Position numbers and translations under genes: made by a program. From a virus, in the IMG/VR virus record IMGVR_UViG_3300005676_000020, positions 78,130-142,129 of that record: a DNA stretch of 64,000 nt; one strand, given 5' to 3'. Positions 1 through 64,000 of this stretch are shown here, piece after piece (positions within the stretch are counted from its first letter, which is position 1; every line of letters begins with the position of its first letter). The notes beneath the pieces were generated by a model. That model worked only from the letters and a program-made list of their open reading frames with translations, was not told the DNA's origin and did not search any database.

Positions 1-720
1 CCACTCAACATTCATGGAAGTTTCCACGGTAAAGTCAGTGGTTTTCTGCTTGTTGTTCTTTACAACAATGTTACCAGACGGGTCAAGAACTACATGGTCT
101 CCTTTCTCAATGGCTTCTACCTTACCTACGAACACTACCCGGGTACGGTCACCTTCGGAGATTTCACAGTAGCCACCGTCAAGGACTTCCTTGACCACGG
201 CATTCTGACCGTATGGTACAGTGTTTGCAGAGCCTACTACAGCTCCGAATCCGTTAAGGATAACAGTCTCTCCTTCCTTAACTTCTATGTCGTAAGGTTT
301 TAAAACCTCCTTCAAGGTGCCTCCAGACGAAATGGTTATAGTTTCGACACCTTCCGTTTTAGGCGTTTCAAGCCTTAAATCGGAGATATGTACGTCCACA
401 GTACCCCCCTGAACAGGGAGTATCCTGACAGTCTCTCTGTCTATTACGTTACGTACTTTTGCGTTCGGATAGAACAATCCGTACTTTTCCAGGCTGGCAG
501 CGGCCACCTTTACAGAAGTCCCTTTCTTAAAGTCTTCGATTTCCGGGGGGACTTCCCGGGATATTTTGTTCCCGGTCTTGATTACCACTCCATACGAAAG
601 TGGTACTCCGGTCAACTGTTCAACTTGCTCCTGCAGTTCGCGGTTCTCCTGCTCTAAAGCAAGAATTTCTGATTTCAATCTGTCTAACAGACGTGCTTCT
701 CTTTCTGGTGTCATTTCCAT
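1..720 (-). CDS. ARC/Mpa/PAN-like proteasome-associated AAA+ ATPase, N-terminal 240 aa (partial, runs off window)
   Basis: Not in the ORF track; translated by hand. Open from ATG at 720 to base 1: MEMTPEREARLLDRLKSEILALEQENRELQEQVEQLTGVPLSYGVV (coiled coil plus P-x-x-YG), then OB-fold-like segments (EVKEGETVIL; GQNAVVKEVLDGG...IEKGDHVVLDPSG), ending FTVETSMNVEW, the linker that precedes the AAA domain in ARC/PAN. Confidence 0.7.
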   Translation of the reverse strand, partial: MEMTPEREARLLDRLKSEILALEQENRELQEQVEQLTGVPLSYGVVIKTGNKISREVPPEIEDFKKGTSVKVAAASLEKYGLFYPNAKVRNVIDRETVRILPVQGGTVDVHISDLRLETPKTEGVETITISSGGTLKEVLKPYDIEVKEGETVILNGFGAVVGSANTVPYGQNAVVKEVLDGGYCEISEGDRTRVVFVGKVEAIEKGDHVVLDPSGNIVVKNNKQKTTDFTVETSMNVEW

Positions 721-1067
721 TTCAGTTTATTATTGTTCGGATAAAACCCCACACCAAACCATGGTAGGTTGAAGTTCTGGAAGTTGTTTCTCCATTTTAT
801 CTGAATCTTGAACTTGCACAGTCCTAACGGGACTGAGATTATGATATGGTCTCTACCTGGTTGGTTTTTGGTCATGAACTCGTGAACCCAGGTCTGATTG
901 TACTTACCGCAAGGACATTTCATTCCTTCCTTGGTAGGTATCAATATTTGCGATTTCTCGCAGCCGGCTCTGCCACAGGTGAACGGATGGATGTCCGTCC
1001 TTTTCTGGAACCTTCTAAGATTCTTCAGTTCCTTTTCCGTAAAAGGCGCTTTCCTTGTTTCCGACAT
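711..1067 (-). CDS. hypothetical Cys-containing phage protein
   Basis: HPFTC...C...CPC motif; overlaps the neighbouring minus-strand genes in operon style. Confidence 0.6.
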   Translation of the reverse strand: MSETRKAPFTEKELKNLRRFQKRTDIHPFTCGRAGCEKSQILIPTKEGMKCPCGKYNQTWVHEFMTKNQPGRDHIIISVPLGLCKFKIQIKWRNNFQNFNLPWFGVGFYPNNNKLKWK

Positions 1068-1530
1068 TCTGTAAGTTTTTGAGGTCTTCTAAGGTCAGTT
1101 CTTTAGTTTCACCTGACAGAACCAGTTTTCCTCTCCTCACATCTTCGTCGAAGGTGATTATCAGTGGAGGAGCATCTTCCGGTGAGTTCTCAGCTATTAC
1201 CGCCTGTTCGGACAGATAAGCCATAATTTCCTCGGGAGAAGGGGGTTTGAGAGCTTTAAGTCCAACTCCGTCTTCTACCCCGGACCTGTTGAGAAGCTCA
1301 TTCAACAGGTTATCATCGAATACGCCAAGGAACTCTTCGTTAGTGTCAATTAACGCTACCGTCGGCAGCTCCCACTTTTCCAGCTGTTCCTGGTTTCCTA
1401 TCCGCATTTCCGCCTTTCCGAACCTCATACGGATATAGAAGAATTCGCCTGTATCAAGGCGCCCCTGGTATTGTTCAGGAAGGGCCTCGCAGGTCTTTTT
1501 TGCTTCAACTATCTTCTTCATCTTTACCAC
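1015..1530 (-). CDS. hypothetical protein
   Basis: 171-aa ORF in a tightly packed minus-strand run. Confidence 0.6.
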   Translation of the reverse strand: MVKMKKIVEAKKTCEALPEQYQGRLDTGEFFYIRMRFGKAEMRIGNQEQLEKWELPTVALIDTNEEFLGVFDDNLLNELLNRSGVEDGVGLKALKPPSPEEIMAYLSEQAVIAENSPEDAPPLIITFDEDVRRGKLVLSGETKELTLEDLKNLQNVGNKESAFYGKGTEES

Positions 1531-1891
1531 TTATTGCTTTTCTGATAAGCTCTTCAGCTTGTTTCTGTTTCCGATGCTCAGCAAACTCCTTTCTAACTAT
1601 TTCTTTGAGTTCTTCTTTGGTGTTTGCCGAGTTTCCTATCAGCCCGATTATCTGCTCGACGTCGCATTGGCTGATTTTACCTCTTTCATACAGATTGTAG
1701 TCTGCCTGTATTTTTCCCATTACGTATATGGCATAGTCTCTTTCAGCTCCTTGGTACAGGGCGGCCATGTCGTTTACGTATTTGTTGGCACTGACAGTCT
1801 TCTCTGTATGCATTCTCATAGCCAGTTCAGATATAAGCTCGGCAAATATCTCAACGGCCCTATCTGCGGGTATGTCAAACGCTATGTTCAT
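1505..1891 (-). CDS. hypothetical protein
   Basis: ORF track; packing. Confidence 0.6.
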   Translation of the reverse strand: MNIAFDIPADRAVEIFAELISELAMRMHTEKTVSANKYVNDMAALYQGAERDYAIYVMGKIQADYNLYERGKISQCDVEQIIGLIGNSANTKEELKEIVRKEFAEHRKQKQAEELIRKAISGKDEEDS

Positions 1892-1894
1892 CCG

Positions 1895-2266
1895 TCAAAG
1901 TTTTTGTATTAAGGCATAGTTGTACATGGCAAGAATCGAGAAACACATGATGGCATCTATTAAAACCCATATAGTTTTGAACCTTCTGAGCGACTTTATT
2001 ACGAAAAGCCCTTGCGTCACCGAAACAAATATTATAGACAATACTGCCCAGATATCTGAGCCAAAGAACGCAAGGAATATCCAACCTACGTAGGTTACCT
2101 GACATACTATTATGTATTCTATGAAACCATTTCGCTTGTCTCCTTCTCTCAGATATTCCACCGTCAGCTCTTTTAGCACCCCTATTTTCTTGTAGTGAAT
2201 CATGCAGACAACTTCATAAACCATCATCCAAAGAGTCAGGGTGATCATTAGTACGTTGTAGAACAT
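1895..2266 (-). CDS. hypothetical membrane protein (about 4 TM segments)
   Basis: Several hydrophobic stretches. Confidence 0.6.
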   Translation of the reverse strand: MFYNVLMITLTLWMMVYEVVCMIHYKKIGVLKELTVEYLREGDKRNGFIEYIIVCQVTYVGWIFLAFFGSDIWAVLSIIFVSVTQGLFVIKSLRRFKTIWVLIDAIMCFSILAMYNYALIQKL

Positions 2267-2267
2267 G

Positions 2268-2456
2268 TTAAAATTTTGAAAACCAGAGAAGCTTTCTTAT
2301 TCGGCTTTTCCGGTGGTTAAAATATAGGTTCTTTTTAAACCTCATCTCGCTGCGGCTTGATGGACTCTCCTGAAAGACGTATTGTGACTTTGTGATCCTT
2401 TCGTAAGCCGTCTTCAGGAGAATCTCTTTCAGCCTTACCTCATCATGAGGCTTCAT
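2268..2456 (-). CDS. hypothetical protein
   Basis: ORF track; abuts neighbours. Confidence 0.5.
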   Translation of the reverse strand: MKPHDEVRLKEILLKTAYERITKSQYVFQESPSSRSEMRFKKNLYFNHRKSRIRKLLWFSKF

Positions 2457-2791
2457 ATTACTGCAGGAATTTTTGCAAGGTTAGCTATCCGCGGCCGGTT
2501 GAAGTACGAAACCCAGGCAGAAGTCCGGAATTCCTTCATTGACGGTCCGTCAGCAGCGACTTTTAGGAGCTTTCTCATTGAGAACTTCCGTGCTGTTTCA
2601 TAACAAGGACGGCTGTCGCTATGCAGGCGGATTTCGGTTGATGTCAGAACAGTCTTTCCGTCTTCAGTGGTCAACAAACAGACTGTAGTGTGGGGAGGAC
2701 GGTTCTTTTTTCTTGTCTTACCATCCTTCATTGTCGGGAAGATATACCGCCATTTAATCTGGTAGGTTCTCCCGTTGAATTCAAATTTCAT
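2453..2791 (-). CDS. hypothetical protein
   Basis: ORF track; ATGA overlap with the next gene. Confidence 0.6.
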   Translation of the reverse strand: MKFEFNGRTYQIKWRYIFPTMKDGKTRKKNRPPHTTVCLLTTEDGKTVLTSTEIRLHSDSRPCYETARKFSMRKLLKVAADGPSMKEFRTSAWVSYFNRPRIANLAKIPAVI

Positions 2792-3278
2792 CGTCTTTTC
2801 TTTTTTTTACGATTAATGAATCAATTACTTCTTCTACGATCTCATCGTAAGGTACTTTTCCTTCCGACGCTTTGCTTACCGCCGTGCGGAGCAGGGCGAA
2901 GCATTTTTCCAAGACCATTTCGAATAAAGGGTCCTTTTCCAGCTCAGGTACTTGAGCCAGTATTTTCTTTCTTATCAGAGCAATGTAGTAGCCCTTCTTC
3001 TTTTCGATAGAAAGGTACTGATCCACGGCCCAGTCTCTACTTTCTTCAAGACTTTCCAGTACATCAAAGTAATCTCCAGGATGGCTCATTGTCGCCCTGA
3101 ATATCTCTTTGATTTTTAGCTTTATGCTTACCCGGAGCTTTTGGTTCTTGCTAACTTCCTCTCTTACAAAGACGGAGTCCTGTCCGGGAAATGTTCCATA
3201 CAAAGATTCAACTTGTTCACACACTTTTTTGTATAAAAGGAGCTTGTTTTCTTTGGTTGTAAAGTCAGCCATTTCCAA
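2781..3278 (-). CDS. hypothetical protein
   Basis: ORF track; packing. Confidence 0.6.
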   Translation of the reverse strand: MEMADFTTKENKLLLYKKVCEQVESLYGTFPGQDSVFVREEVSKNQKLRVSIKLKIKEIFRATMSHPGDYFDVLESLEESRDWAVDQYLSIEKKKGYYIALIRKKILAQVPELEKDPLFEMVLEKCFALLRTAVSKASEGKVPYDEIVEEVIDSLIVKKRKDDEI

Positions 3279-3287
3279 TTTTTTAAA

Positions 3288-3307
3288 GGGCCCCTTTCGA
3301 GGCCCCT
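3288..3307 (-). terminator. GC-rich hairpin (terminator-like)
   Basis: Minus strand GGGGCCTCGAAAGGGGCCC followed by TTT. Confidence 0.45.
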
Positions 3308-3392
3308 AAGGTTATACTACAAGGCGATCTCACGACGGCGTTTCCGTTTTTCGGCAAGGGTTCTACCCCTCACTTGGAAACCGCTTATTGCT

Positions 3393-3584
3393 TCAACCAG
3401 TATCGTTGTCGATGCTCGAAACAGCATCGTAATATGTTTCTTCCGGCGTAACTCCTTCATTGACAGACTTTCTGATAACTTCATTCTTGTCGTTGAGTAC
3501 GAGCCACCGGTATTTTCCCTGGTTCTTTTTTACGATGATATAGTGATCACGGTAAAAGTACTTTTGATTGAGTTTTATTTCCAT
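3393..3584 (-). CDS. hypothetical protein
   Basis: ORF track. Confidence 0.55.
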   Translation of the reverse strand: MEIKLNQKYFYRDHYIIVKKNQGKYRWLVLNDKNEVIRKSVNEGVTPEETYYDAVSSIDNDTG

Positions 3585-3819
3585 GTCTTTTACGTTTGCT
3601 GAGTATCCTGACAGCGACCACAGATTGATTGGAAGGGACTAAAAGATTTCTGGTTCGTACGATACCCTCTATGCCCTCGTCAATTTTCTCGAGGTACAGC
3701 TCACGGTGTTTTTCGTCAAACTTACCAATCTCTATGTCCTGTACCTTCTCAAGGTAATGTGTGATTTGCTTAGTCCATTTCTGTACGGTACTCAGATTTT
3801 CTTTTACAACTTGTTCCAT
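3547..3819 (-). CDS. hypothetical protein
   Basis: ORF track. Confidence 0.55.
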   Translation of the reverse strand: MEQVVKENLSTVQKWTKQITHYLEKVQDIEIGKFDEKHRELYLEKIDEGIEGIVRTRNLLVPSNQSVVAVRILSKRKRHGNKTQSKVLLP

Positions 3820-3820
3820 C

Positions 3821-4114
3821 TTATTGATTTGCAGGCATTTGCATCGGTATTTCCGGTGCGGCCATTTTTTCAGATGTATAGAAAGGATGTTGTCCGGTTA
3901 GCATTTCCCCGGTAGCGTCAAGGACGATTTCGGCTTGGCCGTTAGTGTCCAGGAATACGTCAGCTCCATAGTATAGCACACCAGGGAATTCCTCGCTTTC
4001 TTTTACGTCAAAGAAAGGGTCTTCCTTTGGCCCGAAATATCTCAGGAACTGCATCTGTGAAGAGCCTTTAGCCCCTACGAGCAAGGCCCTTCGGCATTCT
4101 AAATGTTTTTTCAT
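3821..4114 (-). CDS. hypothetical protein
   Basis: ORF track. Confidence 0.55.
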   Translation of the reverse strand: MKKHLECRRALLVGAKGSSQMQFLRYFGPKEDPFFDVKESEEFPGVLYYGADVFLDTNGQAEIVLDATGEMLTGQHPFYTSEKMAAPEIPMQMPANQ

Positions 4115-4352
4115 TTCTTCGGTATTGATTTACTCTCCGTTCTATGTTCCACATGCTTGACCAGAGTATCAGGTTCACAGTAGTATGACCGAAAGGCTTT
4201 CCTGTAATGATTTCCAGTATTAGCAGTCCAAGCTGTGTTATTGCAACAGCTGCCGGTGCCCACCAGAGATACTTCTTGAGGGTTACCAAGGATATCACCG
4301 CTGTCAGTATGAACAGGGTGGACATCAGGCTGATTATAGTTGTTATATGCAT
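4068..4352 (-). CDS. hypothetical membrane protein
   Basis: 2-3 hydrophobic helices. Confidence 0.55.
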   Translation of the reverse strand: MHITTIISLMSTLFILTAVISLVTLKKYLWWAPAAVAITQLGLLILEIITGKPFGHTTVNLILWSSMWNIERRVNQYRRNEKTFRMPKGLARRG

Positions 4353-4666
4353 TATAGTCTTTCGATTATTATGTTATTTCTGGCAAATTTTTTGAATTTG
4401 CAGAACCAATAGTATGACGGTATATCAAAGAACCATAGCCAATTCACAAGGTCTCTCTTTTTGGAACGGTGGATAAAGGAGAATCTCTCGAAGGGTTCTA
4501 CGTTCCATATCACGGACGCTCCTTCAGGAGATGCGTGGAAGGTATCGAAGCCCATCTCCCGTTCCCCTCTCTTTAGTCCTGCAAACACTTTAGAGTAGTG
4601 GCGAGACCTGTAGATACTAACAAGGTTTATCGCAATCATGACGATTGCCGGTATTATGTCTTGCAT
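4352..4666 (-). CDS. hypothetical protein with N-terminal TM
   Basis: ORF track. Confidence 0.55.
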   Translation of the reverse strand: MQDIIPAIVMIAINLVSIYRSRHYSKVFAGLKRGEREMGFDTFHASPEGASVIWNVEPFERFSFIHRSKKRDLVNWLWFFDIPSYYWFCKFKKFARNNIIIERL

Positions 4667-5057
4667 AGTGTTCAGCGTTTTTTTCGTTTATGTATTTTTC
4701 GGCCATACGTTCCCTTTCGTCAATGTCTGAATCAAGTTCAGAAAAGCAACCTTCTTCGTACCAGTGGTTGAACTCACCGTCTTGCGTTTCCTGGAGCATC
4801 CAGTAGGTAAATCCTTCATGTTTAGCGGTTCTTATTCCTGTATAGATTGAACCTACCTCCAGCTTTGGAGATCTGGGGTCAGTGCTTGTAGGCAGCCTGA
4901 CGCATAATAGTTTCTTCATTACCTGTCCATTTTGAAATTTCTTTAAATCCAGCCTTTTCGACGCGGTACACCACTGAGTTTTTAGTGTCCACGATGACAT
5001 CCCAAACAGATGTACTTCTATAACGACCTCTGTCGTCAGCAGGCTGTACAAACACAC
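4617..5057 (-). CDS. hypothetical protein (true start probably MKKLLCV near 4919)
   Basis: ORF track; the upstream part overlaps the neighbouring gene. Confidence 0.5.
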   Translation of the reverse strand: MCLYSLLTTEVVIEVHLFGMSSWTLKTQWCTASKRLDLKKFQNGQVMKKLLCVRLPTSTDPRSPKLEVGSIYTGIRTAKHEGFTYWMLQETQDGEFNHWYEEGCFSELDSDIDERERMAEKYINEKNAEHYARHNTGNRHDCDKPC

Positions 5058-5226
5058 TCTGAAACCACGGTTGGTCTATGGAATTGGTGAGTTGGTAAGC
5101 TTCGTCCAAGGTTTGAGCAGCTGAGGCTATGCCAACATAGACATAGTCTTCCGGCCAAACCGGTTCTGTGCCGTAGCCAAAACCTCCCTTACCAGAAGTG
5201 GGGTCATGATGATATACTCTAAACAT
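4879..5226 (-). CDS. YodL-like domain protein
   Basis: TLDEAYQLTN...YRSTSVWDVIV...YRVEKAGFKEI resembles the YodL RSxSVxDV...GF signature. Confidence 0.5.
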   Translation of the reverse strand: MFRVYHHDPTSGKGGFGYGTEPVWPEDYVYVGIASAAQTLDEAYQLTNSIDQPWFQSVFVQPADDRGRYRSTSVWDVIVDTKNSVVYRVEKAGFKEISKWTGNEETIMRQAAYKH

Positions 5227-5227
5227 A

Positions 5228-5608
5228 TTATCTGCTTATTAGAAGTTGAAGTTTGTCCATGTCTAAGAAACAGCTCTTGGCCCCATACAGGTTTCTGTAC
5301 TCATCAGCCAAAGCGGTCATGTCCGTATTCTTCATAAAGGTTTCCACTTCCTCTTTACTCTCAAAAGTCTTTATTATCAATGTATTGGCCCCTGTCAAAT
5401 CTTCATTGTAGATTAGGGTACCTTCCATAAAGTGTTGTATTAACTCAGAGAGTGTAAGCTGAAGGAAATTTTTAAGAGGAAACGGCCTTGCATGTGCTCC
5501 AGGTTTGCCTGTTGGAGCTCTGAGGATTAACGCCTTATTTTTTATGGCGAACTCTACGTCCTCGAAATCTCTCATTTTTTTCATGTCTCGGTCGGTATTT
5601 ATAGTCAA
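5228..5608 (-). CDS. hypothetical protein
   Basis: ORF track. Confidence 0.55.
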   Translation of the reverse strand: MTINTDRDMKKMRDFEDVEFAIKNKALILRAPTGKPGAHARPFPLKNFLQLTLSELIQHFMEGTLIYNEDLTGANTLIIKTFESKEEVETFMKNTDMTALADEYRNLYGAKSCFLDMDKLQLLISR

Positions 5609-5656
5609 CGGCCGCCCACATTGCAGTTAAGAGCCCAAGACTTATCATTAGTTCCA

Positions 5657-5932
5657 TTAGTCTTCTATTTTTATCCACTTACCGGGTTTTATTCCCCAGG
5701 TAATTCTGGCGCCTTGCTGAGCCTTTAAGGCATCTTTTGTGGGTTTTCCGTTAATTGTTTTGTGTTTGTTTTGAACCATGAACCGGATGTCGTCATAGTC
5801 AATATAGCGACAGCCGTTCTGTGCTACCCTTACAGGGTATTCTGTGCCGTCTATCACGGCAGCTCTCCATTTTGGATTGTGAAGCACTTCATGTATGAAG
5901 TGATAGTTCGCTTCAACGTTAACTGTTGTCAT
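5657..5932 (-). CDS. hypothetical protein
   Basis: ORF track. Confidence 0.6.
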   Translation of the reverse strand: MTTVNVEANYHFIHEVLHNPKWRAAVIDGTEYPVRVAQNGCRYIDYDDIRFMVQNKHKTINGKPTKDALKAQQGARITWGIKPGKWIKIED

Positions 5933-6644
5933 TTCTCAGAGTTTTAACGATTATTACGCCATCTTCAATAGTTACATACTCATTATACGGTTCGAACAGG
6001 GCGTCTGTGAACCAGTAATGTTTGTTGGCTTTCGTTTTCACTCCGTCAAGTTTGGTGTGACCGACAATCTGCACTATACCTTCTTTTTGAAAAGGTCTGG
6101 CAGCCATCATCAGAGAACGAGGTCTTATCCAAATGCAACTCTCATTCTGAGAATCCCCGTACGGGTTCATACCACAATGCATAAAAGCCATTGGCTTATA
6201 AAACATCATATCATTGAGAAGGTCAACCATATTTTCTGTCGTCCAACCCTCCTTTCCGAAAACATCGTTCAGAAACTTAGGAGATATGCCGGCATGAGAG
6301 AATATGATGTTTCCCATACGATAAGCTGCTTTGAGTTCAGTTTTGTACAGCCTTAGCTCTGGTTGTATCAGATAGTATCCTACTGGTTGGAAACCGGCTA
6401 TCCCAGAATCACCTACCATGTAGTGGTGATCGTGATTTCCTATAATCATTTCCGTCTCTATCCCAGACTCTTTCTTAAACTGTATTATGTCCAGGAAATT
6501 TCTTACTTGGTCTTCAGTCTCTATGTCAAAGGAGTCGAAATAGTCTCCAAGGAAAATAACTCTGTTAGGAGACTCTTTGTTAACAACCTCTTTCCATAGC
6601 TGACGACCATGCACATCAGGTATCACCACCGTCTTATCAGTCAT
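5919..6644 (-). CDS. calcineurin-like metallophosphoesterase
   Basis: DVHG, GDYFD, GNHD, SHAG and GHT motifs in the expected order. Confidence 0.9.
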   Translation of the reverse strand: MTDKTVVIPDVHGRQLWKEVVNKESPNRVIFLGDYFDSFDIETEDQVRNFLDIIQFKKESGIETEMIIGNHDHHYMVGDSGIAGFQPVGYYLIQPELRLYKTELKAAYRMGNIIFSHAGISPKFLNDVFGKEGWTTENMVDLLNDMMFYKPMAFMHCGMNPYGDSQNESCIWIRPRSLMMAARPFQKEGIVQIVGHTKLDGVKTKANKHYWFTDALFEPYNEYVTIEDGVIIVKTLRNDNS

Positions 6645-6978
6645 CCACTTCCTCCTTTATCATTTTAATTCCGAACCTTTTAAGACTATCTTTCAACTTT
6701 AGCCATTGTTTCCTGTATGTTTCTAGGCGGGAGACGAAGAATCCGATTTTGACCGGATTTTCGATGACGTTTATAAAACTACCATCCACCGTTCCGGGAC
6801 TTTCGAAATATACTTTCGTCACCGTCTTTTGAGCAAAGGTCTTTTTTCTGAAAAACCCTTTCGTCTCAAGTTTCTCCTCAACTTCCCATTTGGTGAGCAT
6901 TATGGGCTCATCATTTTTCATGAGCATACGACCCTTGAACTCTTCAAGAGTCTTTAAAACTTTGTCTGTAGCTTCCAT
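6637..6978 (-). CDS. hypothetical protein
   Basis: ORF track. Confidence 0.6.
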   Translation of the reverse strand: MEATDKVLKTLEEFKGRMLMKNDEPIMLTKWEVEEKLETKGFFRKKTFAQKTVTKVYFESPGTVDGSFINVIENPVKIGFFVSRLETYRKQWLKLKDSLKRFGIKMIKEEVDD

Positions 6979-6992
6979 GCTTTAAAAGTTTA

Positions 6993-7025
6993 AAGAAGGG
7001 GAGTTTTAGCTCCCCTCCTGTTTTT
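6993..7025. terminator. intrinsic terminator-like hairpin
   Basis: AGGGGAG-TTTTAG-CTCCCCT stem-loop with A/T runs on both sides. Confidence 0.55.
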
Positions 7026-7034
7026 CGCCAACAA

Positions 7035-7133
7035 CTATTGAACCGTCTTGAAAAGGTACGGAGGTGTCCCCTTAGGGTTTCCAGAACAACTTGCCATTAA
7101 GGCAGGTATGATAAATAGTAATAACTTTTTCAT
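7035..7133 (-). CDS. small lipoprotein (32 aa; possibly frameshifted)
   Basis: Hand translation MKKLLLFIIPALMASCSGNPKGTPPYLFKTVQ; lipobox MASC. Confidence 0.5.
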   Translation of the reverse strand: MKKLLLFIIPALMASCSGNPKGTPPYLFKTVQ

Positions 7134-7156
7134 ATAAGATTTTTAAGGGTGTAGAT

Positions 7157-7720
7157 TTAGTTTCTGAGTTCTTCAAGAAAAGAAAGAAAATCTTCCATTT
7201 TATAATCATGTTTTGCATAATTTATAAATTGACAGCATAAAACACAATTGTCCACAGTATACCCCTTTGAAGAATCTTTTCTGTCAAGAGACATTTGTTT
7301 TGGTAAACTAAGAGAATAAGTAAAATTCATTGATATTCCTGTATAATAACATAAACCCTTTTGTCTATCCCACATTTCTTGTAAATCTTGGTAATTTATC
7401 GAGAATTCAAGGTTTCTTCTCTTTGCTCCAAGTTTTAATGCGGAAATCATTAATCTAAAGGGATTGTGTTCTTTGTAATATTCTTTTCTATCCTTATCTC
7501 TTTGATAAATATATTCTTTCTTTCTTTGATAATCTTCTTTACATTTTTCTTTATACTCGTTAGTTTTTTGAAATTCCTTATATTTGGCTCTTTTTCTTGC
7601 AAAAGCATCTGGCTTCAACCACAATTCTTTTCTTTTAGGATTTCCTTCTTTGTGAGAATATGCCCAAAAAACTCTGTCCTTTACGGGATGTTTATCCCCT
7701 TGTTTGTATCTTTTTTCCAT
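7157..7720 (-). CDS. HNH/His-Me finger homing endonuclease-like protein
   Basis: GLCYYTG...SLDRKDSSKGYTVDNCVLCCQFINYAK; AT-rich. Start reassigned to ATG 7720, just downstream of its own promoter. Confidence 0.8.
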   Translation of the reverse strand: MEKRYKQGDKHPVKDRVFWAYSHKEGNPKRKELWLKPDAFARKRAKYKEFQKTNEYKEKCKEDYQRKKEYIYQRDKDRKEYYKEHNPFRLMISALKLGAKRRNLEFSINYQDLQEMWDRQKGLCYYTGISMNFTYSLSLPKQMSLDRKDSSKGYTVDNCVLCCQFINYAKHDYKMEDFLSFLEELRN

Positions 7721-7724
7721 AATA

Positions 7725-7756
7725 CAAAGATACAAAATAAGCTACAGAATTCCAAA
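7725..7756 (-). promoter_or_regulatory. Bacteroidota sigmaA-type promoter
   Basis: Minus strand TTTG (7756-7753), 20 nt, TATCTTTG (7732-7725): an exact match to the -33/-7 consensus. Confidence 0.75.
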
Positions 7757-7763
7757 TAAAATT

Positions 7764-8141
7764 CTATACTAATTTTTCTAGAACATACTTAAGTGCAGCT
7801 TCTGTGGCTTCTTCTGGGGAATCATAATTATTAGAAGTAATCTGCACATACTCCCCATCTGTCATTTGGATGCTATAAGAATATTTAGTATTTGTTGATA
7901 TTAAAACCCCTATATAATATCCAAAATTCTCTCTTATCCATTTAATAGCAAGAGAGTGGGTAGGTCTTATTGAGTGAGGGTTATCTTTTTCTTGGTCAAG
8001 TGTGTTATAACAACCAACATATTCCCTCAATTCTTTAGTATTATCTAAATAATAACTTTCAGAATATATATCAAAACCTTTCTCTTTCAGTAACTTACTC
8101 ACCTCAAATGAGCAATAATCCTCAGTTATATTGTTATTCAT
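7764..8141 (-). CDS. hypothetical phage protein (EDYCSFEVSKLLKEKGFD family)
   Basis: ORF track; N-terminal motif I recognise from Bacteroidota phages. Confidence 0.65.
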   Translation of the reverse strand: MNNNITEDYCSFEVSKLLKEKGFDIYSESYYLDNTKELREYVGCYNTLDQEKDNPHSIRPTHSLAIKWIRENFGYYIGVLISTNTKYSYSIQMTDGEYVQITSNNYDSPEEATEAALKYVLEKLV

Positions 8142-8170
8142 GACGAAAGTGTTTAGTGGTTGATTTTATG

Positions 8171-8242
8171 TTCTGCAGGTAGGAGTCGAACCTACAACCT
8201 CCCAGATAAAAGCTAGGGCTCTACCAATTGAGCTACTGCAGA
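8171..8242 (-). tRNA. tRNA-Lys(UUU)
   Basis: TCTGCAG/CTGCAGA acceptor stem, GCTC/GAGC D-stem with TGG loop, CCTAG-CTTTTAT-CTGGG anticodon arm, GTAGG-TTCGACT-CCTAC T-arm; no encoded CCA. Confidence 0.85.
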
Positions 8243-8251
8243 AACCATTAC

Positions 8252-8758
8252 CTACCCAAGGCTCTTTATGTCAGTTATAAAGAAGTAGCCGTCCTCTCTT
8301 TTAGGCTCAGCTTCTGCTTCGTAAGTGACATGATCCAGTTGGGGTACCAGCTTGCTGATACAGGTGAATGGAAGTTGGTCGAACTTACCCTTCGGCTTCT
8401 TTTCCGAATAGATTATTCCGCGGTCTCCGCCGGACATCCAGACACTGTTTTGGTAAGGGTTAAAGAAAATGCTCCCTTCGCCGTCTAAAGACCAGTAACG
8501 CTTTGCGTACTTCTTAAGGTCTTTGACAACCGGGTCAAAGTCTTGTAAGTCAAGGCCTACATGCAAGGTGGCTCCGCCGCCATGACACAGTATTGTGACT
8601 ACAGTCGTGTCCTCACCTACAAAGACCCTGGCTTCTTCGTTTTCGAAATGGTACTTCTTAGACCGAACCCAACGTTGGTCTTTTACATTTTCGGTTAGCA
8701 GGATTACACAATCCTGCGTGGTACAGGCTTCGATTTTGTCTAGTTGGATTATATTCAT
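8252..8758 (-). CDS. hypothetical protein
   Basis: ORF track. Confidence 0.6.
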   Translation of the reverse strand: MNIIQLDKIEACTTQDCVILLTENVKDQRWVRSKKYHFENEEARVFVGEDTTVVTILCHGGGATLHVGLDLQDFDPVVKDLKKYAKRYWSLDGEGSIFFNPYQNSVWMSGGDRGIIYSEKKPKGKFDQLPFTCISKLVPQLDHVTYEAEAEPKREDGYFFITDIKSLG

Positions 8759-8769
8759 TGGTTTAGTTT

Positions 8770-8886
8770 TTACAAAAAACCTTTGTATACTGCCCTTCTG
8801 GGCTTTTTTGGTTCACACCCGGTCTTCTTTGAAGGTGTACAGCTGGCTAGCATAGCAGCCAGAACAAGTACGAGAATGTATTTCAT
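8770..8886 (-). CDS. small lipoprotein (38 aa)
   Basis: Hand translation MKYILVLVLAAMLASCTPSKKTGCEPKKPRRAVYKGFL; lipobox LASC; ATGA overlap with the upstream gene. Confidence 0.65.
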   Translation of the reverse strand: MKYILVLVLAAMLASCTPSKKTGCEPKKPRRAVYKGFL

Positions 8887-9614
8887 AAAGCTGCTGTTAC
8901 AAACATGTTCATTGCCGCCTGATGACCGTTACCGAACGTGGTCATGTACCTTTTACTGCCATCGGCGAAAGTTACGTAGAAGTCACATTTGTCCAGGTCT
9001 ACTGTCAATGTCTCTATTCCTTCAGGAAACTCATAGCTGGATAAAGCCTTTAAGGTTCCTTCCGTCATCTTTATCGGACTTCTAGCTATCAGCTTCTCCA
9101 TCTGAGTGACGTCATAAAGCTTGTAGTTCTGAGTCATCTTCTCCACGTTGCCTTCTGCCATCTTCCTCATCTTCAGGTACATGGACATGGCGGAAAAGGT
9201 TCTCATCTGGGATGACATGAATACCGGCATACCTATCGGCTCCTTATCTTCAAAGTCAAAGTACTCTACCTTTTCTATATGACCCTTGTTTATAGTAACT
9301 TCTATCTCTGCACCACTGGCAAAGACGGACTTTAAGATGCCGTTGAACTCCTCATGTCTGTCAAAGGTTAAAGGGAATATAGCCTCAGCAAACTGAGTTA
9401 CTGTCTGTGGCTTTGGAAAAGGAGAAGTTATGAATGCAGCCAAAGAAGCCATAAACCATTGAATTACAAGGATCAAAGTCTTTCCTGTACCGTTCTGTCC
9501 AACATATATGGTCAAATCTTTTTTGGTGTCAATTTCGAGGTCCATGTTCACAGGACCGTCAAGCTTCAGGATGAGGGTATTTAAGTTACCCAGTTTCTTA
9601 GTAGTAGTTTCCAT
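8883..9614 (-). CDS. ABC/AAA_15-type ATPase-like protein lacking Walker B
   Basis: Walker A IYVGQNGTGKT; ends about 10 aa after a signature-like FGNGHQ; start set at METTTKK. Confidence 0.65.
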   Translation of the reverse strand: METTTKKLGNLNTLILKLDGPVNMDLEIDTKKDLTIYVGQNGTGKTLILVIQWFMASLAAFITSPFPKPQTVTQFAEAIFPLTFDRHEEFNGILKSVFASGAEIEVTINKGHIEKVEYFDFEDKEPIGMPVFMSSQMRTFSAMSMYLKMRKMAEGNVEKMTQNYKLYDVTQMEKLIARSPIKMTEGTLKALSSYEFPEGIETLTVDLDKCDFYVTFADGSKRYMTTFGNGHQAAMNMFVTAAL

Positions 9615-9996
9615 TTCTGTGTTTTTGGAATGATGTCCACAAGGACTCAATGTTTTCAGCTCCCACAGGGTTGTGAGAGTGGATAAGCACCATAGGTAGC
9701 CTATCCGTCCATTTCTCGAGCAGTCTATCTATCATAAACTGCATACAGTGGTAGCCGGTCTTCTCTTTGAAGTCATTGTAATTGGTTCCGGCAAAGGCGT
9801 AATGCTCATCGGCGAGGTCATGGTCGAAAGACACTATATCAGGCATACCTCTTTGGTTTATAGCCTTAACAAACTCTTCATATGACTTTACGACCACCCA
9901 TTCGTTATTAGTGTATTCTCCGGCATATTTAGGATGTGCATAAGAAGCCACCTCTCCTGGGCTACGCCGGTCGTCAAGGAACAAGTTATAACTCAT
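9598..9996 (-). CDS. cyclic-phosphate processing receiver domain protein
   Basis: LFLDDxR, VSFDHDL, KTGYxC and IHSxNPVG motifs. Confidence 0.8.
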   Translation of the reverse strand: MSYNLFLDDRRSPGEVASYAHPKYAGEYTNNEWVVVKSYEEFVKAINQRGMPDIVSFDHDLADEHYAFAGTNYNDFKEKTGYHCMQFMIDRLLEKWTDRLPMVLIHSHNPVGAENIESLWTSFQKHRNGNYY

Positions 9997-10012
9997 AAGT
10001 TTTCTTTGCTTT

Positions 10013-10041
10013 TAAAAAATACAGGCCGTAGAAACGGCCCG
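10013..10041 (-). terminator. intrinsic terminator
   Basis: Minus strand GGGCCGTTTCTACGGCCTG followed by a T-run. Confidence 0.6.
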
Positions 10042-10070
10042 TCTTGCTTGTGTCCATAATCCTAAACCAA

Positions 10071-10268
10071 TTACCTGAAACCACCACCTATCAATCTTTT
10101 ACCGACGGCCACTGGCGATTTGTGGTCTCTTTCACATTTTTCTGCAAACTTACAGAAGGCGGCGTTCGTCTGGATACATCTTCCAAACTTGTTCAGGTAA
10201 CGGCGGAAACGACTGAACGAATTAACTATCTCCTCAGAGATAGCTGTACTGTAGACAGGCTTTGACAT
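10071..10268 (-). CDS. hypothetical protein
   Basis: ORF track. Confidence 0.5.
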   Translation of the reverse strand: MSKPVYSTAISEEIVNSFSRFRRYLNKFGRCIQTNAAFCKFAEKCERDHKSPVAVGKRLIGGGFR

Positions 10269-10279
10269 ATGCTTAGGTT

Positions 10280-10468
10280 TTAGTGATTTGCACAGTTGCC
10301 CTTGTGGGTTATTTGACCCTTGTATTCAAGGTACTCACACCCGTCAATGACCTTGACGGTATACCTGACACCACTTACATCAGCTTTTTGAGGCTGCATG
10401 AAGAGCGCCACTGATATTAAGAATGTCACTATCATGATGAAAATCGTCACCTTATATCTGTTGTTCAT
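10280..10468 (-). CDS. small membrane-anchored protein (IDGCEYL...ITHKGNC family)
   Basis: N-terminal TM plus a C-terminal motif I recognise from Bacteroidota phages. Confidence 0.65.
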   Translation of the reverse strand: MNNRYKVTIFIMIVTFLISVALFMQPQKADVSGVRYTVKVIDGCEYLEYKGQITHKGNCANH

Positions 10469-10617
10469 ATTACTTTGTGGTATTAAAGATTACGGCATCT
10501 CTTATCCTTTTGACCCTGAATCCGTAGACGGCCGTGTCCATAAGGTCGGCCAAGTCCCCTGTCCAGAGGTCTGCAGATACAAAAACAGGAAGGAAATGAA
10601 ACTTCGGATGGTCTGCT

Positions 10618-10938
10618 TTACATATAATCAACCTCTCTCCCGGAGTCCATCGATGTATCCTTACCCTCGGCATCCTTTTTTTTGAGATACTTTCTTGTTT
10701 TGACATAAGCCCAATGAAATGCTGTTTTGTAGATGATTTCTTCTGTTCCGTGATTGACACGACCTTCCTCTATCCTTATCCAAGTCCTCTCCTCTTCGTA
10801 GTTAATTAAGCTGAGCTTAGCAAGCTTCAATTCCCAGAACAGATTAATGAGTATTAGAATAGGCACAACTACTATCAGAAAAATCTGATAGAGCAGAGCT
10901 GCGGTAAAGAACCAGAGGGGGATAAGAATGTATTTCAT
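10618..10938 (-). CDS. hypothetical membrane protein
   Basis: Long hydrophobic N-terminus. Confidence 0.55.
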   Translation of the reverse strand: MKYILIPLWFFTAALLYQIFLIVVVPILILINLFWELKLAKLSLINYEEERTWIRIEEGRVNHGTEEIIYKTAFHWAYVKTRKYLKKKDAEGKDTSMDSGREVDYM

Positions 10939-11210
10939 AAGAAGTTGTATTTTTCCTCAATAGTGCAGATTATCTCAGCCAGGGCTCTCATGCTCATTGC
11001 CCGGGCGTGGTAGATGTCTGTTTCTGAACCAGGGCTGTTCTTTAGCAGAGACACTGTATCGCAGGTCTGTTTGAGCTCTTTGATAATGTCCGATTCACTG
11101 GAAGTGACCATGTTGATTAGATGTCTCTTGCAACTCTCCAATAATTCAAGGTTTCCTTCCTTAGTTTGGAGTGATATTAAATGTTTTGCTATTTCCGACC
11201 TTTCCATCAT
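10935..11210 (-). CDS. hypothetical protein (paralog of 11161-11436)
   Basis: Shared ending LAEII.IEEKY / ADLIAEIERKY. Confidence 0.55.
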   Translation of the reverse strand: MMERSEIAKHLISLQTKEGNLELLESCKRHLINMVTSSESDIIKELKQTCDTVSLLKNSPGSETDIYHARAMSMRALAEIICTIEEKYNFL

Positions 11211-11436
11211 CTTCTAAAAGTTTATATTTTCTTTCAATTTCTGCTATTAAATCAGCAGCGTGTGATAATCTTCTGAGTCTTGTCTCTGACAACGGTCTGC
11301 TAGAGTCTGTCTTCTTGCAACGCTCTATCAACTCTTCTTTGGAGCAGGTTAAGTCTTTCTCTATCAAGCGTTTCAAGTAATCTCTGTATTGCAAGGCTTC
11401 TTCCCTTGACATCCCTTTTATATGATCCGACAACAT
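11161..11436 (-). CDS. hypothetical protein
   Basis: ORF track; paralog of the adjacent gene. Confidence 0.55.
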   Translation of the reverse strand: MLSDHIKGMSREEALQYRDYLKRLIEKDLTCSKEELIERCKKTDSSRPLSETRLRRLSHAADLIAEIERKYKLLEDDGKVGNSKTFNITPN

Positions 11437-11935
11437 GTATAAGCGGTATTATTTTTTTGTAAAGATTGTTAGGTTGAACTCTTACCAGCTTTCCATCTGA
11501 AAAGAAGGCGTTAATGGTCATGGATGACTCCTCTATAGGATAGGGTCTCTCAACCCTCTCAACCTCTATGACCTTGACTATCTCCTTATCAGCCAAGTAG
11601 AATGGCCTTAGAAAGCAGAATGTATCGACTATAGTACCATCCTGATAGAACAGAGTATGGTTATCTAAGACGATGATAAAAGACCCTTTAGGACTTGACT
11701 CAAGGAACTTGGCAATTCCTCCTCTTGGCTGGGTAATATTTATAACCTTACCCAGGCCTTTTGCAACGTTTATAACATCTTCTGTACGGCAACCCTTTTC
11801 TGGGTCATTCGTATGCCACATAAATCTGAAAAGAGCTTCGTTATATGCAATGTAGTGAGCTTCGGCTACGGCCGTCACACAGCAGGTTCCGAATCTGAAT
11901 CTTATTCGGTTAGGAACTATGGTTATGGATGTCAT
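11300..11935 (-). CDS. hypothetical protein, possible papain-like (C39-type) fold
   Basis: GTCCVTAVAEA...NHTL spacing is compatible with a Cys-His dyad; weak. Confidence 0.45.
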   Translation of the reverse strand: MTSITIVPNRIRFRFGTCCVTAVAEAHYIAYNEALFRFMWHTNDPEKGCRTEDVINVAKGLGKVINITQPRGGIAKFLESSPKGSFIIVLDNHTLFYQDGTIVDTFCFLRPFYLADKEIVKVIEVERVERPYPIEESSMTINAFFSDGKLVRVQPNNLYKKIIPLIHVVGSYKRDVKGRSLAIQRLLETLDRERLNLLQRRVDRALQEDRL

Positions 11936-12204
11936 TCCACGTAGATTATGGGTGTTAACTTTCGCCTTAGCATTATGTCGCTAAGAACTTTACCATCAGA
12001 ACCGGCGCTTATCGACTTTTGAATAACCCCTTCCAGAGAAGCTTCCTCCACATACAAACCGCCTTTAAAAACGGTTCTGTAGAAAACCCCCCATTTCTGC
12101 CAAGTGATACCGTTGCATTTAAGAAACAAAAGGCTCGGTCTGTTAACTTCTTCGAAATATTGGATGCATGTTGTAGTACTCATCTGATACCAGTTTGCCT
12201 TCAA
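11932..12204 (-). CDS. hypothetical protein, tandem paralog family A
   Basis: Ends EASLE...PIIYVE like its two neighbours. Confidence 0.55.
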   Translation of the reverse strand: MKANWYQMSTTTCIQYFEEVNRPSLLFLKCNGITWQKWGVFYRTVFKGGLYVEEASLEGVIQKSISAGSDGKVLSDIMLRRKLTPIIYVE

Positions 12205-12469
12205 TTATGATTTCTTCGACTATCGGTCGGTTAGCTTTGGTCACCTCACCTTTCTCCTTTACAATCCTTGAAGCTTCTTCAAAGCTGCATTTTATAATCT
12301 CCGTCACTCCTTGTCTTGTATGGGCAACAAGTTTTCCAGACTCAAAAGAGTACTGGAATATTCCGACTGCATAAGCTGTAGAAGTGTCACGCCTCTCATT
12401 GAGGGACCAGTAAACCCCATCTACTTCCAGTATGACTGTGTTTACTGTGGTTGTATAATACTTTATCAT
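12143..12469 (-). CDS. hypothetical protein, tandem paralog family A
   Basis: CSFEEASRIV...IIIE. Confidence 0.55.
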   Translation of the reverse strand: MIKYYTTTVNTVILEVDGVYWSLNERRDTSTAYAVGIFQYSFESGKLVAHTRQGVTEIIKCSFEEASRIVKEKGEVTKANRPIVEEIIIEGKLVSDEYYNMHPIFRRS

Positions 12470-12744
12470 TCAATGTAGATTACCGGTTTAGCAACTTTTT
12501 TCATGGAGAATACTGTGCATGGGCCAGCAGCCCGAACTCTTTCTGAAGCTTCTTCCAGAGTACAACAGACTTCTCTATTTCCTACCATTCTGAAGTGACC
12601 GGTTCCTGTAAAATACTTGTTAATTTTTGTGCCGGGACCATGTTTCGAAAGGAGAACTGTTCTGCCAACTCTATACCAAACAACCTCATCACATACCAAA
12701 AACACAAACCCGTTCCCATCTTCGTAGTGTGGATAAGTTCTCAT
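12466..12744 (-). CDS. hypothetical protein, tandem paralog family A
   Basis: CTLEEASERV...PVIYIE. Confidence 0.55.
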   Translation of the reverse strand: MRTYPHYEDGNGFVFLVCDEVVWYRVGRTVLLSKHGPGTKINKYFTGTGHFRMVGNREVCCTLEEASERVRAAGPCTVFSMKKVAKPVIYIE

Positions 12745-12998
12745 TTTACCATCAGGGGTCTATTCTTCATTATATAATCAGTGAAATGTTGGGCCACGTG
12801 GTGGCCGTTAGAGGGGATTCCGCAGCGATGCTCCAATATAACCTCGAAGAGAAGGCATCCTATGTTGTATACCCCTCTTTCAGTCTCAAAACCTGTCATT
12901 TTAATCTCAAGGTAAGCTTCCAGGAAGGTATCTGAAACAACAGACCGGTAGCGCCCGTTGAGCTCTTCCCTTACGAACTTTTGGATGACTTCTTTCAT
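12741..12998 (-). CDS. hypothetical protein
   Basis: ORF track; ATGA overlaps. Confidence 0.55.
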   Translation of the reverse strand: MKEVIQKFVREELNGRYRSVVSDTFLEAYLEIKMTGFETERGVYNIGCLLFEVILEHRCGIPSNGHHVAQHFTDYIMKNRPLMVK

Positions 12999-13234
12999 AG
13001 CTTAGTTATTTTATAGCCGAGTTCCTGAAGACAGTCGTCAAGAGTCTTTAAAGACATTTGACCGACGACATACACATTCTTTAACTGCATTACAACAGCT
13101 AAAGAGGGCTGGTCCTCTTTGTCCCCATCCCTCTTTATATGGAGTTCAACAGGGGTCATTTCGACTAAAGATGTTTTGTCGGACAGGTCTATCATGCCGG
13201 TACCGTGGTCAAAGGTTTTCATGTAAGTTGCCAT
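12995..13234 (-). CDS. hypothetical protein
   Basis: ORF track. Confidence 0.55.
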   Translation of the reverse strand: MATYMKTFDHGTGMIDLSDKTSLVEMTPVELHIKRDGDKEDQPSLAVVMQLKNVYVVGQMSLKTLDDCLQELGYKITKL

Positions 13235-13237
13235 ATC

Positions 13238-13675
13238 TTATTGATTGTCAAGCATTTCAAGTTGTTGTTTAAACATACCCTCAACCTCACCGTTCTTATC
13301 CGGGAGTATGAGTCTTAGCACAGGACGACCAAGCTCTTTAGCCTCAATGAAGTAGGTTTTCAGACCACCCGCAAGGATATCTGTGTATACCTTACCTGGT
13401 TCAAACACCTCACCTCCCTTAATACGGTTGACTATCAGATTGGCTATACCATGTAGGGCGTTTTGATCAGCAGGAACACAAATCTGAATATCTTTATGCC
13501 CAAAGTTCTCCTGGAGACCGTGGGTGTGATAATTAGTTTCGAACGGACATTTAATGTCGTCAAATACGTAGTGGCCTACCCACCCGTATTTCTCCATGAG
13601 CGGCTGCTGGTCTTTACCAGAGTCGCAGGTCATGATACTACCGTCTTTTCTTACAAAAGAGTGTGTCTTTTCCAT
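13238..13675 (-). CDS. DUF4262-like protein
   Basis: MEKYGWVGHYV...HTHGLQENFGHKDIQI...LILPDKNG pattern. Confidence 0.6.
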   Translation of the reverse strand: MEKTHSFVRKDGSIMTCDSGKDQQPLMEKYGWVGHYVFDDIKCPFETNYHTHGLQENFGHKDIQICVPADQNALHGIANLIVNRIKGGEVFEPGKVYTDILAGGLKTYFIEAKELGRPVLRLILPDKNGEVEGMFKQQLEMLDNQ

Positions 13676-13681
13676 TGTTTA

Positions 13682-13907
13682 TCAGTTTACGACAATCACT
13701 TCCCTAAGGAGTTTCCTGTCTTTACTATTTAGTTTATGAAATGCCCGGACGCTAGCTTTAGGTCTCATCTTTTTTACTATCTGCTCAGCCTTTTTGAAGC
13801 TGACGTTTCTGAATACTTCTGGGTATTCAAGTCCCTACTAACTCGGCTTCTCCCCAGAACTGTCTTGCGGTAGCATTGGGATTAGGTCTAACTACAAAAT
13901 GTATCAT
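13682..13907 (-). pseudogene. frameshifted paralog of family B
   Basis: MIHFVVRP...ELVGT stops at TGA 13829-13827; a shifted frame continues EYPEVFRNVSFKKAEQIV to TGA at 13684-13682, matching the neighbours. Confidence 0.55.
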
Positions 13908-14283
13908 AGAGTTGGTTTATGCTAAAAATACCTCAGATACTATGTCTCTGGCAGTGTAAATGTAGTGGGGATGTATTCCTTCCTCTTTTATAGCCGGGTC
14001 TGATAATACAAGTTCCTGGGCTTCTTCAAGACTTATATCCGACGCAATAAACACACTGTTACTGAAAAGGGTTCTTTTTCTACAATCGTATCGGAGAACT
14101 CTTAACGTCTTTGCGCTTGACGTCATATACTGCTCTGGACCTTCTCCGGGATATAGTGGAATCAGAACTTTCCAAAACATGAGGGACGTAAAAGTTCCAA
14201 CATCTTCTATTTCCGCCATATCTTCACCTTTCGAGTTCTTTCTTCTTCTTGTCACAATAAAATGTACCATAGAGTTGGTTTAT
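13896..14283. repeat. 25-bp direct repeat spanning the gene junctions of family B
   Basis: AAAATGTA(T/C)CATAGAGTTGGTTTAT at 13896-13920 and 14259-14283. Confidence 0.8.
13917..14270 (-). CDS. hypothetical protein, tandem paralog family B
   Basis: MVHFIV...ISLEEAQELVLSD...YTARDIVSEVFLA. Confidence 0.65.
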   Translation of the reverse strand: MVHFIVTRRRKNSKGEDMAEIEDVGTFTSLMFWKVLIPLYPGEGPEQYMTSSAKTLRVLRYDCRKRTLFSNSVFIASDISLEEAQELVLSDPAIKEEGIHPHYIYTARDIVSEVFLA

Positions 14284-14501
14284 ACTACAAATATCTCAGA
14301 GATAATGTCTTTAGCAGACGCTGTATAGTACTGATAAATCCCTGATTTCTTGCTACATATGTCAGCCAGTACAATCTCTTCCGCTTGTTGGATAGTTACA
14401 TTCTTGGCAATACGTTTTTTATTCCGATACAGTTCTTTAGACTCGTAGTCATATAAGAATATAACTTCCATAGAGCCGGTAGCCACCATGTAGAAGCCGT
14501 C
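14280..14501 (-). pseudogene. 5'-truncated family B paralog
   Basis: DGFYM...VTIQQAEEIVLAD...ASAKDIISEIFVV; its N-terminus is replaced by the gltX fragment. Confidence 0.55.
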
Positions 14502-14691
14502 CGAGGGTGTCAAAAATGTATTCTTCTGCACCGGGCACATAGCGGGTCTGGTCAGTATCTTCTATTCTTACAATGAAATCTCCGTGATATTTTTTGGCAA
14601 ACAGGTAGTTGTATAAAACTGTTCTTACACCACCCAGGTGCAAGCCACCGGTAGGACTTGGTGCAAACCGAACCCTTACTTTTTTACTCAT
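14449..14691 (-). pseudogene. gltX: N-terminal fragment (~63 aa) of glutamyl-tRNA synthetase
   Basis: [53 protein letters not shown]: clear GluRS start with the HIGH-type motif, then an out-of-frame join. Confidence 0.85.
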
Positions 14692-14708
14692 AGATAGTGT
14701 ATTATTGA

Positions 14709-15020
14709 TTATTCCATGAGGTAGGGCACCTCTTTATTACCTGCTTTAAGGTAGTCTTTCTGTTCTTCTGTCAGTACACGGCGTATATAGGAGATTTGCA
14801 TCCTTTTCCGAATCGGCACAGACATATCCTGAAGGTCTTCGTCTATCTCCAGGCCAGTGTCCCGGTCGAATTCCCAGACACATTTTATCCTGTCCTCGGT
14901 TACTTCTGCAACGATAAGGTATACAGGTATGCTAAAAGCCAGCATTCTTTCAATGACGTCGCCGACCTTTATGCTGTGAAGAACCTCCTTTGACAGAGGG
15001 TTATAAGTTACATTTGCCAT
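14709..15020 (-). CDS. hypothetical protein
   Basis: ORF track. Confidence 0.6.
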
Positions 15021-15049
15021 AAACTACTATTAATGGTTAGGTTGAGAAC

Positions 15050-15078
15050 AAAAAAGCCCGCTATAGACATAGCCGGCT
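15050..15078 (-). terminator. intrinsic terminator
   Basis: Minus strand AGCCGGCTATGTCTATAGCGGGCT followed by a T-run. Confidence 0.55.
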
Positions 15079-15086
15079 AAAACTAT

Positions 15087-15365
15087 TCATATGGAAGAAG
15101 AAACTATCATTAGTATGGCCACAATACATAGAAGTATGGTATTACGACACGCCTGTAGCTCAATAAGGCGCTTTTCTTTGCTGTATTTTGTCAGTGGCTT
15201 CATAGCCCAGGCATCTAGCCAGAAGCCAGCCATGACCAAAAGAAGGCCTCCTGGGAACATTGTAAGCCACAAGGTATTCCCAATTAGCTCCTCCATGAAG
15301 CCGTTCAACCGGGCTATTGCTGCTATGATGACAGTCAAGCCTAAAATAGCTAATACGTATTTCAT
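15087..15365 (-). CDS. hypothetical membrane protein (3 TM)
   Basis: Hydrophobic segments. Confidence 0.55.
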   Translation of the reverse strand: MKYVLAILGLTVIIAAIARLNGFMEELIGNTLWLTMFPGGLLLVMAGFWLDAWAMKPLTKYSKEKRLIELQACRNTILLCIVAILMIVSSSI

Positions 15366-15366
15366 A

Positions 15367-15573
15367 TCAGTTTAGTTTTGAAAGGTGATTTACGATGATA
15401 TAGATAGCCTCAAGCAGGGTGCTGGCCCCAGATACTATCATGATGACAGCATGTACCATTGGATATTCCTTGGTTACGTCAACACTTATTATGCCTTCCA
15501 GCAGTAATAGTATGGAAGCAATAACAAATATCGCCATAAGGGCGATAAGAATAAAAGCTACAGCAGGGTGCAT
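15367..15573 (-). CDS. hypothetical membrane protein (2 TM)
   Basis: Hydrophobic segments. Confidence 0.55.
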   Translation of the reverse strand: MHPAVAFILIALMAIFVIASILLLLEGIISVDVTKEYPMVHAVIMIVSGASTLLEAIYIIVNHLSKLN

Positions 15574-16103
15574 AATAGAAGATTTACTAATGAGCTGGTA
15601 GTTACTATTATCACGAAGAGGTCTTGCCCCTCCGGCAGGGAATATCCTGGGCGGCTTACTACTTCACAGCATCCTGTCGATACCAGCACCATTGCCGCGT
15701 GAATGTATACCATTTCTATCATTTTCTTAAACCTATTAGCAGTGACACACCAAGGCCTATAGCGATAAAGGCCGGGAATATGGCGATGAGCAGCTGTGGA
15801 ACTGTCTTGGCTATAGGCACAAACATTGCCCCGAGCATGGCTCCTATTACTATCATCGACCAGGCGCAGAATCTTATTGTTTTCATTGCTGACAAGTATT
15901 TTCGTCTTTAATCTTAGTGTGGATTCGCTTTCTCAATAACTCTAAATCTTCCAGGTCGTTATAGCGAAATGATGAAATCAGGGATGCTATTTCCAATACC
16001 AGTCGTCTTGACAGGTCAGTAAAAAGACCTAATATGAAAGCTGTTCAATTTATGGCACTAATGTAAGTTTATTGGCACAGGAGCCATTATTGGGTACTAC
16101 CAG

Positions 16104-16424
16104 CTATGATCCCCTAAGCACCAGCTTTGGTGTTCCGGTGCGAAATCCGATAGTACCGTGGGTAAAGTCAATACTTTTTTTGTCCTGGAATAGTTCAGGA
16201 TTGCTTTCAGCGTAAGCCTGAAGTACTTCAAAGGCTTCCTCCTTTTCATCTTGTAGTTTGCTGATGCTTCCTTCGTACTTTTCTTTTACCGCTGTTATTT
16301 CGGTATTCATTTTGCCCTGCTGCACTTCCAGCCGGGATACACATGAGTTATAGCGGGCAAATGCTTCTTCGGCAGTATCCCGGTTTACCTCTGTGATTAG
16401 TTTTTTGCTCTGTCTTGTTGCCAT
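16104..16424 (-). pseudogene. gam: Mu-type host-nuclease inhibitor Gam, C-terminally truncated
   Basis: Helical hairpin followed by LQAYAESNPELFQDKKSIDFTHGTIGFRTGTPKL, then an abrupt VLRGS stop; Mu Gam family proteins are roughly 170 aa. Confidence 0.75.
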
Positions 16425-16452
16425 CTGATTGGTTTTTATATTGATAAAATTG

Positions 16453-16659
16453 TTACATGATCTCAGCCTGCTTTTGCAGGTAGTGGCTGCTCAGCTCGTC
16501 CAGGGCACTGGCCCTTTCTTTTGCATCTGCACTGTGCATAAACTGCTCATTGAACCTGTCCATCATATCATGGCATACAATAAGCTGCTCGTTATTAATA
16601 CAGCTGTCAATACAGCGTAGTATCATTTCTTTGTAAGGGTTAAATAGTTCTTTCTTCAT
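16453..16659 (-). CDS. hypothetical protein (Mu-like early region)
   Basis: ORF track; ATGA coupling with the upstream gene. Confidence 0.55.
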   Translation of the reverse strand: MKKELFNPYKEMILRCIDSCINNEQLIVCHDMMDRFNEQFMHSADAKERASALDELSSHYLQKQAEIM

Positions 16660-16961
16660 GCTGAATATTTTTGATGTACTGTGTTTAAGGTTTGTTGAAT
16701 GAGGTTTTGTGTAAACGGGTCAGCCTTGCTGGTATTGAATTTTGAGAAAAACATATAAAAGGCACAGGCTTCGTCTGCTTCAATACTTATGCTGTATTTC
16801 TTTTTCACCTCGATGGCTTTTCGATAAAATTTTTTATATAATCTGAAAAGGGTGCCATGCAATACATGAGCTTCAATGCCTTTTGGTGTAATGGCTGTAC
16901 ATACATTGGCCAGTAACTGGTATAAGGCTGTAAACTCTGCGTATGTCATTTTCATTTTCAT
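16656..16961 (-). CDS. hypothetical protein (Mu-like early region)
   Basis: ORF track. Confidence 0.55.
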   Translation of the reverse strand: MKMKMTYAEFTALYQLLANVCTAITPKGIEAHVLHGTLFRLYKKFYRKAIEVKKKYSISIEADEACAFYMFFSKFNTSKADPFTQNLIQQTLNTVHQKYSA

Positions 16962-17302
16962 TGGTTGATTATCTTATTCACCTGTTCGCTGATGGGTGTG
17001 TAGTAGGGCATATATAGCTCATCATTGGTATCAATCATATTCTGCACCTTATCCCTGGCATGTAGTACAGTGGAGTGATCTCTGTTGATGCTGTTACCAA
17101 TTTCTATACTTGTTTTGCCCGACAGGTTCATTGCAAACCAGCAATAGAGATGCCTGGCAATGATTATTGAACTTTTTCTCGGCCCCCTGATAACATCTTC
17201 TTTGCTTACCTCACAATTCCTGCAAACAATGTGCATTAGCTGATCAAGGTTTATTTCTTTGAATTTGATGTTGATGGTTACTTTTATTTTCTTTCGCACC
17301 AC
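16958..17302 (-). CDS. DnaA domain IV-like helix-turn-helix protein, probably 5'-truncated
   Basis: R..II.ARHLYCWF...IG..INRDHSTVLHARDKV is the DnaA C-terminal signature; the frame stays open upstream into the TPR fragment junction. Confidence 0.75.
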   Translation of the reverse strand: MVRKKIKVTINIKFKEINLDQLMHIVCRNCEVSKEDVIRGPRKSSIIIARHLYCWFAMNLSGKTSIEIGNSINRDHSTVLHARDKVQNMIDTNDELYMPYYTPISEQVNKIINQ

Positions 17303-17324
17303 AGCGGCTATATCATCAATGCAC

Positions 17325-17735
17325 TCAGTAGTGCCACTGCATACGGGTTACACTGTCCTTCAATGCAATCATTCTGTCAGCCATGGCAATAGCTTCTTCC
17401 GGCTTACCGGCCTTTTTTAGCAGCCGGTAAGCCAGCTTGCTATATATATATTGGTTGGCAAAACTGCTGTCTCTTTTAGAAAGTTCAATACTTTCCTTGA
17501 TATAGTTAAGTGCTTCATCAAACCGGTTTTCCTTTTCATAAAGGAGGGCAATTTCCTCATTTATGCTACTTCCGTTGGTGACCAGGTTTTGTGCCAGCAG
17601 AGTTTTTTTAACCGACAAGAGGAAAGCCACTTTCTGTTCCAACGTTTTATCGCCCCAATCCATTTTTAGAAAACTATGGAGCCAAATAAGGTACAAGATA
17701 ACCGGCTTATTGGCCTGAACAAATCGCAGATACTA
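17325..17735 (-). pseudogene. internal fragment of a Bacteroidota TPR-containing sensor kinase/regulator
   Basis: EEIALLYEKENRFDEALNYIKESIEL...GKPEEAIAMADRMIALKDSV; no native start, and it interrupts two phage genes. Confidence 0.6.
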
Positions 17736-17806
17736 ATTTCAAATAATCAATGTGGTGCTTTTGCAGGTATCTTCCTTCGTAGTTGTTTTCTCTGAGTTTC
17801 ATATTG

Positions 17807-18505
17807 CTATGCATTTATTGATAAATAACCTGTAGTTGATAATACTTTAAACTCTACCACCCATACCCATGGGTTAGCCTCCCAGCTTTCAAGGCCATGA
17901 ATAAGGTGCCACAATGTTTCAAACGAATGCACTGCATCGCTGGAATACATAGCTGGGTCATTCGGGCTATATAAGTCGCAATAAACTTTGTAATGTGTTG
18001 GCTTACTCCTCATGCGTTCCTCTGTCCATCTTTCTACACCTTCAGCCTTTGCATCTTCTTCGCTTATATCCTGCAGCCGTTCTGCCCGTACATTGGTTAC
18101 TTCAAGCCAGATGCGGGCCGCTGCCTTTGGCATGTGGATTGGAGGTACTTTACAGTTTCCGGATCTGTAACAATAATCGGGCGGGCTATCCCATGAAGAG
18201 TTGTCGGCTATGTATGTAACTCCGTTTTCAAAATCTTGATCCATTGTCTCCCTCACCCAAAGCAGATCACCGGGATCACCAAATGGACATTCTTTGGCAA
18301 TAGATTCTCCTTCATCTGTATCCCACTTATACGGCTTCCATGATTCTTTATAAATGATTTCCCAATTAAGTGGCGGATTTTTCATGTATGAAACTCCATT
18401 TTCGTCAGGTTGCGGCTTAATAACTCTCCTTGTCTGTGTCTTTCTCCCGGCAAGTATGGCCTGCACCATAGGAGTGCTGAATAGTATGGGTATTTGTTTT
18501 CTCAT
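17807..18505 (-). CDS. phage ASCH/PUA-like protein (PILFS..MV.AILAGRKTQTRR family)
   Basis: Conserved N-terminus, PPIHMPKAAARIWLEVT.VR.ERLQDISEEDAKAEG, W.ANPWVWVVEF. Confidence 0.8.
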   Translation of the reverse strand: MRKQIPILFSTPMVQAILAGRKTQTRRVIKPQPDENGVSYMKNPPLNWEIIYKESWKPYKWDTDEGESIAKECPFGDPGDLLWVRETMDQDFENGVTYIADNSSWDSPPDYCYRSGNCKVPPIHMPKAAARIWLEVTNVRAERLQDISEEDAKAEGVERWTEERMRSKPTHYKVYCDLYSPNDPAMYSSDAVHSFETLWHLIHGLESWEANPWVWVVEFKVLSTTGYLSINA

Positions 18506-18678
18506 TTACTTTTACGTTTTATAGCGGCATTGAGTAAGTCAATTACTGATTTTCTGTTTTGGCCGCATTGTTCATACATTATTTCCTGCTGCAGTTCCTT
18601 TACTGTCATTTTAGGCTCTGCCAGGCGCAGGTGAGCTTTTATATCATCAATGCTTCCTTTATTTACCAGTTTTGCCAT
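18502..18678 (-). CDS. hypothetical protein (58 aa)
   Basis: Hand translation MAKLVNKGSIDDIK...NRKSVIDLLNAAIKRKSK. Confidence 0.55.
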   Translation of the reverse strand: MAKLVNKGSIDDIKAHLRLAEPKMTVKELQQEIMYEQCGQNRKSVIDLLNAAIKRKSK

Positions 18679-18779
18679 GATTGCTTTTTTAAAAATTAGC
18701 CCCGGTTACCTGTTGTTTTTGAACCAAAACCAAAACCCATTTTTATTTGATTAATAATGCAGGGCCGGGGCTAAAGAGA

Positions 18780-19124
18780 TTATGAAATACAACACTTTTT
18801 AAACTTCTTTCCGCTGCCGCAGGGGCAAGGCTCATTTCTGCCTGGTTCTTTTTCTACTCGTATTGGATGTACAGGTCGATGGCCTTTTTTGAGTATATAT
18901 GCACATTCACTTCTCAGTTTTTCTATACGGCCATCCTGTATAGATTTCTCCAGGTTATCCAGGGTAGTGCTGGCAATATATTTTACGTTGCCATTTTTAT
19001 CATCAGCAATAATGGTTACTTCTTTTTTGCCTTTGTAGTTGCCATACCATTCTTTCAGGCTGGCAATATTGCTGAGCAGCTCTTGATTTGTAACTCCGAT
19101 TACTTTGATAGTTGGTGTTTGCAT
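18780..19124 (-). CDS. SEC-C motif protein
   Basis: [19 protein letters not shown]. Confidence 0.85.
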
Positions 19125-19301
19125 GTTTACCTGCTTTTATGTTTATTCGGCATTACCACCATGTCTCAGGTTCCGAAGTCATTTAAGGGGTATATCTAGC
19201 CCAGATGTACCACTGTATCCGGATACAATGGATAATCTATGAGCTACAGCTGCATCAGGAGTTGATTGACTGTGGCTTACACAGCTATCAATAAGGTCTG
19301 C

Positions 19302-19465
19302 CTATACGACTTAGGTGTGCTGTTACGCCAAAGTAGTACTATCTTCAGGTAGCATAGTACACGAGCTGCTGAAGTCAGCTTTTCCGGGTGTTTCCCTACG
19401 CCTAAGCGAAAAGGTTACACTCTTTAGATGATGGCTGCTTCCAAGCCTACATTCCGGTCATATAG
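19302..19465 (-). ncRNA. 23S rRNA H43/H44 (uL11-binding GTPase-associated centre) mimic with a structured insertion
   Basis: Minus strand ATGTAGGCTTGGAAGCAGCCATCATCTAAAGAGT...[~90 nt]...GCGTAACAGCACAC, enclosed by a 9-bp stem CTATATGAC/GTCGTATAG; lies in a gene-free interval. Confidence 0.8.
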
Positions 19466-19606
19466 AATAGCCATATAGATCGCGGAAAAATTTGTTTAAT
19501 CGGCAAATATTTATTGACTATCGATAAATCAGCTGTGTTGTACACATCAACTGAAATCCACACAACTGCAACAAAATCAACAAGTTATGCTGTTTATCCA
19601 GTCACA

Positions 19607-19882
19607 TTAGTTGTCTCCGTGCTGATTTCGTATATCTTTAGTCATGGCCTCAACCATAGCCTCTACTGTAAACTTGCCTATATAGTCCATAATAGGCTTT
19701 AATGCCTGCATTTTGTCCTTTTCCTCAGACTTAGCGGCTATAGTACAGGCTGCAGCAGCACCGCCCATGAATAAAGTCTTGGCACTCATATCGTTAGGGT
19801 CATGTCCAGTTCTATTGCACATGTCCTGCCATTTTTCTTCTATTGTCATAAGTCTCGTTTTTACTGTTGGGTTTATACACAA
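19607..19882 (-). CDS. hypothetical protein (paralog of 19963-20184)
   Basis: W.DMC..TG.DP...LFMGGA versus W.ELC..NN.DP...SFYLGA. Confidence 0.6.
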   Translation of the reverse strand: MCINPTVKTRLMTIEEKWQDMCNRTGHDPNDMSAKTLFMGGAAAACTIAAKSEEKDKMQALKPIMDYIGKFTVEAMVEAMTKDIRNQHGDN

Positions 19883-19962
19883 GTTATTAACATTTTACAT
19901 AAAGAGGCCCGAGTAGAAACCCAGGCCGTTTTTTGTCTGACTGTATCTATTATGAGAAATCG

Positions 19963-20184
19963 TTAATTGGCGACGAACTCTTCAAGCTCGTTCATCATCT
20001 CATCTACCGTCTGTTTAGCCTGTTCATGGGTCATGTCAGGCATTTGGTAGAAAAATATCTTGATTACCTGCACAGCTCCGAGGTAGAATGACGCTCGGCT
20101 GGCGGCTATTACAGGGTGTTTGCTGTCAGGGTCTTGGTTGTTTTCGTGGCAAAGCTCTTCCCATGCTTTTCGTATATGGTTCAT
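19963..20184 (-). CDS. hypothetical early protein
   Basis: ORF preceded by the conserved motif. Confidence 0.6.
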   Translation of the reverse strand: MNHIRKAWEELCHENNQDPDSKHPVIAASRASFYLGAVQVIKIFFYQMPDMTHEQAKQTVDEMMNELEEFVAN

Positions 20185-20255
20185 ACCAATAATTTGAGGA
20201 GTTAAGTCTGGATGTATGACGCAGTAGGCCGTAATGTCTTTGATAAGGACAGGCT

Positions 20256-20288
20256 AAAAGGATTGGGCAGGATTGCTCCCGCCCAATC
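20256..20288 (-). terminator. intrinsic terminator
   Basis: Minus strand GATTGGGCGGGAGCAATCCTGCCCAATC followed by CTTTT. Confidence 0.75.
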
Positions 20289-20296
20289 GGCTATTT

Positions 20297-20779
20297 CTAC
20301 GCACCGGCATTCTGCAACGGTGTTTCGGCCTTGGCCTCTGTAGTGGCTGGTTCTTCAGCCTCAACGGTGGCTGCCGGCACGGCAGTACCCTTGGTACCGT
20401 AGAACGCTGCAACGGCTGCGGCAGAGTTCTTCACGCCGAACTGTTCGGCAAGTTTCACCTTGTCGAAGAATTCACCTGCTGCCTCTACACCTGTGTCTAC
20501 AAGGTTGATGTAGAAGTTACCGGTGCCTTCACCTTCCGGTGTACGGCTTTCATTCAGGCGGATTGCCACGTTGCGTGCAACGCCCAGCTGTCCGATACGG
20601 TTACGTGAATACAGGATTTTTGTACCTTCTTCACGGCCGTCGTAGACGCCGCCAACCTGCTCCAGCAATTCAGCGACTGCTGGGTCTTCTGCGTTTACAA
20701 TTTGGAACGCGTAGCTGCCATTCTTGTTAGGCACGCTGCTCAAACGCTTGAGTTTGAGGTGTTTTACTTGTGTTTCCAT
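20297..20779 (-). CDS. hypothetical early protein with Ala/Glu-rich tail
   Basis: Has its own upstream motif and terminator. Confidence 0.7.
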   Translation of the reverse strand: METQVKHLKLKRLSSVPNKNGSYAFQIVNAEDPAVAELLEQVGGVYDGREEGTKILYSRNRIGQLGVARNVAIRLNESRTPEGEGTGNFYINLVDTGVEAAGEFFDKVKLAEQFGVKNSAAAVAAFYGTKGTAVPAATVEAEEPATTEAKAETPLQNAGA

Positions 20780-20887
20780 GTTTGTGTTTTTGGAGTTTTA
20801 ATTGTTATATAAAGCTAATGTGAAAACCCCGTTGTTGATAGGGACATATGGGCAAAACAGGCTTGTAAGTGCCTGTAATGCAAGTTG

Positions 20888-21151
20888 TTATGGGACAGCT
20901 ATTGGCTCTTTAATGGTTTTAACCCGGAATCCATATGCTGACTCCTCAATACAGTTGATTATATCACGAGAGCTAAAGTTACGATACCAGCCAAATGGCC
21001 TTTTTCCTGTGATAGGATTATGGTTCATAACAATGACTACGCAGTTTTCTCTCAATGTCTTATCCCTTCCAGCTGTTAATCTTGAAGGGAATTTAGTAAA
21101 TGGTGATGCTAATATCTCCAATACTCTTTCAGTAAATGTGGAATTTTTCAT
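20888..21151 (-). CDS. hypothetical early protein
   Basis: Start reassigned to MKNSTFTE (ATG 21151). Confidence 0.55.
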   Translation of the reverse strand: MKNSTFTERVLEILASPFTKFPSRLTAGRDKTLRENCVVIVMNHNPITGKRPFGWYRNFSSRDIINCIEESAYGFRVKTIKEPIAVP

Positions 21152-21299
21152 AACGATGAATGACAGGTTTAGGTTAAATAGCACACAAGGTTGTCAGTCT
21201 TGTGTGCTATGACAGTCAGTCGCTTGCCCTTACTGGAGCGCTTGGAGCTAAGACTGTCGAACTGAGTATGGAGTTGTTGATAGGGAAATACAGGTGATG

Positions 21300-21331
21300 T
21301 AAACATCCAGCCTACCGTAGTAGACTGGATG
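21300..21331 (-). terminator. intrinsic terminator-like hairpin
   Basis: Minus strand ACATCCAGTCTAC-TACG-GTAGGCTGGATGT then TT, downstream of 21340-21750. Confidence 0.65.
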
Positions 21332-21339
21332 TCAATGTC

Positions 21340-21750
21340 TTATGCGTCGGCTTTTACACCATGTTGTAGCCCTACAAGCGACAGCAGCCTGTCAAGTGAG
21401 CCTTCGAGCTCATTCTTACGCTGGTGGAACTCAACCCTCTCCCTTATATCGGCCAACAGGTCAAGGAAATGGTGCACTGACATGAGAGATGACCGCCCAT
21501 TAATAATGGTTTCATTGAGCTGTTCGATGTGGCAGTCTACGATGACCGTATTGTCTCTGGCGTCTTTTATGACAACCCAGTTACGATTAGGGTCTACCAT
21601 AACACCAACCTCAATGTTGTAGTTGTCGTCCTTGCCACGCCGGCCATTTACATACCGTGTGAACTTGTCCATTTGACGGGTTTTCGACCATGGTGTGAAC
21701 ATCAAGGCTACTAACCATAGTAACCTCAACTTAAGCATGAATGTTTTCAT
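21340..21750 (-). CDS. hypothetical early protein
   Basis: First gene of the left arm. Confidence 0.6.
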   Translation of the reverse strand: MKTFMLKLRLLWLVALMFTPWSKTRQMDKFTRYVNGRRGKDDNYNIEVGVMVDPNRNWVVIKDARDNTVIVDCHIEQLNETIINGRSSLMSVHHFLDLLADIRERVEFHQRKNELEGSLDRLLSLVGLQHGVKADA

Positions 21751-21842
21751 GTTGCATTTGGTTTAGATATGAAACAATATATTGTCGAAATTATTTGACC
21801 TGTTATTGATAAGGACATACAACTGAAATCAACCTCTAGCAA

Positions 21843-21905
21843 AGAGGGGGTACCCCGCTTGGTAAGATTAATGGGGGGTTGTTGGATGGGGGACCCACCT
21901 CCTCG
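21843..21905. other. G-run-rich strand-switch locus (candidate packaging/terminus site)
   Basis: GGGGGTACCCC, GGGGGG and GGGGGACCC between the divergent gene arms. Confidence 0.4.
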
Positions 21906-21983
21906 CAATATACGGGTAAGATTTTCAGTAGGGCATATATACCGTCCGGAACCCCTAATATTCTGGCCGGACGGACACTTTTA

Positions 21984-22015
21984 TTTGGTTCTTTGATCTC
22001 CGGTTCTTACCTTTA
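21984..22015 (+). promoter_or_regulatory. Bacteroidota-type promoter
   Basis: TTTG-N20-TACCTTTA just before ATG 22020. Confidence 0.6.
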
Positions 22016-22019
22016 CATT

Positions 22020-22253
22020 ATGAAGTCATATACTCAGCTCCTGGAGCAAATACGTCAGTTATTCCCTTATGCGACGGATGTTCGTATTGAGGTTGACACT
22101 ACTACGGCCGACATGGACAATCTGCCGCTGGACACTGGTACTAGTTTTGTCAAGGTAACCACCCCAGTTCAGGATAAGGTTACTATAACCACCCCTTATG
22201 GGTCTATAAACATCAGGAACAATGGACGCAGCGCAATATTTCATAGCATTTGA
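22020..22253 (+). CDS. hypothetical protein
   Basis: Start reassigned to MKSYTQLL. Confidence 0.55.
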   Translation: MKSYTQLLEQIRQLFPYATDVRIEVDTTTADMDNLPLDTGTSFVKVTTPVQDKVTITTPYGSINIRNNGRSAIFHSI

Positions 22254-22327
22254 CGACCTTAGCCCTGGGCTGGAGGTCCTGATCTGGATGTTTGCCGTCT
22301 TGGCGACCATCACAATAATCTTTTTAT

Positions 22328-22780
22328 ATGTATACTACAAAGCAAGAAAATGACTATTTTGTGCCGGCCCTAGAAGATATCCGGGTAGGCTATGAGTGTG
22401 AAATGACCTTACCGACAAAAGATTGGTGGACTCATGATACTTGGACAAAGTGTGTCCTGGAAGATAAAGCTTGTATATGGAATTCGGAAATATCTGAATT
22501 AGATGGGGCAATAGATAAAATACCCCTTAACCAGATACGAGTCCCTTATCTAACTAAGGAACAAATAGAGAAAGAAGATTGGACTGTAGAAACTGACGAG
22601 GGTAACGGTGTCATAGATTTCAAAAAAGACCAGTATAAATACTTGTCGTGGAACTATGTTTTGAAAACTATTGAAATAAATAACGGAGTTACCACCACTA
22701 GGTTTGGTAATCACCTCTTTAGAGGGGAGTGTAAAGATATAAACACATTTAGATACATATGCAAACTACTACGACTATAA
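22328..22780 (+). CDS. hypothetical phage protein
   Basis: P.LEDIRVGYECE...IRVPYLTKEQIEKE...FRGECKDIN.F family pattern. Confidence 0.65.
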   Translation: MYTTKQENDYFVPALEDIRVGYECEMTLPTKDWWTHDTWTKCVLEDKACIWNSEISELDGAIDKIPLNQIRVPYLTKEQIEKEDWTVETDEGNGVIDFKKDQYKYLSWNYVLKTIEINNGVTTTRFGNHLFRGECKDINTFRYICKLLRL

Positions 22781-22971
22781 TCTGCCCAAAGACCTGTAAA
22801 CCATGCCAGGAAAGTGGTTGTACAGGAAATAACTGCAGGCTGGAAAAACCTTCATTTCCTAACTATGGTTGGATTTGTCCGATATGCGGGAGAGGACTGT
22901 CTCCTTATGCGACATCCTGTGGCTGTAAAGACCCGCAGTGGACGGTAACCTGCACCAACAAAATAACATGA
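22759..22971 (+). CDS. small Cys-rich zinc-finger-like protein
   Basis: GWICPICGRGLSPY..SC.C. Confidence 0.55.
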   Translation: MQTTTTIICPKTCKPCQESGCTGNNCRLEKPSFPNYGWICPICGRGLSPYATSCGCKDPQWTVTCTNKIT

Positions 22972-23420
22972 TGAACACTGACCTGATGTTTAGCAGCAAA
23001 ACTGAGATGTGGGCTACACCTCAGCGGTTTTTCGACGAACTACAGTTAAAGTATAACTTCTCCCTAGACGTATGCGCCGTAGCAGAAAATGCAAAGTGCA
23101 AAAAGTTTTTTACCCCGGAACAGGACGGACTTAAACAAACCTGGGAAGGTAGCTGTTGGATGAACCCTCCTTATGGAAGGGAAATCGGCCGCTGGGTAAA
23201 AAAGGCATATCAACAGGCAGTAGAAGAAGGTAATTGCACCGTAGTGGCATTGTTGCCGGCCAGGACCGATACCCGGTGGTTTCATGACTACATCTACAAT
23301 AAAGAACATGTTGAAATACAGTTTATTAAAGGTCGCTTAAAATTTGGAGACGGACTCAACTCGGCGCCGTTCCCGTCAATGCTCGTCCTGTTTAAAATAA
23401 ATTTGGAAACGCTGGCGTAA
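22968..23420 (+). CDS. phage DNA N6-adenine methyltransferase (Dam-like)
   Basis: W.TPQ.FF, LDVCA, WMNPPYG, LLPARTDTRWFH, FIKGRLKF, APFPS. Confidence 0.9.
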   Translation: MMNTDLMFSSKTEMWATPQRFFDELQLKYNFSLDVCAVAENAKCKKFFTPEQDGLKQTWEGSCWMNPPYGREIGRWVKKAYQQAVEEGNCTVVALLPARTDTRWFHDYIYNKEHVEIQFIKGRLKFGDGLNSAPFPSMLVLFKINLETLA

Positions 23421-23433
23421 GGTCGTATCTTCG
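23402..23433 (+). promoter_or_regulatory. Bacteroidota-type promoter
   Basis: TTTG-N20-TATCTTCG before ATG 23439. Confidence 0.6.
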
Positions 23434-23438
23434 CCTCG

Positions 23439-24170
23439 ATGAAAAAGTACATAACCATTGAAAGGGTCTTGCTGCTGTTGCTGCTGGGCCTTTTTATATT
23501 CAGAGAAGTCAAACATGACAAACAGTACAAAGAGCTGTCGCTAAGAAATGCACAGCTTGACACACTGACCAATAAGCTAGGTCAGCAGGTGATCGTGTCA
23601 CAGACAGAACTGACACAGTCTCAAGAGGCTTTGAGAGCCGCTACAGACTCTTTCTTTAACCTGCGCCGGCAGGATGAGAAGAGGATAAAAGATATTATAG
23701 CCTTCTACAAAGGCACTACTAACACGGTAATACGTGAAGTACTGGTGCCGTACGTGGACAAAGAACAGATGAAAGAATGGGAGGATTCTGTCCGCCAGAA
23801 CTGCTCAAAGGTCATCGACTACTATGAGGCTAATACGGTTACCGTCCCCCGTTCTGCCAAAGACAGTTCCGAACATTACGATGCTTCATTCACAGTAACC
23901 ATGAACGGAGTAAAGATAGACTCACTATCAGTTCCGGACTCTCAGTACCTTAGGTTCGTTACCCTAAAAGGAGGGTTCCTGAAAAAAGATCAACAAGGTA
24001 AAAGACGGCTCTTCCTTAAAAAGAGCCTACAGGTACAGGTTATACATACCAATCCGCTGGTCCAGGTCACAGGTCAGACATCAGCGGTCTATGAACCACC
24101 TAAAAAGGGAAACTTCCTGTTCAAGGCCGGTCTGATCGCGCTCGGGATGTTTCTGGGAACAAAGCTATGA
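23439..24170 (+). CDS. membrane-anchored coiled-coil protein, candidate spanin
   Basis: N-terminal TM, helical periplasmic region, C-terminal hydrophobic helix. Confidence 0.5.
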   Translation: MKKYITIERVLLLLLLGLFIFREVKHDKQYKELSLRNAQLDTLTNKLGQQVIVSQTELTQSQEALRAATDSFFNLRRQDEKRIKDIIAFYKGTTNTVIREVLVPYVDKEQMKEWEDSVRQNCSKVIDYYEANTVTVPRSAKDSSEHYDASFTVTMNGVKIDSLSVPDSQYLRFVTLKGGFLKKDQQGKRRLFLKKSLQVQVIHTNPLVQVTGQTSAVYEPPKKGNFLFKAGLIALGMFLGTKL

Positions 24171-24346
24171 CAGCCATACCCGGTGATATTGTCGTAGACA
24201 ATGGCATCCATTTTTTCGTATATTTCGAAGAAAATGATACCTTATATTGTAAGCCGATGTCAAATCATGACCTTTTCGGCTACTTTGACGGAGAATATTT
24301 TTTGATAACCCATAAAAACTATAGCATTGTCACCCCAGTCTTTTGA
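24167..24346 (+). CDS. hypothetical protein (59 aa)
   Basis: Hand translation MTAIPGDIVVDNG...YSIVTPVF; ATGA overlap. Confidence 0.5.
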   Translation: MTAIPGDIVVDNGIHFFVYFEENDTLYCKPMSNHDLFGYFDGEYFLITHKNYSIVTPVF

Positions 24347-24441
24347 TGAAACCCAGGACCATCTTATCTTTCCCGATAAATGGTATTATATTAACGGCAG
24401 TTTTATGCCAGGAACCGAATACATTAACTTATTAAAACTCA

Positions 24442-24654
24442 ATGAACTATACACTGAAAGGGCACAAGTCATCCTTTGGGGACGAACAGGACGCCCTGAT
24501 ATACCCGGACAGGGAATACGTGACCGATTTATTGATAAACAATAAATTTATGGTGATGACCGGTGAAGAAGTACTCAACCACCGGTACCCTATAGAATCA
24601 TATTCATTTTTAATCGTAAATTTAGCAGAAGATGAAAACAGAAGACTTACTTAA
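24442..24654 (+). CDS. hypothetical protein
   Basis: ORF track. Confidence 0.5.
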   Translation: MNYTLKGHKSSFGDEQDALIYPDREYVTDLLINNKFMVMTGEEVLNHRYPIESYSFLIVNLAEDENRRLT

Positions 24655-24937
24655 ATTTTCAGAACCGGTTGACTACACAGAACCGAAGAAGGGACTTTGG
24701 CAAACCCTTAACGAACCTAACAGGGTCATGTATACTATTGGCTCATTTAACCTAAAAATGTTTGAAGATGCTGTCTCTGAGCTCTATTTTGGAAAAACTA
24801 CAAGCTGGACGTGTGTATCATATCCGGATGGCGGACCAGTCGATGAGTCTGAGCAAAGCTCACCTGGTCAAGGAGATACACAGGTTATCGGAAACGATGA
24901 GCCCCGACCAGATACTGAGGATGATCGTGTACTATGA
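24632..24937 (+). CDS. hypothetical protein
   Basis: ORF track. Confidence 0.45.
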   Translation: MKTEDLLKFSEPVDYTEPKKGLWQTLNEPNRVMYTIGSFNLKMFEDAVSELYFGKTTSWTCVSYPDGGPVDESEQSSPGQGDTQVIGNDEPRPDTEDDRVL

Positions 24938-25032
24938 CGACGACCTCAACTTAATAAATTTGGCCGATTCATGAAAATTGGCTAAATTCTGTTATAAAAC
25001 TTAGCAGGTTGTAAGTAATCTGCACAAATACT

Positions 25033-25647
25033 ATGGCAACAAAATTCTATGCCCGGGAAGGTGTCGTTTTCAAAGGTAAAAGCGACAATCCCCCAAAAAG
25101 CGGCTTCGACCTCGAAAGACTGCTTAAGTTCCAACTCTCCGTTCTTAACGTTCCTTTTAACGACGACTGCTGCACAGATTCTACACATCTGCCGTTAGCC
25201 TTCAATTCTGAAACTAGTGAACTGGTATCTTACGATCCTGCTACAGACACATGGGTTATCGCCGATATAATAGATTCTATCAGAACGATCGTCAAAGACC
25301 AGATTGAAGAGGATGGACTTCAAGGTAACGGCAATATGATCGCTACCTTTATTCCGCCAGCTGAGCAGGATGACATAGCAGCTGGTGTCGGTGGAGCAAT
25401 CTCCGTGGCAAACTACCTCACCACTATCAACACTGATGCTGGTGGAGATGCGTTTACTCTGGCCGATGGCGATCAAATCGGACAGCTTAAAAAAATCCTG
25501 TTAGTGGTTGACGGTGGCGGAAACGCGGTAATTACCGTAGATAACGGACCGACAATCACCATGGGCGATGCCGGTGACTATGTAGTCCTCATATGGGATG
25601 GCGTCGACTGGATTGTAATCGAAAATTCAGGTTGTAGCTTATCGTAA
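25033..25647 (+). CDS. putative virion/structural beta-rich protein
   Basis: C-terminal FTLADGDQIGQLKKI...GDYVVLIWDGVDW domain typical of phage structural proteins. Confidence 0.55.
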   Translation: MATKFYAREGVVFKGKSDNPPKSGFDLERLLKFQLSVLNVPFNDDCCTDSTHLPLAFNSETSELVSYDPATDTWVIADIIDSIRTIVKDQIEEDGLQGNGNMIATFIPPAEQDDIAAGVGGAISVANYLTTINTDAGGDAFTLADGDQIGQLKKILLVVDGGGNAVITVDNGPTITMGDAGDYVVLIWDGVDWIVIENSGCSLS

Positions 25648-25892
25648 TGATTAAACAGTCGCTACTTGAACTAGCTACGCCGCTAGATGCTTTTGTGAGG
25701 AATATTGGACCGTGTACGGTCCTGTTCCTTATTCTGGCAACACCTTCTCCCAAGTTTATCGTCCGGGTATCCTGTAAAGGAGATCTCCGGACGGTAGATA
25801 TGGAGGATATCAAAGTTTATGGCGACCCCGCAACCGGTGAAGCCTTAATACCAGAAATTCCGAAAGATTGGATAAAGAATGACCGAGATTGA
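25647..25892 (+). CDS. hypothetical protein
   Basis: ORF track; TAATG coupling. Confidence 0.55.
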   Translation: MIKQSLLELATPLDAFVRNIGPCTVLFLILATPSPKFIVRVSCKGDLRTVDMEDIKVYGDPATGEALIPEIPKDWIKNDRD

Positions 25893-26310
25893 ACAGATAC
25901 GAGAACTCAGCCGATTTTATCAGGTTCCTGTCCGTTTTGTTAAGGAAAAGGAACGGGCTGGTTATTTTGACCTAAGAGGTATGGTAATTTACATTGCCAA
26001 AGACTATCACGATCCTGTATCTGTATTTTTTCATGAACTTGGTCATTTGTATTGTGTGATTAACGGCCTGTGGGGGTTCTATCACAGACCTCTGCGCCGT
26101 AGTAAGAATGGAGTCCTTTTCTGCACTAAATCTCATGCCAGGGCTGTTTTGAGAACCGGCTACAGAGCTGAGAAATGGGTTGATAAATGGGCTAAGGAAG
26201 AAATGAGTATGTGGTTTCCTGACAAACGTTATCCAAACTCCTACAGTCATCCGGCTGCCAGGGTTTGGCTTTACAAAAATCATCTTATCACCTACAGTAA
26301 TTATTTATGA
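25879..26310 (+). CDS. HExxH zinc metallopeptidase-like protein (ImmA/IrrE-like)
   Basis: FFHELGH...AEKWVDKWA. Confidence 0.65.
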   Translation: MTEIEQIRELSRFYQVPVRFVKEKERAGYFDLRGMVIYIAKDYHDPVSVFFHELGHLYCVINGLWGFYHRPLRRSKNGVLFCTKSHARAVLRTGYRAEKWVDKWAKEEMSMWFPDKRYPNSYSHPAARVWLYKNHLITYSNYL

Positions 26311-26630
26311 AAATCGAAAATGTTCTTCCTTATGCAATTGCCGCAATTTTGCCAGTTATCACCTGGTTTATGGGCCGAAAAAAGGAACGTGCCAATCTTG
26401 AGAGTCAGGAGTTAATGAACTTCGAAAAGGCCGTAAGTATCTGGAAAACTCTGGCCAGTGACATGGAGCAAGAAATGTTAAAGTGGAAAAGGATCAGCGA
26501 GCAACTCAAGGAGGAGCTCGAAAAGTTAAAGGGTGAGGTAGAGACCCTTCGCGAAGAGAACACTAAGATGATCCACGAACTAGAACGACTTACAAAACTT
26601 TTAAATAAACGAGCAAAAAATGCTGACTGA
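26307..26630 (+). CDS. holin-like TM plus coiled-coil protein
   Basis: One N-terminal TM and a long coiled coil, directly upstream of the endolysin. Confidence 0.55.
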   Translation: MKIENVLPYAIAAILPVITWFMGRKKERANLESQELMNFEKAVSIWKTLASDMEQEMLKWKRISEQLKEELEKLKGEVETLREENTKMIHELERLTKLLNKRAKNAD

Positions 26631-27084
26631 TCAACAAATAATCGCAAAATACGGTAAACCTGGCGACGAAGACAACTTTGTAGTCATTCCTTTACCCTAT
26701 CCTATGGTTCTGGCCTATCCCCCGTATTCTACAGTTACGAAGATGCGCTGTCATAAACTACTTGCGCCTACATTTACAGCTGTCTTCAACGAAATACTGG
26801 CAGCATACGGTCTGGAGAAGATTAAAGAACTGGACATAGACAAGTTCGCCGGCTGCGTAGCTGTAAGGCTGCAGCGCGGATCAAAGAACAAATGGAGCCG
26901 TCACTCCTGGGGTATCGCCATCGACCTGAGCCCGGCTAAGAACGGTCTGAAGACTAAATGGCCACAATCTCAGTTTGCAAAGCCGGAATATGCAAAGCTG
27001 CATCAGATATTCGAAAAATATGACTTCATCAACTACGGCAAGGTCCGGGGATTCGACGCTATGCACTTCGAAATCAACAAGTAA
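26620..27084 (+). CDS. endolysin, M15-family peptidase
   Basis: SRHSWGIAIDL and DAMHFE motifs. Confidence 0.85.
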   Translation: MLTDQQIIAKYGKPGDEDNFVVIPLPYPMVLAYPPYSTVTKMRCHKLLAPTFTAVFNEILAAYGLEKIKELDIDKFAGCVAVRLQRGSKNKWSRHSWGIAIDLSPAKNGLKTKWPQSQFAKPEYAKLHQIFEKYDFINYGKVRGFDAMHFEINK

Positions 27085-27095
27085 ACCCCCCATAT

Positions 27096-27131
27096 ATGAA
27101 AAAGAAAGGTAAAAAGGGCGGCTGCAAATAA
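27096..27131 (+). CDS. 11-aa basic micropeptide MKKKGKKGGCK
   Basis: Fills the gap between the endolysin stop and the terminator. Confidence 0.4.
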   Translation: MKKKGKKGGCK

Positions 27132-27138
27132 GCTGCCG

Positions 27139-27163
27139 GGTCCGGGAAACCGGACCTTTTTTT
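27139..27163 (+). terminator. intrinsic terminator
   Basis: GGTCCGG-GAAA-CCGGACC followed by a T-run. Confidence 0.85.
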
Positions 27164-27175
27164 GTATATTGTAAT

Positions 27176-27598
27176 ATGAAATATACCGAACGATTCTTTA
27201 AGTTTCCGATAAGGCTATACCTGACAAAGGATGTCCAGGAAAGATATGAGCTGGAAGAAAAGCTCAATATCGAACTGAGCAGTGACGATGACGACCTTGA
27301 CTATGTCATAGGTTGGGAACATGTTGACCCAGACGAGATATTTGGATACGGCTCAGTGTTTTCAAGGAATCTCACTCTTGAAGAGGTAAAAGAAAAGGGG
27401 TTTGACTGCACGATAGTCTACCTGAGAAATGGCAAGGAGATAGCCAGTTCGTGGTCTCCAAAGAAGTTTGCTGAGAAACTTGACTCCTTCTACGAACAAT
27501 ACGAAGACTTCCGCCGCAAGGAAATGCAGGACCGGATAGAAGAGATGGTCGACCCGCCAAAAAGGAAGAATTTCTTCCAGCGCCTGTTCAACTTATAA
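27176..27598 (+). CDS. hypothetical protein
   Basis: ORF track. Confidence 0.65.
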   Translation: MKYTERFFKFPIRLYLTKDVQERYELEEKLNIELSSDDDDLDYVIGWEHVDPDEIFGYGSVFSRNLTLEEVKEKGFDCTIVYLRNGKEIASSWSPKKFAEKLDSFYEQYEDFRRKEMQDRIEEMVDPPKRKNFFQRLFNL

Positions 27599-27655
27599 CT
27601 CTTTAATAGTTAATATTAAATTTGGAAATCTTTAAAGTTTGTCATAGATTATACT

Positions 27656-27874
27656 ATGGCAGACGTAAAAAACAATATAAAAAAGTTACAGCCCGAAGAC
27701 CGGGCTAAGCTTGTAAAGAACCTTGAGCAAAACCTCGAATTACTGAATCTTCAGGCGATGGTCGCCGAGTCCCGGGCCCGTATCAAGAAGGCTAACCTGG
27801 AAGAGATCATCTACGCGGTGAAGATAGAGGAATTGAAGAACCCTCCAAAACCCCAAACTGATGGAAAAAGTTAA
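27656..27874 (+). CDS. hypothetical coiled-coil protein
   Basis: Preceded by TTTG-N20-TAGATTAT. Confidence 0.6.
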   Translation: MADVKNNIKKLQPEDRAKLVKNLEQNLELLNLQAMVAESRARIKKANLEEIIYAVKIEELKNPPKPQTDGKS

Positions 27875-28211
27875 ACTTGTCCAGCAACGGGTGAGGTTTT
27901 CTTCTTTAGATCAGATAGTAAAGCTCCAGTTCATCATCTACTGTTATATAAAGAACATACATCTCACGCCGGGCGACTATAATCTGCTCACGCACATCGC
28001 CATGTACGGCTACGACCGTAAAGGGACACCCGAAGAACTGGTAAAACAGAAGAAATTCTTGCATAAACAGTCAGTTCGCAACAGTCGGAACAAGCTTTTA
28101 AAGCAAGGATTGCTGGTTTTAGTCGATAAAAACCGGTGTACTATCGATCCTGCGCTAAAAATAGAGAGTTTTGGGCCGATTATGATTGATTTTAAAGCTA
28201 TTTCTTCATGA
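27861..28211 (+). CDS. winged-helix-like protein
   Basis: QSVRNSRNKLLKQGLLV pattern. Confidence 0.55.
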   Translation: MEKVKLVQQRVRFSSLDQIVKLQFIIYCYIKNIHLTPGDYNLLTHIAMYGYDRKGTPEELVKQKKFLHKQSVRNSRNKLLKQGLLVLVDKNRCTIDPALKIESFGPIMIDFKAISS

Positions 28212-28618
28212 AAGTGCTAAAAAAGGCGGATTTATTGCCAGAAGTAGCCAAGGAACTCGGAATAGATCCGAAAATTGTCGAGTTAATCGTCAATGCATAC
28301 TGGAAAGAGGTCATAACGGCGGTCAGAGAGCTTAGACACCTCAATATTTTCATAGCGGAGATAGGTGATCTGCGAATAGCCAGGACAAAATTGGACGGTG
28401 TCGAGTCCCGGATGGAAGAATATCTTAAAAAACATCCTCCGGAAAGCCCTCAGCACCAGACAGTGGCCAAAAAACTTGAAGGTATACGGCGTCTAAAGCT
28501 GATTAGGCAGACAGAGTACGACAAAAGGGAAGATGTACGTGAAAAACGAAAAGAGTATGAAAAAACTTCAAAAAATATGGGCGAAGAAGTGGAAGATCCT
28601 GGAAGGGGTCTGGTATAA
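28208..28618 (+). CDS. HU/IHF-like DNA-binding protein
   Basis: KKADLLPEVAKELGI...VELIVNAYW...NIFIAEIGDLRI; typical position in crAss-like genomes. Confidence 0.65.
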   Translation: MKVLKKADLLPEVAKELGIDPKIVELIVNAYWKEVITAVRELRHLNIFIAEIGDLRIARTKLDGVESRMEEYLKKHPPESPQHQTVAKKLEGIRRLKLIRQTEYDKREDVREKRKEYEKTSKNMGEEVEDPGRGLV

Positions 28619-28904
28619 CCACATCGTCTTCACCTTTAATAAGAAGCATTGGGCTTTTAAAAAAGTTGATGAGCGCCGTCAGATATGTGCAGGTTGCCCT
28701 TTTCTTGACGCGGACGGAAGTTCAGAGAATACTGTTATAAAAGGGAAACCCGCCTGCGGTATCTGCGGATGTAATATTAAAGAGTTGACAGCTTGCCTGT
28801 CCTGTAACTGTTCGGCTGACCAGCCTTATTGGACGGCTATCAACATAAAAGATGACTATAAGATAGAAGCGGCTATCGACATAAAAGATAAGCAAAATGG
28901 TTAA
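28557..28904 (+). CDS. Cys-rich hypothetical protein
   Basis: RRQICAGCP...CGICGC...CLSCNC. Confidence 0.6.
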   Translation: MKKLQKIWAKKWKILEGVWYNHIVFTFNKKHWAFKKVDERRQICAGCPFLDADGSSENTVIKGKPACGICGCNIKELTACLSCNCSADQPYWTAINIKDDYKIEAAIDIKDKQNG

Positions 28905-29640
28905 GTTCATAGAAGATACACATCAATACCTTTCTCTGGAGGACCAGAGCCCCTGGGTATCTGTTACTCAGCTCATACACAAGTATGAACCTAAGAAGAA
29001 CTGGGACCAGATAGCGGCCAGGTATGCAAAGAAGCATAACCTGAACGTTGCCGATGTAAAAGCTAAATGGCGCCGGGAAAATGAAATCTCCGTGGAAAGA
29101 GGTGTTAAGTTCCATAAACAGCGCGAACAGGACCTTCTGTCCTGTGAGACTATTGACGAGACCGGCACCGCTCTTAAAATATTCAGGCCGATAATCGACG
29201 AGAAAGGTGACAAAATAGCACCTTCCCAGAAGCTGGAAGACGGTATCTACCCAGAACTGCTGGTCTTATTGAACTCTGCCAGAATCTGTGGTCAGGCTGA
29301 CTACGTGTGGATACACGATAACAAGGTGAATATACGCGACTACAAGACCAATAAAGAGATAAAGAAGAACGCTTTTGTCAACTGGGAAGGTATCGAAGAG
29401 AAGATGGTAGACCCTATAGGGTCAATACCTAACTGTAACTATTGGCACTATGCCCTGCAGCTTAATATTTACGCGTATATTATCCGTAAAAACAACCCTC
29501 GGCTGAAGCTTGGTGACCTGGAACTTCTGCATGTAAAGTTTGACGAGAACGAAGAAGTTTGCGGAATGGACAAGTACCTGCTCCCGGACCTGCAGAGCGA
29601 AGTATTCAAACTGATTACTCATTATAAAAACGCAAGATAA
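28897..29640 (+). CDS. PD-(D/E)XK nuclease
   Basis: SVTQLI, RGVKFH, ICGQAD, IRDYKT, HYALQLNIY. Confidence 0.85.
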   Translation: MVKFIEDTHQYLSLEDQSPWVSVTQLIHKYEPKKNWDQIAARYAKKHNLNVADVKAKWRRENEISVERGVKFHKQREQDLLSCETIDETGTALKIFRPIIDEKGDKIAPSQKLEDGIYPELLVLLNSARICGQADYVWIHDNKVNIRDYKTNKEIKKNAFVNWEGIEEKMVDPIGSIPNCNYWHYALQLNIYAYIIRKNNPRLKLGDLELLHVKFDENEEVCGMDKYLLPDLQSEVFKLITHYKNAR

Positions 29641-29882
29641 TGGACATTTTGTACAATCGAATCTTCTGGTGTGAGATGGTAGACCCCAATGATCCCGATA
29701 ACCGGTTCAGAATATTTGGTGACCGCGAAGGTGACAAGATTTATGTAGAGAAGAACAACAACATAATAGAACTAGATAAGGTGCAACAGGCTCAGCTGGC
29801 ATCTTTTATCATTCAAAAAATAACAAATGACCTTAAGGAACAATCAAAAATCGCAAGAGATGTTAAAACAAACCTACAATGA
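29640..29882 (+). CDS. hypothetical protein
   Basis: ORF track. Confidence 0.55.
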   Translation: MDILYNRIFWCEMVDPNDPDNRFRIFGDREGDKIYVEKNNNIIELDKVQQAQLASFIIQKITNDLKEQSKIARDVKTNLQ

Positions 29883-30075
29883 CGACGAATTCCGGGTAAA
29901 GACCACAGAACTGGGCTTTACAATGACCCTGACGTTTGACCGCTGGGGTGGAATGCGCATTACAAAACAGAATGTAAGTGACTACGGAACGAAAAAATAC
30001 CAGGAAATATACCTGCCACGCGACGCTATGTTCGACCTGGCCAATAAAATAATCAAAAACGAGTGTGGAAAATGA
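29827..30075 (+). CDS. hypothetical protein
   Basis: ORF track. Confidence 0.55.
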   Translation: MTLRNNQKSQEMLKQTYNDDEFRVKTTELGFTMTLTFDRWGGMRITKQNVSDYGTKKYQEIYLPRDAMFDLANKIIKNECGK

Positions 30076-30587
30076 TCCCTCAAATTTTTGACATACAGAA
30101 CGGGCAGCTCATCATAAACGAACACGTTCTGGCAATACCAGAACTTAAAGCTGTCTACGAAGCCTACGAAGACCCTAAACCGGCTCTGTTATTCCTTCGT
30201 CATCTATGTGACCCATATGGTCCATATAACCAGATAGAAGAAGAGATTAAAGAAGAAGCTATCTTCAACGACTTCCCTGGAGACTATTCGCCGGAAGATG
30301 AGGTGATGATGGCCGCCAGAAAGAAGCTGGAAACCTTTTACATGTCAGAAACCTACAAGTTCTACCTTGACAACAAGGTTCTTCTGGAGACGCTTGGTCG
30401 ATTTGCCAGAAGTGCCCAGGTTCAGCAAGGTCGGGATGGTAACTATACACAGATACTTTCACAGCTAAGTAATGTAGGTAAGATGATGGCTTCATTCGAA
30501 TCGTTGAAAGAACAGGCTAAGAAGGAGCTTGAGCGGTCCCGGGTTCGGGGAGGAGCTTTCCAGGCCTATGATCAAAATGAAGAATAA
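30063..30587 (+). CDS. conserved protein upstream of TerL (candidate terminase small subunit)
   Basis: Position, TAATG coupling to terL, and C-terminal RVRGG..AYDQ. Confidence 0.5.
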   Translation: MWKMIPQIFDIQNGQLIINEHVLAIPELKAVYEAYEDPKPALLFLRHLCDPYGPYNQIEEEIKEEAIFNDFPGDYSPEDEVMMAARKKLETFYMSETYKFYLDNKVLLETLGRFARSAQVQQGRDGNYTQILSQLSNVGKMMASFESLKEQAKKELERSRVRGGAFQAYDQNEE

Positions 30588-33500
30588 TGGTCTATAAGTT
30601 CCCAATATCAATCCCTACCTATTCTTCTGAAACTGACAGTTGGTCGTATACTACATTTGACACCTTAGCAGAGTTTCGTGAGTTTGCCGATAAGCTTTTT
30701 AAGGAACCTGGTAAGTACCGGTTCAATGAAACGTCAAGGATGTTTAACGAACAGGCAAGACTGTTCAGACAGAACAAAACTTACTGTTCGGCGCCATTTA
30801 AAAGCAAGGACTTTATAAAATACTGGGATCACGAAAAGGAAAAGTGTACGAAAGGCGCTATTTATACTGACGGCAGAAGGACTTGGTATCTGACCAGGGA
30901 CTATTATATGTGGCTGAACTTTCTGCCTATCTACGATAAGGAGGAAGGTTCTTTTGGCTTTGCAAAAATACGTGACGCACAGTATCATATGGCCCTCTAC
31001 GAACTGAGGGCCGAGTTGCATTTTAAACACTGCCCTATCTTAAAGAAAAGGCAGATTGCCAGTTCCTATTTTCACATGGCCAAATTACTGAATGCTTTCT
31101 GGTTTGAGAACGGAGCTGTCCTTAAAATGGGTGCTTCCCGTGAAGACTATATAAACCTGAAAGGTTCATGGAGATTTCTTACTGAATACCGTGACTTTCT
31201 TAATAAGTATACTGCCTGGTACCGGGCTTGTACTCCCGACAAGGTGCTAAACTGGCAACAGAGGATAGAGGTGACAACACCGGATGGTCGTAAGGCCTAC
31301 CAGGGTAATAAGTCACTATTTACCGGAACCTCTTTTGAAAAAGACCCTTCCGCTGGGGTGGGAGGTCCATGTCTGTTGAAAGGATCTCTTGTTATTATGT
31401 CAGACGGGTCTTACAAACCTGTGGAAGACATAAAGATTGGAGATTTCGTATGTGGAGCAGACGGTTTGCCCAAAAGAGTTCATAAACTGTATAGTGGCGA
31501 ATCACTAATGTACAAAGTTGAGCAAACCCGAGGTATGACTTACTACACTACAGGGAATCATATATTGTATTTATGGGATTCATACAACAACTCTTACAAA
31601 AAGATAAAAACCAAAGATTTTAATCTCTTATCAAAGAACCAAAAAGAGGTTATCCTAAAAGGTAAAAAATTTAAAGGTCTTGAAGGTTTTGAAAAAAATC
31701 TACCGGTAGATCCTTATTACCTGGGTTTGTATTTAGGGGACGGTTGTAAATACGATTTTACGATATTGGTGAATAGGACAAAAGATGTAGAAGTTTGGGA
31801 TTATATTCACAAATTGTCCTCAAGAGAAGGTCATACCTTGAAACTTAAAAACAAAAATTTATATAGAAACGATTACAACGATGATATGTGGGAGCTAAGC
31901 CTTGGTGTAGGTAAGGTCAGGAGACCTGATGTTTTGAAGACAAGTTATGTGTCAAAATTGAGAAAATTAGGATTATCAAATAAGCACATTCCACCGGAAT
32001 ACTTTTCTAGCTCTAGGTCGCAACGTCTCCAGCTTTTGGCCGGGATTCTCGATACTGATGGTTACTGGAACTCTAAAAAATATAGATACGAAATCTCTAT
32101 AAAGGACGATAGGTTGGCGTCAGATATCACAAGACTGTGTGTTCAATTAGGATTAAATACACAAGTGTGCAAGATTACCAATAACGGTGAGAAATCTACA
32201 GTTTATAATAAACCCCATTTCACCAATAGAATACATATCACAGGACCGGTTTTGAACATTCCTTGCAAGATAAACCGGAAAAAACCTACAAAAGAATCTC
32301 CAATAGCGTGTAGGAACACCAGTACTTTGACAGTCTCTGAGGATGAGATAAAAGAGTATTATGGTTTTGAATGTGAAGATAATCTGTTTGTTCTTGAAGA
32401 CGGGACTATTACTCATAATTGTACCTATTTCTTTCATGAAGAAGGTGGTATTGCGCCAAAAGCAGATAAGACATTCTTCTTTATGAAGCCGGCAATGCAA
32501 TCCGGTATGATAACGACAGGTGTGTTCATCATAGCAGGTTCTGTGGGTGAACTTGATAAATGTGAACCACTTAAAGAGATGATAATGCGTCCAGGTTCTG
32601 ACTTTATGTCAGTTACCCATAATATGATGGACGAGAACTGGACAGAAGGGACGACAGGACTGTTTATACCGGAACAGTGGAGTATGCCACCGTATATTGA
32701 CGAGTTCGGCAACTCGCTCGTAGAAGAAGCTCTTCAGGCAATATTTGAACAGAGAAAGATATGGAAGAAAGAATATAGCCCTGAGAAGTATCAGTATGAG
32801 GTGTCCCAGCACCCGATAAACATTAAAGAAGCGTTTGACTTCCGGACAGAGTCTGTATTTCCTATTCACCTGGTTCAAAAACAAATAGCGGCAATAGATA
32901 ACAAGGAAATCTTTCTTGAATACCTTGACATCTACCGTGACGAGCACGGTATGCCGAAGTTCAAGGAAAGTCGCAGACAACCTCTGTCGTTTCCTGTAGA
33001 TAAGAAACTTGAAGATAAAAGAGGTTGTATTATAGTTCATGAAAGACCGCCTGAAAATCCTGAGTGGGGTCTTTTCTATGCTTCTATTGACCCGGTAGGA
33101 GAAGGAAAAACAACTACCAGCGAATCTCTTTTCTGCATACAAATATACAAAGCTCCATTACAGAAGACGGTAGTTTCTTCAGAAGGTACAAAGTCTATCA
33201 TAGAAGGAGATAAGTTAGTAGCCAGCTGGACAGGAAGGTTCGATGATATCAACGACACCCATGAAACAGCGCTGCTTTTATTAGAAATATACAACGCCTG
33301 GGCACTGGTCGAATCGAACGTATCTCTGTTTATCCAGTATATGATTCTGAAAAACAAGCAGAAATACCTTGTGCCAAGAGACAGGATTGTCTTCTTACAG
33401 GAGATGAAGTCTAATCAAACGGTATACAGCCCGTATGGCTGGAAGAATACCGGAACCATATTTACAAACCACCTGCTTTCTTATTCTGTAGAATTCTGTA

Positions 33501-33814
33501 AAGAAGTCATAAACCAGGACTTCCTGCCAGACGGTTCAGCTATAAAAACCTACTACGGCGTAGAAAGGATTCATGACAGGTGGCTACTGGAAGAAATGTT
33601 GAAATATAGAGAAGGGGTGAACGTTGACCGGCTTGTAGCCTTCTCTGCCCTAGTGGCATTCAGGACACTGCTCCTGGCAAACCAGGGTTATAAGAAGACC
33701 ATTGAATATAAGGAAAATTTCAAAGAGTCCAAAAAAATGTATAACTTATCTACGTCCCCGTTCACTAATGTAGGTAAGCGCCGGGCTCGTAACCCCTTTA
33801 AAAACATCAGATAA
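30587..33814 (+). CDS. terL: terminase large subunit (intein-containing)
   Basis: crAss-type Walker A LKKRQIASSY, Walker B FFHEEGG, nuclease ASIDPV...ESN...NVDRLVA. Confidence 0.9.
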   Translation: MVYKFPISIPTYSSETDSWSYTTFDTLAEFREFADKLFKEPGKYRFNETSRMFNEQARLFRQNKTYCSAPFKSKDFIKYWDHEKEKCTKGAIYTDGRRTWYLTRDYYMWLNFLPIYDKEEGSFGFAKIRDAQYHMALYELRAELHFKHCPILKKRQIASSYFHMAKLLNAFWFENGAVLKMGASREDYINLKGSWRFLTEYRDFLNKYTAWYRACTPDKVLNWQQRIEVTTPDGRKAYQGNKSLFTGTSFEKDPSAGVGGPCLLKGSLVIMSDGSYKPVEDIKIGDFVCGADGLPKRVHKLYSGESLMYKVEQTRGMTYYTTGNHILYLWDSYNNSYKKIKTKDFNLLSKNQKEVILKGKKFKGLEGFEKNLPVDPYYLGLYLGDGCKYDFTILVNRTKDVEVWDYIHKLSSREGHTLKLKNKNLYRNDYNDDMWELSLGVGKVRRPDVLKTSYVSKLRKLGLSNKHIPPEYFSSSRSQRLQLLAGILDTDGYWNSKKYRYEISIKDDRLASDITRLCVQLGLNTQVCKITNNGEKSTVYNKPHFTNRIHITGPVLNIPCKINRKKPTKESPIACRNTSTLTVSEDEIKEYYGFECEDNLFVLEDGTITHNCTYFFHEEGGIAPKADKTFFFMKPAMQSGMITTGVFIIAGSVGELDKCEPLKEMIMRPGSDFMSVTHNMMDENWTEGTTGLFIPEQWSMPPYIDEFGNSLVEEALQAIFEQRKIWKKEYSPEKYQYEVSQHPINIKEAFDFRTESVFPIHLVQKQIAAIDNKEIFLEYLDIYRDEHGMPKFKESRRQPLSFPVDKKLEDKRGCIIVHERPPENPEWGLFYASIDPVGEGKTTTSESLFCIQIYKAPLQKTVVSSEGTKSIIEGDKLVASWTGRFDDINDTHETALLLLEIYNAWALVESNVSLFIQYMILKNKQKYLVPRDRIVFLQEMKSNQTVYSPYGWKNTGTIFTNHLLSYSVEFCKEVINQDFLPDGSAIKTYYGVERIHDRWLLEEMLKYREGVNVDRLVAFSALVAFRTLLLANQGYKKTIEYKENFKESKKMYNLSTSPFTNVGKRRARNPFKNIR
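31370..32419 (+). mobile_element. intein with LAGLIDADG homing endonuclease (350 aa)
   Basis: Starts CLLKGSLVIMSDG, block B TGNH, LGLYLGDG and LAGILDTDG, ends THN before a Cys extein residue. Confidence 0.92.
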
Positions 33815-36597
33815 TGCAATTAGTATCAGCCTTTCAGCTAATGCAAGGTTTTAAAATGGACCAGAGGTTCTCCTGGGGTTCTCCAACAACTGCCCTTGTG
33901 CAACCTTTGCAAATGCTTCCTTATGACAAGAAAACCGACGAATGGCGAGCCTGGAACATGGACTGGTTGGAACTTAGGGGTCTTGAGCAGATTCGGATGA
34001 AGTATAAGTCGTTGACTAAGAACTACAACCTGGCCAACGGCATCATTGACAAGACTGACTATATTATCGAGGAAGATAACGAAAATAAAGACCTTATTGA
34101 CGCCCTTACCCGGGATTCTGACCCGGCTGGCATGACTGAGCTGCAGTTCTTCCCTATTATCCCCAATGTAGTAGACCTGCTTGTAGGAGAGTTCATGAAA
34201 AGAAATAACCGCGTAATCCCCTATGCGGTAGACGAACTCAGTCAAAACGAGAAACTTACCAAGAAGAAAGAACTGGTTGAACAAGTACTGATACAGCAAG
34301 CTCAGGTAGAGGTTATGCAAAACCTCATAGAAATGGGTGTAGAACTTGACAGTGAGGAGGCGATGCAACAACTGGCACCGGAAAGTATCAAAACACTGCC
34401 GGATGTAGAGAGGTTCATGAGAAAGAGCTATCGTTCTACCATAGAGCAATGGGCATCCCACCAAATCAATGCAGACCGTCTCCGGTTCCGTATGGATGAG
34501 CTTGAAGCTAGAGGTTTCAGGGATTCTTTGATTACAGACCAGGAATTCTGGGAAATAGTCCTTCTGGAAGATGACTATATGCCGAGATTGCTGGACCCAA
34601 GGACGGTGTTCGTCCATAAGTCTCCTGGTAAGAGATATGTATCCGAAGGAAACTTTGCCGGCTACATCGAACTGATGACTCTGGCCGATGTAATAGATAT
34701 CCATGGATGGAAGATGAGCGAGCAGGAAATACGTTCTTTGGAAAGTATATACCCTTCTACCAACTCCAACTTCCTTTTGAACCAACCTAATGACGGTTCT
34801 TACTACGATCCTACCAAGAGCTACGAAGAGAACGTAAAAACTGGCTCACTGCAGTTCAAGCAGCTGATGGCTTTTGAAGATGCATTCGGTCCAAAGAGAG
34901 GTTCAACTACCTTATTTGATTTCTTGCTTGAGGGCGAAAACAATACTCTTGCCAATCGTGACCTGTTCAGGGTCACTACTGCTTATTGGAAGAGTCAGAA
35001 AAGAGTAGGTCACCTTACCAAGATTGACGAGACCGGTGAACTGATACAATCGATTGTATCTGAAGACTTTGAAGTTACTGAAAAACCCTTATACGATAAT
35101 ACCTTCTTTAAAGAAAAGACCAAAGACACCCTGGTATTCGGAGAGCATATCGACTGGATATGGATAAACGAAACCTGGGGTGGCATAAAAATCGGAAGGA
35201 ATTCTCCAACGTCCCTGGTTCAGGGAACAAGAACCGACCCAGATCCAATCTATCTGGGAATAGGTGACAAGAAAAGACCTGACAGACTACCATTCCAGTT
35301 CAAAAGCGGCAGGTCCCTGTATGGAGCGCCTTTACCAATAGAAGGGGTTATCTCTTCTGACCGGAGTTCAATGTCTATGCCCATGGTAAGCCGGATGAAA
35401 CCTTTCCAGGTCAGCTTCAACATGGTCAACAACCAGATATCTGATATCTTGATTGATGAACTGGGTACGGTAATCGTAATAGACCAGAACATGCTGCCGC
35501 AGCATTCACTGGGAGAAAGTTGGGGTAAGAATAACCTGGCCAAGGCATATGTGGCCATGAAGAACTTCCAGATATTGCCTCTTGACACATCGCTTACAAA
35601 TACCGAGGCCCCTACTCACTTTAACAATCTTACAAAGCTGGACGCCTCTCAGACAGAGAGACTTCTTGGAAAAGTCCAGTTGGCGGAATACTTTAAGAAC
35701 CAGGCACTGGCTACTATTGGTATTACCGTAGAAAGAATGGGTACGGTAAACTCTCAGCAGACAGCTACCGGTACTCAAACGGCCGTCAACAACTCATATG
35801 CTCAAACTGAAAAGTATTTTACACAACACTCTGATTATCTGATGCCTAGAGTATGGGAACTCATGTTAAGTGCCTCCCAGTACTATAGTTCTACAGGTAA
35901 ACAGTCCATAACCTTGTCATATCGTAACGAACGTGACGAGGAAGTTATCTGGGAACTTCCAGATACGGCCGATATCTTCCCTAGAGATATTGATGTCCAT
36001 TGCACAACAAGCTTTGAACGTAAGGAACTTAAAAGGAAACTCGAGCAATTGGCTATTGAAAACAATACTACCGGCGCCTCTATCTACGACCTTGGCAGAA
36101 TCTTCACTTTAGACACTCCTACAGAGATACTCGAAGCTCTCCAGGAAAGCGAAATGAAGATGTTAAAGCAAAAAGAACAAGACGCTAAGTATCAACAAGA
36201 GCTTCAGGAACAAATGCTTGCTGCTCAGGCTGAAAAAGATATGCGCGATAAGGCTTTTGAAGCTGAAGAGAATGAAAAAGACCGTCGTGCCAAGATACTC
36301 AGCGACCAGATACGTGCTGCAGGATACCCTGATACCAGCGACAATGGTCAGGATGAGTACCTGAGCCGGCTCGAAATGATTCAAAGTCAGCGGGAATACC
36401 AGGATACCATGGACCTGAAGAGGGAACAGGAGTCTCAGAAGACTGAATTGGCCAGAGAACAGATGAATCTGAAGCGGGAGGAACTCCTGACAAAGAAAGA
36501 AATCTCTGATAACCAGCTGAGAATAGCCCGGGAAAACCAGACTAAGGCTGAAATCGAAAAGAGAAAGAAGGCAAAGGAAGCGAAAAAAAAGAAATAA
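33814..36597 (+). CDS. portal protein
   Basis: 927 aa directly after TerL; FFPIIPNVVDLLVGE, WINETWGGIKIG and a C-terminal coiled coil as in crAss-like portals. Confidence 0.85.
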   Translation: MQLVSAFQLMQGFKMDQRFSWGSPTTALVQPLQMLPYDKKTDEWRAWNMDWLELRGLEQIRMKYKSLTKNYNLANGIIDKTDYIIEEDNENKDLIDALTRDSDPAGMTELQFFPIIPNVVDLLVGEFMKRNNRVIPYAVDELSQNEKLTKKKELVEQVLIQQAQVEVMQNLIEMGVELDSEEAMQQLAPESIKTLPDVERFMRKSYRSTIEQWASHQINADRLRFRMDELEARGFRDSLITDQEFWEIVLLEDDYMPRLLDPRTVFVHKSPGKRYVSEGNFAGYIELMTLADVIDIHGWKMSEQEIRSLESIYPSTNSNFLLNQPNDGSYYDPTKSYEENVKTGSLQFKQLMAFEDAFGPKRGSTTLFDFLLEGENNTLANRDLFRVTTAYWKSQKRVGHLTKIDETGELIQSIVSEDFEVTEKPLYDNTFFKEKTKDTLVFGEHIDWIWINETWGGIKIGRNSPTSLVQGTRTDPDPIYLGIGDKKRPDRLPFQFKSGRSLYGAPLPIEGVISSDRSSMSMPMVSRMKPFQVSFNMVNNQISDILIDELGTVIVIDQNMLPQHSLGESWGKNNLAKAYVAMKNFQILPLDTSLTNTEAPTHFNNLTKLDASQTERLLGKVQLAEYFKNQALATIGITVERMGTVNSQQTATGTQTAVNNSYAQTEKYFTQHSDYLMPRVWELMLSASQYYSSTGKQSITLSYRNERDEEVIWELPDTADIFPRDIDVHCTTSFERKELKRKLEQLAIENNTTGASIYDLGRIFTLDTPTEILEALQESEMKMLKQKEQDAKYQQELQEQMLAAQAEKDMRDKAFEAEENEKDRRAKILSDQIRAAGYPDTSDNGQDEYLSRLEMIQSQREYQDTMDLKREQESQKTELAREQMNLKREELLTKKEISDNQLRIARENQTKAEIEKRKKAKEAKKKK

Positions 36598-36685
36598 AAG
36601 AAATGTAGAGGTGGCATTTTAGCCATATACTACAGAAAAATTATATAGAGTAAATTGAAAATGTTGTTTTTCAACAACTTAGTCC

Positions 36686-36698
36686 TATATTATTAATG
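36686..36698 (+). promoter_or_regulatory. putative late promoter element TATATTATTAATG
   Basis: Identical 13-mer at 41556-41568; related TATATTATATTG at 43416. Confidence 0.5.
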
Positions 36699-36718
36699 AA
36701 GAATAAAATCAAACCATT

Positions 36719-37954
36719 ATGTCAGAAAATACTATGTCTACAGCTGTCAAAGAAGTAACCTTTGACGCGGTTATCGCAGAGTTCGAAAAGACTGACGATC
36801 AACCAACAATAACACCAAAGTTCGTACCTAAAGAGGACGAAAACCATCAAATTCTTAATCAACCTGTAAAAAAGGAAGAAGAGAAGAAGGAGGTGGAAGA
36901 AGTTGACCCTAAAAAAACAGTGGTCGAAAAGAAGGAAGAAGTCAAAGATGTTACATCGGTCTTAGATAAGACCGGTGAAGAAGAGGAAGAAGAGGACGAC
37001 AAAAAGGATAATACGCCAGCTAACATGGCTTCTATCCTGGAAGATCTTACAAAAGAAGACATCATATTTCCATTTGCTGAGGACAAACCTTTGTCAGAGT
37101 ATAGTGTGGAGGATGTCAAAGAGTTGCTCAAAGCTAATATCGAATATCATAAGAAGGAGGCTTTGAACACAGAAATAAACGAGTTCTTTGAATCGTTGCC
37201 GACTGAAATCCAATATGCTGCAAAGTATGTGGCAGATGGTGGAACAGACTTGAAAGGTTTGTTCAAGGCCCTGGCTGCGACTGAAGAGATCAGAACCTTG
37301 GACGTAAAACAAGTAAAGGACCGAGAGTCAATCATCCGGGAATACTACCGGGCCATTGACTGGGGTACTGAATCTGAAATCGAAGAAGAAGTAGAAAGGG
37401 TTAAAGAGTTGGGAGAGAGTGAGTTAGAGAAACTTGCTAATAAGTACAAGCCGAAGTTGGAAAAGATGCACGAAGAAGTGATAAAACAACAACTTGACCG
37501 GCAGTCTAAAGCAAGGCAAAGGCAAGAGCAGGAAATGAACGATTACCTGGAAAATGCCAACGACACCATAATCTCCGGCAAACTCGGTGATATTCAGCTG
37601 GATAAAAAGACCCAGGCTGCATTATGGGCAGGGTTAACTCAGCCGAACTATCAGACAAGGCGTGGCGCGGCAACGAACGAACTTGGTCACTTGCTTGAAA
37701 AATACCAGTATACAGAACCCAATTTTGAGCTGGTTTACAAAGCATTATGGCTTCTGAGAGATGAGAAAGGCTTCGAAGAGGCAATGGCCAAGAAACTAAA
37801 AAATGAGGTAGTATCCCAGACCGTCCGTGTTCTAAAAACCGAACAGGGCAAGAAGGCAGCTACCGGCGAATCAGAAAAAGAAAAAGCTCCGGCAAAGAAA
37901 CAAAAAGTGATTCCAAGACAGACGCCGTCTTTTCTTTCTGGACTAAAAGGTTAA
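36719..37954 (+). CDS. putative scaffolding protein
   Basis: Acidic, helical, between portal and MCP. Confidence 0.6.
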   Translation: MSENTMSTAVKEVTFDAVIAEFEKTDDQPTITPKFVPKEDENHQILNQPVKKEEEKKEVEEVDPKKTVVEKKEEVKDVTSVLDKTGEEEEEEDDKKDNTPANMASILEDLTKEDIIFPFAEDKPLSEYSVEDVKELLKANIEYHKKEALNTEINEFFESLPTEIQYAAKYVADGGTDLKGLFKALAATEEIRTLDVKQVKDRESIIREYYRAIDWGTESEIEEEVERVKELGESELEKLANKYKPKLEKMHEEVIKQQLDRQSKARQRQEQEMNDYLENANDTIISGKLGDIQLDKKTQAALWAGLTQPNYQTRRGAATNELGHLLEKYQYTEPNFELVYKALWLLRDEKGFEEAMAKKLKNEVVSQTVRVLKTEQGKKAATGESEKEKAPAKKQKVIPRQTPSFLSGLKG

Positions 37955-37971
37955 ATTAAAACAACAATAAA

Positions 37972-39615
37972 ATGTCAAACACCCCAGTACTAAACAACGG
38001 TCTGTTTGTACGTGATACATCCTTTAAGGTTGAAAGTCACGTAGACAGCTACCACTTGCTTAACTTGGTTAAGCAGGAACAACCCACCGACCTTGGTGTG
38101 GTTGACCTTTGGGCCATGACCCAAAAGGTAGAAGCTCCGCTTTATCAGCTGGCTTCTTTTAAAGGTAGGAACGTTATTTCTGTAGACGACCCTAAAGGTC
38201 AGTACAAATGGCGTATTCCGACTGCACAGGATCTCACTATTATCGTAGAGGACATCTCTGATGTAGACAAACCTGGTATTGACGGAACAACTTTCCGTAT
38301 CAAAACCAATCGCCGGTCTTTCGGCTACGGCTCAGTTCTCGGCTTCTCTAAGTATGCCGGTCCCGAGCTTTACGTAGTTCCTGAAGATGTTGCGAAAATT
38401 GAACCTCATGGTGACGGTTGGGCTTATACAGTTCAGCTTGTCAACAATGACAACTTCAGATTCATCGACAAGAAGTATCTGAAGAACGGAACAAAAATCT
38501 TCCGTAAAACGTCAGTAAGAGGTGAGCACGGTCGTAGCTACGATGACCTGGGTGTTCTTAGCTCAGGATATCGTGAGTACTACAACTACGTTGGTGGTGC
38601 TGAAGCTCACTCTCACTACTCAGTTTCCAGCAGAGCCGCTCTTATTGAAAAGAATGGAGTTACTGCAAATGGTGGTCTTAAAGTGACTGAAATTTGGAGA
38701 AGCTTTGATCCAGGTCTGGACCCAACAATTACCACTCTTGACGGTATGGTAAATAAGATGGGTGAAGACTACGTAAGGCGTTCTATGAGCAACGGTACCT
38801 TGTTAAGAGGTTGGTTGCCGGCAATGGAAGCTGCTCACGTAAGTAAGATTGCAAGGGATATCGAAACCTACCTCATGTGGGGTACTGGTGGCCGTATCCG
38901 TGAAAACGCAGATGACGTTCGTTTGAGTGTAGGTCTGTGGCATCAGCTTGACAGTTCTTACCGCAGGGTTTACAACAAGGCTCAGTTTAACCTGGACTTG
39001 TTCCGTAGCGAGTTGTTCAACTTCTTTAATGGTAAAGAGAACTTTGTAGGTCCTGATCCTAAGAGAAGTATTGTAGTTCAAACCGGTCTTGCCGGTATGA
39101 AACTGGCAACAGAAGCTATTGCAAAATACGCTTTCGCTCACGGATTTACAGTTAACGCCAGCGACATCGGCGCTATCACTAACAAAGGTATGGATTTGGG
39201 CTTCGGCTTCTCATTCACCTCATTCGTGATTCCATTCATCGCAAACGTTAAGTTTGTACTGAATCCTGCCCTGGATCCAGTTCATGACAATGACCTGGAC
39301 AACCCGATAATCGACGGTTATCGTCTTAGCTCTTACAGCTTCATCATATTTGATGTAACTGAGAACATGAACGATAATATCTATCTGTTGAAGCACTCAA
39401 TCTACGACAAAGGTCTGATCTGGTTCGTAGAAGAAGGTGACATGTCTTACATGGCTCGTCAGCTTCAGGGCTTCAAGGGTAATCCTAAGATTTCCGGTTA
39501 CGCAGTATATATGCGTCAAACAATGCCAAGCATCTGGGTTAAAGACCCCACTAAGGTTCTGAAGATAGTTATGAGGAACCCGATCACCGGTCTTGCCTTC
39601 GGTGCGGCTAAGTAA
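37972..39615 (+). CDS. major capsid protein
   Basis: 547 aa; position in the TerL-portal-scaffold-MCP order; LMWGTGG...SVGLWHQL and IWVKDPTKV motifs. Confidence 0.8.
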   Translation: MSNTPVLNNGLFVRDTSFKVESHVDSYHLLNLVKQEQPTDLGVVDLWAMTQKVEAPLYQLASFKGRNVISVDDPKGQYKWRIPTAQDLTIIVEDISDVDKPGIDGTTFRIKTNRRSFGYGSVLGFSKYAGPELYVVPEDVAKIEPHGDGWAYTVQLVNNDNFRFIDKKYLKNGTKIFRKTSVRGEHGRSYDDLGVLSSGYREYYNYVGGAEAHSHYSVSSRAALIEKNGVTANGGLKVTEIWRSFDPGLDPTITTLDGMVNKMGEDYVRRSMSNGTLLRGWLPAMEAAHVSKIARDIETYLMWGTGGRIRENADDVRLSVGLWHQLDSSYRRVYNKAQFNLDLFRSELFNFFNGKENFVGPDPKRSIVVQTGLAGMKLATEAIAKYAFAHGFTVNASDIGAITNKGMDLGFGFSFTSFVIPFIANVKFVLNPALDPVHDNDLDNPIIDGYRLSSYSFIIFDVTENMNDNIYLLKHSIYDKGLIWFVEEGDMSYMARQLQGFKGNPKISGYAVYMRQTMPSIWVKDPTKVLKIVMRNPITGLAFGAAK

Positions 39616-39698
39616 TAATTGGGATGCGCCTTGGTACGGGCCCCTTGCGGGTATTGCGCAGTACGAATAAAGTATCTGAATAAGTACATCTTCCCATA

Positions 39699-39764
39699 AC
39701 GATGTTCCGCGTGGACGAACGGTAATTAAGTTTACCCGGCCTGGCTCGATACCAGGACATCGTC
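39699..39764 (+). ncRNA. tRNA-like structured element
   Basis: 7-bp ACGATGT/ACATCGT stem stacked on the T-arm CCTGG-CTCGATA-CCAGG, plus a GGTAA/TTACC arm. Confidence 0.5.
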
Positions 39765-39790
39765 AAAGAGAATAACATAAAAATCAAATC

Positions 39791-40849
39791 ATGGCAACTA
39801 CAGTGAAAAAAACAAACCAAACCCCGACTGTTGGCGGGCATTCCAACCTGGTAGATGAATTTCGCCAGTACAAGTCAACAGACATTATTATCAGACCTTA
39901 CATCAACCCTGAAGAACCGATTCAGAATATGGGTCTTGAAAAGTATGGTCAGGTGCTCTTTGAAGGAACGATGCATGAACAGCAACTCCGATGTACGATG
40001 ATCAATGGCGTAACTCGCTATATCACCGGTCTGGATGAGTTTGCAGAGGAGGTGAAAAGACTCCCTGATGCTGAAAGAGAAGCTCGTATAAAGGTGATAC
40101 GGGAGACTGTATCAATGTTAGAGCGTGAGATATATGCGAACGAACTGGATGTGAACGATCCTTCGTTCTGGTCAAAGACCGTATTCTCTCCTAATAGAAC
40201 CGAGTACTGGAGTACAGTTACGTTTAGTATCGGCAACGAAGGTAAATCACTGGACCCTAAAGATCCTCACCAATTGATTTTGATTATCGCCGCAGAGGCA
40301 GGAGGATTTGATGACGTAGCCGGTTCATACGACGAAGCTAAATCATCTGCTAAGCCCCCTAAGTTCTACCTGGAACGCAGGAAAGATACTAAAGTACAGG
40401 AAGCTAGGCTTAAGCAACTCAGGGACAAGGCAATATACGAACTGTATAAGATTCGCCAGGAAGAACCTCAAAAGTTATTCTGGTTTGCCAAAAACCTGTT
40501 GCCGATTGCAAATCAGTACAAAAAGACTGACCCGATTGAAATCTGGTACAGTGACCTGAGCTCCTTTATTGAAGGAACCGGTATTGAGCAGGATAAGAAG
40601 AAAGCGCCGGTTAAGTTCATTACCATGACAGAAAAGGAAATGGACTATATTCAAATCCGGGCATATGTACTTGAAGCAGCGTTCTTGAAACATCTGATAA
40701 CAAAAGCAGATAACCGAATTTATAACAGGGAGACCAATACGATGCTTGGTGGAAACCTCGAAGAAGTAGTGGAATTCCTTAAACAACCTGTCAATCAGAA
40801 TGAACTGGATGCTATCCAGGATAGGATTGACAAGATATGGAGTAGATAA
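39791..40849 (+). CDS. conserved virion-module protein
   Basis: Directly after MCP; QNMGLEKYG...RYITGLDEFA. Confidence 0.65.
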   Translation: MATTVKKTNQTPTVGGHSNLVDEFRQYKSTDIIIRPYINPEEPIQNMGLEKYGQVLFEGTMHEQQLRCTMINGVTRYITGLDEFAEEVKRLPDAEREARIKVIRETVSMLEREIYANELDVNDPSFWSKTVFSPNRTEYWSTVTFSIGNEGKSLDPKDPHQLILIIAAEAGGFDDVAGSYDEAKSSAKPPKFYLERRKDTKVQEARLKQLRDKAIYELYKIRQEEPQKLFWFAKNLLPIANQYKKTDPIEIWYSDLSSFIEGTGIEQDKKKAPVKFITMTEKEMDYIQIRAYVLEAAFLKHLITKADNRIYNRETNTMLGGNLEEVVEFLKQPVNQNELDAIQDRIDKIWSR

Positions 40850-40851
40850 CC

Positions 40852-41550
40852 ATGGACAATAAACTCCTCAGGCTGAAGTTAAAGCAAAGGCTAAATAAGC
40901 TGGCAAGCAATGATTTCACCAATCTGGAGTGTTGGCAGGAAGCTGAGCTTATCAACAAAGCCCAGTTACAGATAGTGAGAAGGAACCTTCACGGAAATAA
41001 CATATACCAGGAGGGTGACGAACAGTCTACTACTAGAGTAGACGACTTCCAGAAACTTCTCCTGCAGAAAGAACTCCGTGGCACAAACAATCTACTGTTC
41101 TTTGAAACCGTTCCTTTGCCTCCTAACTACTTGAAGTTCAAGCGGGTAACCGTCTGGGCTACAACAAAAGAATGTAAGACGGAGCGGAGAATGACAGTTT
41201 CTCTTGTCGAAGAAGCTAACATTGATGAGCTTCTGGCAGACAACCTGCTAAGACCTTCGTTCAAATGGGCAGAAACCTTCTGTACATTGATCGGAGATAA
41301 GGTGAGAATCTATACCGGTGGCGACTTTTCAGTACAGGAATGCAGGCTGACCTACTATAGGATGCCAAGACCTGTAATATTCGAAGGTTGCCGGGATGTT
41401 AACGATAACGCCGGCACAGACCAGGAACTGGAATTCAAGGACGATGTCATCGAAATGATACTCGATGAGGCTGTTGCGATAGCTGCAGCCGACATGAACG
41501 ACTACAATAACTACAGTCGTGCAAAAGAAAATGTAGAAAATGGCAATTAA
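40852..41550 (+). CDS. putative tail ring/adaptor protein
   Basis: LNKLASND...INKAQ...LTYYRMP...EMILDEAV.IAA resembles crAss ring proteins. Confidence 0.6.
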   Translation: MDNKLLRLKLKQRLNKLASNDFTNLECWQEAELINKAQLQIVRRNLHGNNIYQEGDEQSTTRVDDFQKLLLQKELRGTNNLLFFETVPLPPNYLKFKRVTVWATTKECKTERRMTVSLVEEANIDELLADNLLRPSFKWAETFCTLIGDKVRIYTGGDFSVQECRLTYYRMPRPVIFEGCRDVNDNAGTDQELEFKDDVIEMILDEAVAIAAADMNDYNNYSRAKENVENGN

Positions 41551-41596
41551 ATGCTTATATTATTAATGTCTATTTATTAACCTAAAAACGTAAAAC

Positions 41597-43333
41597 ATGT
41601 ATTTTTCTAACCACTTCCACAAGGCGTTTTTGAACCTGTCCGGTGCCATTAGGCAAACCGGTGCTAGTTCAGACCTGATCGCCGGTCAGTTGGGTTTTGC
41701 AGATGCAAAAACCTGGGACCTGGTCAGCGTAGCAAATGCCGACGTGGCAAATCACCCGTTAGTTGTTCTGTGTCAGGGTTCACTCTACCAGAACGATAAA
41801 ATCGGAAAATTCCATGGTGGCTACATGGAATCTGTAAAATCAAGACCTATCAACGGTCGACTCATCACCAAGTTTACAAAATTTGTACCTCGCGATGAGA
41901 AGCCACATGCTGTTCAAATTGGCTACAATGGTAACGTAGATTGTGCCTGCCCTGAATTCGAGAAAGACAAAACTTACTACCTGCGCGTAGAAGTTAAAGG
42001 TTCTCCTGTTCTGCGTACTTACACCAGGAACCTGTACAGGACCTTTGGTGTGTACACCGGCTGCCCTTCTGCCGATTGTCCTGATTTGACATGTTCACAG
42101 ACAGCTGACCCCAAAAAGGTTTTCGAAGCTTTTGCAGCTCAGATTGTAGAAGACCCCGAAATCGCCCAGTTCTTAAAAGAAGTAAAAGTAGTAACACAAG
42201 GTACAACCTCTGTTACCGGCTCTACTGTAAGAACTTACAGAGGTTCTGTATGCGATGAAGGTAACATCCGGGCAATCGCCGAAGTGCTTGCTCACTTCCC
42301 TAAAGCAAAGCTTGTAGACCGCCAGGGTAATACCAGCACCTACGAGATCAAAACTGTAGACGATGCCGTTGCTCCAGATGACCTGGATGGTGGCGAACTC
42401 TCTTGTGGAGATCTGGTATGGAGCCTGTATAATATCTCCTACAAGGTTCAGAAAGTAATCTGTCTGACCTTGCCGCTGAAAAGCGACGGTTCTTCTAACC
42501 TGAGCGATGTTCAGACCGCTTTTGCCGACAACGACAAGATCGTAGAAGGTTCAATCGTTCTGGGCGATGGTAACTGTACTACTACAACTACCACTACCAG
42601 CTCAACCACAACCACTTCTACATCAACTACTACAACTACTACCGAAGCTGGAACCAGCTACGTAGGTTGTACTGAAACAATCCAGGCTACTATCCTGTCT
42701 GACAACGAAGTCGACCTGGTTTGCGAAGGTGTTGATTCTGCAGTATTCTCTATGCCACAGTCCTACAACGGATATATGTGGGAAGAGTGTCCTTGCTGCA
42801 CTGTAGCTGACGATACTGACCAGTGTGTTGGTCTTCGTCTGGTTGCTAAGAAGAGCACCGAGATCACTGACCAGTTCTCTAACTGCAGCTTCGACCCAAT
42901 GGATCATGTTGAAACTGAGCCCATTACGATAATCGTAAGCTTCGTTAACATGTTCGGTGAAGCTTGTAGCTTCAAATCCCTGCCTGTTACCGAAATCCAG
43001 CAGCCGGTTATCCCAGAAGGTCTTGGAGAGTTCGCTCTGAGAGAGCTTCTGTTGAGCGCAAGCTACCAGCAGGATTGGTTCACTGGTGACCAAAGGATGA
43101 GAGAAGTGTTGAGCTTCCCTTACCTGGATGCCATCGATCGCAAGGCCAAATATGTGATATACACTATCACACACACCATCCCCACAGGCATAGGACCTTC
43201 CGGTACTATCGGCCAGGATAGGTTCCTCTACAAAATCTTCGTAGAACAAGGCGTAAACGCCTCTACTTTCGAAGGTTGGATGAACGCCTACCTGACCTCT
43301 GCAGGAACTGGTGTAGCACTCGAAACACTGTAA
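41597..43333 (+). CDS. abundant structural protein with internal poly-Thr tract
   Basis: Has its own promoter element and terminator; CTTTTTTTSSTTTTSTSTTTTTTE. Confidence 0.65.
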   Translation: MYFSNHFHKAFLNLSGAIRQTGASSDLIAGQLGFADAKTWDLVSVANADVANHPLVVLCQGSLYQNDKIGKFHGGYMESVKSRPINGRLITKFTKFVPRDEKPHAVQIGYNGNVDCACPEFEKDKTYYLRVEVKGSPVLRTYTRNLYRTFGVYTGCPSADCPDLTCSQTADPKKVFEAFAAQIVEDPEIAQFLKEVKVVTQGTTSVTGSTVRTYRGSVCDEGNIRAIAEVLAHFPKAKLVDRQGNTSTYEIKTVDDAVAPDDLDGGELSCGDLVWSLYNISYKVQKVICLTLPLKSDGSSNLSDVQTAFADNDKIVEGSIVLGDGNCTTTTTTTSSTTTTSTSTTTTTTEAGTSYVGCTETIQATILSDNEVDLVCEGVDSAVFSMPQSYNGYMWEECPCCTVADDTDQCVGLRLVAKKSTEITDQFSNCSFDPMDHVETEPITIIVSFVNMFGEACSFKSLPVTEIQQPVIPEGLGEFALRELLLSASYQQDWFTGDQRMREVLSFPYLDAIDRKAKYVIYTITHTIPTGIGPSGTIGQDRFLYKIFVEQGVNASTFEGWMNAYLTSAGTGVALETL

Positions 43334-43360
43334 TTTAGCATAGGCCCTTCTTCACAAAGT

Positions 43361-43391
43361 AAGCCGCCCCTTTCTAGGGGTGGCTTTTTTT
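43361..43391 (+). terminator. intrinsic terminator
   Basis: AAGCCGCCCCT-TTCT-AGGGGTGGCTT followed by a T-run. Confidence 0.85.
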
Positions 43392-43440
43392 CTTGGCAGT
43401 GTCCTATTTTAGGTGTATATTATATTGAAAAACTCTGTCT

Positions 43441-43995
43441 ATGGCCCATGAACTTTCTCTGGAAGTACCTTCTATTTCCAACCCCAAAGCAATGAGAATC
43501 TACGATACTTCGCTTTGGGATGACACTTTGACGGTTACCAGCCGGAAGCTGGATATTATACCGCCAGGGTATACTAACTCTACCACATTTACAGTGGTCA
43601 AGGGCTTTGACGAGCTGTACAACTCCTCAAACCTGGGAATAACCTCAACCACCGACCCATCAGCGATGTCAAACCTTCCTGATGGGATATATATTTTAAG
43701 GCTTACGGCCATTCATGGTTCAGATGAAGTATGGGTTGAATATAACCATCTCAGACAGGTTTGTCTTTTAAAAGATTATTACAAAGCTCTCTGTACTCTC
43801 AACTTCTATCCATGTGATACTATAGATGTGAATCTTGAGGCGAAACGGAAAGAGTTAATGACCATTAAGTCCTACATTGACGCGGCCAAAGCTAAGGTTG
43901 AATGGTGTAATGCTCCCGGTGAGGGGATAGCGCTACACAACTTTGCCAGGAAGATGATGGACCGGTTCTCTTTAGAAAAATGTAAAAACTGTTAA
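43441..43995 (+). CDS. putative virion protein
   Basis: LPDGIY.L...YNHLR motif; structural module. Confidence 0.6.
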   Translation: MAHELSLEVPSISNPKAMRIYDTSLWDDTLTVTSRKLDIIPPGYTNSTTFTVVKGFDELYNSSNLGITSTTDPSAMSNLPDGIYILRLTAIHGSDEVWVEYNHLRQVCLLKDYYKALCTLNFYPCDTIDVNLEAKRKELMTIKSYIDAAKAKVEWCNAPGEGIALHNFARKMMDRFSLEKCKNC

Positions 43996-43996
43996 T

Positions 43997-44173
43997 ATGG
44001 GCGCAGCGGTATGTCCAAATTGTGGAACCAAGTATAGCTGTTCATGTAAACTAAGGACTGCATCAGACGGGACAAAATGTTGCTCAAAATGCATCCAGAC
44101 CTATGAACAGAGGAAGAAAGCAACCAAACCGGCGGTAAATCTAAATGTAATAAACGTTAAGACTAATGGTTAG
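43997..44173 (+). CDS. small Cys-rich protein (58 aa)
   Basis: Hand translation MGAAVCPNCGTKYSCSCKLRTASDGTKCCSKC... Confidence 0.6.
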   Translation: MGAAVCPNCGTKYSCSCKLRTASDGTKCCSKCIQTYEQRKKATKPAVNLNVINVKTNG

Positions 44174-44513
44174 TTGCTATGAAAGCCTTGATAACGGACT
44201 GGAATGTCAGCTAAAGAAGATAAAATGCTTGTTTGCTGACAGGATCTATTCTAATTTCAAGGAGATAAAATATGGTATACGTCCCTGTAAGGAGATGTAT
44301 TCGGTTCTGTTCTTGTCAGATATGAAGGAGTTGTTGGAATATATCTACTCTATGGACCTTTCTAACTTCGACAAAAATACTTACAAGAACTCAATACTGA
44401 ACAACGACCAGCTTTTACAAATGGCGAAGGACGGGTGTATCCCTGAATTTGCCGTAGAGACACTGAAGGTATGTAACATATCAACACTAATAGAAAAAAT
44501 CAACTCACTGTGA
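44166..44513 (+). CDS. hypothetical structural-module protein
   Basis: ORF track. Confidence 0.6.
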   Translation: MVSCYESLDNGLECQLKKIKCLFADRIYSNFKEIKYGIRPCKEMYSVLFLSDMKELLEYIYSMDLSNFDKNTYKNSILNNDQLLQMAKDGCIPEFAVETLKVCNISTLIEKINSL

Positions 44514-45799
44514 TAAAAACAAACTCCTCTTCGACAAACCCTTGCGGCAACGGAACAACTTCCGAGTGTGTTACCTGGGAAGGACCGGATATAGAATGTC
44601 TCGGCATTGAAAAAGGCCAGACTATATCGGTTGCCATGGAAATTTTAGCCAATGAAATATGTGAGCTAAAAGAATCCCTGGACCTGAGCGACCTAGACCT
44701 GAAATGCTTGTTTGATATCTGTGCAGACTGCCCCGACCCGGTTAAAACCCTTAGGACAGTACTGGAGCTTATCATCAACAAGATCTGTTCAATCCAGGAA
44801 ACTATAGACGCGCTGAATTTGTCCACGTCCACCGGTTCTGACCCTATCCTGACACTGGCAAGTTGTTTCCAATACACCTCAGCTGAAGGAGATCTGATAG
44901 TCGAACTACCACACACTACCTATACAAAGCGTATAGCAACTAAGGTCTGTGAACTGGTTCTTAACGTATCAGCCCTGCAGGATGATGTAGCTGACCTTCA
45001 AGATACTGTCAGCGACCTCCAGACCCAGATAAATGCGCTGGACCTGAACATACCTGATGTTAACTCTGACTGTCTGTTTGTAGGGACAAAGTCAATAGCC
45101 GACGCCTGGGAACTGCTTGATGCAGCTTTTTGTCAACTTCGTACAGGAGTAGGTACTATAACTGAGATAAACCTGGCCATTAGCCGGCAGTGTTCTGAAC
45201 TGAACGCTGAGTTTGGCGGTGAACCGGGATGGGTTGCCGTACCTGAAAATATTGCAGATTCTTTAAATAACCTGTGGATTGCATTCTGCGCTGTAAAAGC
45301 TGTACAGGATACTTGTTGTGCAGTTACCTGCGATGATGTTCTCATCGGCTTCAACGCCACATACAGTGAAGATAACACTGAAGTTATCCTCACATTTACT
45401 TCTGGCGCAGGAACCAGTCTGCCAAATGGATTTACTGATATCGGCTCTACTATCAATATCACCGACATTGACGGTAACGTGGCCACATTTAACACCGGCG
45501 GCGCCGATGTGATAGAGCTTAACGCTGAGCTCGAAGTCAATGTTACAGGTTTGAACCTGAACGGAGACCTTGTCATAACAATCGACACTAATATAAGTAA
45601 CGGAACACTTACTTGTAGCAAGTGTATCACTAAAACAATCAAAAAACCAAATTGTGCTTACTGTGAGATTTGCGCAGAAGGTGAAGATGGTTCATATGTG
45701 GTTATCACCTACCGTCTTGAAGGTAGCAGCATAGTCACAAACTATGAGCCTACAACTACCACCACTTCTACGACAACAACCACAACTGCAGCACCATAA
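44510..45799 (+). CDS. Cys-rich fibre-like virion protein with C-terminal Thr tract
   Basis: CVTWEGPDIECL N-domain, coiled coil, PTTTTTSTTTTTTAAP. Confidence 0.65.
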   Translation: MIKTNSSSTNPCGNGTTSECVTWEGPDIECLGIEKGQTISVAMEILANEICELKESLDLSDLDLKCLFDICADCPDPVKTLRTVLELIINKICSIQETIDALNLSTSTGSDPILTLASCFQYTSAEGDLIVELPHTTYTKRIATKVCELVLNVSALQDDVADLQDTVSDLQTQINALDLNIPDVNSDCLFVGTKSIADAWELLDAAFCQLRTGVGTITEINLAISRQCSELNAEFGGEPGWVAVPENIADSLNNLWIAFCAVKAVQDTCCAVTCDDVLIGFNATYSEDNTEVILTFTSGAGTSLPNGFTDIGSTINITDIDGNVATFNTGGADVIELNAELEVNVTGLNLNGDLVITIDTNISNGTLTCSKCITKTIKKPNCAYCEICAEGEDGSYVVITYRLEGSSIVTNYEPTTTTTSTTTTTTAAP

Positions 45800-45809
45800 A
45801 ACAAATACA

Positions 45810-46316
45810 ATGGCAACACCTTTAGGAACAACAACACTTAAATCTGTATCTATCAAGGCGGGAGAATGCGTAGTTCTCCCTGCCGGAGCAGAAGTTATTG
45901 CCGTAACTACAAGCGGTAGTATAACAGCCACTTCTTCCTGTGGTACTCTCCCTACGCCCGGCAGCTTTAAATGCTGGCGTTTTAAGTGGGGTGAGGGCAC
46001 TTTTGAATCAGATGGTTTTGGCGACTGTTATTTTACAGGTATTCAAATAGGAGATACTCTATATGACGTTGTAGGGGCACCTGTAGCTGAAGCAAATACA
46101 TGGGATAACGGAGCCGACTTCCTTGCCCAGGCTATACCTGTAGCAACCCCTCCGGGTTTAGTAGACAGTGTAACCAGCAGCGGTGGTGAGGCAGTACATC
46201 CTAAGTGTTTAATAATCAACATACCCGAAGAACTCGGTCAACCTATTCTGTTCTGGAGTAATCCTGGTTTTGAATATGGAGCCTATTATGGAGAAGAAGA
46301 TCAGTGTTCATGTTAA
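45810..46316 (+). CDS. putative virion protein
   Basis: Start reassigned to MATPLGTTT. Confidence 0.6.
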   Translation: MATPLGTTTLKSVSIKAGECVVLPAGAEVIAVTTSGSITATSSCGTLPTPGSFKCWRFKWGEGTFESDGFGDCYFTGIQIGDTLYDVVGAPVAEANTWDNGADFLAQAIPVATPPGLVDSVTSSGGEAVHPKCLIINIPEELGQPILFWSNPGFEYGAYYGEEDQCSC

Positions 46317-46327
46317 AACTCTAATTA

Positions 46328-46915
46328 ATGTCTATCAAATTCTCATTTTTATGCTTTGACGGTTGTCCGTTCATACTTGATGCCAGTTGTGTAGACTATA
46401 CTGGACCGGATTTGAACAACCTGTTCAATATGCCTACAGACAGTACGCTGGAGGAGATTATACAGAGTATTGACGCATTGACTTTTGTCCAAACACCGTT
46501 CACGGCAATAGGTACTAACTCCATTATAGCAATAGCCGGAGGTACCATAGGACATTCACCAGAATACCGCGTAAGAAGGAACCCTTCTGCAAATAATGCT
46601 ATAACCTCTAGCACTGACGGTCTTAAAGTAACATCAAGTTCTATAGGTGACGGTAAGGTAAAAGTAAATGCAGGAGACACTAAAGACTATCTGGAAAATC
46701 AGATTGATGGCGACACTGACGGTATTGTAACAATAAATATCCAAAAGATAGGTGGAAAGCTGAGATTTGTGCCGGCGATAGACATAGATGCTCTGTTAGA
46801 CGAAATAGAGAACAACCATCTAACAACTTTCTGCTCTATGATAAATGACTGTATCCCTAAAGGAATAAAAACATTCACTAGTTCAACAACAACTACAACA
46901 ACAATCCCTACATAA
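46328..46915 (+). CDS. fibre-like virion protein, paralog of 46915-48120
   Basis: CVDYTGPDL...GDGKVKVNAGD.KDYLE; C-terminal Thr tract. Confidence 0.65.
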   Translation: MSIKFSFLCFDGCPFILDASCVDYTGPDLNNLFNMPTDSTLEEIIQSIDALTFVQTPFTAIGTNSIIAIAGGTIGHSPEYRVRRNPSANNAITSSTDGLKVTSSSIGDGKVKVNAGDTKDYLENQIDGDTDGIVTINIQKIGGKLRFVPAIDIDALLDEIENNHLTTFCSMINDCIPKGIKTFTSSTTTTTTIPT

Positions 46916-48120
46916 TGAGTAACTGTTCTACTACTACAACGACAACTTGCTATCCCTGTAATCAATCAGGGATTGACTGTGAATGCCCAAATGGCAGAGT
47001 TGATGCCGGTTGTGTGCAGTATACCGGTCCAGACCTTGAGAATTTCGACATAAACTCAGGGGATTACCTGGATGATATACTGCAGAAACTGGATCAGCTG
47101 ATATTTGCAGAAACAGCATTTACTGCTAATTCATCTGACTCTATTGTTGCTACTGCCGGTGGAACAAATGGTCACTCGCCAATTTACGAAGTTAGAATTG
47201 ACCCTGATAGTGATAACTTAATAACAGTAAGTGCACTTGGTCTGATGGTTGATATAAACTCAGGGGGTGATGGTAAGGTAAAAGTTGATGCTGGCGACCC
47301 TAAAGATTACCTGGAAGACCAGCTTGAGGGTGGGACAGATGGTATTATAAGCCTGTCCACGGTTACTATAGGTGGAGTAGTATATGTAGTACCTAGTCTG
47401 GATGTTGCAGCACTACTCGATGAAATTGAACAAAATCACCTGGTAAGACTTTGCCAGATTGTTCAAAACTGCATACCTGAAGAAGTAGAATGTATACCTT
47501 ATATTCTAATGAATACTGGAGAAAGTCAGGTTGTTTATACATATACTAATTGTGAAGGAGTAGAAGTTCCAGGAAACACCCTTGAAGCGGGAGATTCTAC
47601 CAACGTGTTCTGTGCTCTGGAAGGTTCTGTCCTGGTTACTGACAACAGTACAACAGAGCTGGTGGTAGTTGCTGACTATGATTGTAATACTACAACGACC
47701 ACTACAACTACGACAACTACGACGTCTACAACTACTACAACCACTTCAGGACTTGTTTATTTCAACTTGCATAATGAGGGAGTTGCTGTAATAGACACCT
47801 ATTTACAAGACTCTAACTCCTTGATATACTATGTAATAGACAATACTACAGGCTCTGGTCAGGAATCTAATTACTCGTTTAACCCTGTTGGTTCCGATGT
47901 AAATATTATCCTACAGAACTTTACAGCTCGTCCAGAACTGGTTATTGGCGTGGTTATCTACCTCAACGGAGGTATTATATTTGACTCTATAGAAAGTATT
48001 GGAGATTTCCTGGAAGAGGAAATTCTAATATCAGCCGGAGATGTAATAGATGTTTACTTATATCCAACCTCTGGAGGAACAACTAGTTCATCGACCACTA
48101 CAACTACGACAACATCATAA
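46915..48120 (+). CDS. fibre-like virion protein with three Thr tracts
   Basis: CVQYTGPDL...GDGKVKVDAGD.KDYLE; Thr runs at the N-terminus, middle and C-terminus. Confidence 0.65.
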   Translation: MSNCSTTTTTTCYPCNQSGIDCECPNGRVDAGCVQYTGPDLENFDINSGDYLDDILQKLDQLIFAETAFTANSSDSIVATAGGTNGHSPIYEVRIDPDSDNLITVSALGLMVDINSGGDGKVKVDAGDPKDYLEDQLEGGTDGIISLSTVTIGGVVYVVPSLDVAALLDEIEQNHLVRLCQIVQNCIPEEVECIPYILMNTGESQVVYTYTNCEGVEVPGNTLEAGDSTNVFCALEGSVLVTDNSTTELVVVADYDCNTTTTTTTTTTTTSTTTTTTSGLVYFNLHNEGVAVIDTYLQDSNSLIYYVIDNTTGSGQESNYSFNPVGSDVNIILQNFTARPELVIGVVIYLNGGIIFDSIESIGDFLEEEILISAGDVIDVYLYPTSGGTTSSSTTTTTTTS

Positions 48121-48122
48121 TT

Positions 48123-48854
48123 ATGAAAGTACTAGCTATAACAGCGACTTGTGGGAGACACACCTGTCTTGAAAGATCAGTTAGATTCTTTCTGGACCAG
48201 GATTATAGTGACTGTGTTCAGCTGATATACCAGAATTCTAAAGTAGAGCAACGTCTGAACTCTAATCTTGGCAAGAATATTATTCTGGTAAACCAGGCTC
48301 ATAGAACCCAGGACAGGCGTGATTATACCTGTCTTGGTGAGATATACAATGATATCATTAAGTTTATACCGGCTGACGTAGAGGTAGTTACCTTCTGGGA
48401 TGATGATGACCTTTTTCTACCAAATCATATACGAGAAGGGGTAGAAGGACTCGTCCGGGGAGGAAAGACAGCTTATAAGCCAATGAAGTCCTTTTATAAA
48501 GAAAAGGGAAGAGTTGCCTTAGTCACCAATGTTTTGGAACCGTCTATGTTCATAAAAGTAGACCATATTAAAAAGTACGGGTTTAGTAACACTACTTCTG
48601 ACCAACATATGAGTTGGGTACGGCCGTTGATAGAGACTAATGATATATTCGTTGATACTGAAGGAGTACCTACTTACGTATGCGACTGGTCTCAAGAAAT
48701 ATCTACATTTAAGACTTCCGGAGACCCTAATAACAAGAACAATTTTGTAAACTATCATAAAAGCTCTGCTGACCACGGCGACGGTATAATCACCCCGGCA
48801 CCAAAGTCAGTAGCTGAAAAATATTATTCACAATTCAATAGTTATGCACGTTGA
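48123..48854 (+). CDS. GT2/GT-A glycosyltransferase
   Basis: ITATCGR..CLERSV..FL.QDY; FWDDDDLFLP.HI. Confidence 0.8.
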   Translation: MKVLAITATCGRHTCLERSVRFFLDQDYSDCVQLIYQNSKVEQRLNSNLGKNIILVNQAHRTQDRRDYTCLGEIYNDIIKFIPADVEVVTFWDDDDLFLPNHIREGVEGLVRGGKTAYKPMKSFYKEKGRVALVTNVLEPSMFIKVDHIKKYGFSNTTSDQHMSWVRPLIETNDIFVDTEGVPTYVCDWSQEISTFKTSGDPNNKNNFVNYHKSSADHGDGIITPAPKSVAEKYYSQFNSYAR

Positions 48855-49365
48855 AGTACAGCAGTTTATACAGGAAGTTAAGGCCAAACACAATGATTTC
48901 TTTACAGGAAAGAAGGTTCTCGAAGTTGGTTCTCTTGACATAAATGGTAGTATAAGACCTCTTTTCTTTAAGTGTGATTACTTGGGAATAGACCTTGGCC
49001 CAGGAAAAGGAGTAGATATGGTTAAGCCAATACATGAGCTTGACCATTTTGATACATATGATGTAGTAGTTTCTACAGAGATGCTGGAGCACGACCAGTT
49101 TTGGAAAGATTCTTTGAAAAGAATGTATGACGTTTTAAAACCTTCTGGGTTACTAATACTTACCTGTGCCGGACCGGCTAGGCATGAACATGGCACAACC
49201 AGGACTACTCCCGGGGATGCCCCGTTTACCAATGACTATTATAGAAATATAACCTTATCTGATTTCATGTCTATCCTGCCTGAAAATCTCTTTTCAGAAT
49301 ATAAACTTGAGTACCGGCGGGCAGATACAGACTTAGTTTTTTACGGAATAAAAACCAAACCATGA
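48844..49365 (+). CDS. class I SAM-dependent methyltransferase
   Basis: VLEVGSLDING, YLGIDLGPGKGVD, STEMLEHD, LKPSGLLILT. Confidence 0.85.
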   Translation: MHVEVQQFIQEVKAKHNDFFTGKKVLEVGSLDINGSIRPLFFKCDYLGIDLGPGKGVDMVKPIHELDHFDTYDVVVSTEMLEHDQFWKDSLKRMYDVLKPSGLLILTCAGPARHEHGTTRTTPGDAPFTNDYYRNITLSDFMSILPENLFSEYKLEYRRADTDLVFYGIKTKP

Positions 49366-50324
49366 TACCAAGAAACTTAATATTTCTAAGCGCTCATTCG
49401 CACGATGAGTGTTTTATCTGGCAATGCCAGGTGTTCATTGTAAATTTCAGAGATAAAGGGGTACCGATGGACCAGATACATATTGTCGTATGGTACCCAA
49501 AGACCGGTCTGAACCAGAAATGGGAGCTATTGAGGAAGAAGTATCCCAGGGTAAAGTTCTTCTTTTACAAAGACGAAGATGTCGATTTAAAGCTTTATAT
49601 TCCTCAATTGAGACCTAATGTTCTCAAGAGGTATATTGCCGACAATCCTAGTGATAACGTGTTCTTTTATCACGACGCCGACATTATTTTCAACTTTTTA
49701 CCAAACTTCACCGAGCTGGTAAAAGGACCGGTTTGCTGGCAAAGTGATACCTCTGGGTATCTGGACTATAACTATCTAAGATCTAAGGAAATAGAAGGTA
49801 AAATACCTGAACATGAAGCCATAGGTAAATTAGCAGAAATAGGAAAAGTATCAGTAGATACAATAATGAGCTACAAAGGGAAGACCGGCGGAGCTCAGTA
49901 TATAATAAAAGGGATGACAAAAGACTTTTGGGAAGACGTAGAAAGACAAGTTCTCGAGATAAGACGAGCCTTTTCCTTCGACGTACCAGGTTCTTTCAAC
50001 AGAAAATACTTTCCATCAGAGAATGCAGGGTTCCAAAGCTGGTGTGCAGATATGTGGGCAGTCAACTTTAGCCTCTGGAATCGTGACAAAGTGACAGATG
50101 TTACTGACGAATTGGCATTTTCTTGGGCGACTGACAGTTATGAAACTTACGAAAAAAAGCCGATTTTTCATAATGCCGGCGCCACAGCTGGAAATAAAAG
50201 ATTATTTTTTAAGGGGGCTTGGTTACATCGTTCACCTCTACCCCATATAGATAAAATTTATGTAAGTAAGGCTTTTGCACAACATGCTTATGTAGAAGCC
50301 ATGAAAAAGGCAAAGAATGGATGA
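49362..50324 (+). CDS. GT-A glycosyltransferase, HPAT/SRGT-like (candidate protein O-glycosyltransferase)
   Basis: FIWQCQV, YHDADIIF (DxD), GGAQYII, SWCADMWA, IFHNAG. Confidence 0.6.
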   Translation: MIPRNLIFLSAHSHDECFIWQCQVFIVNFRDKGVPMDQIHIVVWYPKTGLNQKWELLRKKYPRVKFFFYKDEDVDLKLYIPQLRPNVLKRYIADNPSDNVFFYHDADIIFNFLPNFTELVKGPVCWQSDTSGYLDYNYLRSKEIEGKIPEHEAIGKLAEIGKVSVDTIMSYKGKTGGAQYIIKGMTKDFWEDVERQVLEIRRAFSFDVPGSFNRKYFPSENAGFQSWCADMWAVNFSLWNRDKVTDVTDELAFSWATDSYETYEKKPIFHNAGATAGNKRLFFKGAWLHRSPLPHIDKIYVSKAFAQHAYVEAMKKAKNG

Positions 50325-53300
50325 ACTGTCTGGATATAATAAGGCTAAATTTGTACAGCCGTCAAAAATAAAGAGCTCCAATATTATTTATGACGGAGGA
50401 AATATCCCTTGTATAGAGGGTTCAGAATGCCTTACACTTAACCAGATAATCAAACGTCTTTGCCAGGCCGGTTCTGCATCGGGTTATTCTGGCTACAGTG
50501 GCTACAGCGGCCCCTCCGGCTTCTCCGGTTATAGTGGCCGGTCCGGTTTCAGCGGTTACGGCCATAGTGGATTTTCCGGCTATAGTGGATATGGCCATAG
50601 TGGATATTCAGGTTATTCCGGGTATTCTGGCCAATCCGGATACAGTGGCTACTCTGGCACTAGCGGCTATAGTGGTTATAGCGCATTTTCAGGCTATTCT
50701 GGCCTGTCTGGTTTTTCAGGGTACTCTGGGGCCAGTGGCTTCAGTGGATACAGTGGTAGCGGCGTGAGTGGCTTCTCAGGCTATTCTGGACAAAGTGGTT
50801 ACTCATCTTATTCTGGTTTCTCCGGCTATAGTGGCCCTTCCGGTTATTCAGGTTATAGCGGAAAGAGCGGATTCTCTGGCCAATCAGGCACCGGCCCTTC
50901 TGGTTACTCTGGTTACTCCGGCTTAGGTCTATCGGGTTATTCTGGTTTCCAAGGAGTTCAGGGAGCTTCTGGATATAGTGGTTACCAGGGAACCTCTGGT
51001 TACTCTGGCTACAGTGGTATCTCCGCACAAGCTTTTTCCCAGGTATTTAGTATTGCTGACTGGGGTTCTCCGTCAGGGGGATATTATTCTCAGTCATTTA
51101 ATCACAATCTGAATAGTTACGAACTTGTCGTAGAGATATGGAAAATTGACGGCTCTACTATAACTCAGGTTTTTGTCCCTATAATAGAAGAAACTTCTGC
51201 AGATATCATAACAATATCTGTTACAGACGTGCCGGATGAAAGGTTTGATGGTAGAATTGTCATAAATGGTTCTGCGGCATCCGGTTATAGTGGCTATAGC
51301 GGTATTGGCTTGTCTGGTTATTCAGGTTATGGTGCAGACGGAGCTTCTGGTTTCTCTGGATACAGCGGTCTCGGCCTTTCTGGATATAGTGGATATAGCG
51401 GAGATAGTACTTCAGGTTATAGCGGATATATAGGTGCTCAGGGTGTTTCTGGATTCTCTGGTTATAGTGGTAGTGGATTTTCTGGATATAGTGGTTCCGG
51501 AATATCTGGTTATTCAGGTTACAGTGGTTTAGGGCTCTCTGGTTATTCTGGATATATAGGCGCCCAAGGGGATTCTGGATTTTCAGGTTATTCAGGGAAC
51601 CAGGGACTGAGTGGTTTCTCGGGGTATAGCGGAAGCGGTTTCTCTGGTTATAGTGGGATTGGCGAAAGTGGTTTTAGCGGATATAGTGGAATAGGTATTT
51701 CTGGTTACTCTGGATATATTGGAGTTTCTGGATTTAGTGGCTATTCCGGTCTGTCTGGATATAGTGGATATTCTGGAAGTATAGGAAATTCTGGTTTTAG
51801 TGGTTATTCTGGCGTAGGTACTTCTGGTTTCAGTGGTTATTCTGGTATAGGAACTTCTGGATTTTCTGGATATAGTGGCATATCTGGCTATTCTGGTTAT
51901 AGTGGTCAGGAGGGAATCTCTGGATTTAGTGGATACAACGGAGCAGGAGTAGCAGGTGAAAGTGGATTTTCTGGCTATTCTGGTACAGGGACCTCTGGTT
52001 TTTCTGGATATTCTGGAGCGTCTACCAGCGGATTTAGCGGGTATAGTGGTTCATCAGGATTTAGTGGATATAGTGGAATAAGCGGATTCTCTGGCTATAG
52101 TGGTATCTCAGGATATAGTGCATATAGTGGGTTCTCTGGATATAGTGGTTTGTCTGGATATAGCGGGTACTCAGGTATATCTGGTTATTCTGGGTATATT
52201 GGACAATCTGGCTATAGTGGTTACAGCGGACCTTCTGGGTATAGTGGATATAGTGGACCTTCCGGGTACTCTGGTTATTCAGGTATATCAGGGTATAGTG
52301 GGTATTATGGCATATCTGGTTATTCTGGATATATCGGTACAAGTGGTTATTCAGGATATGGAACATCAACCCCAGATACAAATTTCGCAACAACAAATCT
52401 GACAGCTACTAACAACCGGGTACATGCCTGGGCGGGATATAGTTATACAAAATCTGGTATGTTCAACTCATATCAGTATGCTTCAAACCACATGGAGCAT
52501 CATGTTACCGGAGGTAACTATGCTGTAAAAACACCCAATGGTAGCATCGCACTGGAAGCTGGATTTGCAGTGACTACCTTTGCTTCATTTGGATATGCGT
52601 CATACATAACTCCTACTCAATTAACAAGTGATGTAAATGATTATAATCCAACAGGTATGTCATCTGCATATCAGATAAGGCTTAGTTCTGATGCAGCCAG
52701 AACAATAACTGGACTTGGGATTACCGCTAATTACAATCTTACATATCTGCTACAAAATATAGGTAGCTTTGATATAATTCTTTCACATGAAGATGGTCTG
52801 TCTTCAGCTGTAGGAAGATTTCTTTGCCCGGGTGCCGCTGATTTTACATTAGCTGCGGGTTGTTCAGTCCTTATAGGATACGACGATGTATCAGATAGGT
52901 GGCGAGTAGAGACAACCAGTTCAGGGACAGGTACTTCTGGTTATTCTGGATATAGTGGAATAAGTGGCTATAGTGGTTATAGTGGAGCAGGTTCTAGCGG
53001 ATTTAGTGGATATAGCGGTGGTGGTTCTAATAGAGGGTCGATAACCTTTGAGATATATGCCGGCGGCAACGACATAACTACCGGTATAAAAGATACTCCG
53101 GTTCTAGTACCTTATACTGGTACAGTTACCGGTTGGGAAATTGCTGCATACGATATCGATAACGCTCTATTAAGTACTTCATGTGTCGTTGATATATTAT
53201 CTGATACTTTTGCCAACTTACCTTTGATAGGGACTGACAGTATTGCAGGAACCGAAAAGCCGACATTATCTTCAGCTTCAACAAACTCAGATAATACAAT

Positions 53301-53409
53301 AACCACCTGGTCGTCTATTACTGCAGGTAACTATGTACAAGCAGAGGTTGAGAGTGTTAGTGCAGGTGTCAAAAAAATAGTTGTAACAGTTAAACTTACG
53401 AAAAGTTAA
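50317..53409 (+). CDS. fibre/decoration protein with (Ser-Gly-Tyr/Phe)n triplet repeats
   Basis: Several hundred residues of SGY/SGF triplets in three blocks separated by beta-rich domains; N-terminal IIYDGGNIPCI domain related to the other fibres. Confidence 0.75.
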   Translation: MDELSGYNKAKFVQPSKIKSSNIIYDGGNIPCIEGSECLTLNQIIKRLCQAGSASGYSGYSGYSGPSGFSGYSGRSGFSGYGHSGFSGYSGYGHSGYSGYSGYSGQSGYSGYSGTSGYSGYSAFSGYSGLSGFSGYSGASGFSGYSGSGVSGFSGYSGQSGYSSYSGFSGYSGPSGYSGYSGKSGFSGQSGTGPSGYSGYSGLGLSGYSGFQGVQGASGYSGYQGTSGYSGYSGISAQAFSQVFSIADWGSPSGGYYSQSFNHNLNSYELVVEIWKIDGSTITQVFVPIIEETSADIITISVTDVPDERFDGRIVINGSAASGYSGYSGIGLSGYSGYGADGASGFSGYSGLGLSGYSGYSGDSTSGYSGYIGAQGVSGFSGYSGSGFSGYSGSGISGYSGYSGLGLSGYSGYIGAQGDSGFSGYSGNQGLSGFSGYSGSGFSGYSGIGESGFSGYSGIGISGYSGYIGVSGFSGYSGLSGYSGYSGSIGNSGFSGYSGVGTSGFSGYSGIGTSGFSGYSGISGYSGYSGQEGISGFSGYNGAGVAGESGFSGYSGTGTSGFSGYSGASTSGFSGYSGSSGFSGYSGISGFSGYSGISGYSAYSGFSGYSGLSGYSGYSGISGYSGYIGQSGYSGYSGPSGYSGYSGPSGYSGYSGISGYSGYYGISGYSGYIGTSGYSGYGTSTPDTNFATTNLTATNNRVHAWAGYSYTKSGMFNSYQYASNHMEHHVTGGNYAVKTPNGSIALEAGFAVTTFASFGYASYITPTQLTSDVNDYNPTGMSSAYQIRLSSDAARTITGLGITANYNLTYLLQNIGSFDIILSHEDGLSSAVGRFLCPGAADFTLAAGCSVLIGYDDVSDRWRVETTSSGTGTSGYSGYSGISGYSGYSGAGSSGFSGYSGGGSNRGSITFEIYAGGNDITTGIKDTPVLVPYTGTVTGWEIAAYDIDNALLSTSCVVDILSDTFANLPLIGTDSIAGTEKPTLSSASTNSDNTITTWSSITAGNYVQAEVESVSAGVKKIVVTVKLTKS

Positions 53410-54578
53410 TGTCTAATTATATTGAAGTTATAGCTGCTCAAACTACAGGTCTTGTACAATTTAATGGTGGTGGAACACAGTATCTTGTACAAAAATCTGA
53501 CGGGACCCTTGTTTTATTCTATGTCGATACAGGTTCAGACGTAGCGGTTCGCTATTCAACAAATCGTGGATTGACATGGTCCACTCCAACAATAGTTTTT
53601 GCCGGAACGGTTACAGCCCTATCTGTATGGTATGACCGATGGAGTGGTATAAGTGCAGATTTAGTACATGTAGCCTACACGGAATCTGCTACAGATGATA
53701 CTTTATATAAGTATGTCGATATTGCAGACCCTTCTTTATTTGTTTTGTCTACGCAAACAACAATCTTTGCAGGAACTTCTACTGCTACCGGCGGAAATTT
53801 ATCTATAACCCGGGCAAGAGGCGGAAATCTTTATTGCCATACTATGATTGATGCTGGCGCCGAAGGTGGTTTTTACCGTTCTACTGACGTGGGTGCAACC
53901 TGGGGTGCAAGAACCGTGAACGAAGTTATAGCTACAACTGACCAAATAATACTATTACCAGGATGGGCCGCTGATAATCAGGATATTATGGCATTTTTCT
54001 GGGATGCTTCTGCTAATGAAATTTCAAGGCAGTTACATGACGATTCTGCAAATACCTGGTCAGAAACTTCTATTGCTGCAAGTATGGTAGACCAGGCAGC
54101 AACTACCGCCTTCCCGCATTTTGCTGCGGCAGTAGACATCACAAACAGCAGAAATCTTCTGGTTGCCTGGAGTGCAGTAGATACATTAAACGCAGATCTT
54201 AGGTGTTGGTATGTAACAGAAAGCGCTATAACTGAAGTTACAAACGTCGTACTAAACAGTACAGATGACCAGGGTCTTTGCGCAATAGGCATAGATGTCA
54301 ATACGAACTATTGGTACGTATTCTATGGAGGTAAAAGTGATGGTAGCGAAACTTTTCTGACATCTATAAATATTTACTATAAATTTTCTACGGACAGTGG
54401 TAGTACCTGGAGCAATGAACTACAACTTACAGGTGCGGCAAAAGACATAACATGGTTAATCTGCGTGCCAAGATTTTATAGTTATTTCACACTAGCCTAC
54501 CACAACGATATTGTACTTGATGAGATCATGATAATTGCTACAGCCAATAGACCCGCCGGTAAGATAATCGTCTCTTAG
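53409..54578 (+). CDS. Asp-box (BNR) beta-propeller protein
   Basis: STNRGLTW, STDVGATW, STDSGSTW. Confidence 0.7.
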   Translation: MSNYIEVIAAQTTGLVQFNGGGTQYLVQKSDGTLVLFYVDTGSDVAVRYSTNRGLTWSTPTIVFAGTVTALSVWYDRWSGISADLVHVAYTESATDDTLYKYVDIADPSLFVLSTQTTIFAGTSTATGGNLSITRARGGNLYCHTMIDAGAEGGFYRSTDVGATWGARTVNEVIATTDQIILLPGWAADNQDIMAFFWDASANEISRQLHDDSANTWSETSIAASMVDQAATTAFPHFAAAVDITNSRNLLVAWSAVDTLNADLRCWYVTESAITEVTNVVLNSTDDQGLCAIGIDVNTNYWYVFYGGKSDGSETFLTSINIYYKFSTDSGSTWSNELQLTGAAKDITWLICVPRFYSYFTLAYHNDIVLDEIMIIATANRPAGKIIVS

Positions 54579-54580
54579 AT

Positions 54581-54611
54581 TTTGACAACCTGTCAAATTT
54601 TCATACCTTTA
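54581..54611 (+). promoter_or_regulatory. Bacteroidota-type promoter
   Basis: TTTG-N19-TACCTTTA upstream of the giant GT gene. Confidence 0.55.
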
Positions 54612-54633
54612 TAGTGCTATAAAACCGAACTTA

Positions 54634-57600
54634 ATGACCAAATATTCTATTGTTATACCTACGTATAACCATCTTGAGGATTGTCTACAACCCTGTCTGG
54701 AAAGTCTGATACAACATACTGATTTTAAAGACGTTGAGGTTATAATTGTAGCAAACGGCTGTACAGATAATACCGTACCTTTCGTAAAAACTCTCGCTGA
54801 AAAATACCCCTTTCGACTTATTGTAAGTGAACAACCTTTAGGTTACACTAAGGCTACCAACCTTGGTATAAAAGCCTCATCCGGACAATTTGTCATATTG
54901 CTGAATAATGACAATGTTATAATGCCCAGTGACAAAAGCTGGATACAAATCCTGCGGGAACCGATGACAGATGAGATGGTGGCTATAACCGGCGCGGCAA
55001 AAAACTTCCATAGGGAAACCGGTTCGGAGTTTCTTCTTTTCTTCTGCGTAATGGTCAGAAGGTCCGTCTTTAATGTGGTTGGCTATCTTGACGAAGAGTT
55101 TAATCCTGGCTATGGTGAGGATATAGACTTTTGCAACAAGCTTAGATTTGCAGGATACAAGATAGTTCAAGTACCTGATGATATACACCTTACTGATATA
55201 CGGCCGAGAGAATCCCATACCATAAAGTTTCCTATCTGGCATAAAGGAAGTGTTACTGTAAGTGAAATAAGTAGTTGGTCCGTTGTCGTCCCTAGAAATG
55301 AGTTATTGCTTATTGACAGGTACCGTAAAAAACATGACTCAGTAAACATCGGAAATCTTCTCGATACCATACATAGTTCTAACATAATACCTACCATAGA
55401 TAGAATCACCTCTTATCTCTCTGAAGAAGGAGAGATACATGCTCAGTTGAATGCCAGGACCAAAGTCACTATCTCAAAAACCGGCTATGCCAATAGTGTA
55501 TTCCTGGGCCATGACGGTATGAGAAATCTGTCTTACGAGCACAGGGTCATTAAAAAAGATACCATAGAAGATATTAAGGACCATGTACTTAACTGTGGAA
55601 GCAAGAACCTGGAATGGTTTGGTGGTAAATGGGCCGGGGGTTATTGTACCCAACAAAACCCAGACGAGATAAGTGAATATCTGTTTGACAACCGAAACCG
55701 CTCGGTAAAGAACTATCTCGAAATAGGTGTAGCTGACGGTGGTGTGACAAGACTCTTCTGTGATGTAGTCGATGTAGGCAATGTCTACACTATCGACCTT
55801 GGCTGGGCCGATATGAACTATCCTTATACCTATAGAAACGGACTGTTCAATCTAAAGAATACCGGTTCTATAAATGTATTCCGTGGAAATAGTCACTCTG
55901 ACGGAGCAAGGAGATTTCTAAAAGATGTGAAGTTTGACTTTGTTTTCATCGATGCTGACCATACCTATGATGCTGTTGTAAAAGATACGATGCTTGCTAA
56001 AGAACATGCTTTACCGGGATGTATCTTCGCCTACCACGACCATATTGCCGTTCCGGAAGTAGGTCAGTTCTTTAACGATATGCGAGCTGGTAAATTCCAC
56101 GGTTTTAGGTTCTTAAAGGAATACGTCAGCCCAGACCCTACCGTAAAGGGTATATCAACCTTTGTATATGAAGGTGACCCTAAAAAGTATTCTATTATAA
56201 TACCGACTTTTAATCACCTGGAAGACTGTCTTAAACCCTGTCTAAAAAGCATTATAAATACAACAGACCTGTCTTGTGTAGAGGTTATCGTCGTTGCTAA
56301 TGGCTGTACTGATGATACCCGGGGCTTTGTAGAAAGCCTGGGAGAGCCGTTCAAGCTAATCTGGATACCTGAACAGGTAGGTTTTATAAAAGCTACTAAC
56401 GAAGGTATTAAAGCCAGTACCGGAAAGTATATAGTTCTGTTGAATAATGACACGGAAGTAGTCGGTCGCGACTGGCTTGATATACTGGCAAAACCTTTTG
56501 GAAATAGTCGCGTAGGTATGACTGGTCCATATAAAGACTGGAGATTCTTCTGGGAAGACGGTTTTCTTAGATTCCGTCAGGAGTATATGGTTTTTTACTG
56601 TGCTATGATCAGGCGCCAGGTATTTGACAAGATAGGTTTACTGGACGAAAACTTTGGTCTTGGTTACGAGGAGGATATAGATTTTGCAGTAAGGCTTAAA
56701 CAAGCCAGATATACTATAGTACAGGTTCCAAACGATATACCTGATGAGCTACAGGTGACAAAAGACTATCTGCTGGAGAATCCAAACAGGAATAACCACA
56801 TATTTCCGGTAAAGCACAAAGATAAGATGACATTCAAGGATATAAGGTTTGATAACAGTCGGAAAACCAGTCTGTTAGATAACTATCCTGGAAAGCCGGA
56901 TATCTCTATAATCATACCTACCTACACTAATGAACAAGGTCTTCGTAAGTGTATAGACAGTCTGATAAAACAAACAAAGGACTTTTCTAACATTGAAGTC
57001 ATTGTTGTGGCAAACGGCGCTTCAGAAAATGTACGGGCATATGTACATAATCTAGGCTCTCAGTTTAAACTGTATTGGTTTGATAAACCAGTAGGATTTA
57101 TTAAAGCGGTTAACGCTGGCGTAAAACAGTCTATGGGTGATGTAGTCATCATATTGAACGATGACGTTGAATTCACTAACCAGCCCCCAAATCTCTGGTT
57201 AAACATACTTCTTGAACCGTTTGCTAAATATGAATCTGTTGGCATTACCGGGCCAATGAAAGCATGGAGGGATGATATCAAAGAAGAATATCTTTTATTC
57301 TGGTGTGTCGCCATCAAAAAAGAGGTGTTTAAAAGAATAGGGATGTTAGATGAGAACTTTGGTCTTGGTTATCACGAAGATGTAGACTTCTGTATCAGAG
57401 CTCACCAAGCGGGATTTGATCTGTTTGAAGTACCGGATAACATAGATTACTCAGAAGAGTTCAAAGGAGACCCCAACCGGATAGGTAAGTTTCCTATTAT
57501 ACATGAAGGAGGAGGTACCTTCCAGAAGATATATGGTGACTCTGACGAGAGACTTAAAAAACATCTCCATGTACTTTACGATAAATATCTAAAAATGCCA

Positions 57601-60429
57601 GAATTACCACAAGGTTGGTTTGGTCACGACGACCAGGTCTTCCATAAAGCACTTATGGAAAATATTCCTTATGGTGGAACACTTGTTGAAATAGGGGTTT
57701 GGAAAGGATTGTCTCTTTGTTCTGCAGCACATATGATCAAAGAAAAGAACATAAAGGTTATCGCCATAGATACCTTTGAGGGAAGTCCTTGGGAAGAAAA
57801 TGGGGCTATTGTTGAACCGGGTCTTGACCTAAAGCAGGAGTTCATAAATAATCTCCATAAGTTTGGAATAGCTGACCATGTTCAAATATATGCGATGTCG
57901 TCCCTGGATGCTGCTAAACTAGTAGAAGATAACAGTATAGATCTGATATTCATTGACGGAGACCATCGATATGAATCTGTAGTGAATGATGTAAATACTT
58001 GGTTGCTAAAGGTAAAAAGCTCAGGCATTATATCCGGACATGATATTTACTGGAATGATAGTGTAGCTCCGGCCGTATTCAGCATATTTGGTCAGGATAA
58101 GGTATATACCGGTGCTAACATATGGTATGTCCTTCCGGAGAATCGCAAACGTAAAAGAATGGTCATAGATACATTTACCTTCTTTAATGAGCTTGACGTG
58201 CTTGAAATAAGACTTAATGAACTAAAGGACGTAGTTGATAAATTCGTTCTGGTTGAGGCCCGGTATACTCACCAGGGACATCCAAAACCTCTGTTCTTTG
58301 AAGAGAACAAAGAGAGATTCAAAGAGTTTCTGCCTAAGATAGAACATGTTGTCGTAGAGATGTTCCAACAGTGCCATAGTACCTGGGACCGTGAACACTA
58401 CCAGAGAAATGCTATTAGCCGGGCAAAGGTCTTTGACACCTGTCAAGAAGATGATATAATCATCCTGTCGGATGTAGACGAAATCCCAAGAGCTTCAGTA
58501 ATCTCTGAATACGATCCGGCAAGGGGTATCTGTGCTATTTCCATGGACCTGTTTTATTACAAACTAAACTGGAAGATAGGGGAGAACTGGTTCAAGCCCA
58601 GGATATTCCCTTACAAGGAGCTTAAGGGGAAAAACTTCCAATACTTCCGTGGAGAAGGAGATTATAAGTATAACCACATCATTTCTAACGGCGGCTGGCA
58701 TTTCTCTTTCCTAGGAGATAAAGACAGTGTGAAATATAAGATACAGTCTTACGCACACAACGAGTTCAATAACGAAACCTTTGTCAACGATGACCATATA
58801 GAAGATTGTATTGCAACCGGCAAGGATATCTTCAAAAGAGACCTTAAGTTTTCAATGGTCGACATAGACTCTTCATTTCCGAAGTATGTTGTTGACAACT
58901 TCGATAAATACCTTCTTCTGAAAGACCTTATATCCAAGAAGCGGGAGCGTAAGGTATTTGACTGTTTCTGCTTTTTTAATGAGCTAGACCTTTTAGAAAT
59001 ACGGCTCAAAGAGCTATATGACCATGTAGACTACTTCGTAATATCAGAAATGGAGCTTACACACTCCGGAAAACCAAAGGGATTGAATTTTGACAAAGAG
59101 AGATTTCGGTGGGCAAAAGATAAGATAATCTATCATGTTCCTATTCCGTACCATACATCTGATCCTTGGGTAGCTGAACACTATCAGCGAGACGATATGA
59201 TGAAAGTTTTAGAAAATAGAGCGAACCCGGAAGATATAGTTATAGTGTCTGACCTTGACGAGGTACCAAGAGCCACAGCTATAAAAGAGTTCAAGGGAGA
59301 TATGATGTACTTTGAACAGACTCAGTATAGTTATTATCTGAACTATGAAGTAGGTATAAGTAAAATAGCCCCTGGAACATTTAGCCGGATAACAACCTAC
59401 GATTTCATTCGTAAGAATAAACTGACACTTACCGGTGTAAGATACTACCGTCTTGAAGAAACAGCAGCTATAAAGAACGGAGGATGGCACTTCTCATGGA
59501 TGGGTGGACCTAATAAAATAGTAGAAAAGCTAGAAAGCTGGGCACACCAGGAGTTCAATAATGAACGGTTTAAAGATGTAGACAAGATACATGAGAATAT
59601 ATCAAACGGAATAGAGCATTTCGGCAGACAGGATGTTGGAAAATTCAATAAAGTTCTGATAACCAATACGTTCCCGACGTTTGTGCAAAATAATGTATCA
59701 TATCTACATAACATAGGACTTATAGACCCCGGAGGTGTGCCTACGGTTGCCATCGTAATGCCCTATTACAACGATACTGTCAATTTGACACGCTCTGTAT
59801 CTGCCATTATGGCACAAACCTTCGTTAACTGGCATTTGTTCATAGTAGATGACGGAAGTGATATGTCTAAGATGGCATCAGAGATTTTAGCAAATCATCA
59901 TAAGATAACGATTATCTACCAGAAAAACTCAGGCCCGGCTGCTGCAAGAAATACGGCTCTTGACAGAATCAGCACCCAGAGTCGGTTTACTCATATTGCA
60001 TTCTGTGATAGTGATGATATATGGGATAATGATTTCCTGGAGTACCAACTTAATAACATAGGGTCTTCTGATATTGTATACAGTTCTGTTAATCACCAGT
60101 TTGAGAACGGTCAGACAGCTTATCCCTATGGCATACCTGACCCAGAAGAGTTCCCAGGGTTTGATGTCATGCTAGACCAACCCTTTATATTCATCTCCTC
60201 GGTTCTATGTAAGGCTAGTGTGTTTAAACACGAAAGATTTGACACAAAACTTGATAGTATCGAAGACTGGGATATGTGGTTAAGGCTCTGCAGAAACGGT
60301 TTCAAATTCTTTAAGAATAAGGAGACGTCAATAACTTATACTGTAAGACAGGGAATGGCTTCTAAAAGAACAGAGGATAAAGTATCTTTGATGAAGCATA
60401 AATACACTAACGCAAAAATTTTTTATTAA
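54634..60429 (+). CDS. eight-domain glycosyltransferase/methyltransferase (GT2-MT-GT2-GT2-MT-GT17-GT17-GT2)
   Basis: Four xIIIPTYN-like/LLNND or CDSDD GT2 domains, two LEIGV...FID(A/G)DH.Y methyltransferases, two FFNELD.LEIRL...SD(V/L)DE.P...GGWHFS GT17 domains. Confidence 0.88.
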   Translation: MTKYSIVIPTYNHLEDCLQPCLESLIQHTDFKDVEVIIVANGCTDNTVPFVKTLAEKYPFRLIVSEQPLGYTKATNLGIKASSGQFVILLNNDNVIMPSDKSWIQILREPMTDEMVAITGAAKNFHRETGSEFLLFFCVMVRRSVFNVVGYLDEEFNPGYGEDIDFCNKLRFAGYKIVQVPDDIHLTDIRPRESHTIKFPIWHKGSVTVSEISSWSVVVPRNELLLIDRYRKKHDSVNIGNLLDTIHSSNIIPTIDRITSYLSEEGEIHAQLNARTKVTISKTGYANSVFLGHDGMRNLSYEHRVIKKDTIEDIKDHVLNCGSKNLEWFGGKWAGGYCTQQNPDEISEYLFDNRNRSVKNYLEIGVADGGVTRLFCDVVDVGNVYTIDLGWADMNYPYTYRNGLFNLKNTGSINVFRGNSHSDGARRFLKDVKFDFVFIDADHTYDAVVKDTMLAKEHALPGCIFAYHDHIAVPEVGQFFNDMRAGKFHGFRFLKEYVSPDPTVKGISTFVYEGDPKKYSIIIPTFNHLEDCLKPCLKSIINTTDLSCVEVIVVANGCTDDTRGFVESLGEPFKLIWIPEQVGFIKATNEGIKASTGKYIVLLNNDTEVVGRDWLDILAKPFGNSRVGMTGPYKDWRFFWEDGFLRFRQEYMVFYCAMIRRQVFDKIGLLDENFGLGYEEDIDFAVRLKQARYTIVQVPNDIPDELQVTKDYLLENPNRNNHIFPVKHKDKMTFKDIRFDNSRKTSLLDNYPGKPDISIIIPTYTNEQGLRKCIDSLIKQTKDFSNIEVIVVANGASENVRAYVHNLGSQFKLYWFDKPVGFIKAVNAGVKQSMGDVVIILNDDVEFTNQPPNLWLNILLEPFAKYESVGITGPMKAWRDDIKEEYLLFWCVAIKKEVFKRIGMLDENFGLGYHEDVDFCIRAHQAGFDLFEVPDNIDYSEEFKGDPNRIGKFPIIHEGGGTFQKIYGDSDERLKKHLHVLYDKYLKMPELPQGWFGHDDQVFHKALMENIPYGGTLVEIGVWKGLSLCSAAHMIKEKNIKVIAIDTFEGSPWEENGAIVEPGLDLKQEFINNLHKFGIADHVQIYAMSSLDAAKLVEDNSIDLIFIDGDHRYESVVNDVNTWLLKVKSSGIISGHDIYWNDSVAPAVFSIFGQDKVYTGANIWYVLPENRKRKRMVIDTFTFFNELDVLEIRLNELKDVVDKFVLVEARYTHQGHPKPLFFEENKERFKEFLPKIEHVVVEMFQQCHSTWDREHYQRNAISRAKVFDTCQEDDIIILSDVDEIPRASVISEYDPARGICAISMDLFYYKLNWKIGENWFKPRIFPYKELKGKNFQYFRGEGDYKYNHIISNGGWHFSFLGDKDSVKYKIQSYAHNEFNNETFVNDDHIEDCIATGKDIFKRDLKFSMVDIDSSFPKYVVDNFDKYLLLKDLISKKRERKVFDCFCFFNELDLLEIRLKELYDHVDYFVISEMELTHSGKPKGLNFDKERFRWAKDKIIYHVPIPYHTSDPWVAEHYQRDDMMKVLENRANPEDIVIVSDLDEVPRATAIKEFKGDMMYFEQTQYSYYLNYEVGISKIAPGTFSRITTYDFIRKNKLTLTGVRYYRLEETAAIKNGGWHFSWMGGPNKIVEKLESWAHQEFNNERFKDVDKIHENISNGIEHFGRQDVGKFNKVLITNTFPTFVQNNVSYLHNIGLIDPGGVPTVAIVMPYYNDTVNLTRSVSAIMAQTFVNWHLFIVDDGSDMSKMASEILANHHKITIIYQKNSGPAAARNTALDRISTQSRFTHIAFCDSDDIWDNDFLEYQLNNIGSSDIVYSSVNHQFENGQTAYPYGIPDPEEFPGFDVMLDQPFIFISSVLCKASVFKHERFDTKLDSIEDWDMWLRLCRNGFKFFKNKETSITYTVRQGMASKRTEDKVSLMKHKYTNAKIFY

Positions 60430-61487
60430 TGGATAAAGTATACGGACCACCTCGTGTAAGACCGATAATCTCCAAAGAGGTTACAGTTGGCATACCTACC
60501 AAGAACCGGTATGACATTCTCAGTCACTGCCTATTATCTATAGCTCAACAGACTTACCGTCCAAAAGAGCTAATTATTGTCGACGATACCCCTGAGCCGG
60601 TAAACCTAACTACCCTAGAAATATATGAGTATGCTCTAAGGTTACTAGAAGAAAAGGGTATAAAATGGAGGGTTATCTACGGGATGAAAAAGGGTCAGCA
60701 CCATTCTCACCAGATTATCCAAGATGCAGCCGAAACGGATTTTGTATTTAGGATAGACGATGATGAAATAGCTGAGCCAACATGTATTGAGAAGCTACTA
60801 GACAAGATGTCATCTGATACCGGGGCCGTAGCGCCATTAGTATTAATGCCAAATCCTGAAAAGTTACCGGCTTTTGCCAAAAACGACATTCGCGATCTTT
60901 CTGTACCAAATGTGCAATGGTTTAAATGGCCAGGTACTAGTCCAATGGAGGTTGACCATCTATACAGCTGTTTCCTATACAGGAAAGGTATTGTGAAATT
61001 TGACACTACTCTCAGTAATAAAGCCCACCGGGAGGAGACCATTTTTACATATTCTCTTAAAAGAGAGGGGTTTAAGCTTCTTGTTAACCCCCAGGCAGTA
61101 GTCTGGCACTGGCGTAAACGGGGAGGAGGTATCCGGTCAGACGATAGAATGGAGGATTACCTTCATGATGAGGCGGTGTTTAATGCTTATAAAAGTATCT
61201 GGGGCGTAGATGGACAGTCTGTCAAGACTATAGTCCTGGATAATGGCATAGGAGACCATTGGGCTTTTAAGAATATACTGCCGGAACTGAGGACGAAGTA
61301 CGGAAAACTAAGGATAGCAGCATGTTTCCCGGATGTCTTCTGGGACGAACCGGACCTGGAGATTATATCCATAGCCGATGCTATTAGGATATTTGGGGAT
61401 ATTACTCCGTTCAACGTATATAGGATCCTTTGGGACAGTAACGAAAAAATGCACCTTATTGACGGGTTTAGAAAACTATATTTATGA
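60429..61487 (+). CDS. GT2 glycosyltransferase fused to a GT9-like N-terminal half
   Basis: VGIPTKNR, FRIDDD, HREET; C-terminal NGIGDH. Confidence 0.75.
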   Translation: MDKVYGPPRVRPIISKEVTVGIPTKNRYDILSHCLLSIAQQTYRPKELIIVDDTPEPVNLTTLEIYEYALRLLEEKGIKWRVIYGMKKGQHHSHQIIQDAAETDFVFRIDDDEIAEPTCIEKLLDKMSSDTGAVAPLVLMPNPEKLPAFAKNDIRDLSVPNVQWFKWPGTSPMEVDHLYSCFLYRKGIVKFDTTLSNKAHREETIFTYSLKREGFKLLVNPQAVVWHWRKRGGGIRSDDRMEDYLHDEAVFNAYKSIWGVDGQSVKTIVLDNGIGDHWAFKNILPELRTKYGKLRIAACFPDVFWDEPDLEIISIADAIRIFGDITPFNVYRILWDSNEKMHLIDGFRKLYL

Positions 61488-61939
61488 GAATAATCATATC
61501 ACCATACAGTAAGAAGTTACGGGACAAGGAAACACCTCATCCAAAGAATTACCCCTACTGGAAGGAGTTGGTCAAGCTCCTGGAAAAGAATCACCAGCTA
61601 ATCCAGGTAGGAGTAGACGGTGAGGAGATCCTGGTAGAAGACCACCGGTTTGGACTATCCAGCGCTGACCTTATCACTCTCGTAACCGGTTCAGACACTT
61701 TTATCTCCGTAGACAACTTCTTCCCTCACATGGTACACTACAACTTCAAAGGTGCCAAGAAAGGTACGGTGATATTCTCCAAGAGTGACCCCCTCATCTT
61801 TGGCTACAAGGAAAACAACAATCTGTTAAAAGACAGAAAATACCTCAGATGGGACCAGTTCGGGCCCTGGGAAATGACCGACTATGTAGAAGAAGCCTTT
61901 ATGACACCGGGTGAGGTCATAAAAAAGTTTGCTAAATAA
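61484..61939 (+). CDS. GT9 (heptosyltransferase-like) C-terminal domain
   Basis: KNYPYWKELV..L...IQVG...FISVDNFFPHM. Confidence 0.7.
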   Translation: MRIIISPYSKKLRDKETPHPKNYPYWKELVKLLEKNHQLIQVGVDGEEILVEDHRFGLSSADLITLVTGSDTFISVDNFFPHMVHYNFKGAKKGTVIFSKSDPLIFGYKENNNLLKDRKYLRWDQFGPWEMTDYVEEAFMTPGEVIKKFAK

Positions 61940-62013
61940 TAAAAGTTTCAGTATCTTTTAATGTGGAGGGGTGTCCTAACTGCTAATCTATTCATTTTCA
62001 ACTACTTATATAA

Positions 62014-62448
62014 ATGACCCCTGAACAAATAGAAAGAGCTATACGGCAACTATTCAAAAAGATATGTTGCCTAAATCTTTCGGTAGAAAGTGGAACGTAC
62101 ACGCCGACAATTACCAACGATGCCAATGCGCAAAATATTTCAACAGATGGGCCCTGGCAATACATGAGAGTGGGAAACGTTGTAACCGTTAGCGGAAATT
62201 TTAATGTTGAAGCAATAGCGGCAGCCGGAACACAAACAACCGTATTTTTTAACCCGCCTATTTTTTCAGATTTTCCGACAGGTGTAGAAGCTGGGGGTAC
62301 GGCATGGGGAACCGTTAGTATGATAAACGGCGGCCAGGTTACTACGACATTTAGCAACACTTTACAATGTAAATGGTTTGCCGCTGCAAACGGGTCTGGC
62401 GATTATGTGGCAATACATTTTACCTATTTAATTGTAGCAGCACCATAA
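62014..62448 (+). CDS. small tail-fibre-tip-like beta protein
   Basis: ESGTYTPTI...YMRVGNVVTVSG; preceded by TTTG-N20-TATCTTTT. Confidence 0.6.
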   Translation: MTPEQIERAIRQLFKKICCLNLSVESGTYTPTITNDANAQNISTDGPWQYMRVGNVVTVSGNFNVEAIAAAGTQTTVFFNPPIFSDFPTGVEAGGTAWGTVSMINGGQVTTTFSNTLQCKWFAAANGSGDYVAIHFTYLIVAAP

Positions 62449-62492
62449 AACATGGCAGTAACACTAATAAAAACACAAAAAAACTATAACAT

Positions 62493-62900
62493 ATGAAAAC
62501 CTGGATAAAAGAAAACAAAGTAATGTTTGGCGTCATTCTGGTCGTTGCAGCAATGACCATCTTCGCCATTCTCACCTTCTTGTTTACAAAAGATGACCAC
62601 GAAGGTGCTATTACCGGCTTACAGGCCCTGAAGCAGCAAACTGCAGGGTTCTGGATATGGGCTATTGTCCTTACCATTGGCGCTGGAGTATTGACTCATT
62701 TCGTAGTAAAGAAAGTTAAGGCTAATGCCGGCTATGGCGTGTCTTACAACGTTCTTATCCCGATTATAATGTTCATCGCTATCGCCTGGGGTAAAGGTTG
62801 TACTGATAAAGCTAATGATGGAGTTACCTCCGGCAAAGGACGACCTGTACCTGTTCAGACAGACACATTAAGACAATCTGCTGAAGATATGTTAAAATAA
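62493..62900 (+). CDS. membrane protein (3 TM)
   Basis: Three hydrophobic helices. Confidence 0.6.
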   Translation: MKTWIKENKVMFGVILVVAAMTIFAILTFLFTKDDHEGAITGLQALKQQTAGFWIWAIVLTIGAGVLTHFVVKKVKANAGYGVSYNVLIPIIMFIAIAWGKGCTDKANDGVTSGKGRPVPVQTDTLRQSAEDMLK

Positions 62901-62915
62901 GAAAAATAATAAAAG

Positions 62916-64000
62916 ATGGCAAAACAGCTCGGGATTCAAAAATCCGTTCTTCAGAACATAGAATCAAGTAACTCATCTAACAGTGGTTATTATAGTTTAA
63001 GAAAGATTCTTTCTGAATATTTTAATGAACTACATGTACCATTTTCTGATATTTTATATTCTAGCAGTGCTGAAAGCTCTCCTGTTAGATATAACAGTGG
63101 GGATATTGAAAGATATGATGTTGGAACAAATGCCTGGATTACTGTTCCGGGGGCATCTGGTTTTTTTCCTAATGCCATTATATCAGCCGACGGTAGTGGA
63201 AATTTGACTGATAACGGTCCTGTTTTAACATTTGATCCTGCTACTGCACAATTAAATGTATATGATGTACATATTGGCAGAGGTCTCGCAAATGAAGCTG
63301 AGAGCTTAGTTATCGGTAACTCTGCTGGTACTGGATTAGTTTCTGGGGCATTGGCTAATACTTTTATTGGTTTTAATTCTGGTAACGGTATAACCCAAGG
63401 TGATTACAACGTAGCAATAGGTTGGAAAGCTATGAGAAGTGGTAGCGTTGGATTTGTAGAAAACACTGTAGCTATAGGTCAACAGGCTTTGGCAGTTATG
63501 TCTAACGCCAGTGGTAGACAAGTAGCTATTGGTGCTGCTGCTGCTGGCGGTCTTGGTGGTACTTCTACAAGTGTATTTATAGGTTATTTATCTGGTTTCC
63601 AAGCTACTTCAGATGGCGCTATTTCTCATAATGGTAATGTAGGAGTGGGTGCCAATTCTCTTTATAAAATATCTGCTACAGGTGGTGGTATAAGAGGTAG
63701 TAATGTTACAGCAGTCGGTTATTTTGCCGGAGCAGCTATTACTACTGGTACAGGTAGTACTTATCTTGGAACTTATTCAGGTGGTATAGGAACATGTACT
63801 GGTGACTACAATACTGGATGTGGTAGTAACTCATTACTTAATATGTCTTCAGGTTCTTATAATATAGGACTTGGACATAGTGCAGGTTCATCTATAACCA
63901 CAGGTAGCTATAATGTTGTAATAGGTAGTAATAATGGTGCTTCTATAGCTACATCAAGCAATAATATTTTAATAGCAGATGGTCAAGGTAATTTAAAACT
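62916..64000 (+). CDS. tail fibre with YadA-head-like beta-roll repeats (partial, runs off window)
   Basis: Not in the ORF track; hand translation MAKQLGIQKS... with repeated N(T/V)(A/F)(I/V)G units (NTFIG, NVAIG, NVGVG, NIGLG, NVVIG). Confidence 0.75.
   Translation, partial: MAKQLGIQKSVLQNIESSNSSNSGYYSLRKILSEYFNELHVPFSDILYSSSAESSPVRYNSGDIERYDVGTNAWITVPGASGFFPNAIISADGSGNLTDNGPVLTFDPATAQLNVYDVHIGRGLANEAESLVIGNSAGTGLVSGALANTFIGFNSGNGITQGDYNVAIGWKAMRSGSVGFVENTVAIGQQALAVMSNASGRQVAIGAAAAGGLGGTSTSVFIGYLSGFQATSDGAISHNGNVGVGANSLYKISATGGGIRGSNVTAVGYFAGAAITTGTGSTYLGTYSGGIGTCTGDYNTGCGSNSLLNMSSGSYNIGLGHSAGSSITTGSYNVVIGSNNGASIATSSNNILIADGQGNLK

Follow-up and report, generated by a model that had tools for sequence, protein, structure and literature searches.

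Why should a phage carry, in a gap between two of its small genes, both halves of the GTPase-associated centre of 23S rRNA on a short stretch of their own? The locus in question lies in a 64,000-nt stretch of viral DNA (hereafter the window; IMG/VR record IMGVR_UViG_3300005676_000020, positions 78,130 to 142,129), where it takes up 164 nt of the minus strand at 19302-19465, in a single copy in the 142-kb phage genome. An initial annotation, made from the letters alone, had read it as a non-coding RNA that imitates helices H43 and H44 and has a built-in extra domain. With a copy of E. coli 23S rRNA fetched from a real genome (L002) as the reference, the identities reported there are confirmed: E. 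coli 1057-1088 agrees with window 19421-19452 at 29 of 32 positions, the differences being U1061A, A1067G and U1082C, and 1091-1104 agrees with 19315-19328 at 12 of 14, U1097C and U1101A being the exceptions. The parts of the locus are as follows.

19125-19606, minus strand: gap of 482 nt without a called gene, holding the element, between the minus-strand ORFs 19607-19882 and 18780-19124
19457-19465, minus strand: 5′ arm of the outer 9-bp closing stem, CUAUAUGAC, read directly from the sequence; the stem replaces the remainder of H42
19453-19456, minus strand: inner closing pairs, equivalent to 1053-1056 (alignment columns 4-5 with 246-247)
19428-19452, minus strand: H43 mimic (1057-1081), with AUG/CAU base, U1060, A1061 and GGCU/AGCC stem
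19419-19427, minus strand: junction 1082-1086 (CUAAA), then G1087, A1088, G1089 and U1090, from the sequence and the family alignment
19333-19418, minus strand: variable insert of 86 nt, with basal stem GUA (19416-19418)/UAC (19333-19335); inner hairpins are only predicted
19329-19332, minus strand: UUUG linker from insert to H44, a family signature (columns 229-232, at least 87% conserved)
19311-19328, minus strand: H44 top, GC[GUAACA]GC (1091-1100), then A1101, C1102, A1103, C1104, C1105 and UAA, from the sequence and the alignment
19302-19310, minus strand: 3′ arm of the outer 9-bp closing stem, GUCGUAUAG, complementary to 19457-19465

The element closes upon itself, with GG/CC pairs and the 9-bp outer stem directly below 1051-1056/1103-1108. 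The inner closing stem is short, being formed by G1054 (19455) and G1055 (19454) paired with C1105 (19314) and C1104 (19315), while C19456 is unpaired and A19453 corresponds to position 1056; an internal loop follows, and then the outer stem, which is present where the initial annotation had placed a new 9-bp stem and contains one G-U pair. The loop of the H43 mimic (1065-1073) reads UUGGAAGCA and carries G1067, the 1082-1086 position is C.A, and the 1067/1097 state of this copy is G/C. Since typical bacterial 23S rRNA reads GAGU at 1087-1090, and GAGU is found at 19419-19422, the insert is placed between U1090 and G1091. The insertion of about 90 nt that had been described is therefore real, with its anatomy corrected to this site and to the UUUG linker that follows it, and the window copy shows the complete insert signature, namely the U1090/G1091 site, the GAGU and UUUG frame and an A at 1101 (19318).

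Compared with the GTPase-associated centre itself (1051-1108, a 58-nt fragment of which binds uL11 and thiostrepton), sequence and secondary structure are homologous, and U1060, A1088, G1071/C1072, the G1091-C1100, C1092-G1099 and 1082-1086 pairs and A1084/A1085 are kept. Unlike the ribosomal centre, the element is a separate phage gene in which H42 is swapped for a private stem, and the 86-nt insert and the UUUG linker turn H44 into a three-way junction, with A rather than U at 1101. Nor does it have the features of a fragment of a 23S gene: H42-H45 are not contiguous, H43 and H44 being 86 nt apart; other rRNA sequence is absent from the flanks and from the remainder of the 482-nt gap, as had been claimed for the flanks; and Rfam gives no LSU match even at E<=10. 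The local H43-H44 match to the bacterial LSU model that the initial annotation had expected thus did not appear, either at the gathering score or at that relaxed threshold. In a blastn search against 5,426 E. coli genomes, the matches were to 23S rRNA only (37 nt, 89%).

Free-energy folding sets neither the element (z = -0.5) nor the insert alone (z = -1.4) apart from shuffled sequences. The four internal stems that had been proposed for the insert can be drawn, with no statistical or comparative support, so that of its supposed independent folding only the basal GUA/UAC stem, which is family-wide, stands, and the inner hairpins do not. The support for a structured RNA has come from elsewhere, namely from relatives.

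These are numerous. The family comprises 91 viral loci, corresponding to 74 distinct elements of 98-213 nt with a single architecture, on contigs of 5-316 kb that are mostly large and widely spread in G+C content. The pattern scans of IMG/VR required the H43 and H44 loops at non-native distances, and gave 4 loci with gaps of 50-79 nt, 15 with 80-110, 45 with 111-141 and 20 with 142-172. A scan anchored on the H44 side only contributed seven more loci, representing three distinct variants in which H43 has one to several substitutions; of the 21 loci in that scan, 14 showed a perfect H43 loop and the rest a nearly perfect one. Phage homologues with variable inserts and covarying stems, which the initial annotation had called for, do therefore exist, and they keep both loops, a conservation that is in part an ascertainment effect of patterns demanding them.

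All members follow one order: the first arm of a closing stem private to the element, then H43, the junction at 1082-1086, GAGU and the insert, after which come UUUG, GC-GUAAYA-GC, ACAC and the other arm of the closing stem. Almost all of them have an insert, which measures 37 to about 170 nt and is specific to the lineage. Just 5′ of the 3′ arm of the insert's basal stem, some carry a module, CACCCC-[hairpin with GNRA- or UAAC-type loop]-GGUAAGG (L026, L028, L035, L057, L080, L295, L296, L298, L300, L301, L304, L306, L310 and the pf16 element, L292), which is absent from the window insert. A subfamily (L003, L011, L068, L076 and L078) has an insert hairpin, GGAGUUAAUAGCC, reminiscent of the H44 loop. 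A second, optional hairpin of 20-30 nt follows A1077 in 7 of 52 aligned sequences (L019, L023, L032, L038, L039/L043 and L055), exactly where a single additional U occurs in the rRNA of Bacteroidota, an agreement suggesting that the site faces outwards and can accommodate insertions. The large insert is missing from the compact members L288:1760-1818 and L287:3713-3772, and because such members exist the insert is best regarded as accessory and the copied ribosomal core as the functional unit. The 'built-in extra domain' thus survives as a covarying basal stem on what is otherwise a hypervariable expansion. In L288, where H44 is close to the native form (GCUCAC) and more of H42 is retained, host rRNA may have been captured independently or at an ancestral stage.

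Two members belong to cultured phages. In Pseudomonas phage pf16 (KU873925.1; L292:1198-1382) the element fills an unannotated gap between tRNA-Asn and tRNA-Pro, and in Xanthomonas jumbo phage XaC1 (OR258281.1; L294:1195-1424) it lies in an unannotated gap after a terminator-like hairpin; the 1095 loop is altered in both, to GUAGAA and GUGACA, respectively. A blastn search with the 601-nt window region against 50,697 phage records gave no match, unlike a 48-nt core query, with which members were found among the phage records. The window's insert has no relatives in any collection searched: a metagenome scan with a window-specific pattern returned nothing, and a looser one for G1067 returned 13 loci, none with this insert and four of them true 23S rRNA. 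The insert-bearing pattern occurs in none of 401 sampled Bacteroidota genomes. Four further candidates were rejected as genuine rRNA, namely L289-L291, with flanking rRNA sequence and no insert, and a stretch of Paenibacillus phage Pd_22F (L293; MZ092003.1 near 83976-84016), which is 23S rRNA with rRNA flanks near one end of the record and is probably host DNA or an assembly artefact. Rfam searches of 18 other loci matched tRNAs only, and no existing family in Rfam 15 covers the element, a point on which the claim of novelty had been made to depend; nor could we find a description in the searchable literature, so that this large family of phage RNAs is apparently undescribed in those sources.

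Whether the elements have been selected as RNA was examined on an alignment of 52 sequences (A1), with a structure written by hand and compared with shuffles and with slid 3′ partners. Under that structure the proportion of paired cells is 93.2%, compared with 68.4% after shuffling, and the covariation score is 0.601, against 0.140 in shuffles (reached by none of 500) and 0.08-0.15 after sliding the 3′ partners. Compensatory changes are found in all five pairs of the closing stem, in all five of the insert's basal stem and in two of three in basal H43 (e.g. AUG/CAU, CUG/CAG, AGG/CCU), where the 1057-1081 pair is AU in 32 and CG in 17 sequences and the 1058-1080 pair UA in 27, GC in 14 and AU in 7. 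The tertiary 1082-1086 pair covaries as well (U-A 20, C-G 19, A-U 5), and at the inner closing columns 4-5/246-247 a G-C pair, present in 40-41 of 52 sequences, gives way to A-U or C-G in the remainder. The pairs next to the loops are invariant and, being demanded by the search patterns, uninformative. RNAalifold, unaided, recovers the closing stem and the tops of H43 and H44.

U1060 and A1088 are invariant (52 of 52), as are A1084, A1085 and G1087 in the family alignment, and A1101, a U in native rRNA, is found in 50 of 52 members. Position 1061 varies freely (A in 19, U in 28, G in 4, C in 1); the A1061 stressed in the initial annotation is indeed present, and its stabilizing effect on the 58-nt fold is observed only with Mg2+ (PMC6239185).

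A covariance model (R1) built from 51 members, the window being excluded, finds exactly one match in the 64-kb window, at 19311-19458 on the minus strand (79.1 bits, E about 1e-17, model positions 1-159, the full length of R1). Because R1 also matches true 23S rRNA, at 51-65 bits, membership of the family rests on R1 taken together with self-closure, the insert and the lack of rRNA flanks. On this comparative evidence the window element is confirmed as a member of a selected, structured RNA family rather than rRNA debris. The initial annotation had argued as much from the precise boundaries and the self-closing stem, to which the 74 distinct elements and their covariation are now added.

The copy also seems to bear marks of its presumed host. 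Among the matches listed of 120 natural 23S sequences combining G1067 with GUAACA, nearly all are Bacteroidota, in agreement with what the initial annotation had stated for that phylum. The portal protein places the window's phage among the crAss-like phages, the listed hosts of which are mostly Bacteroidota (Bacteroides, Cellulophaga, Flavobacterium), and G1067/C1097 is thus the 23S state of the presumed host. The pf16 and XaC1 elements both carry A1067, which we take to be present in the rRNA of their hosts as well. No natural 23S in the species genomes scanned is identical to the joined window halves. Given that the window copy has the derived marks of the family (A1101, the UUUG linker and the insert site) and lacks the extra U that follows A1077 in Bacteroidota rRNA, it seems to be a host-adjusted member of the family and not a new capture of rRNA.

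tRNA genes are frequent in the genomic setting of the family. A tRNA gene lies within 100 nt of 34 of the 74 elements, on the same strand in all of them, and within 500 nt of 47, an arrangement that would fit co-transcription and processing into a stable RNA. One member (L003) has a tRNA-Glu gene on either side. The surrounding array includes a suppressor tRNA whose anticodon is CUA (L003:332-407) and a phage tmRNA (L003:2083-2433), which hint at stop-codon recoding in this phage. Other structured phage RNAs of unknown function, such as GOLLD and ROOL, often adjoin tRNA genes too (PMC12286853), with unrelated folds and no homology to rRNA; their Rfam models do not match the element.

The window copy is outside any such array, the nearest and only tRNA gene of the phage, tRNA-Lys(UUU) at 8170-8242 on the minus strand, being 11 kb away. 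tRNA-Lys(UUU) is cleaved by some of the anticodon nucleases used in defence, and the phage gene may encode a replacement tRNA. Around the element is a block of small minus-strand genes to which no function is assigned; the flanking proteins show a sub-threshold ASCH match, a SEC-C motif and a TPR match, and no informative family. Neither a sigma-70-type promoter nor an intrinsic terminator adjoins the element, a scan that means little for a crAss-like phage. A few other features of the genome may be recorded here. An island of higher G+C (0.55-0.58 against 0.42 for the genome) at 20200-20780, covering a 160-aa ORF without a family match, may have been acquired by transfer; an ORF of 1,931 aa at 54634-60429 on the plus strand combines several glycosyltransferase domains with a DNA-methyltransferase-like stretch; and ORFs of 4,018 and 3,121 aa are found at 20474-32530 and 33000-42365 of the genome (C1).

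When neighbouring ORFs were clustered, no protein family recurred beside the elements beyond close relatives. A 232-aa neighbour was considered as a partner of the family and rejected: its 80 related-locus matches were unrelated, mostly on contigs of about 40 kb, and the sole locus with both that gene and the element (L020) is taken as a coincidence. Neither an L11 gene nor a RelA/SpoT gene or domain was found in the window's phage. With no conserved neighbour protein, and in a phage lacking L11 and RelA/SpoT, the partner of the RNA should be a component of the host.

Which component this might be is suggested by the anatomy of the copy. The 58-nt domain folds autonomously and is sufficient for the C-terminal domain of uL11, binding of which requires the tertiary fold (PMC6239185, PMC1802607), and the U1060-A1088 pair is read by that domain (PMC2175356). 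The window copy has all these determinants, i.e. the nucleotides of the 58-nt tertiary fold and U1060-A1088, none of which varies among the 52 aligned sequences, and uL11 binding is the one interaction that the anatomy directly predicts. The reading we prefer, to which we give a probability of roughly 0.45, is that 19302-19465 would be the gene for a stable, trans-acting non-coding RNA, a free-standing, self-closed homologue of H43/H44 (E. coli 1051-1108) in which a private closing stem substitutes for the rest of H42 and the U1090/G1091 site admits a hypervariable expansion. Such an RNA would adopt the native tertiary structure of the GTPase-associated centre and bind host uL11 away from the ribosome, acting as a decoy, or forming a ribonucleoprotein, at the ribosome's factor-binding site, with downstream effects such as fewer uL11-bearing ribosomes and weaker activation of RelA. 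In its principle, the capture of a partner by an RNA that imitates its nucleic-acid target, this would resemble the abundant 6S RNA, a mimic of the open promoter, and the phage-encoded pseudo-ToxI antitoxin mimic (PMC3475682), from which it differs in having no sequence or structural relation to them and in imitating a functional centre of the ribosome.

Several observations weigh against this reading. The folding energy is at the level of shuffles (z = -0.5); the 1095 loop is changed in the cultured members, as described above; H44 departs from the native state in A1101, in a G.A pair at 1090′/1101 and in the three-way junction; the window copy is outside a tRNA array and has neither promoter nor terminator by the scan mentioned; and a pure uL11 sponge would leave the large variable insert of most members unexplained. 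The more specific proposal that large phages of many hosts encode a host-tuned free copy of the uL11- and factor-binding centre (G1067/C1097 here), which in the infected cell would strip ribosomes of exchangeable uL11 or keep it from newly made ones, phenocopying relC (rplK) mutants and switching off RelA-dependent (p)ppGpp or another uL11-dependent checkpoint, seems unlikely to us in that full form.

The conserved loops and the host-matched 1067/1097 state may also be read in terms of attack, the RNA being a decoy substrate that soaks up a host or competitor toxin, a defence effector or an antibiotic aimed at H43/H44 and so spares the ribosomes on which the phage depends, an explanation we consider improbable. 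Many members are within phage tRNA arrays, which are known sites of counter-defence RNAs, both exposed loops are highly conserved, in part by demand of the patterns, and the window's G1067/C1097 is the state of the 23S rRNA to be protected in the presumed Bacteroidota host. Agents of the kind exist: the toxin Tre23 modifies the GTPase-associated centre by ADP-ribosylation of 23S rRNA helix 44 (PMC8661411), and the 1067/1095 cleft is the binding site of thiopeptides (PMC2175356). However, no anti-phage system is known to target this centre, and the wide range of G+C contents in the family, and apparently of hosts, would call for a near-universal attacker; a free RNA below ribosome copy number would be poor protection from an enzyme, and H44 is non-native at 1101 and has the insert beside the target helix.

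The inserts, left without a role by a simple decoy, take the leading part if the rRNA-derived fold, perhaps with uL11 bound, is a nuclease-resistant and properly processed carrier comparable to tRNA scaffolds and the insert its working part, differing from one phage lineage to the next. The near-universality and lineage specificity of the inserts, their covarying basal stem, the modules common within subfamilies (e.g. CACCCC-hairpin-GGUAAGG) and the optional hairpin after A1077 would all be in keeping with such a function. Yet it is one that we doubt: insert-free members exist, a mere scaffold would need neither the invariant exposed loop nucleotides (U1066, G1068) nor the natural 1067/1097 states, and the insert of the window copy shows neither relatives nor an intrinsic fold signal.

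That the 1067 and 1095 loops, which touch the translation factors, are the most conserved parts could instead reflect a docking site that titrates or re-routes EF-G, EF-Tu, IF2, RF3 or RelA, with or without uL11. This is quite unlikely, as a sarcin-ricin-like motif is absent from about 90 elements (inserts up to 172 nt) and from the window, the L10/L7/L12 stalk site in H42 is missing, and the affinity of the factors for the isolated GTPase-centre domain is weak.

A regulatory role in cis has a precedent in the L10 (rplJ) leader (RF00557), likewise an extra-ribosomal RNA that imitates a ribosomal-protein site of the same 23S region, and the element is 177 nt upstream of the ORF at 18780-19124, which encodes a SEC-C motif protein on the same strand, so that it might be a uL11-controlled leader of the kind found in ribosomal-protein operons. 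The L10 leader, unlike the phage element, is a cis-acting 5′ UTR of a cellular gene and a loose imitation of the L10 site in H42, without H43/H44; the downstream gene here is the SEC-C ORF and not one for L11, nothing in Rfam matches, no ribosome-binding site is overlapped by the element, and in the family tRNA genes, not ORFs, adjoin 34 of 74 members, with no conserved neighbour protein family, all of which makes a leader very unlikely. Finally, non-functional captured host rRNA or an assembly chimera deserves next to no credence: true rRNA pieces do contaminate viral records (L289-L291, Pd_22F), but these have rRNA flanks and no insert, whereas the window element has private closing stems, the UUUG and A1101 signatures and extensive compensatory change, and the species genomes scanned contain no natural 23S with its exact composite sequence.

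Coming back to off-ribosome binding of uL11, the finding would be of some consequence for the biology of these phages. Should the RNA prove to be expressed and to bind uL11, or some other partner of the GTPase centre, its gene would be the first stand-alone one to reproduce a functional ribosomal centre, and would offer viruses a new route to interfere with translation or with the stringent response; were uL11 indeed withdrawn, this would amount to an RNA-based takeover of translation control. The presence of members in the cultured and tractable phages pf16 and XaC1 makes the idea directly testable. For genome annotation, the family explains unannotated gaps in phage tRNA arrays, and for the ribosome itself it provides a set of natural experiments on the GTPase-centre fold, in which sites that tolerate insertion and nucleotides that never change can be recognized.
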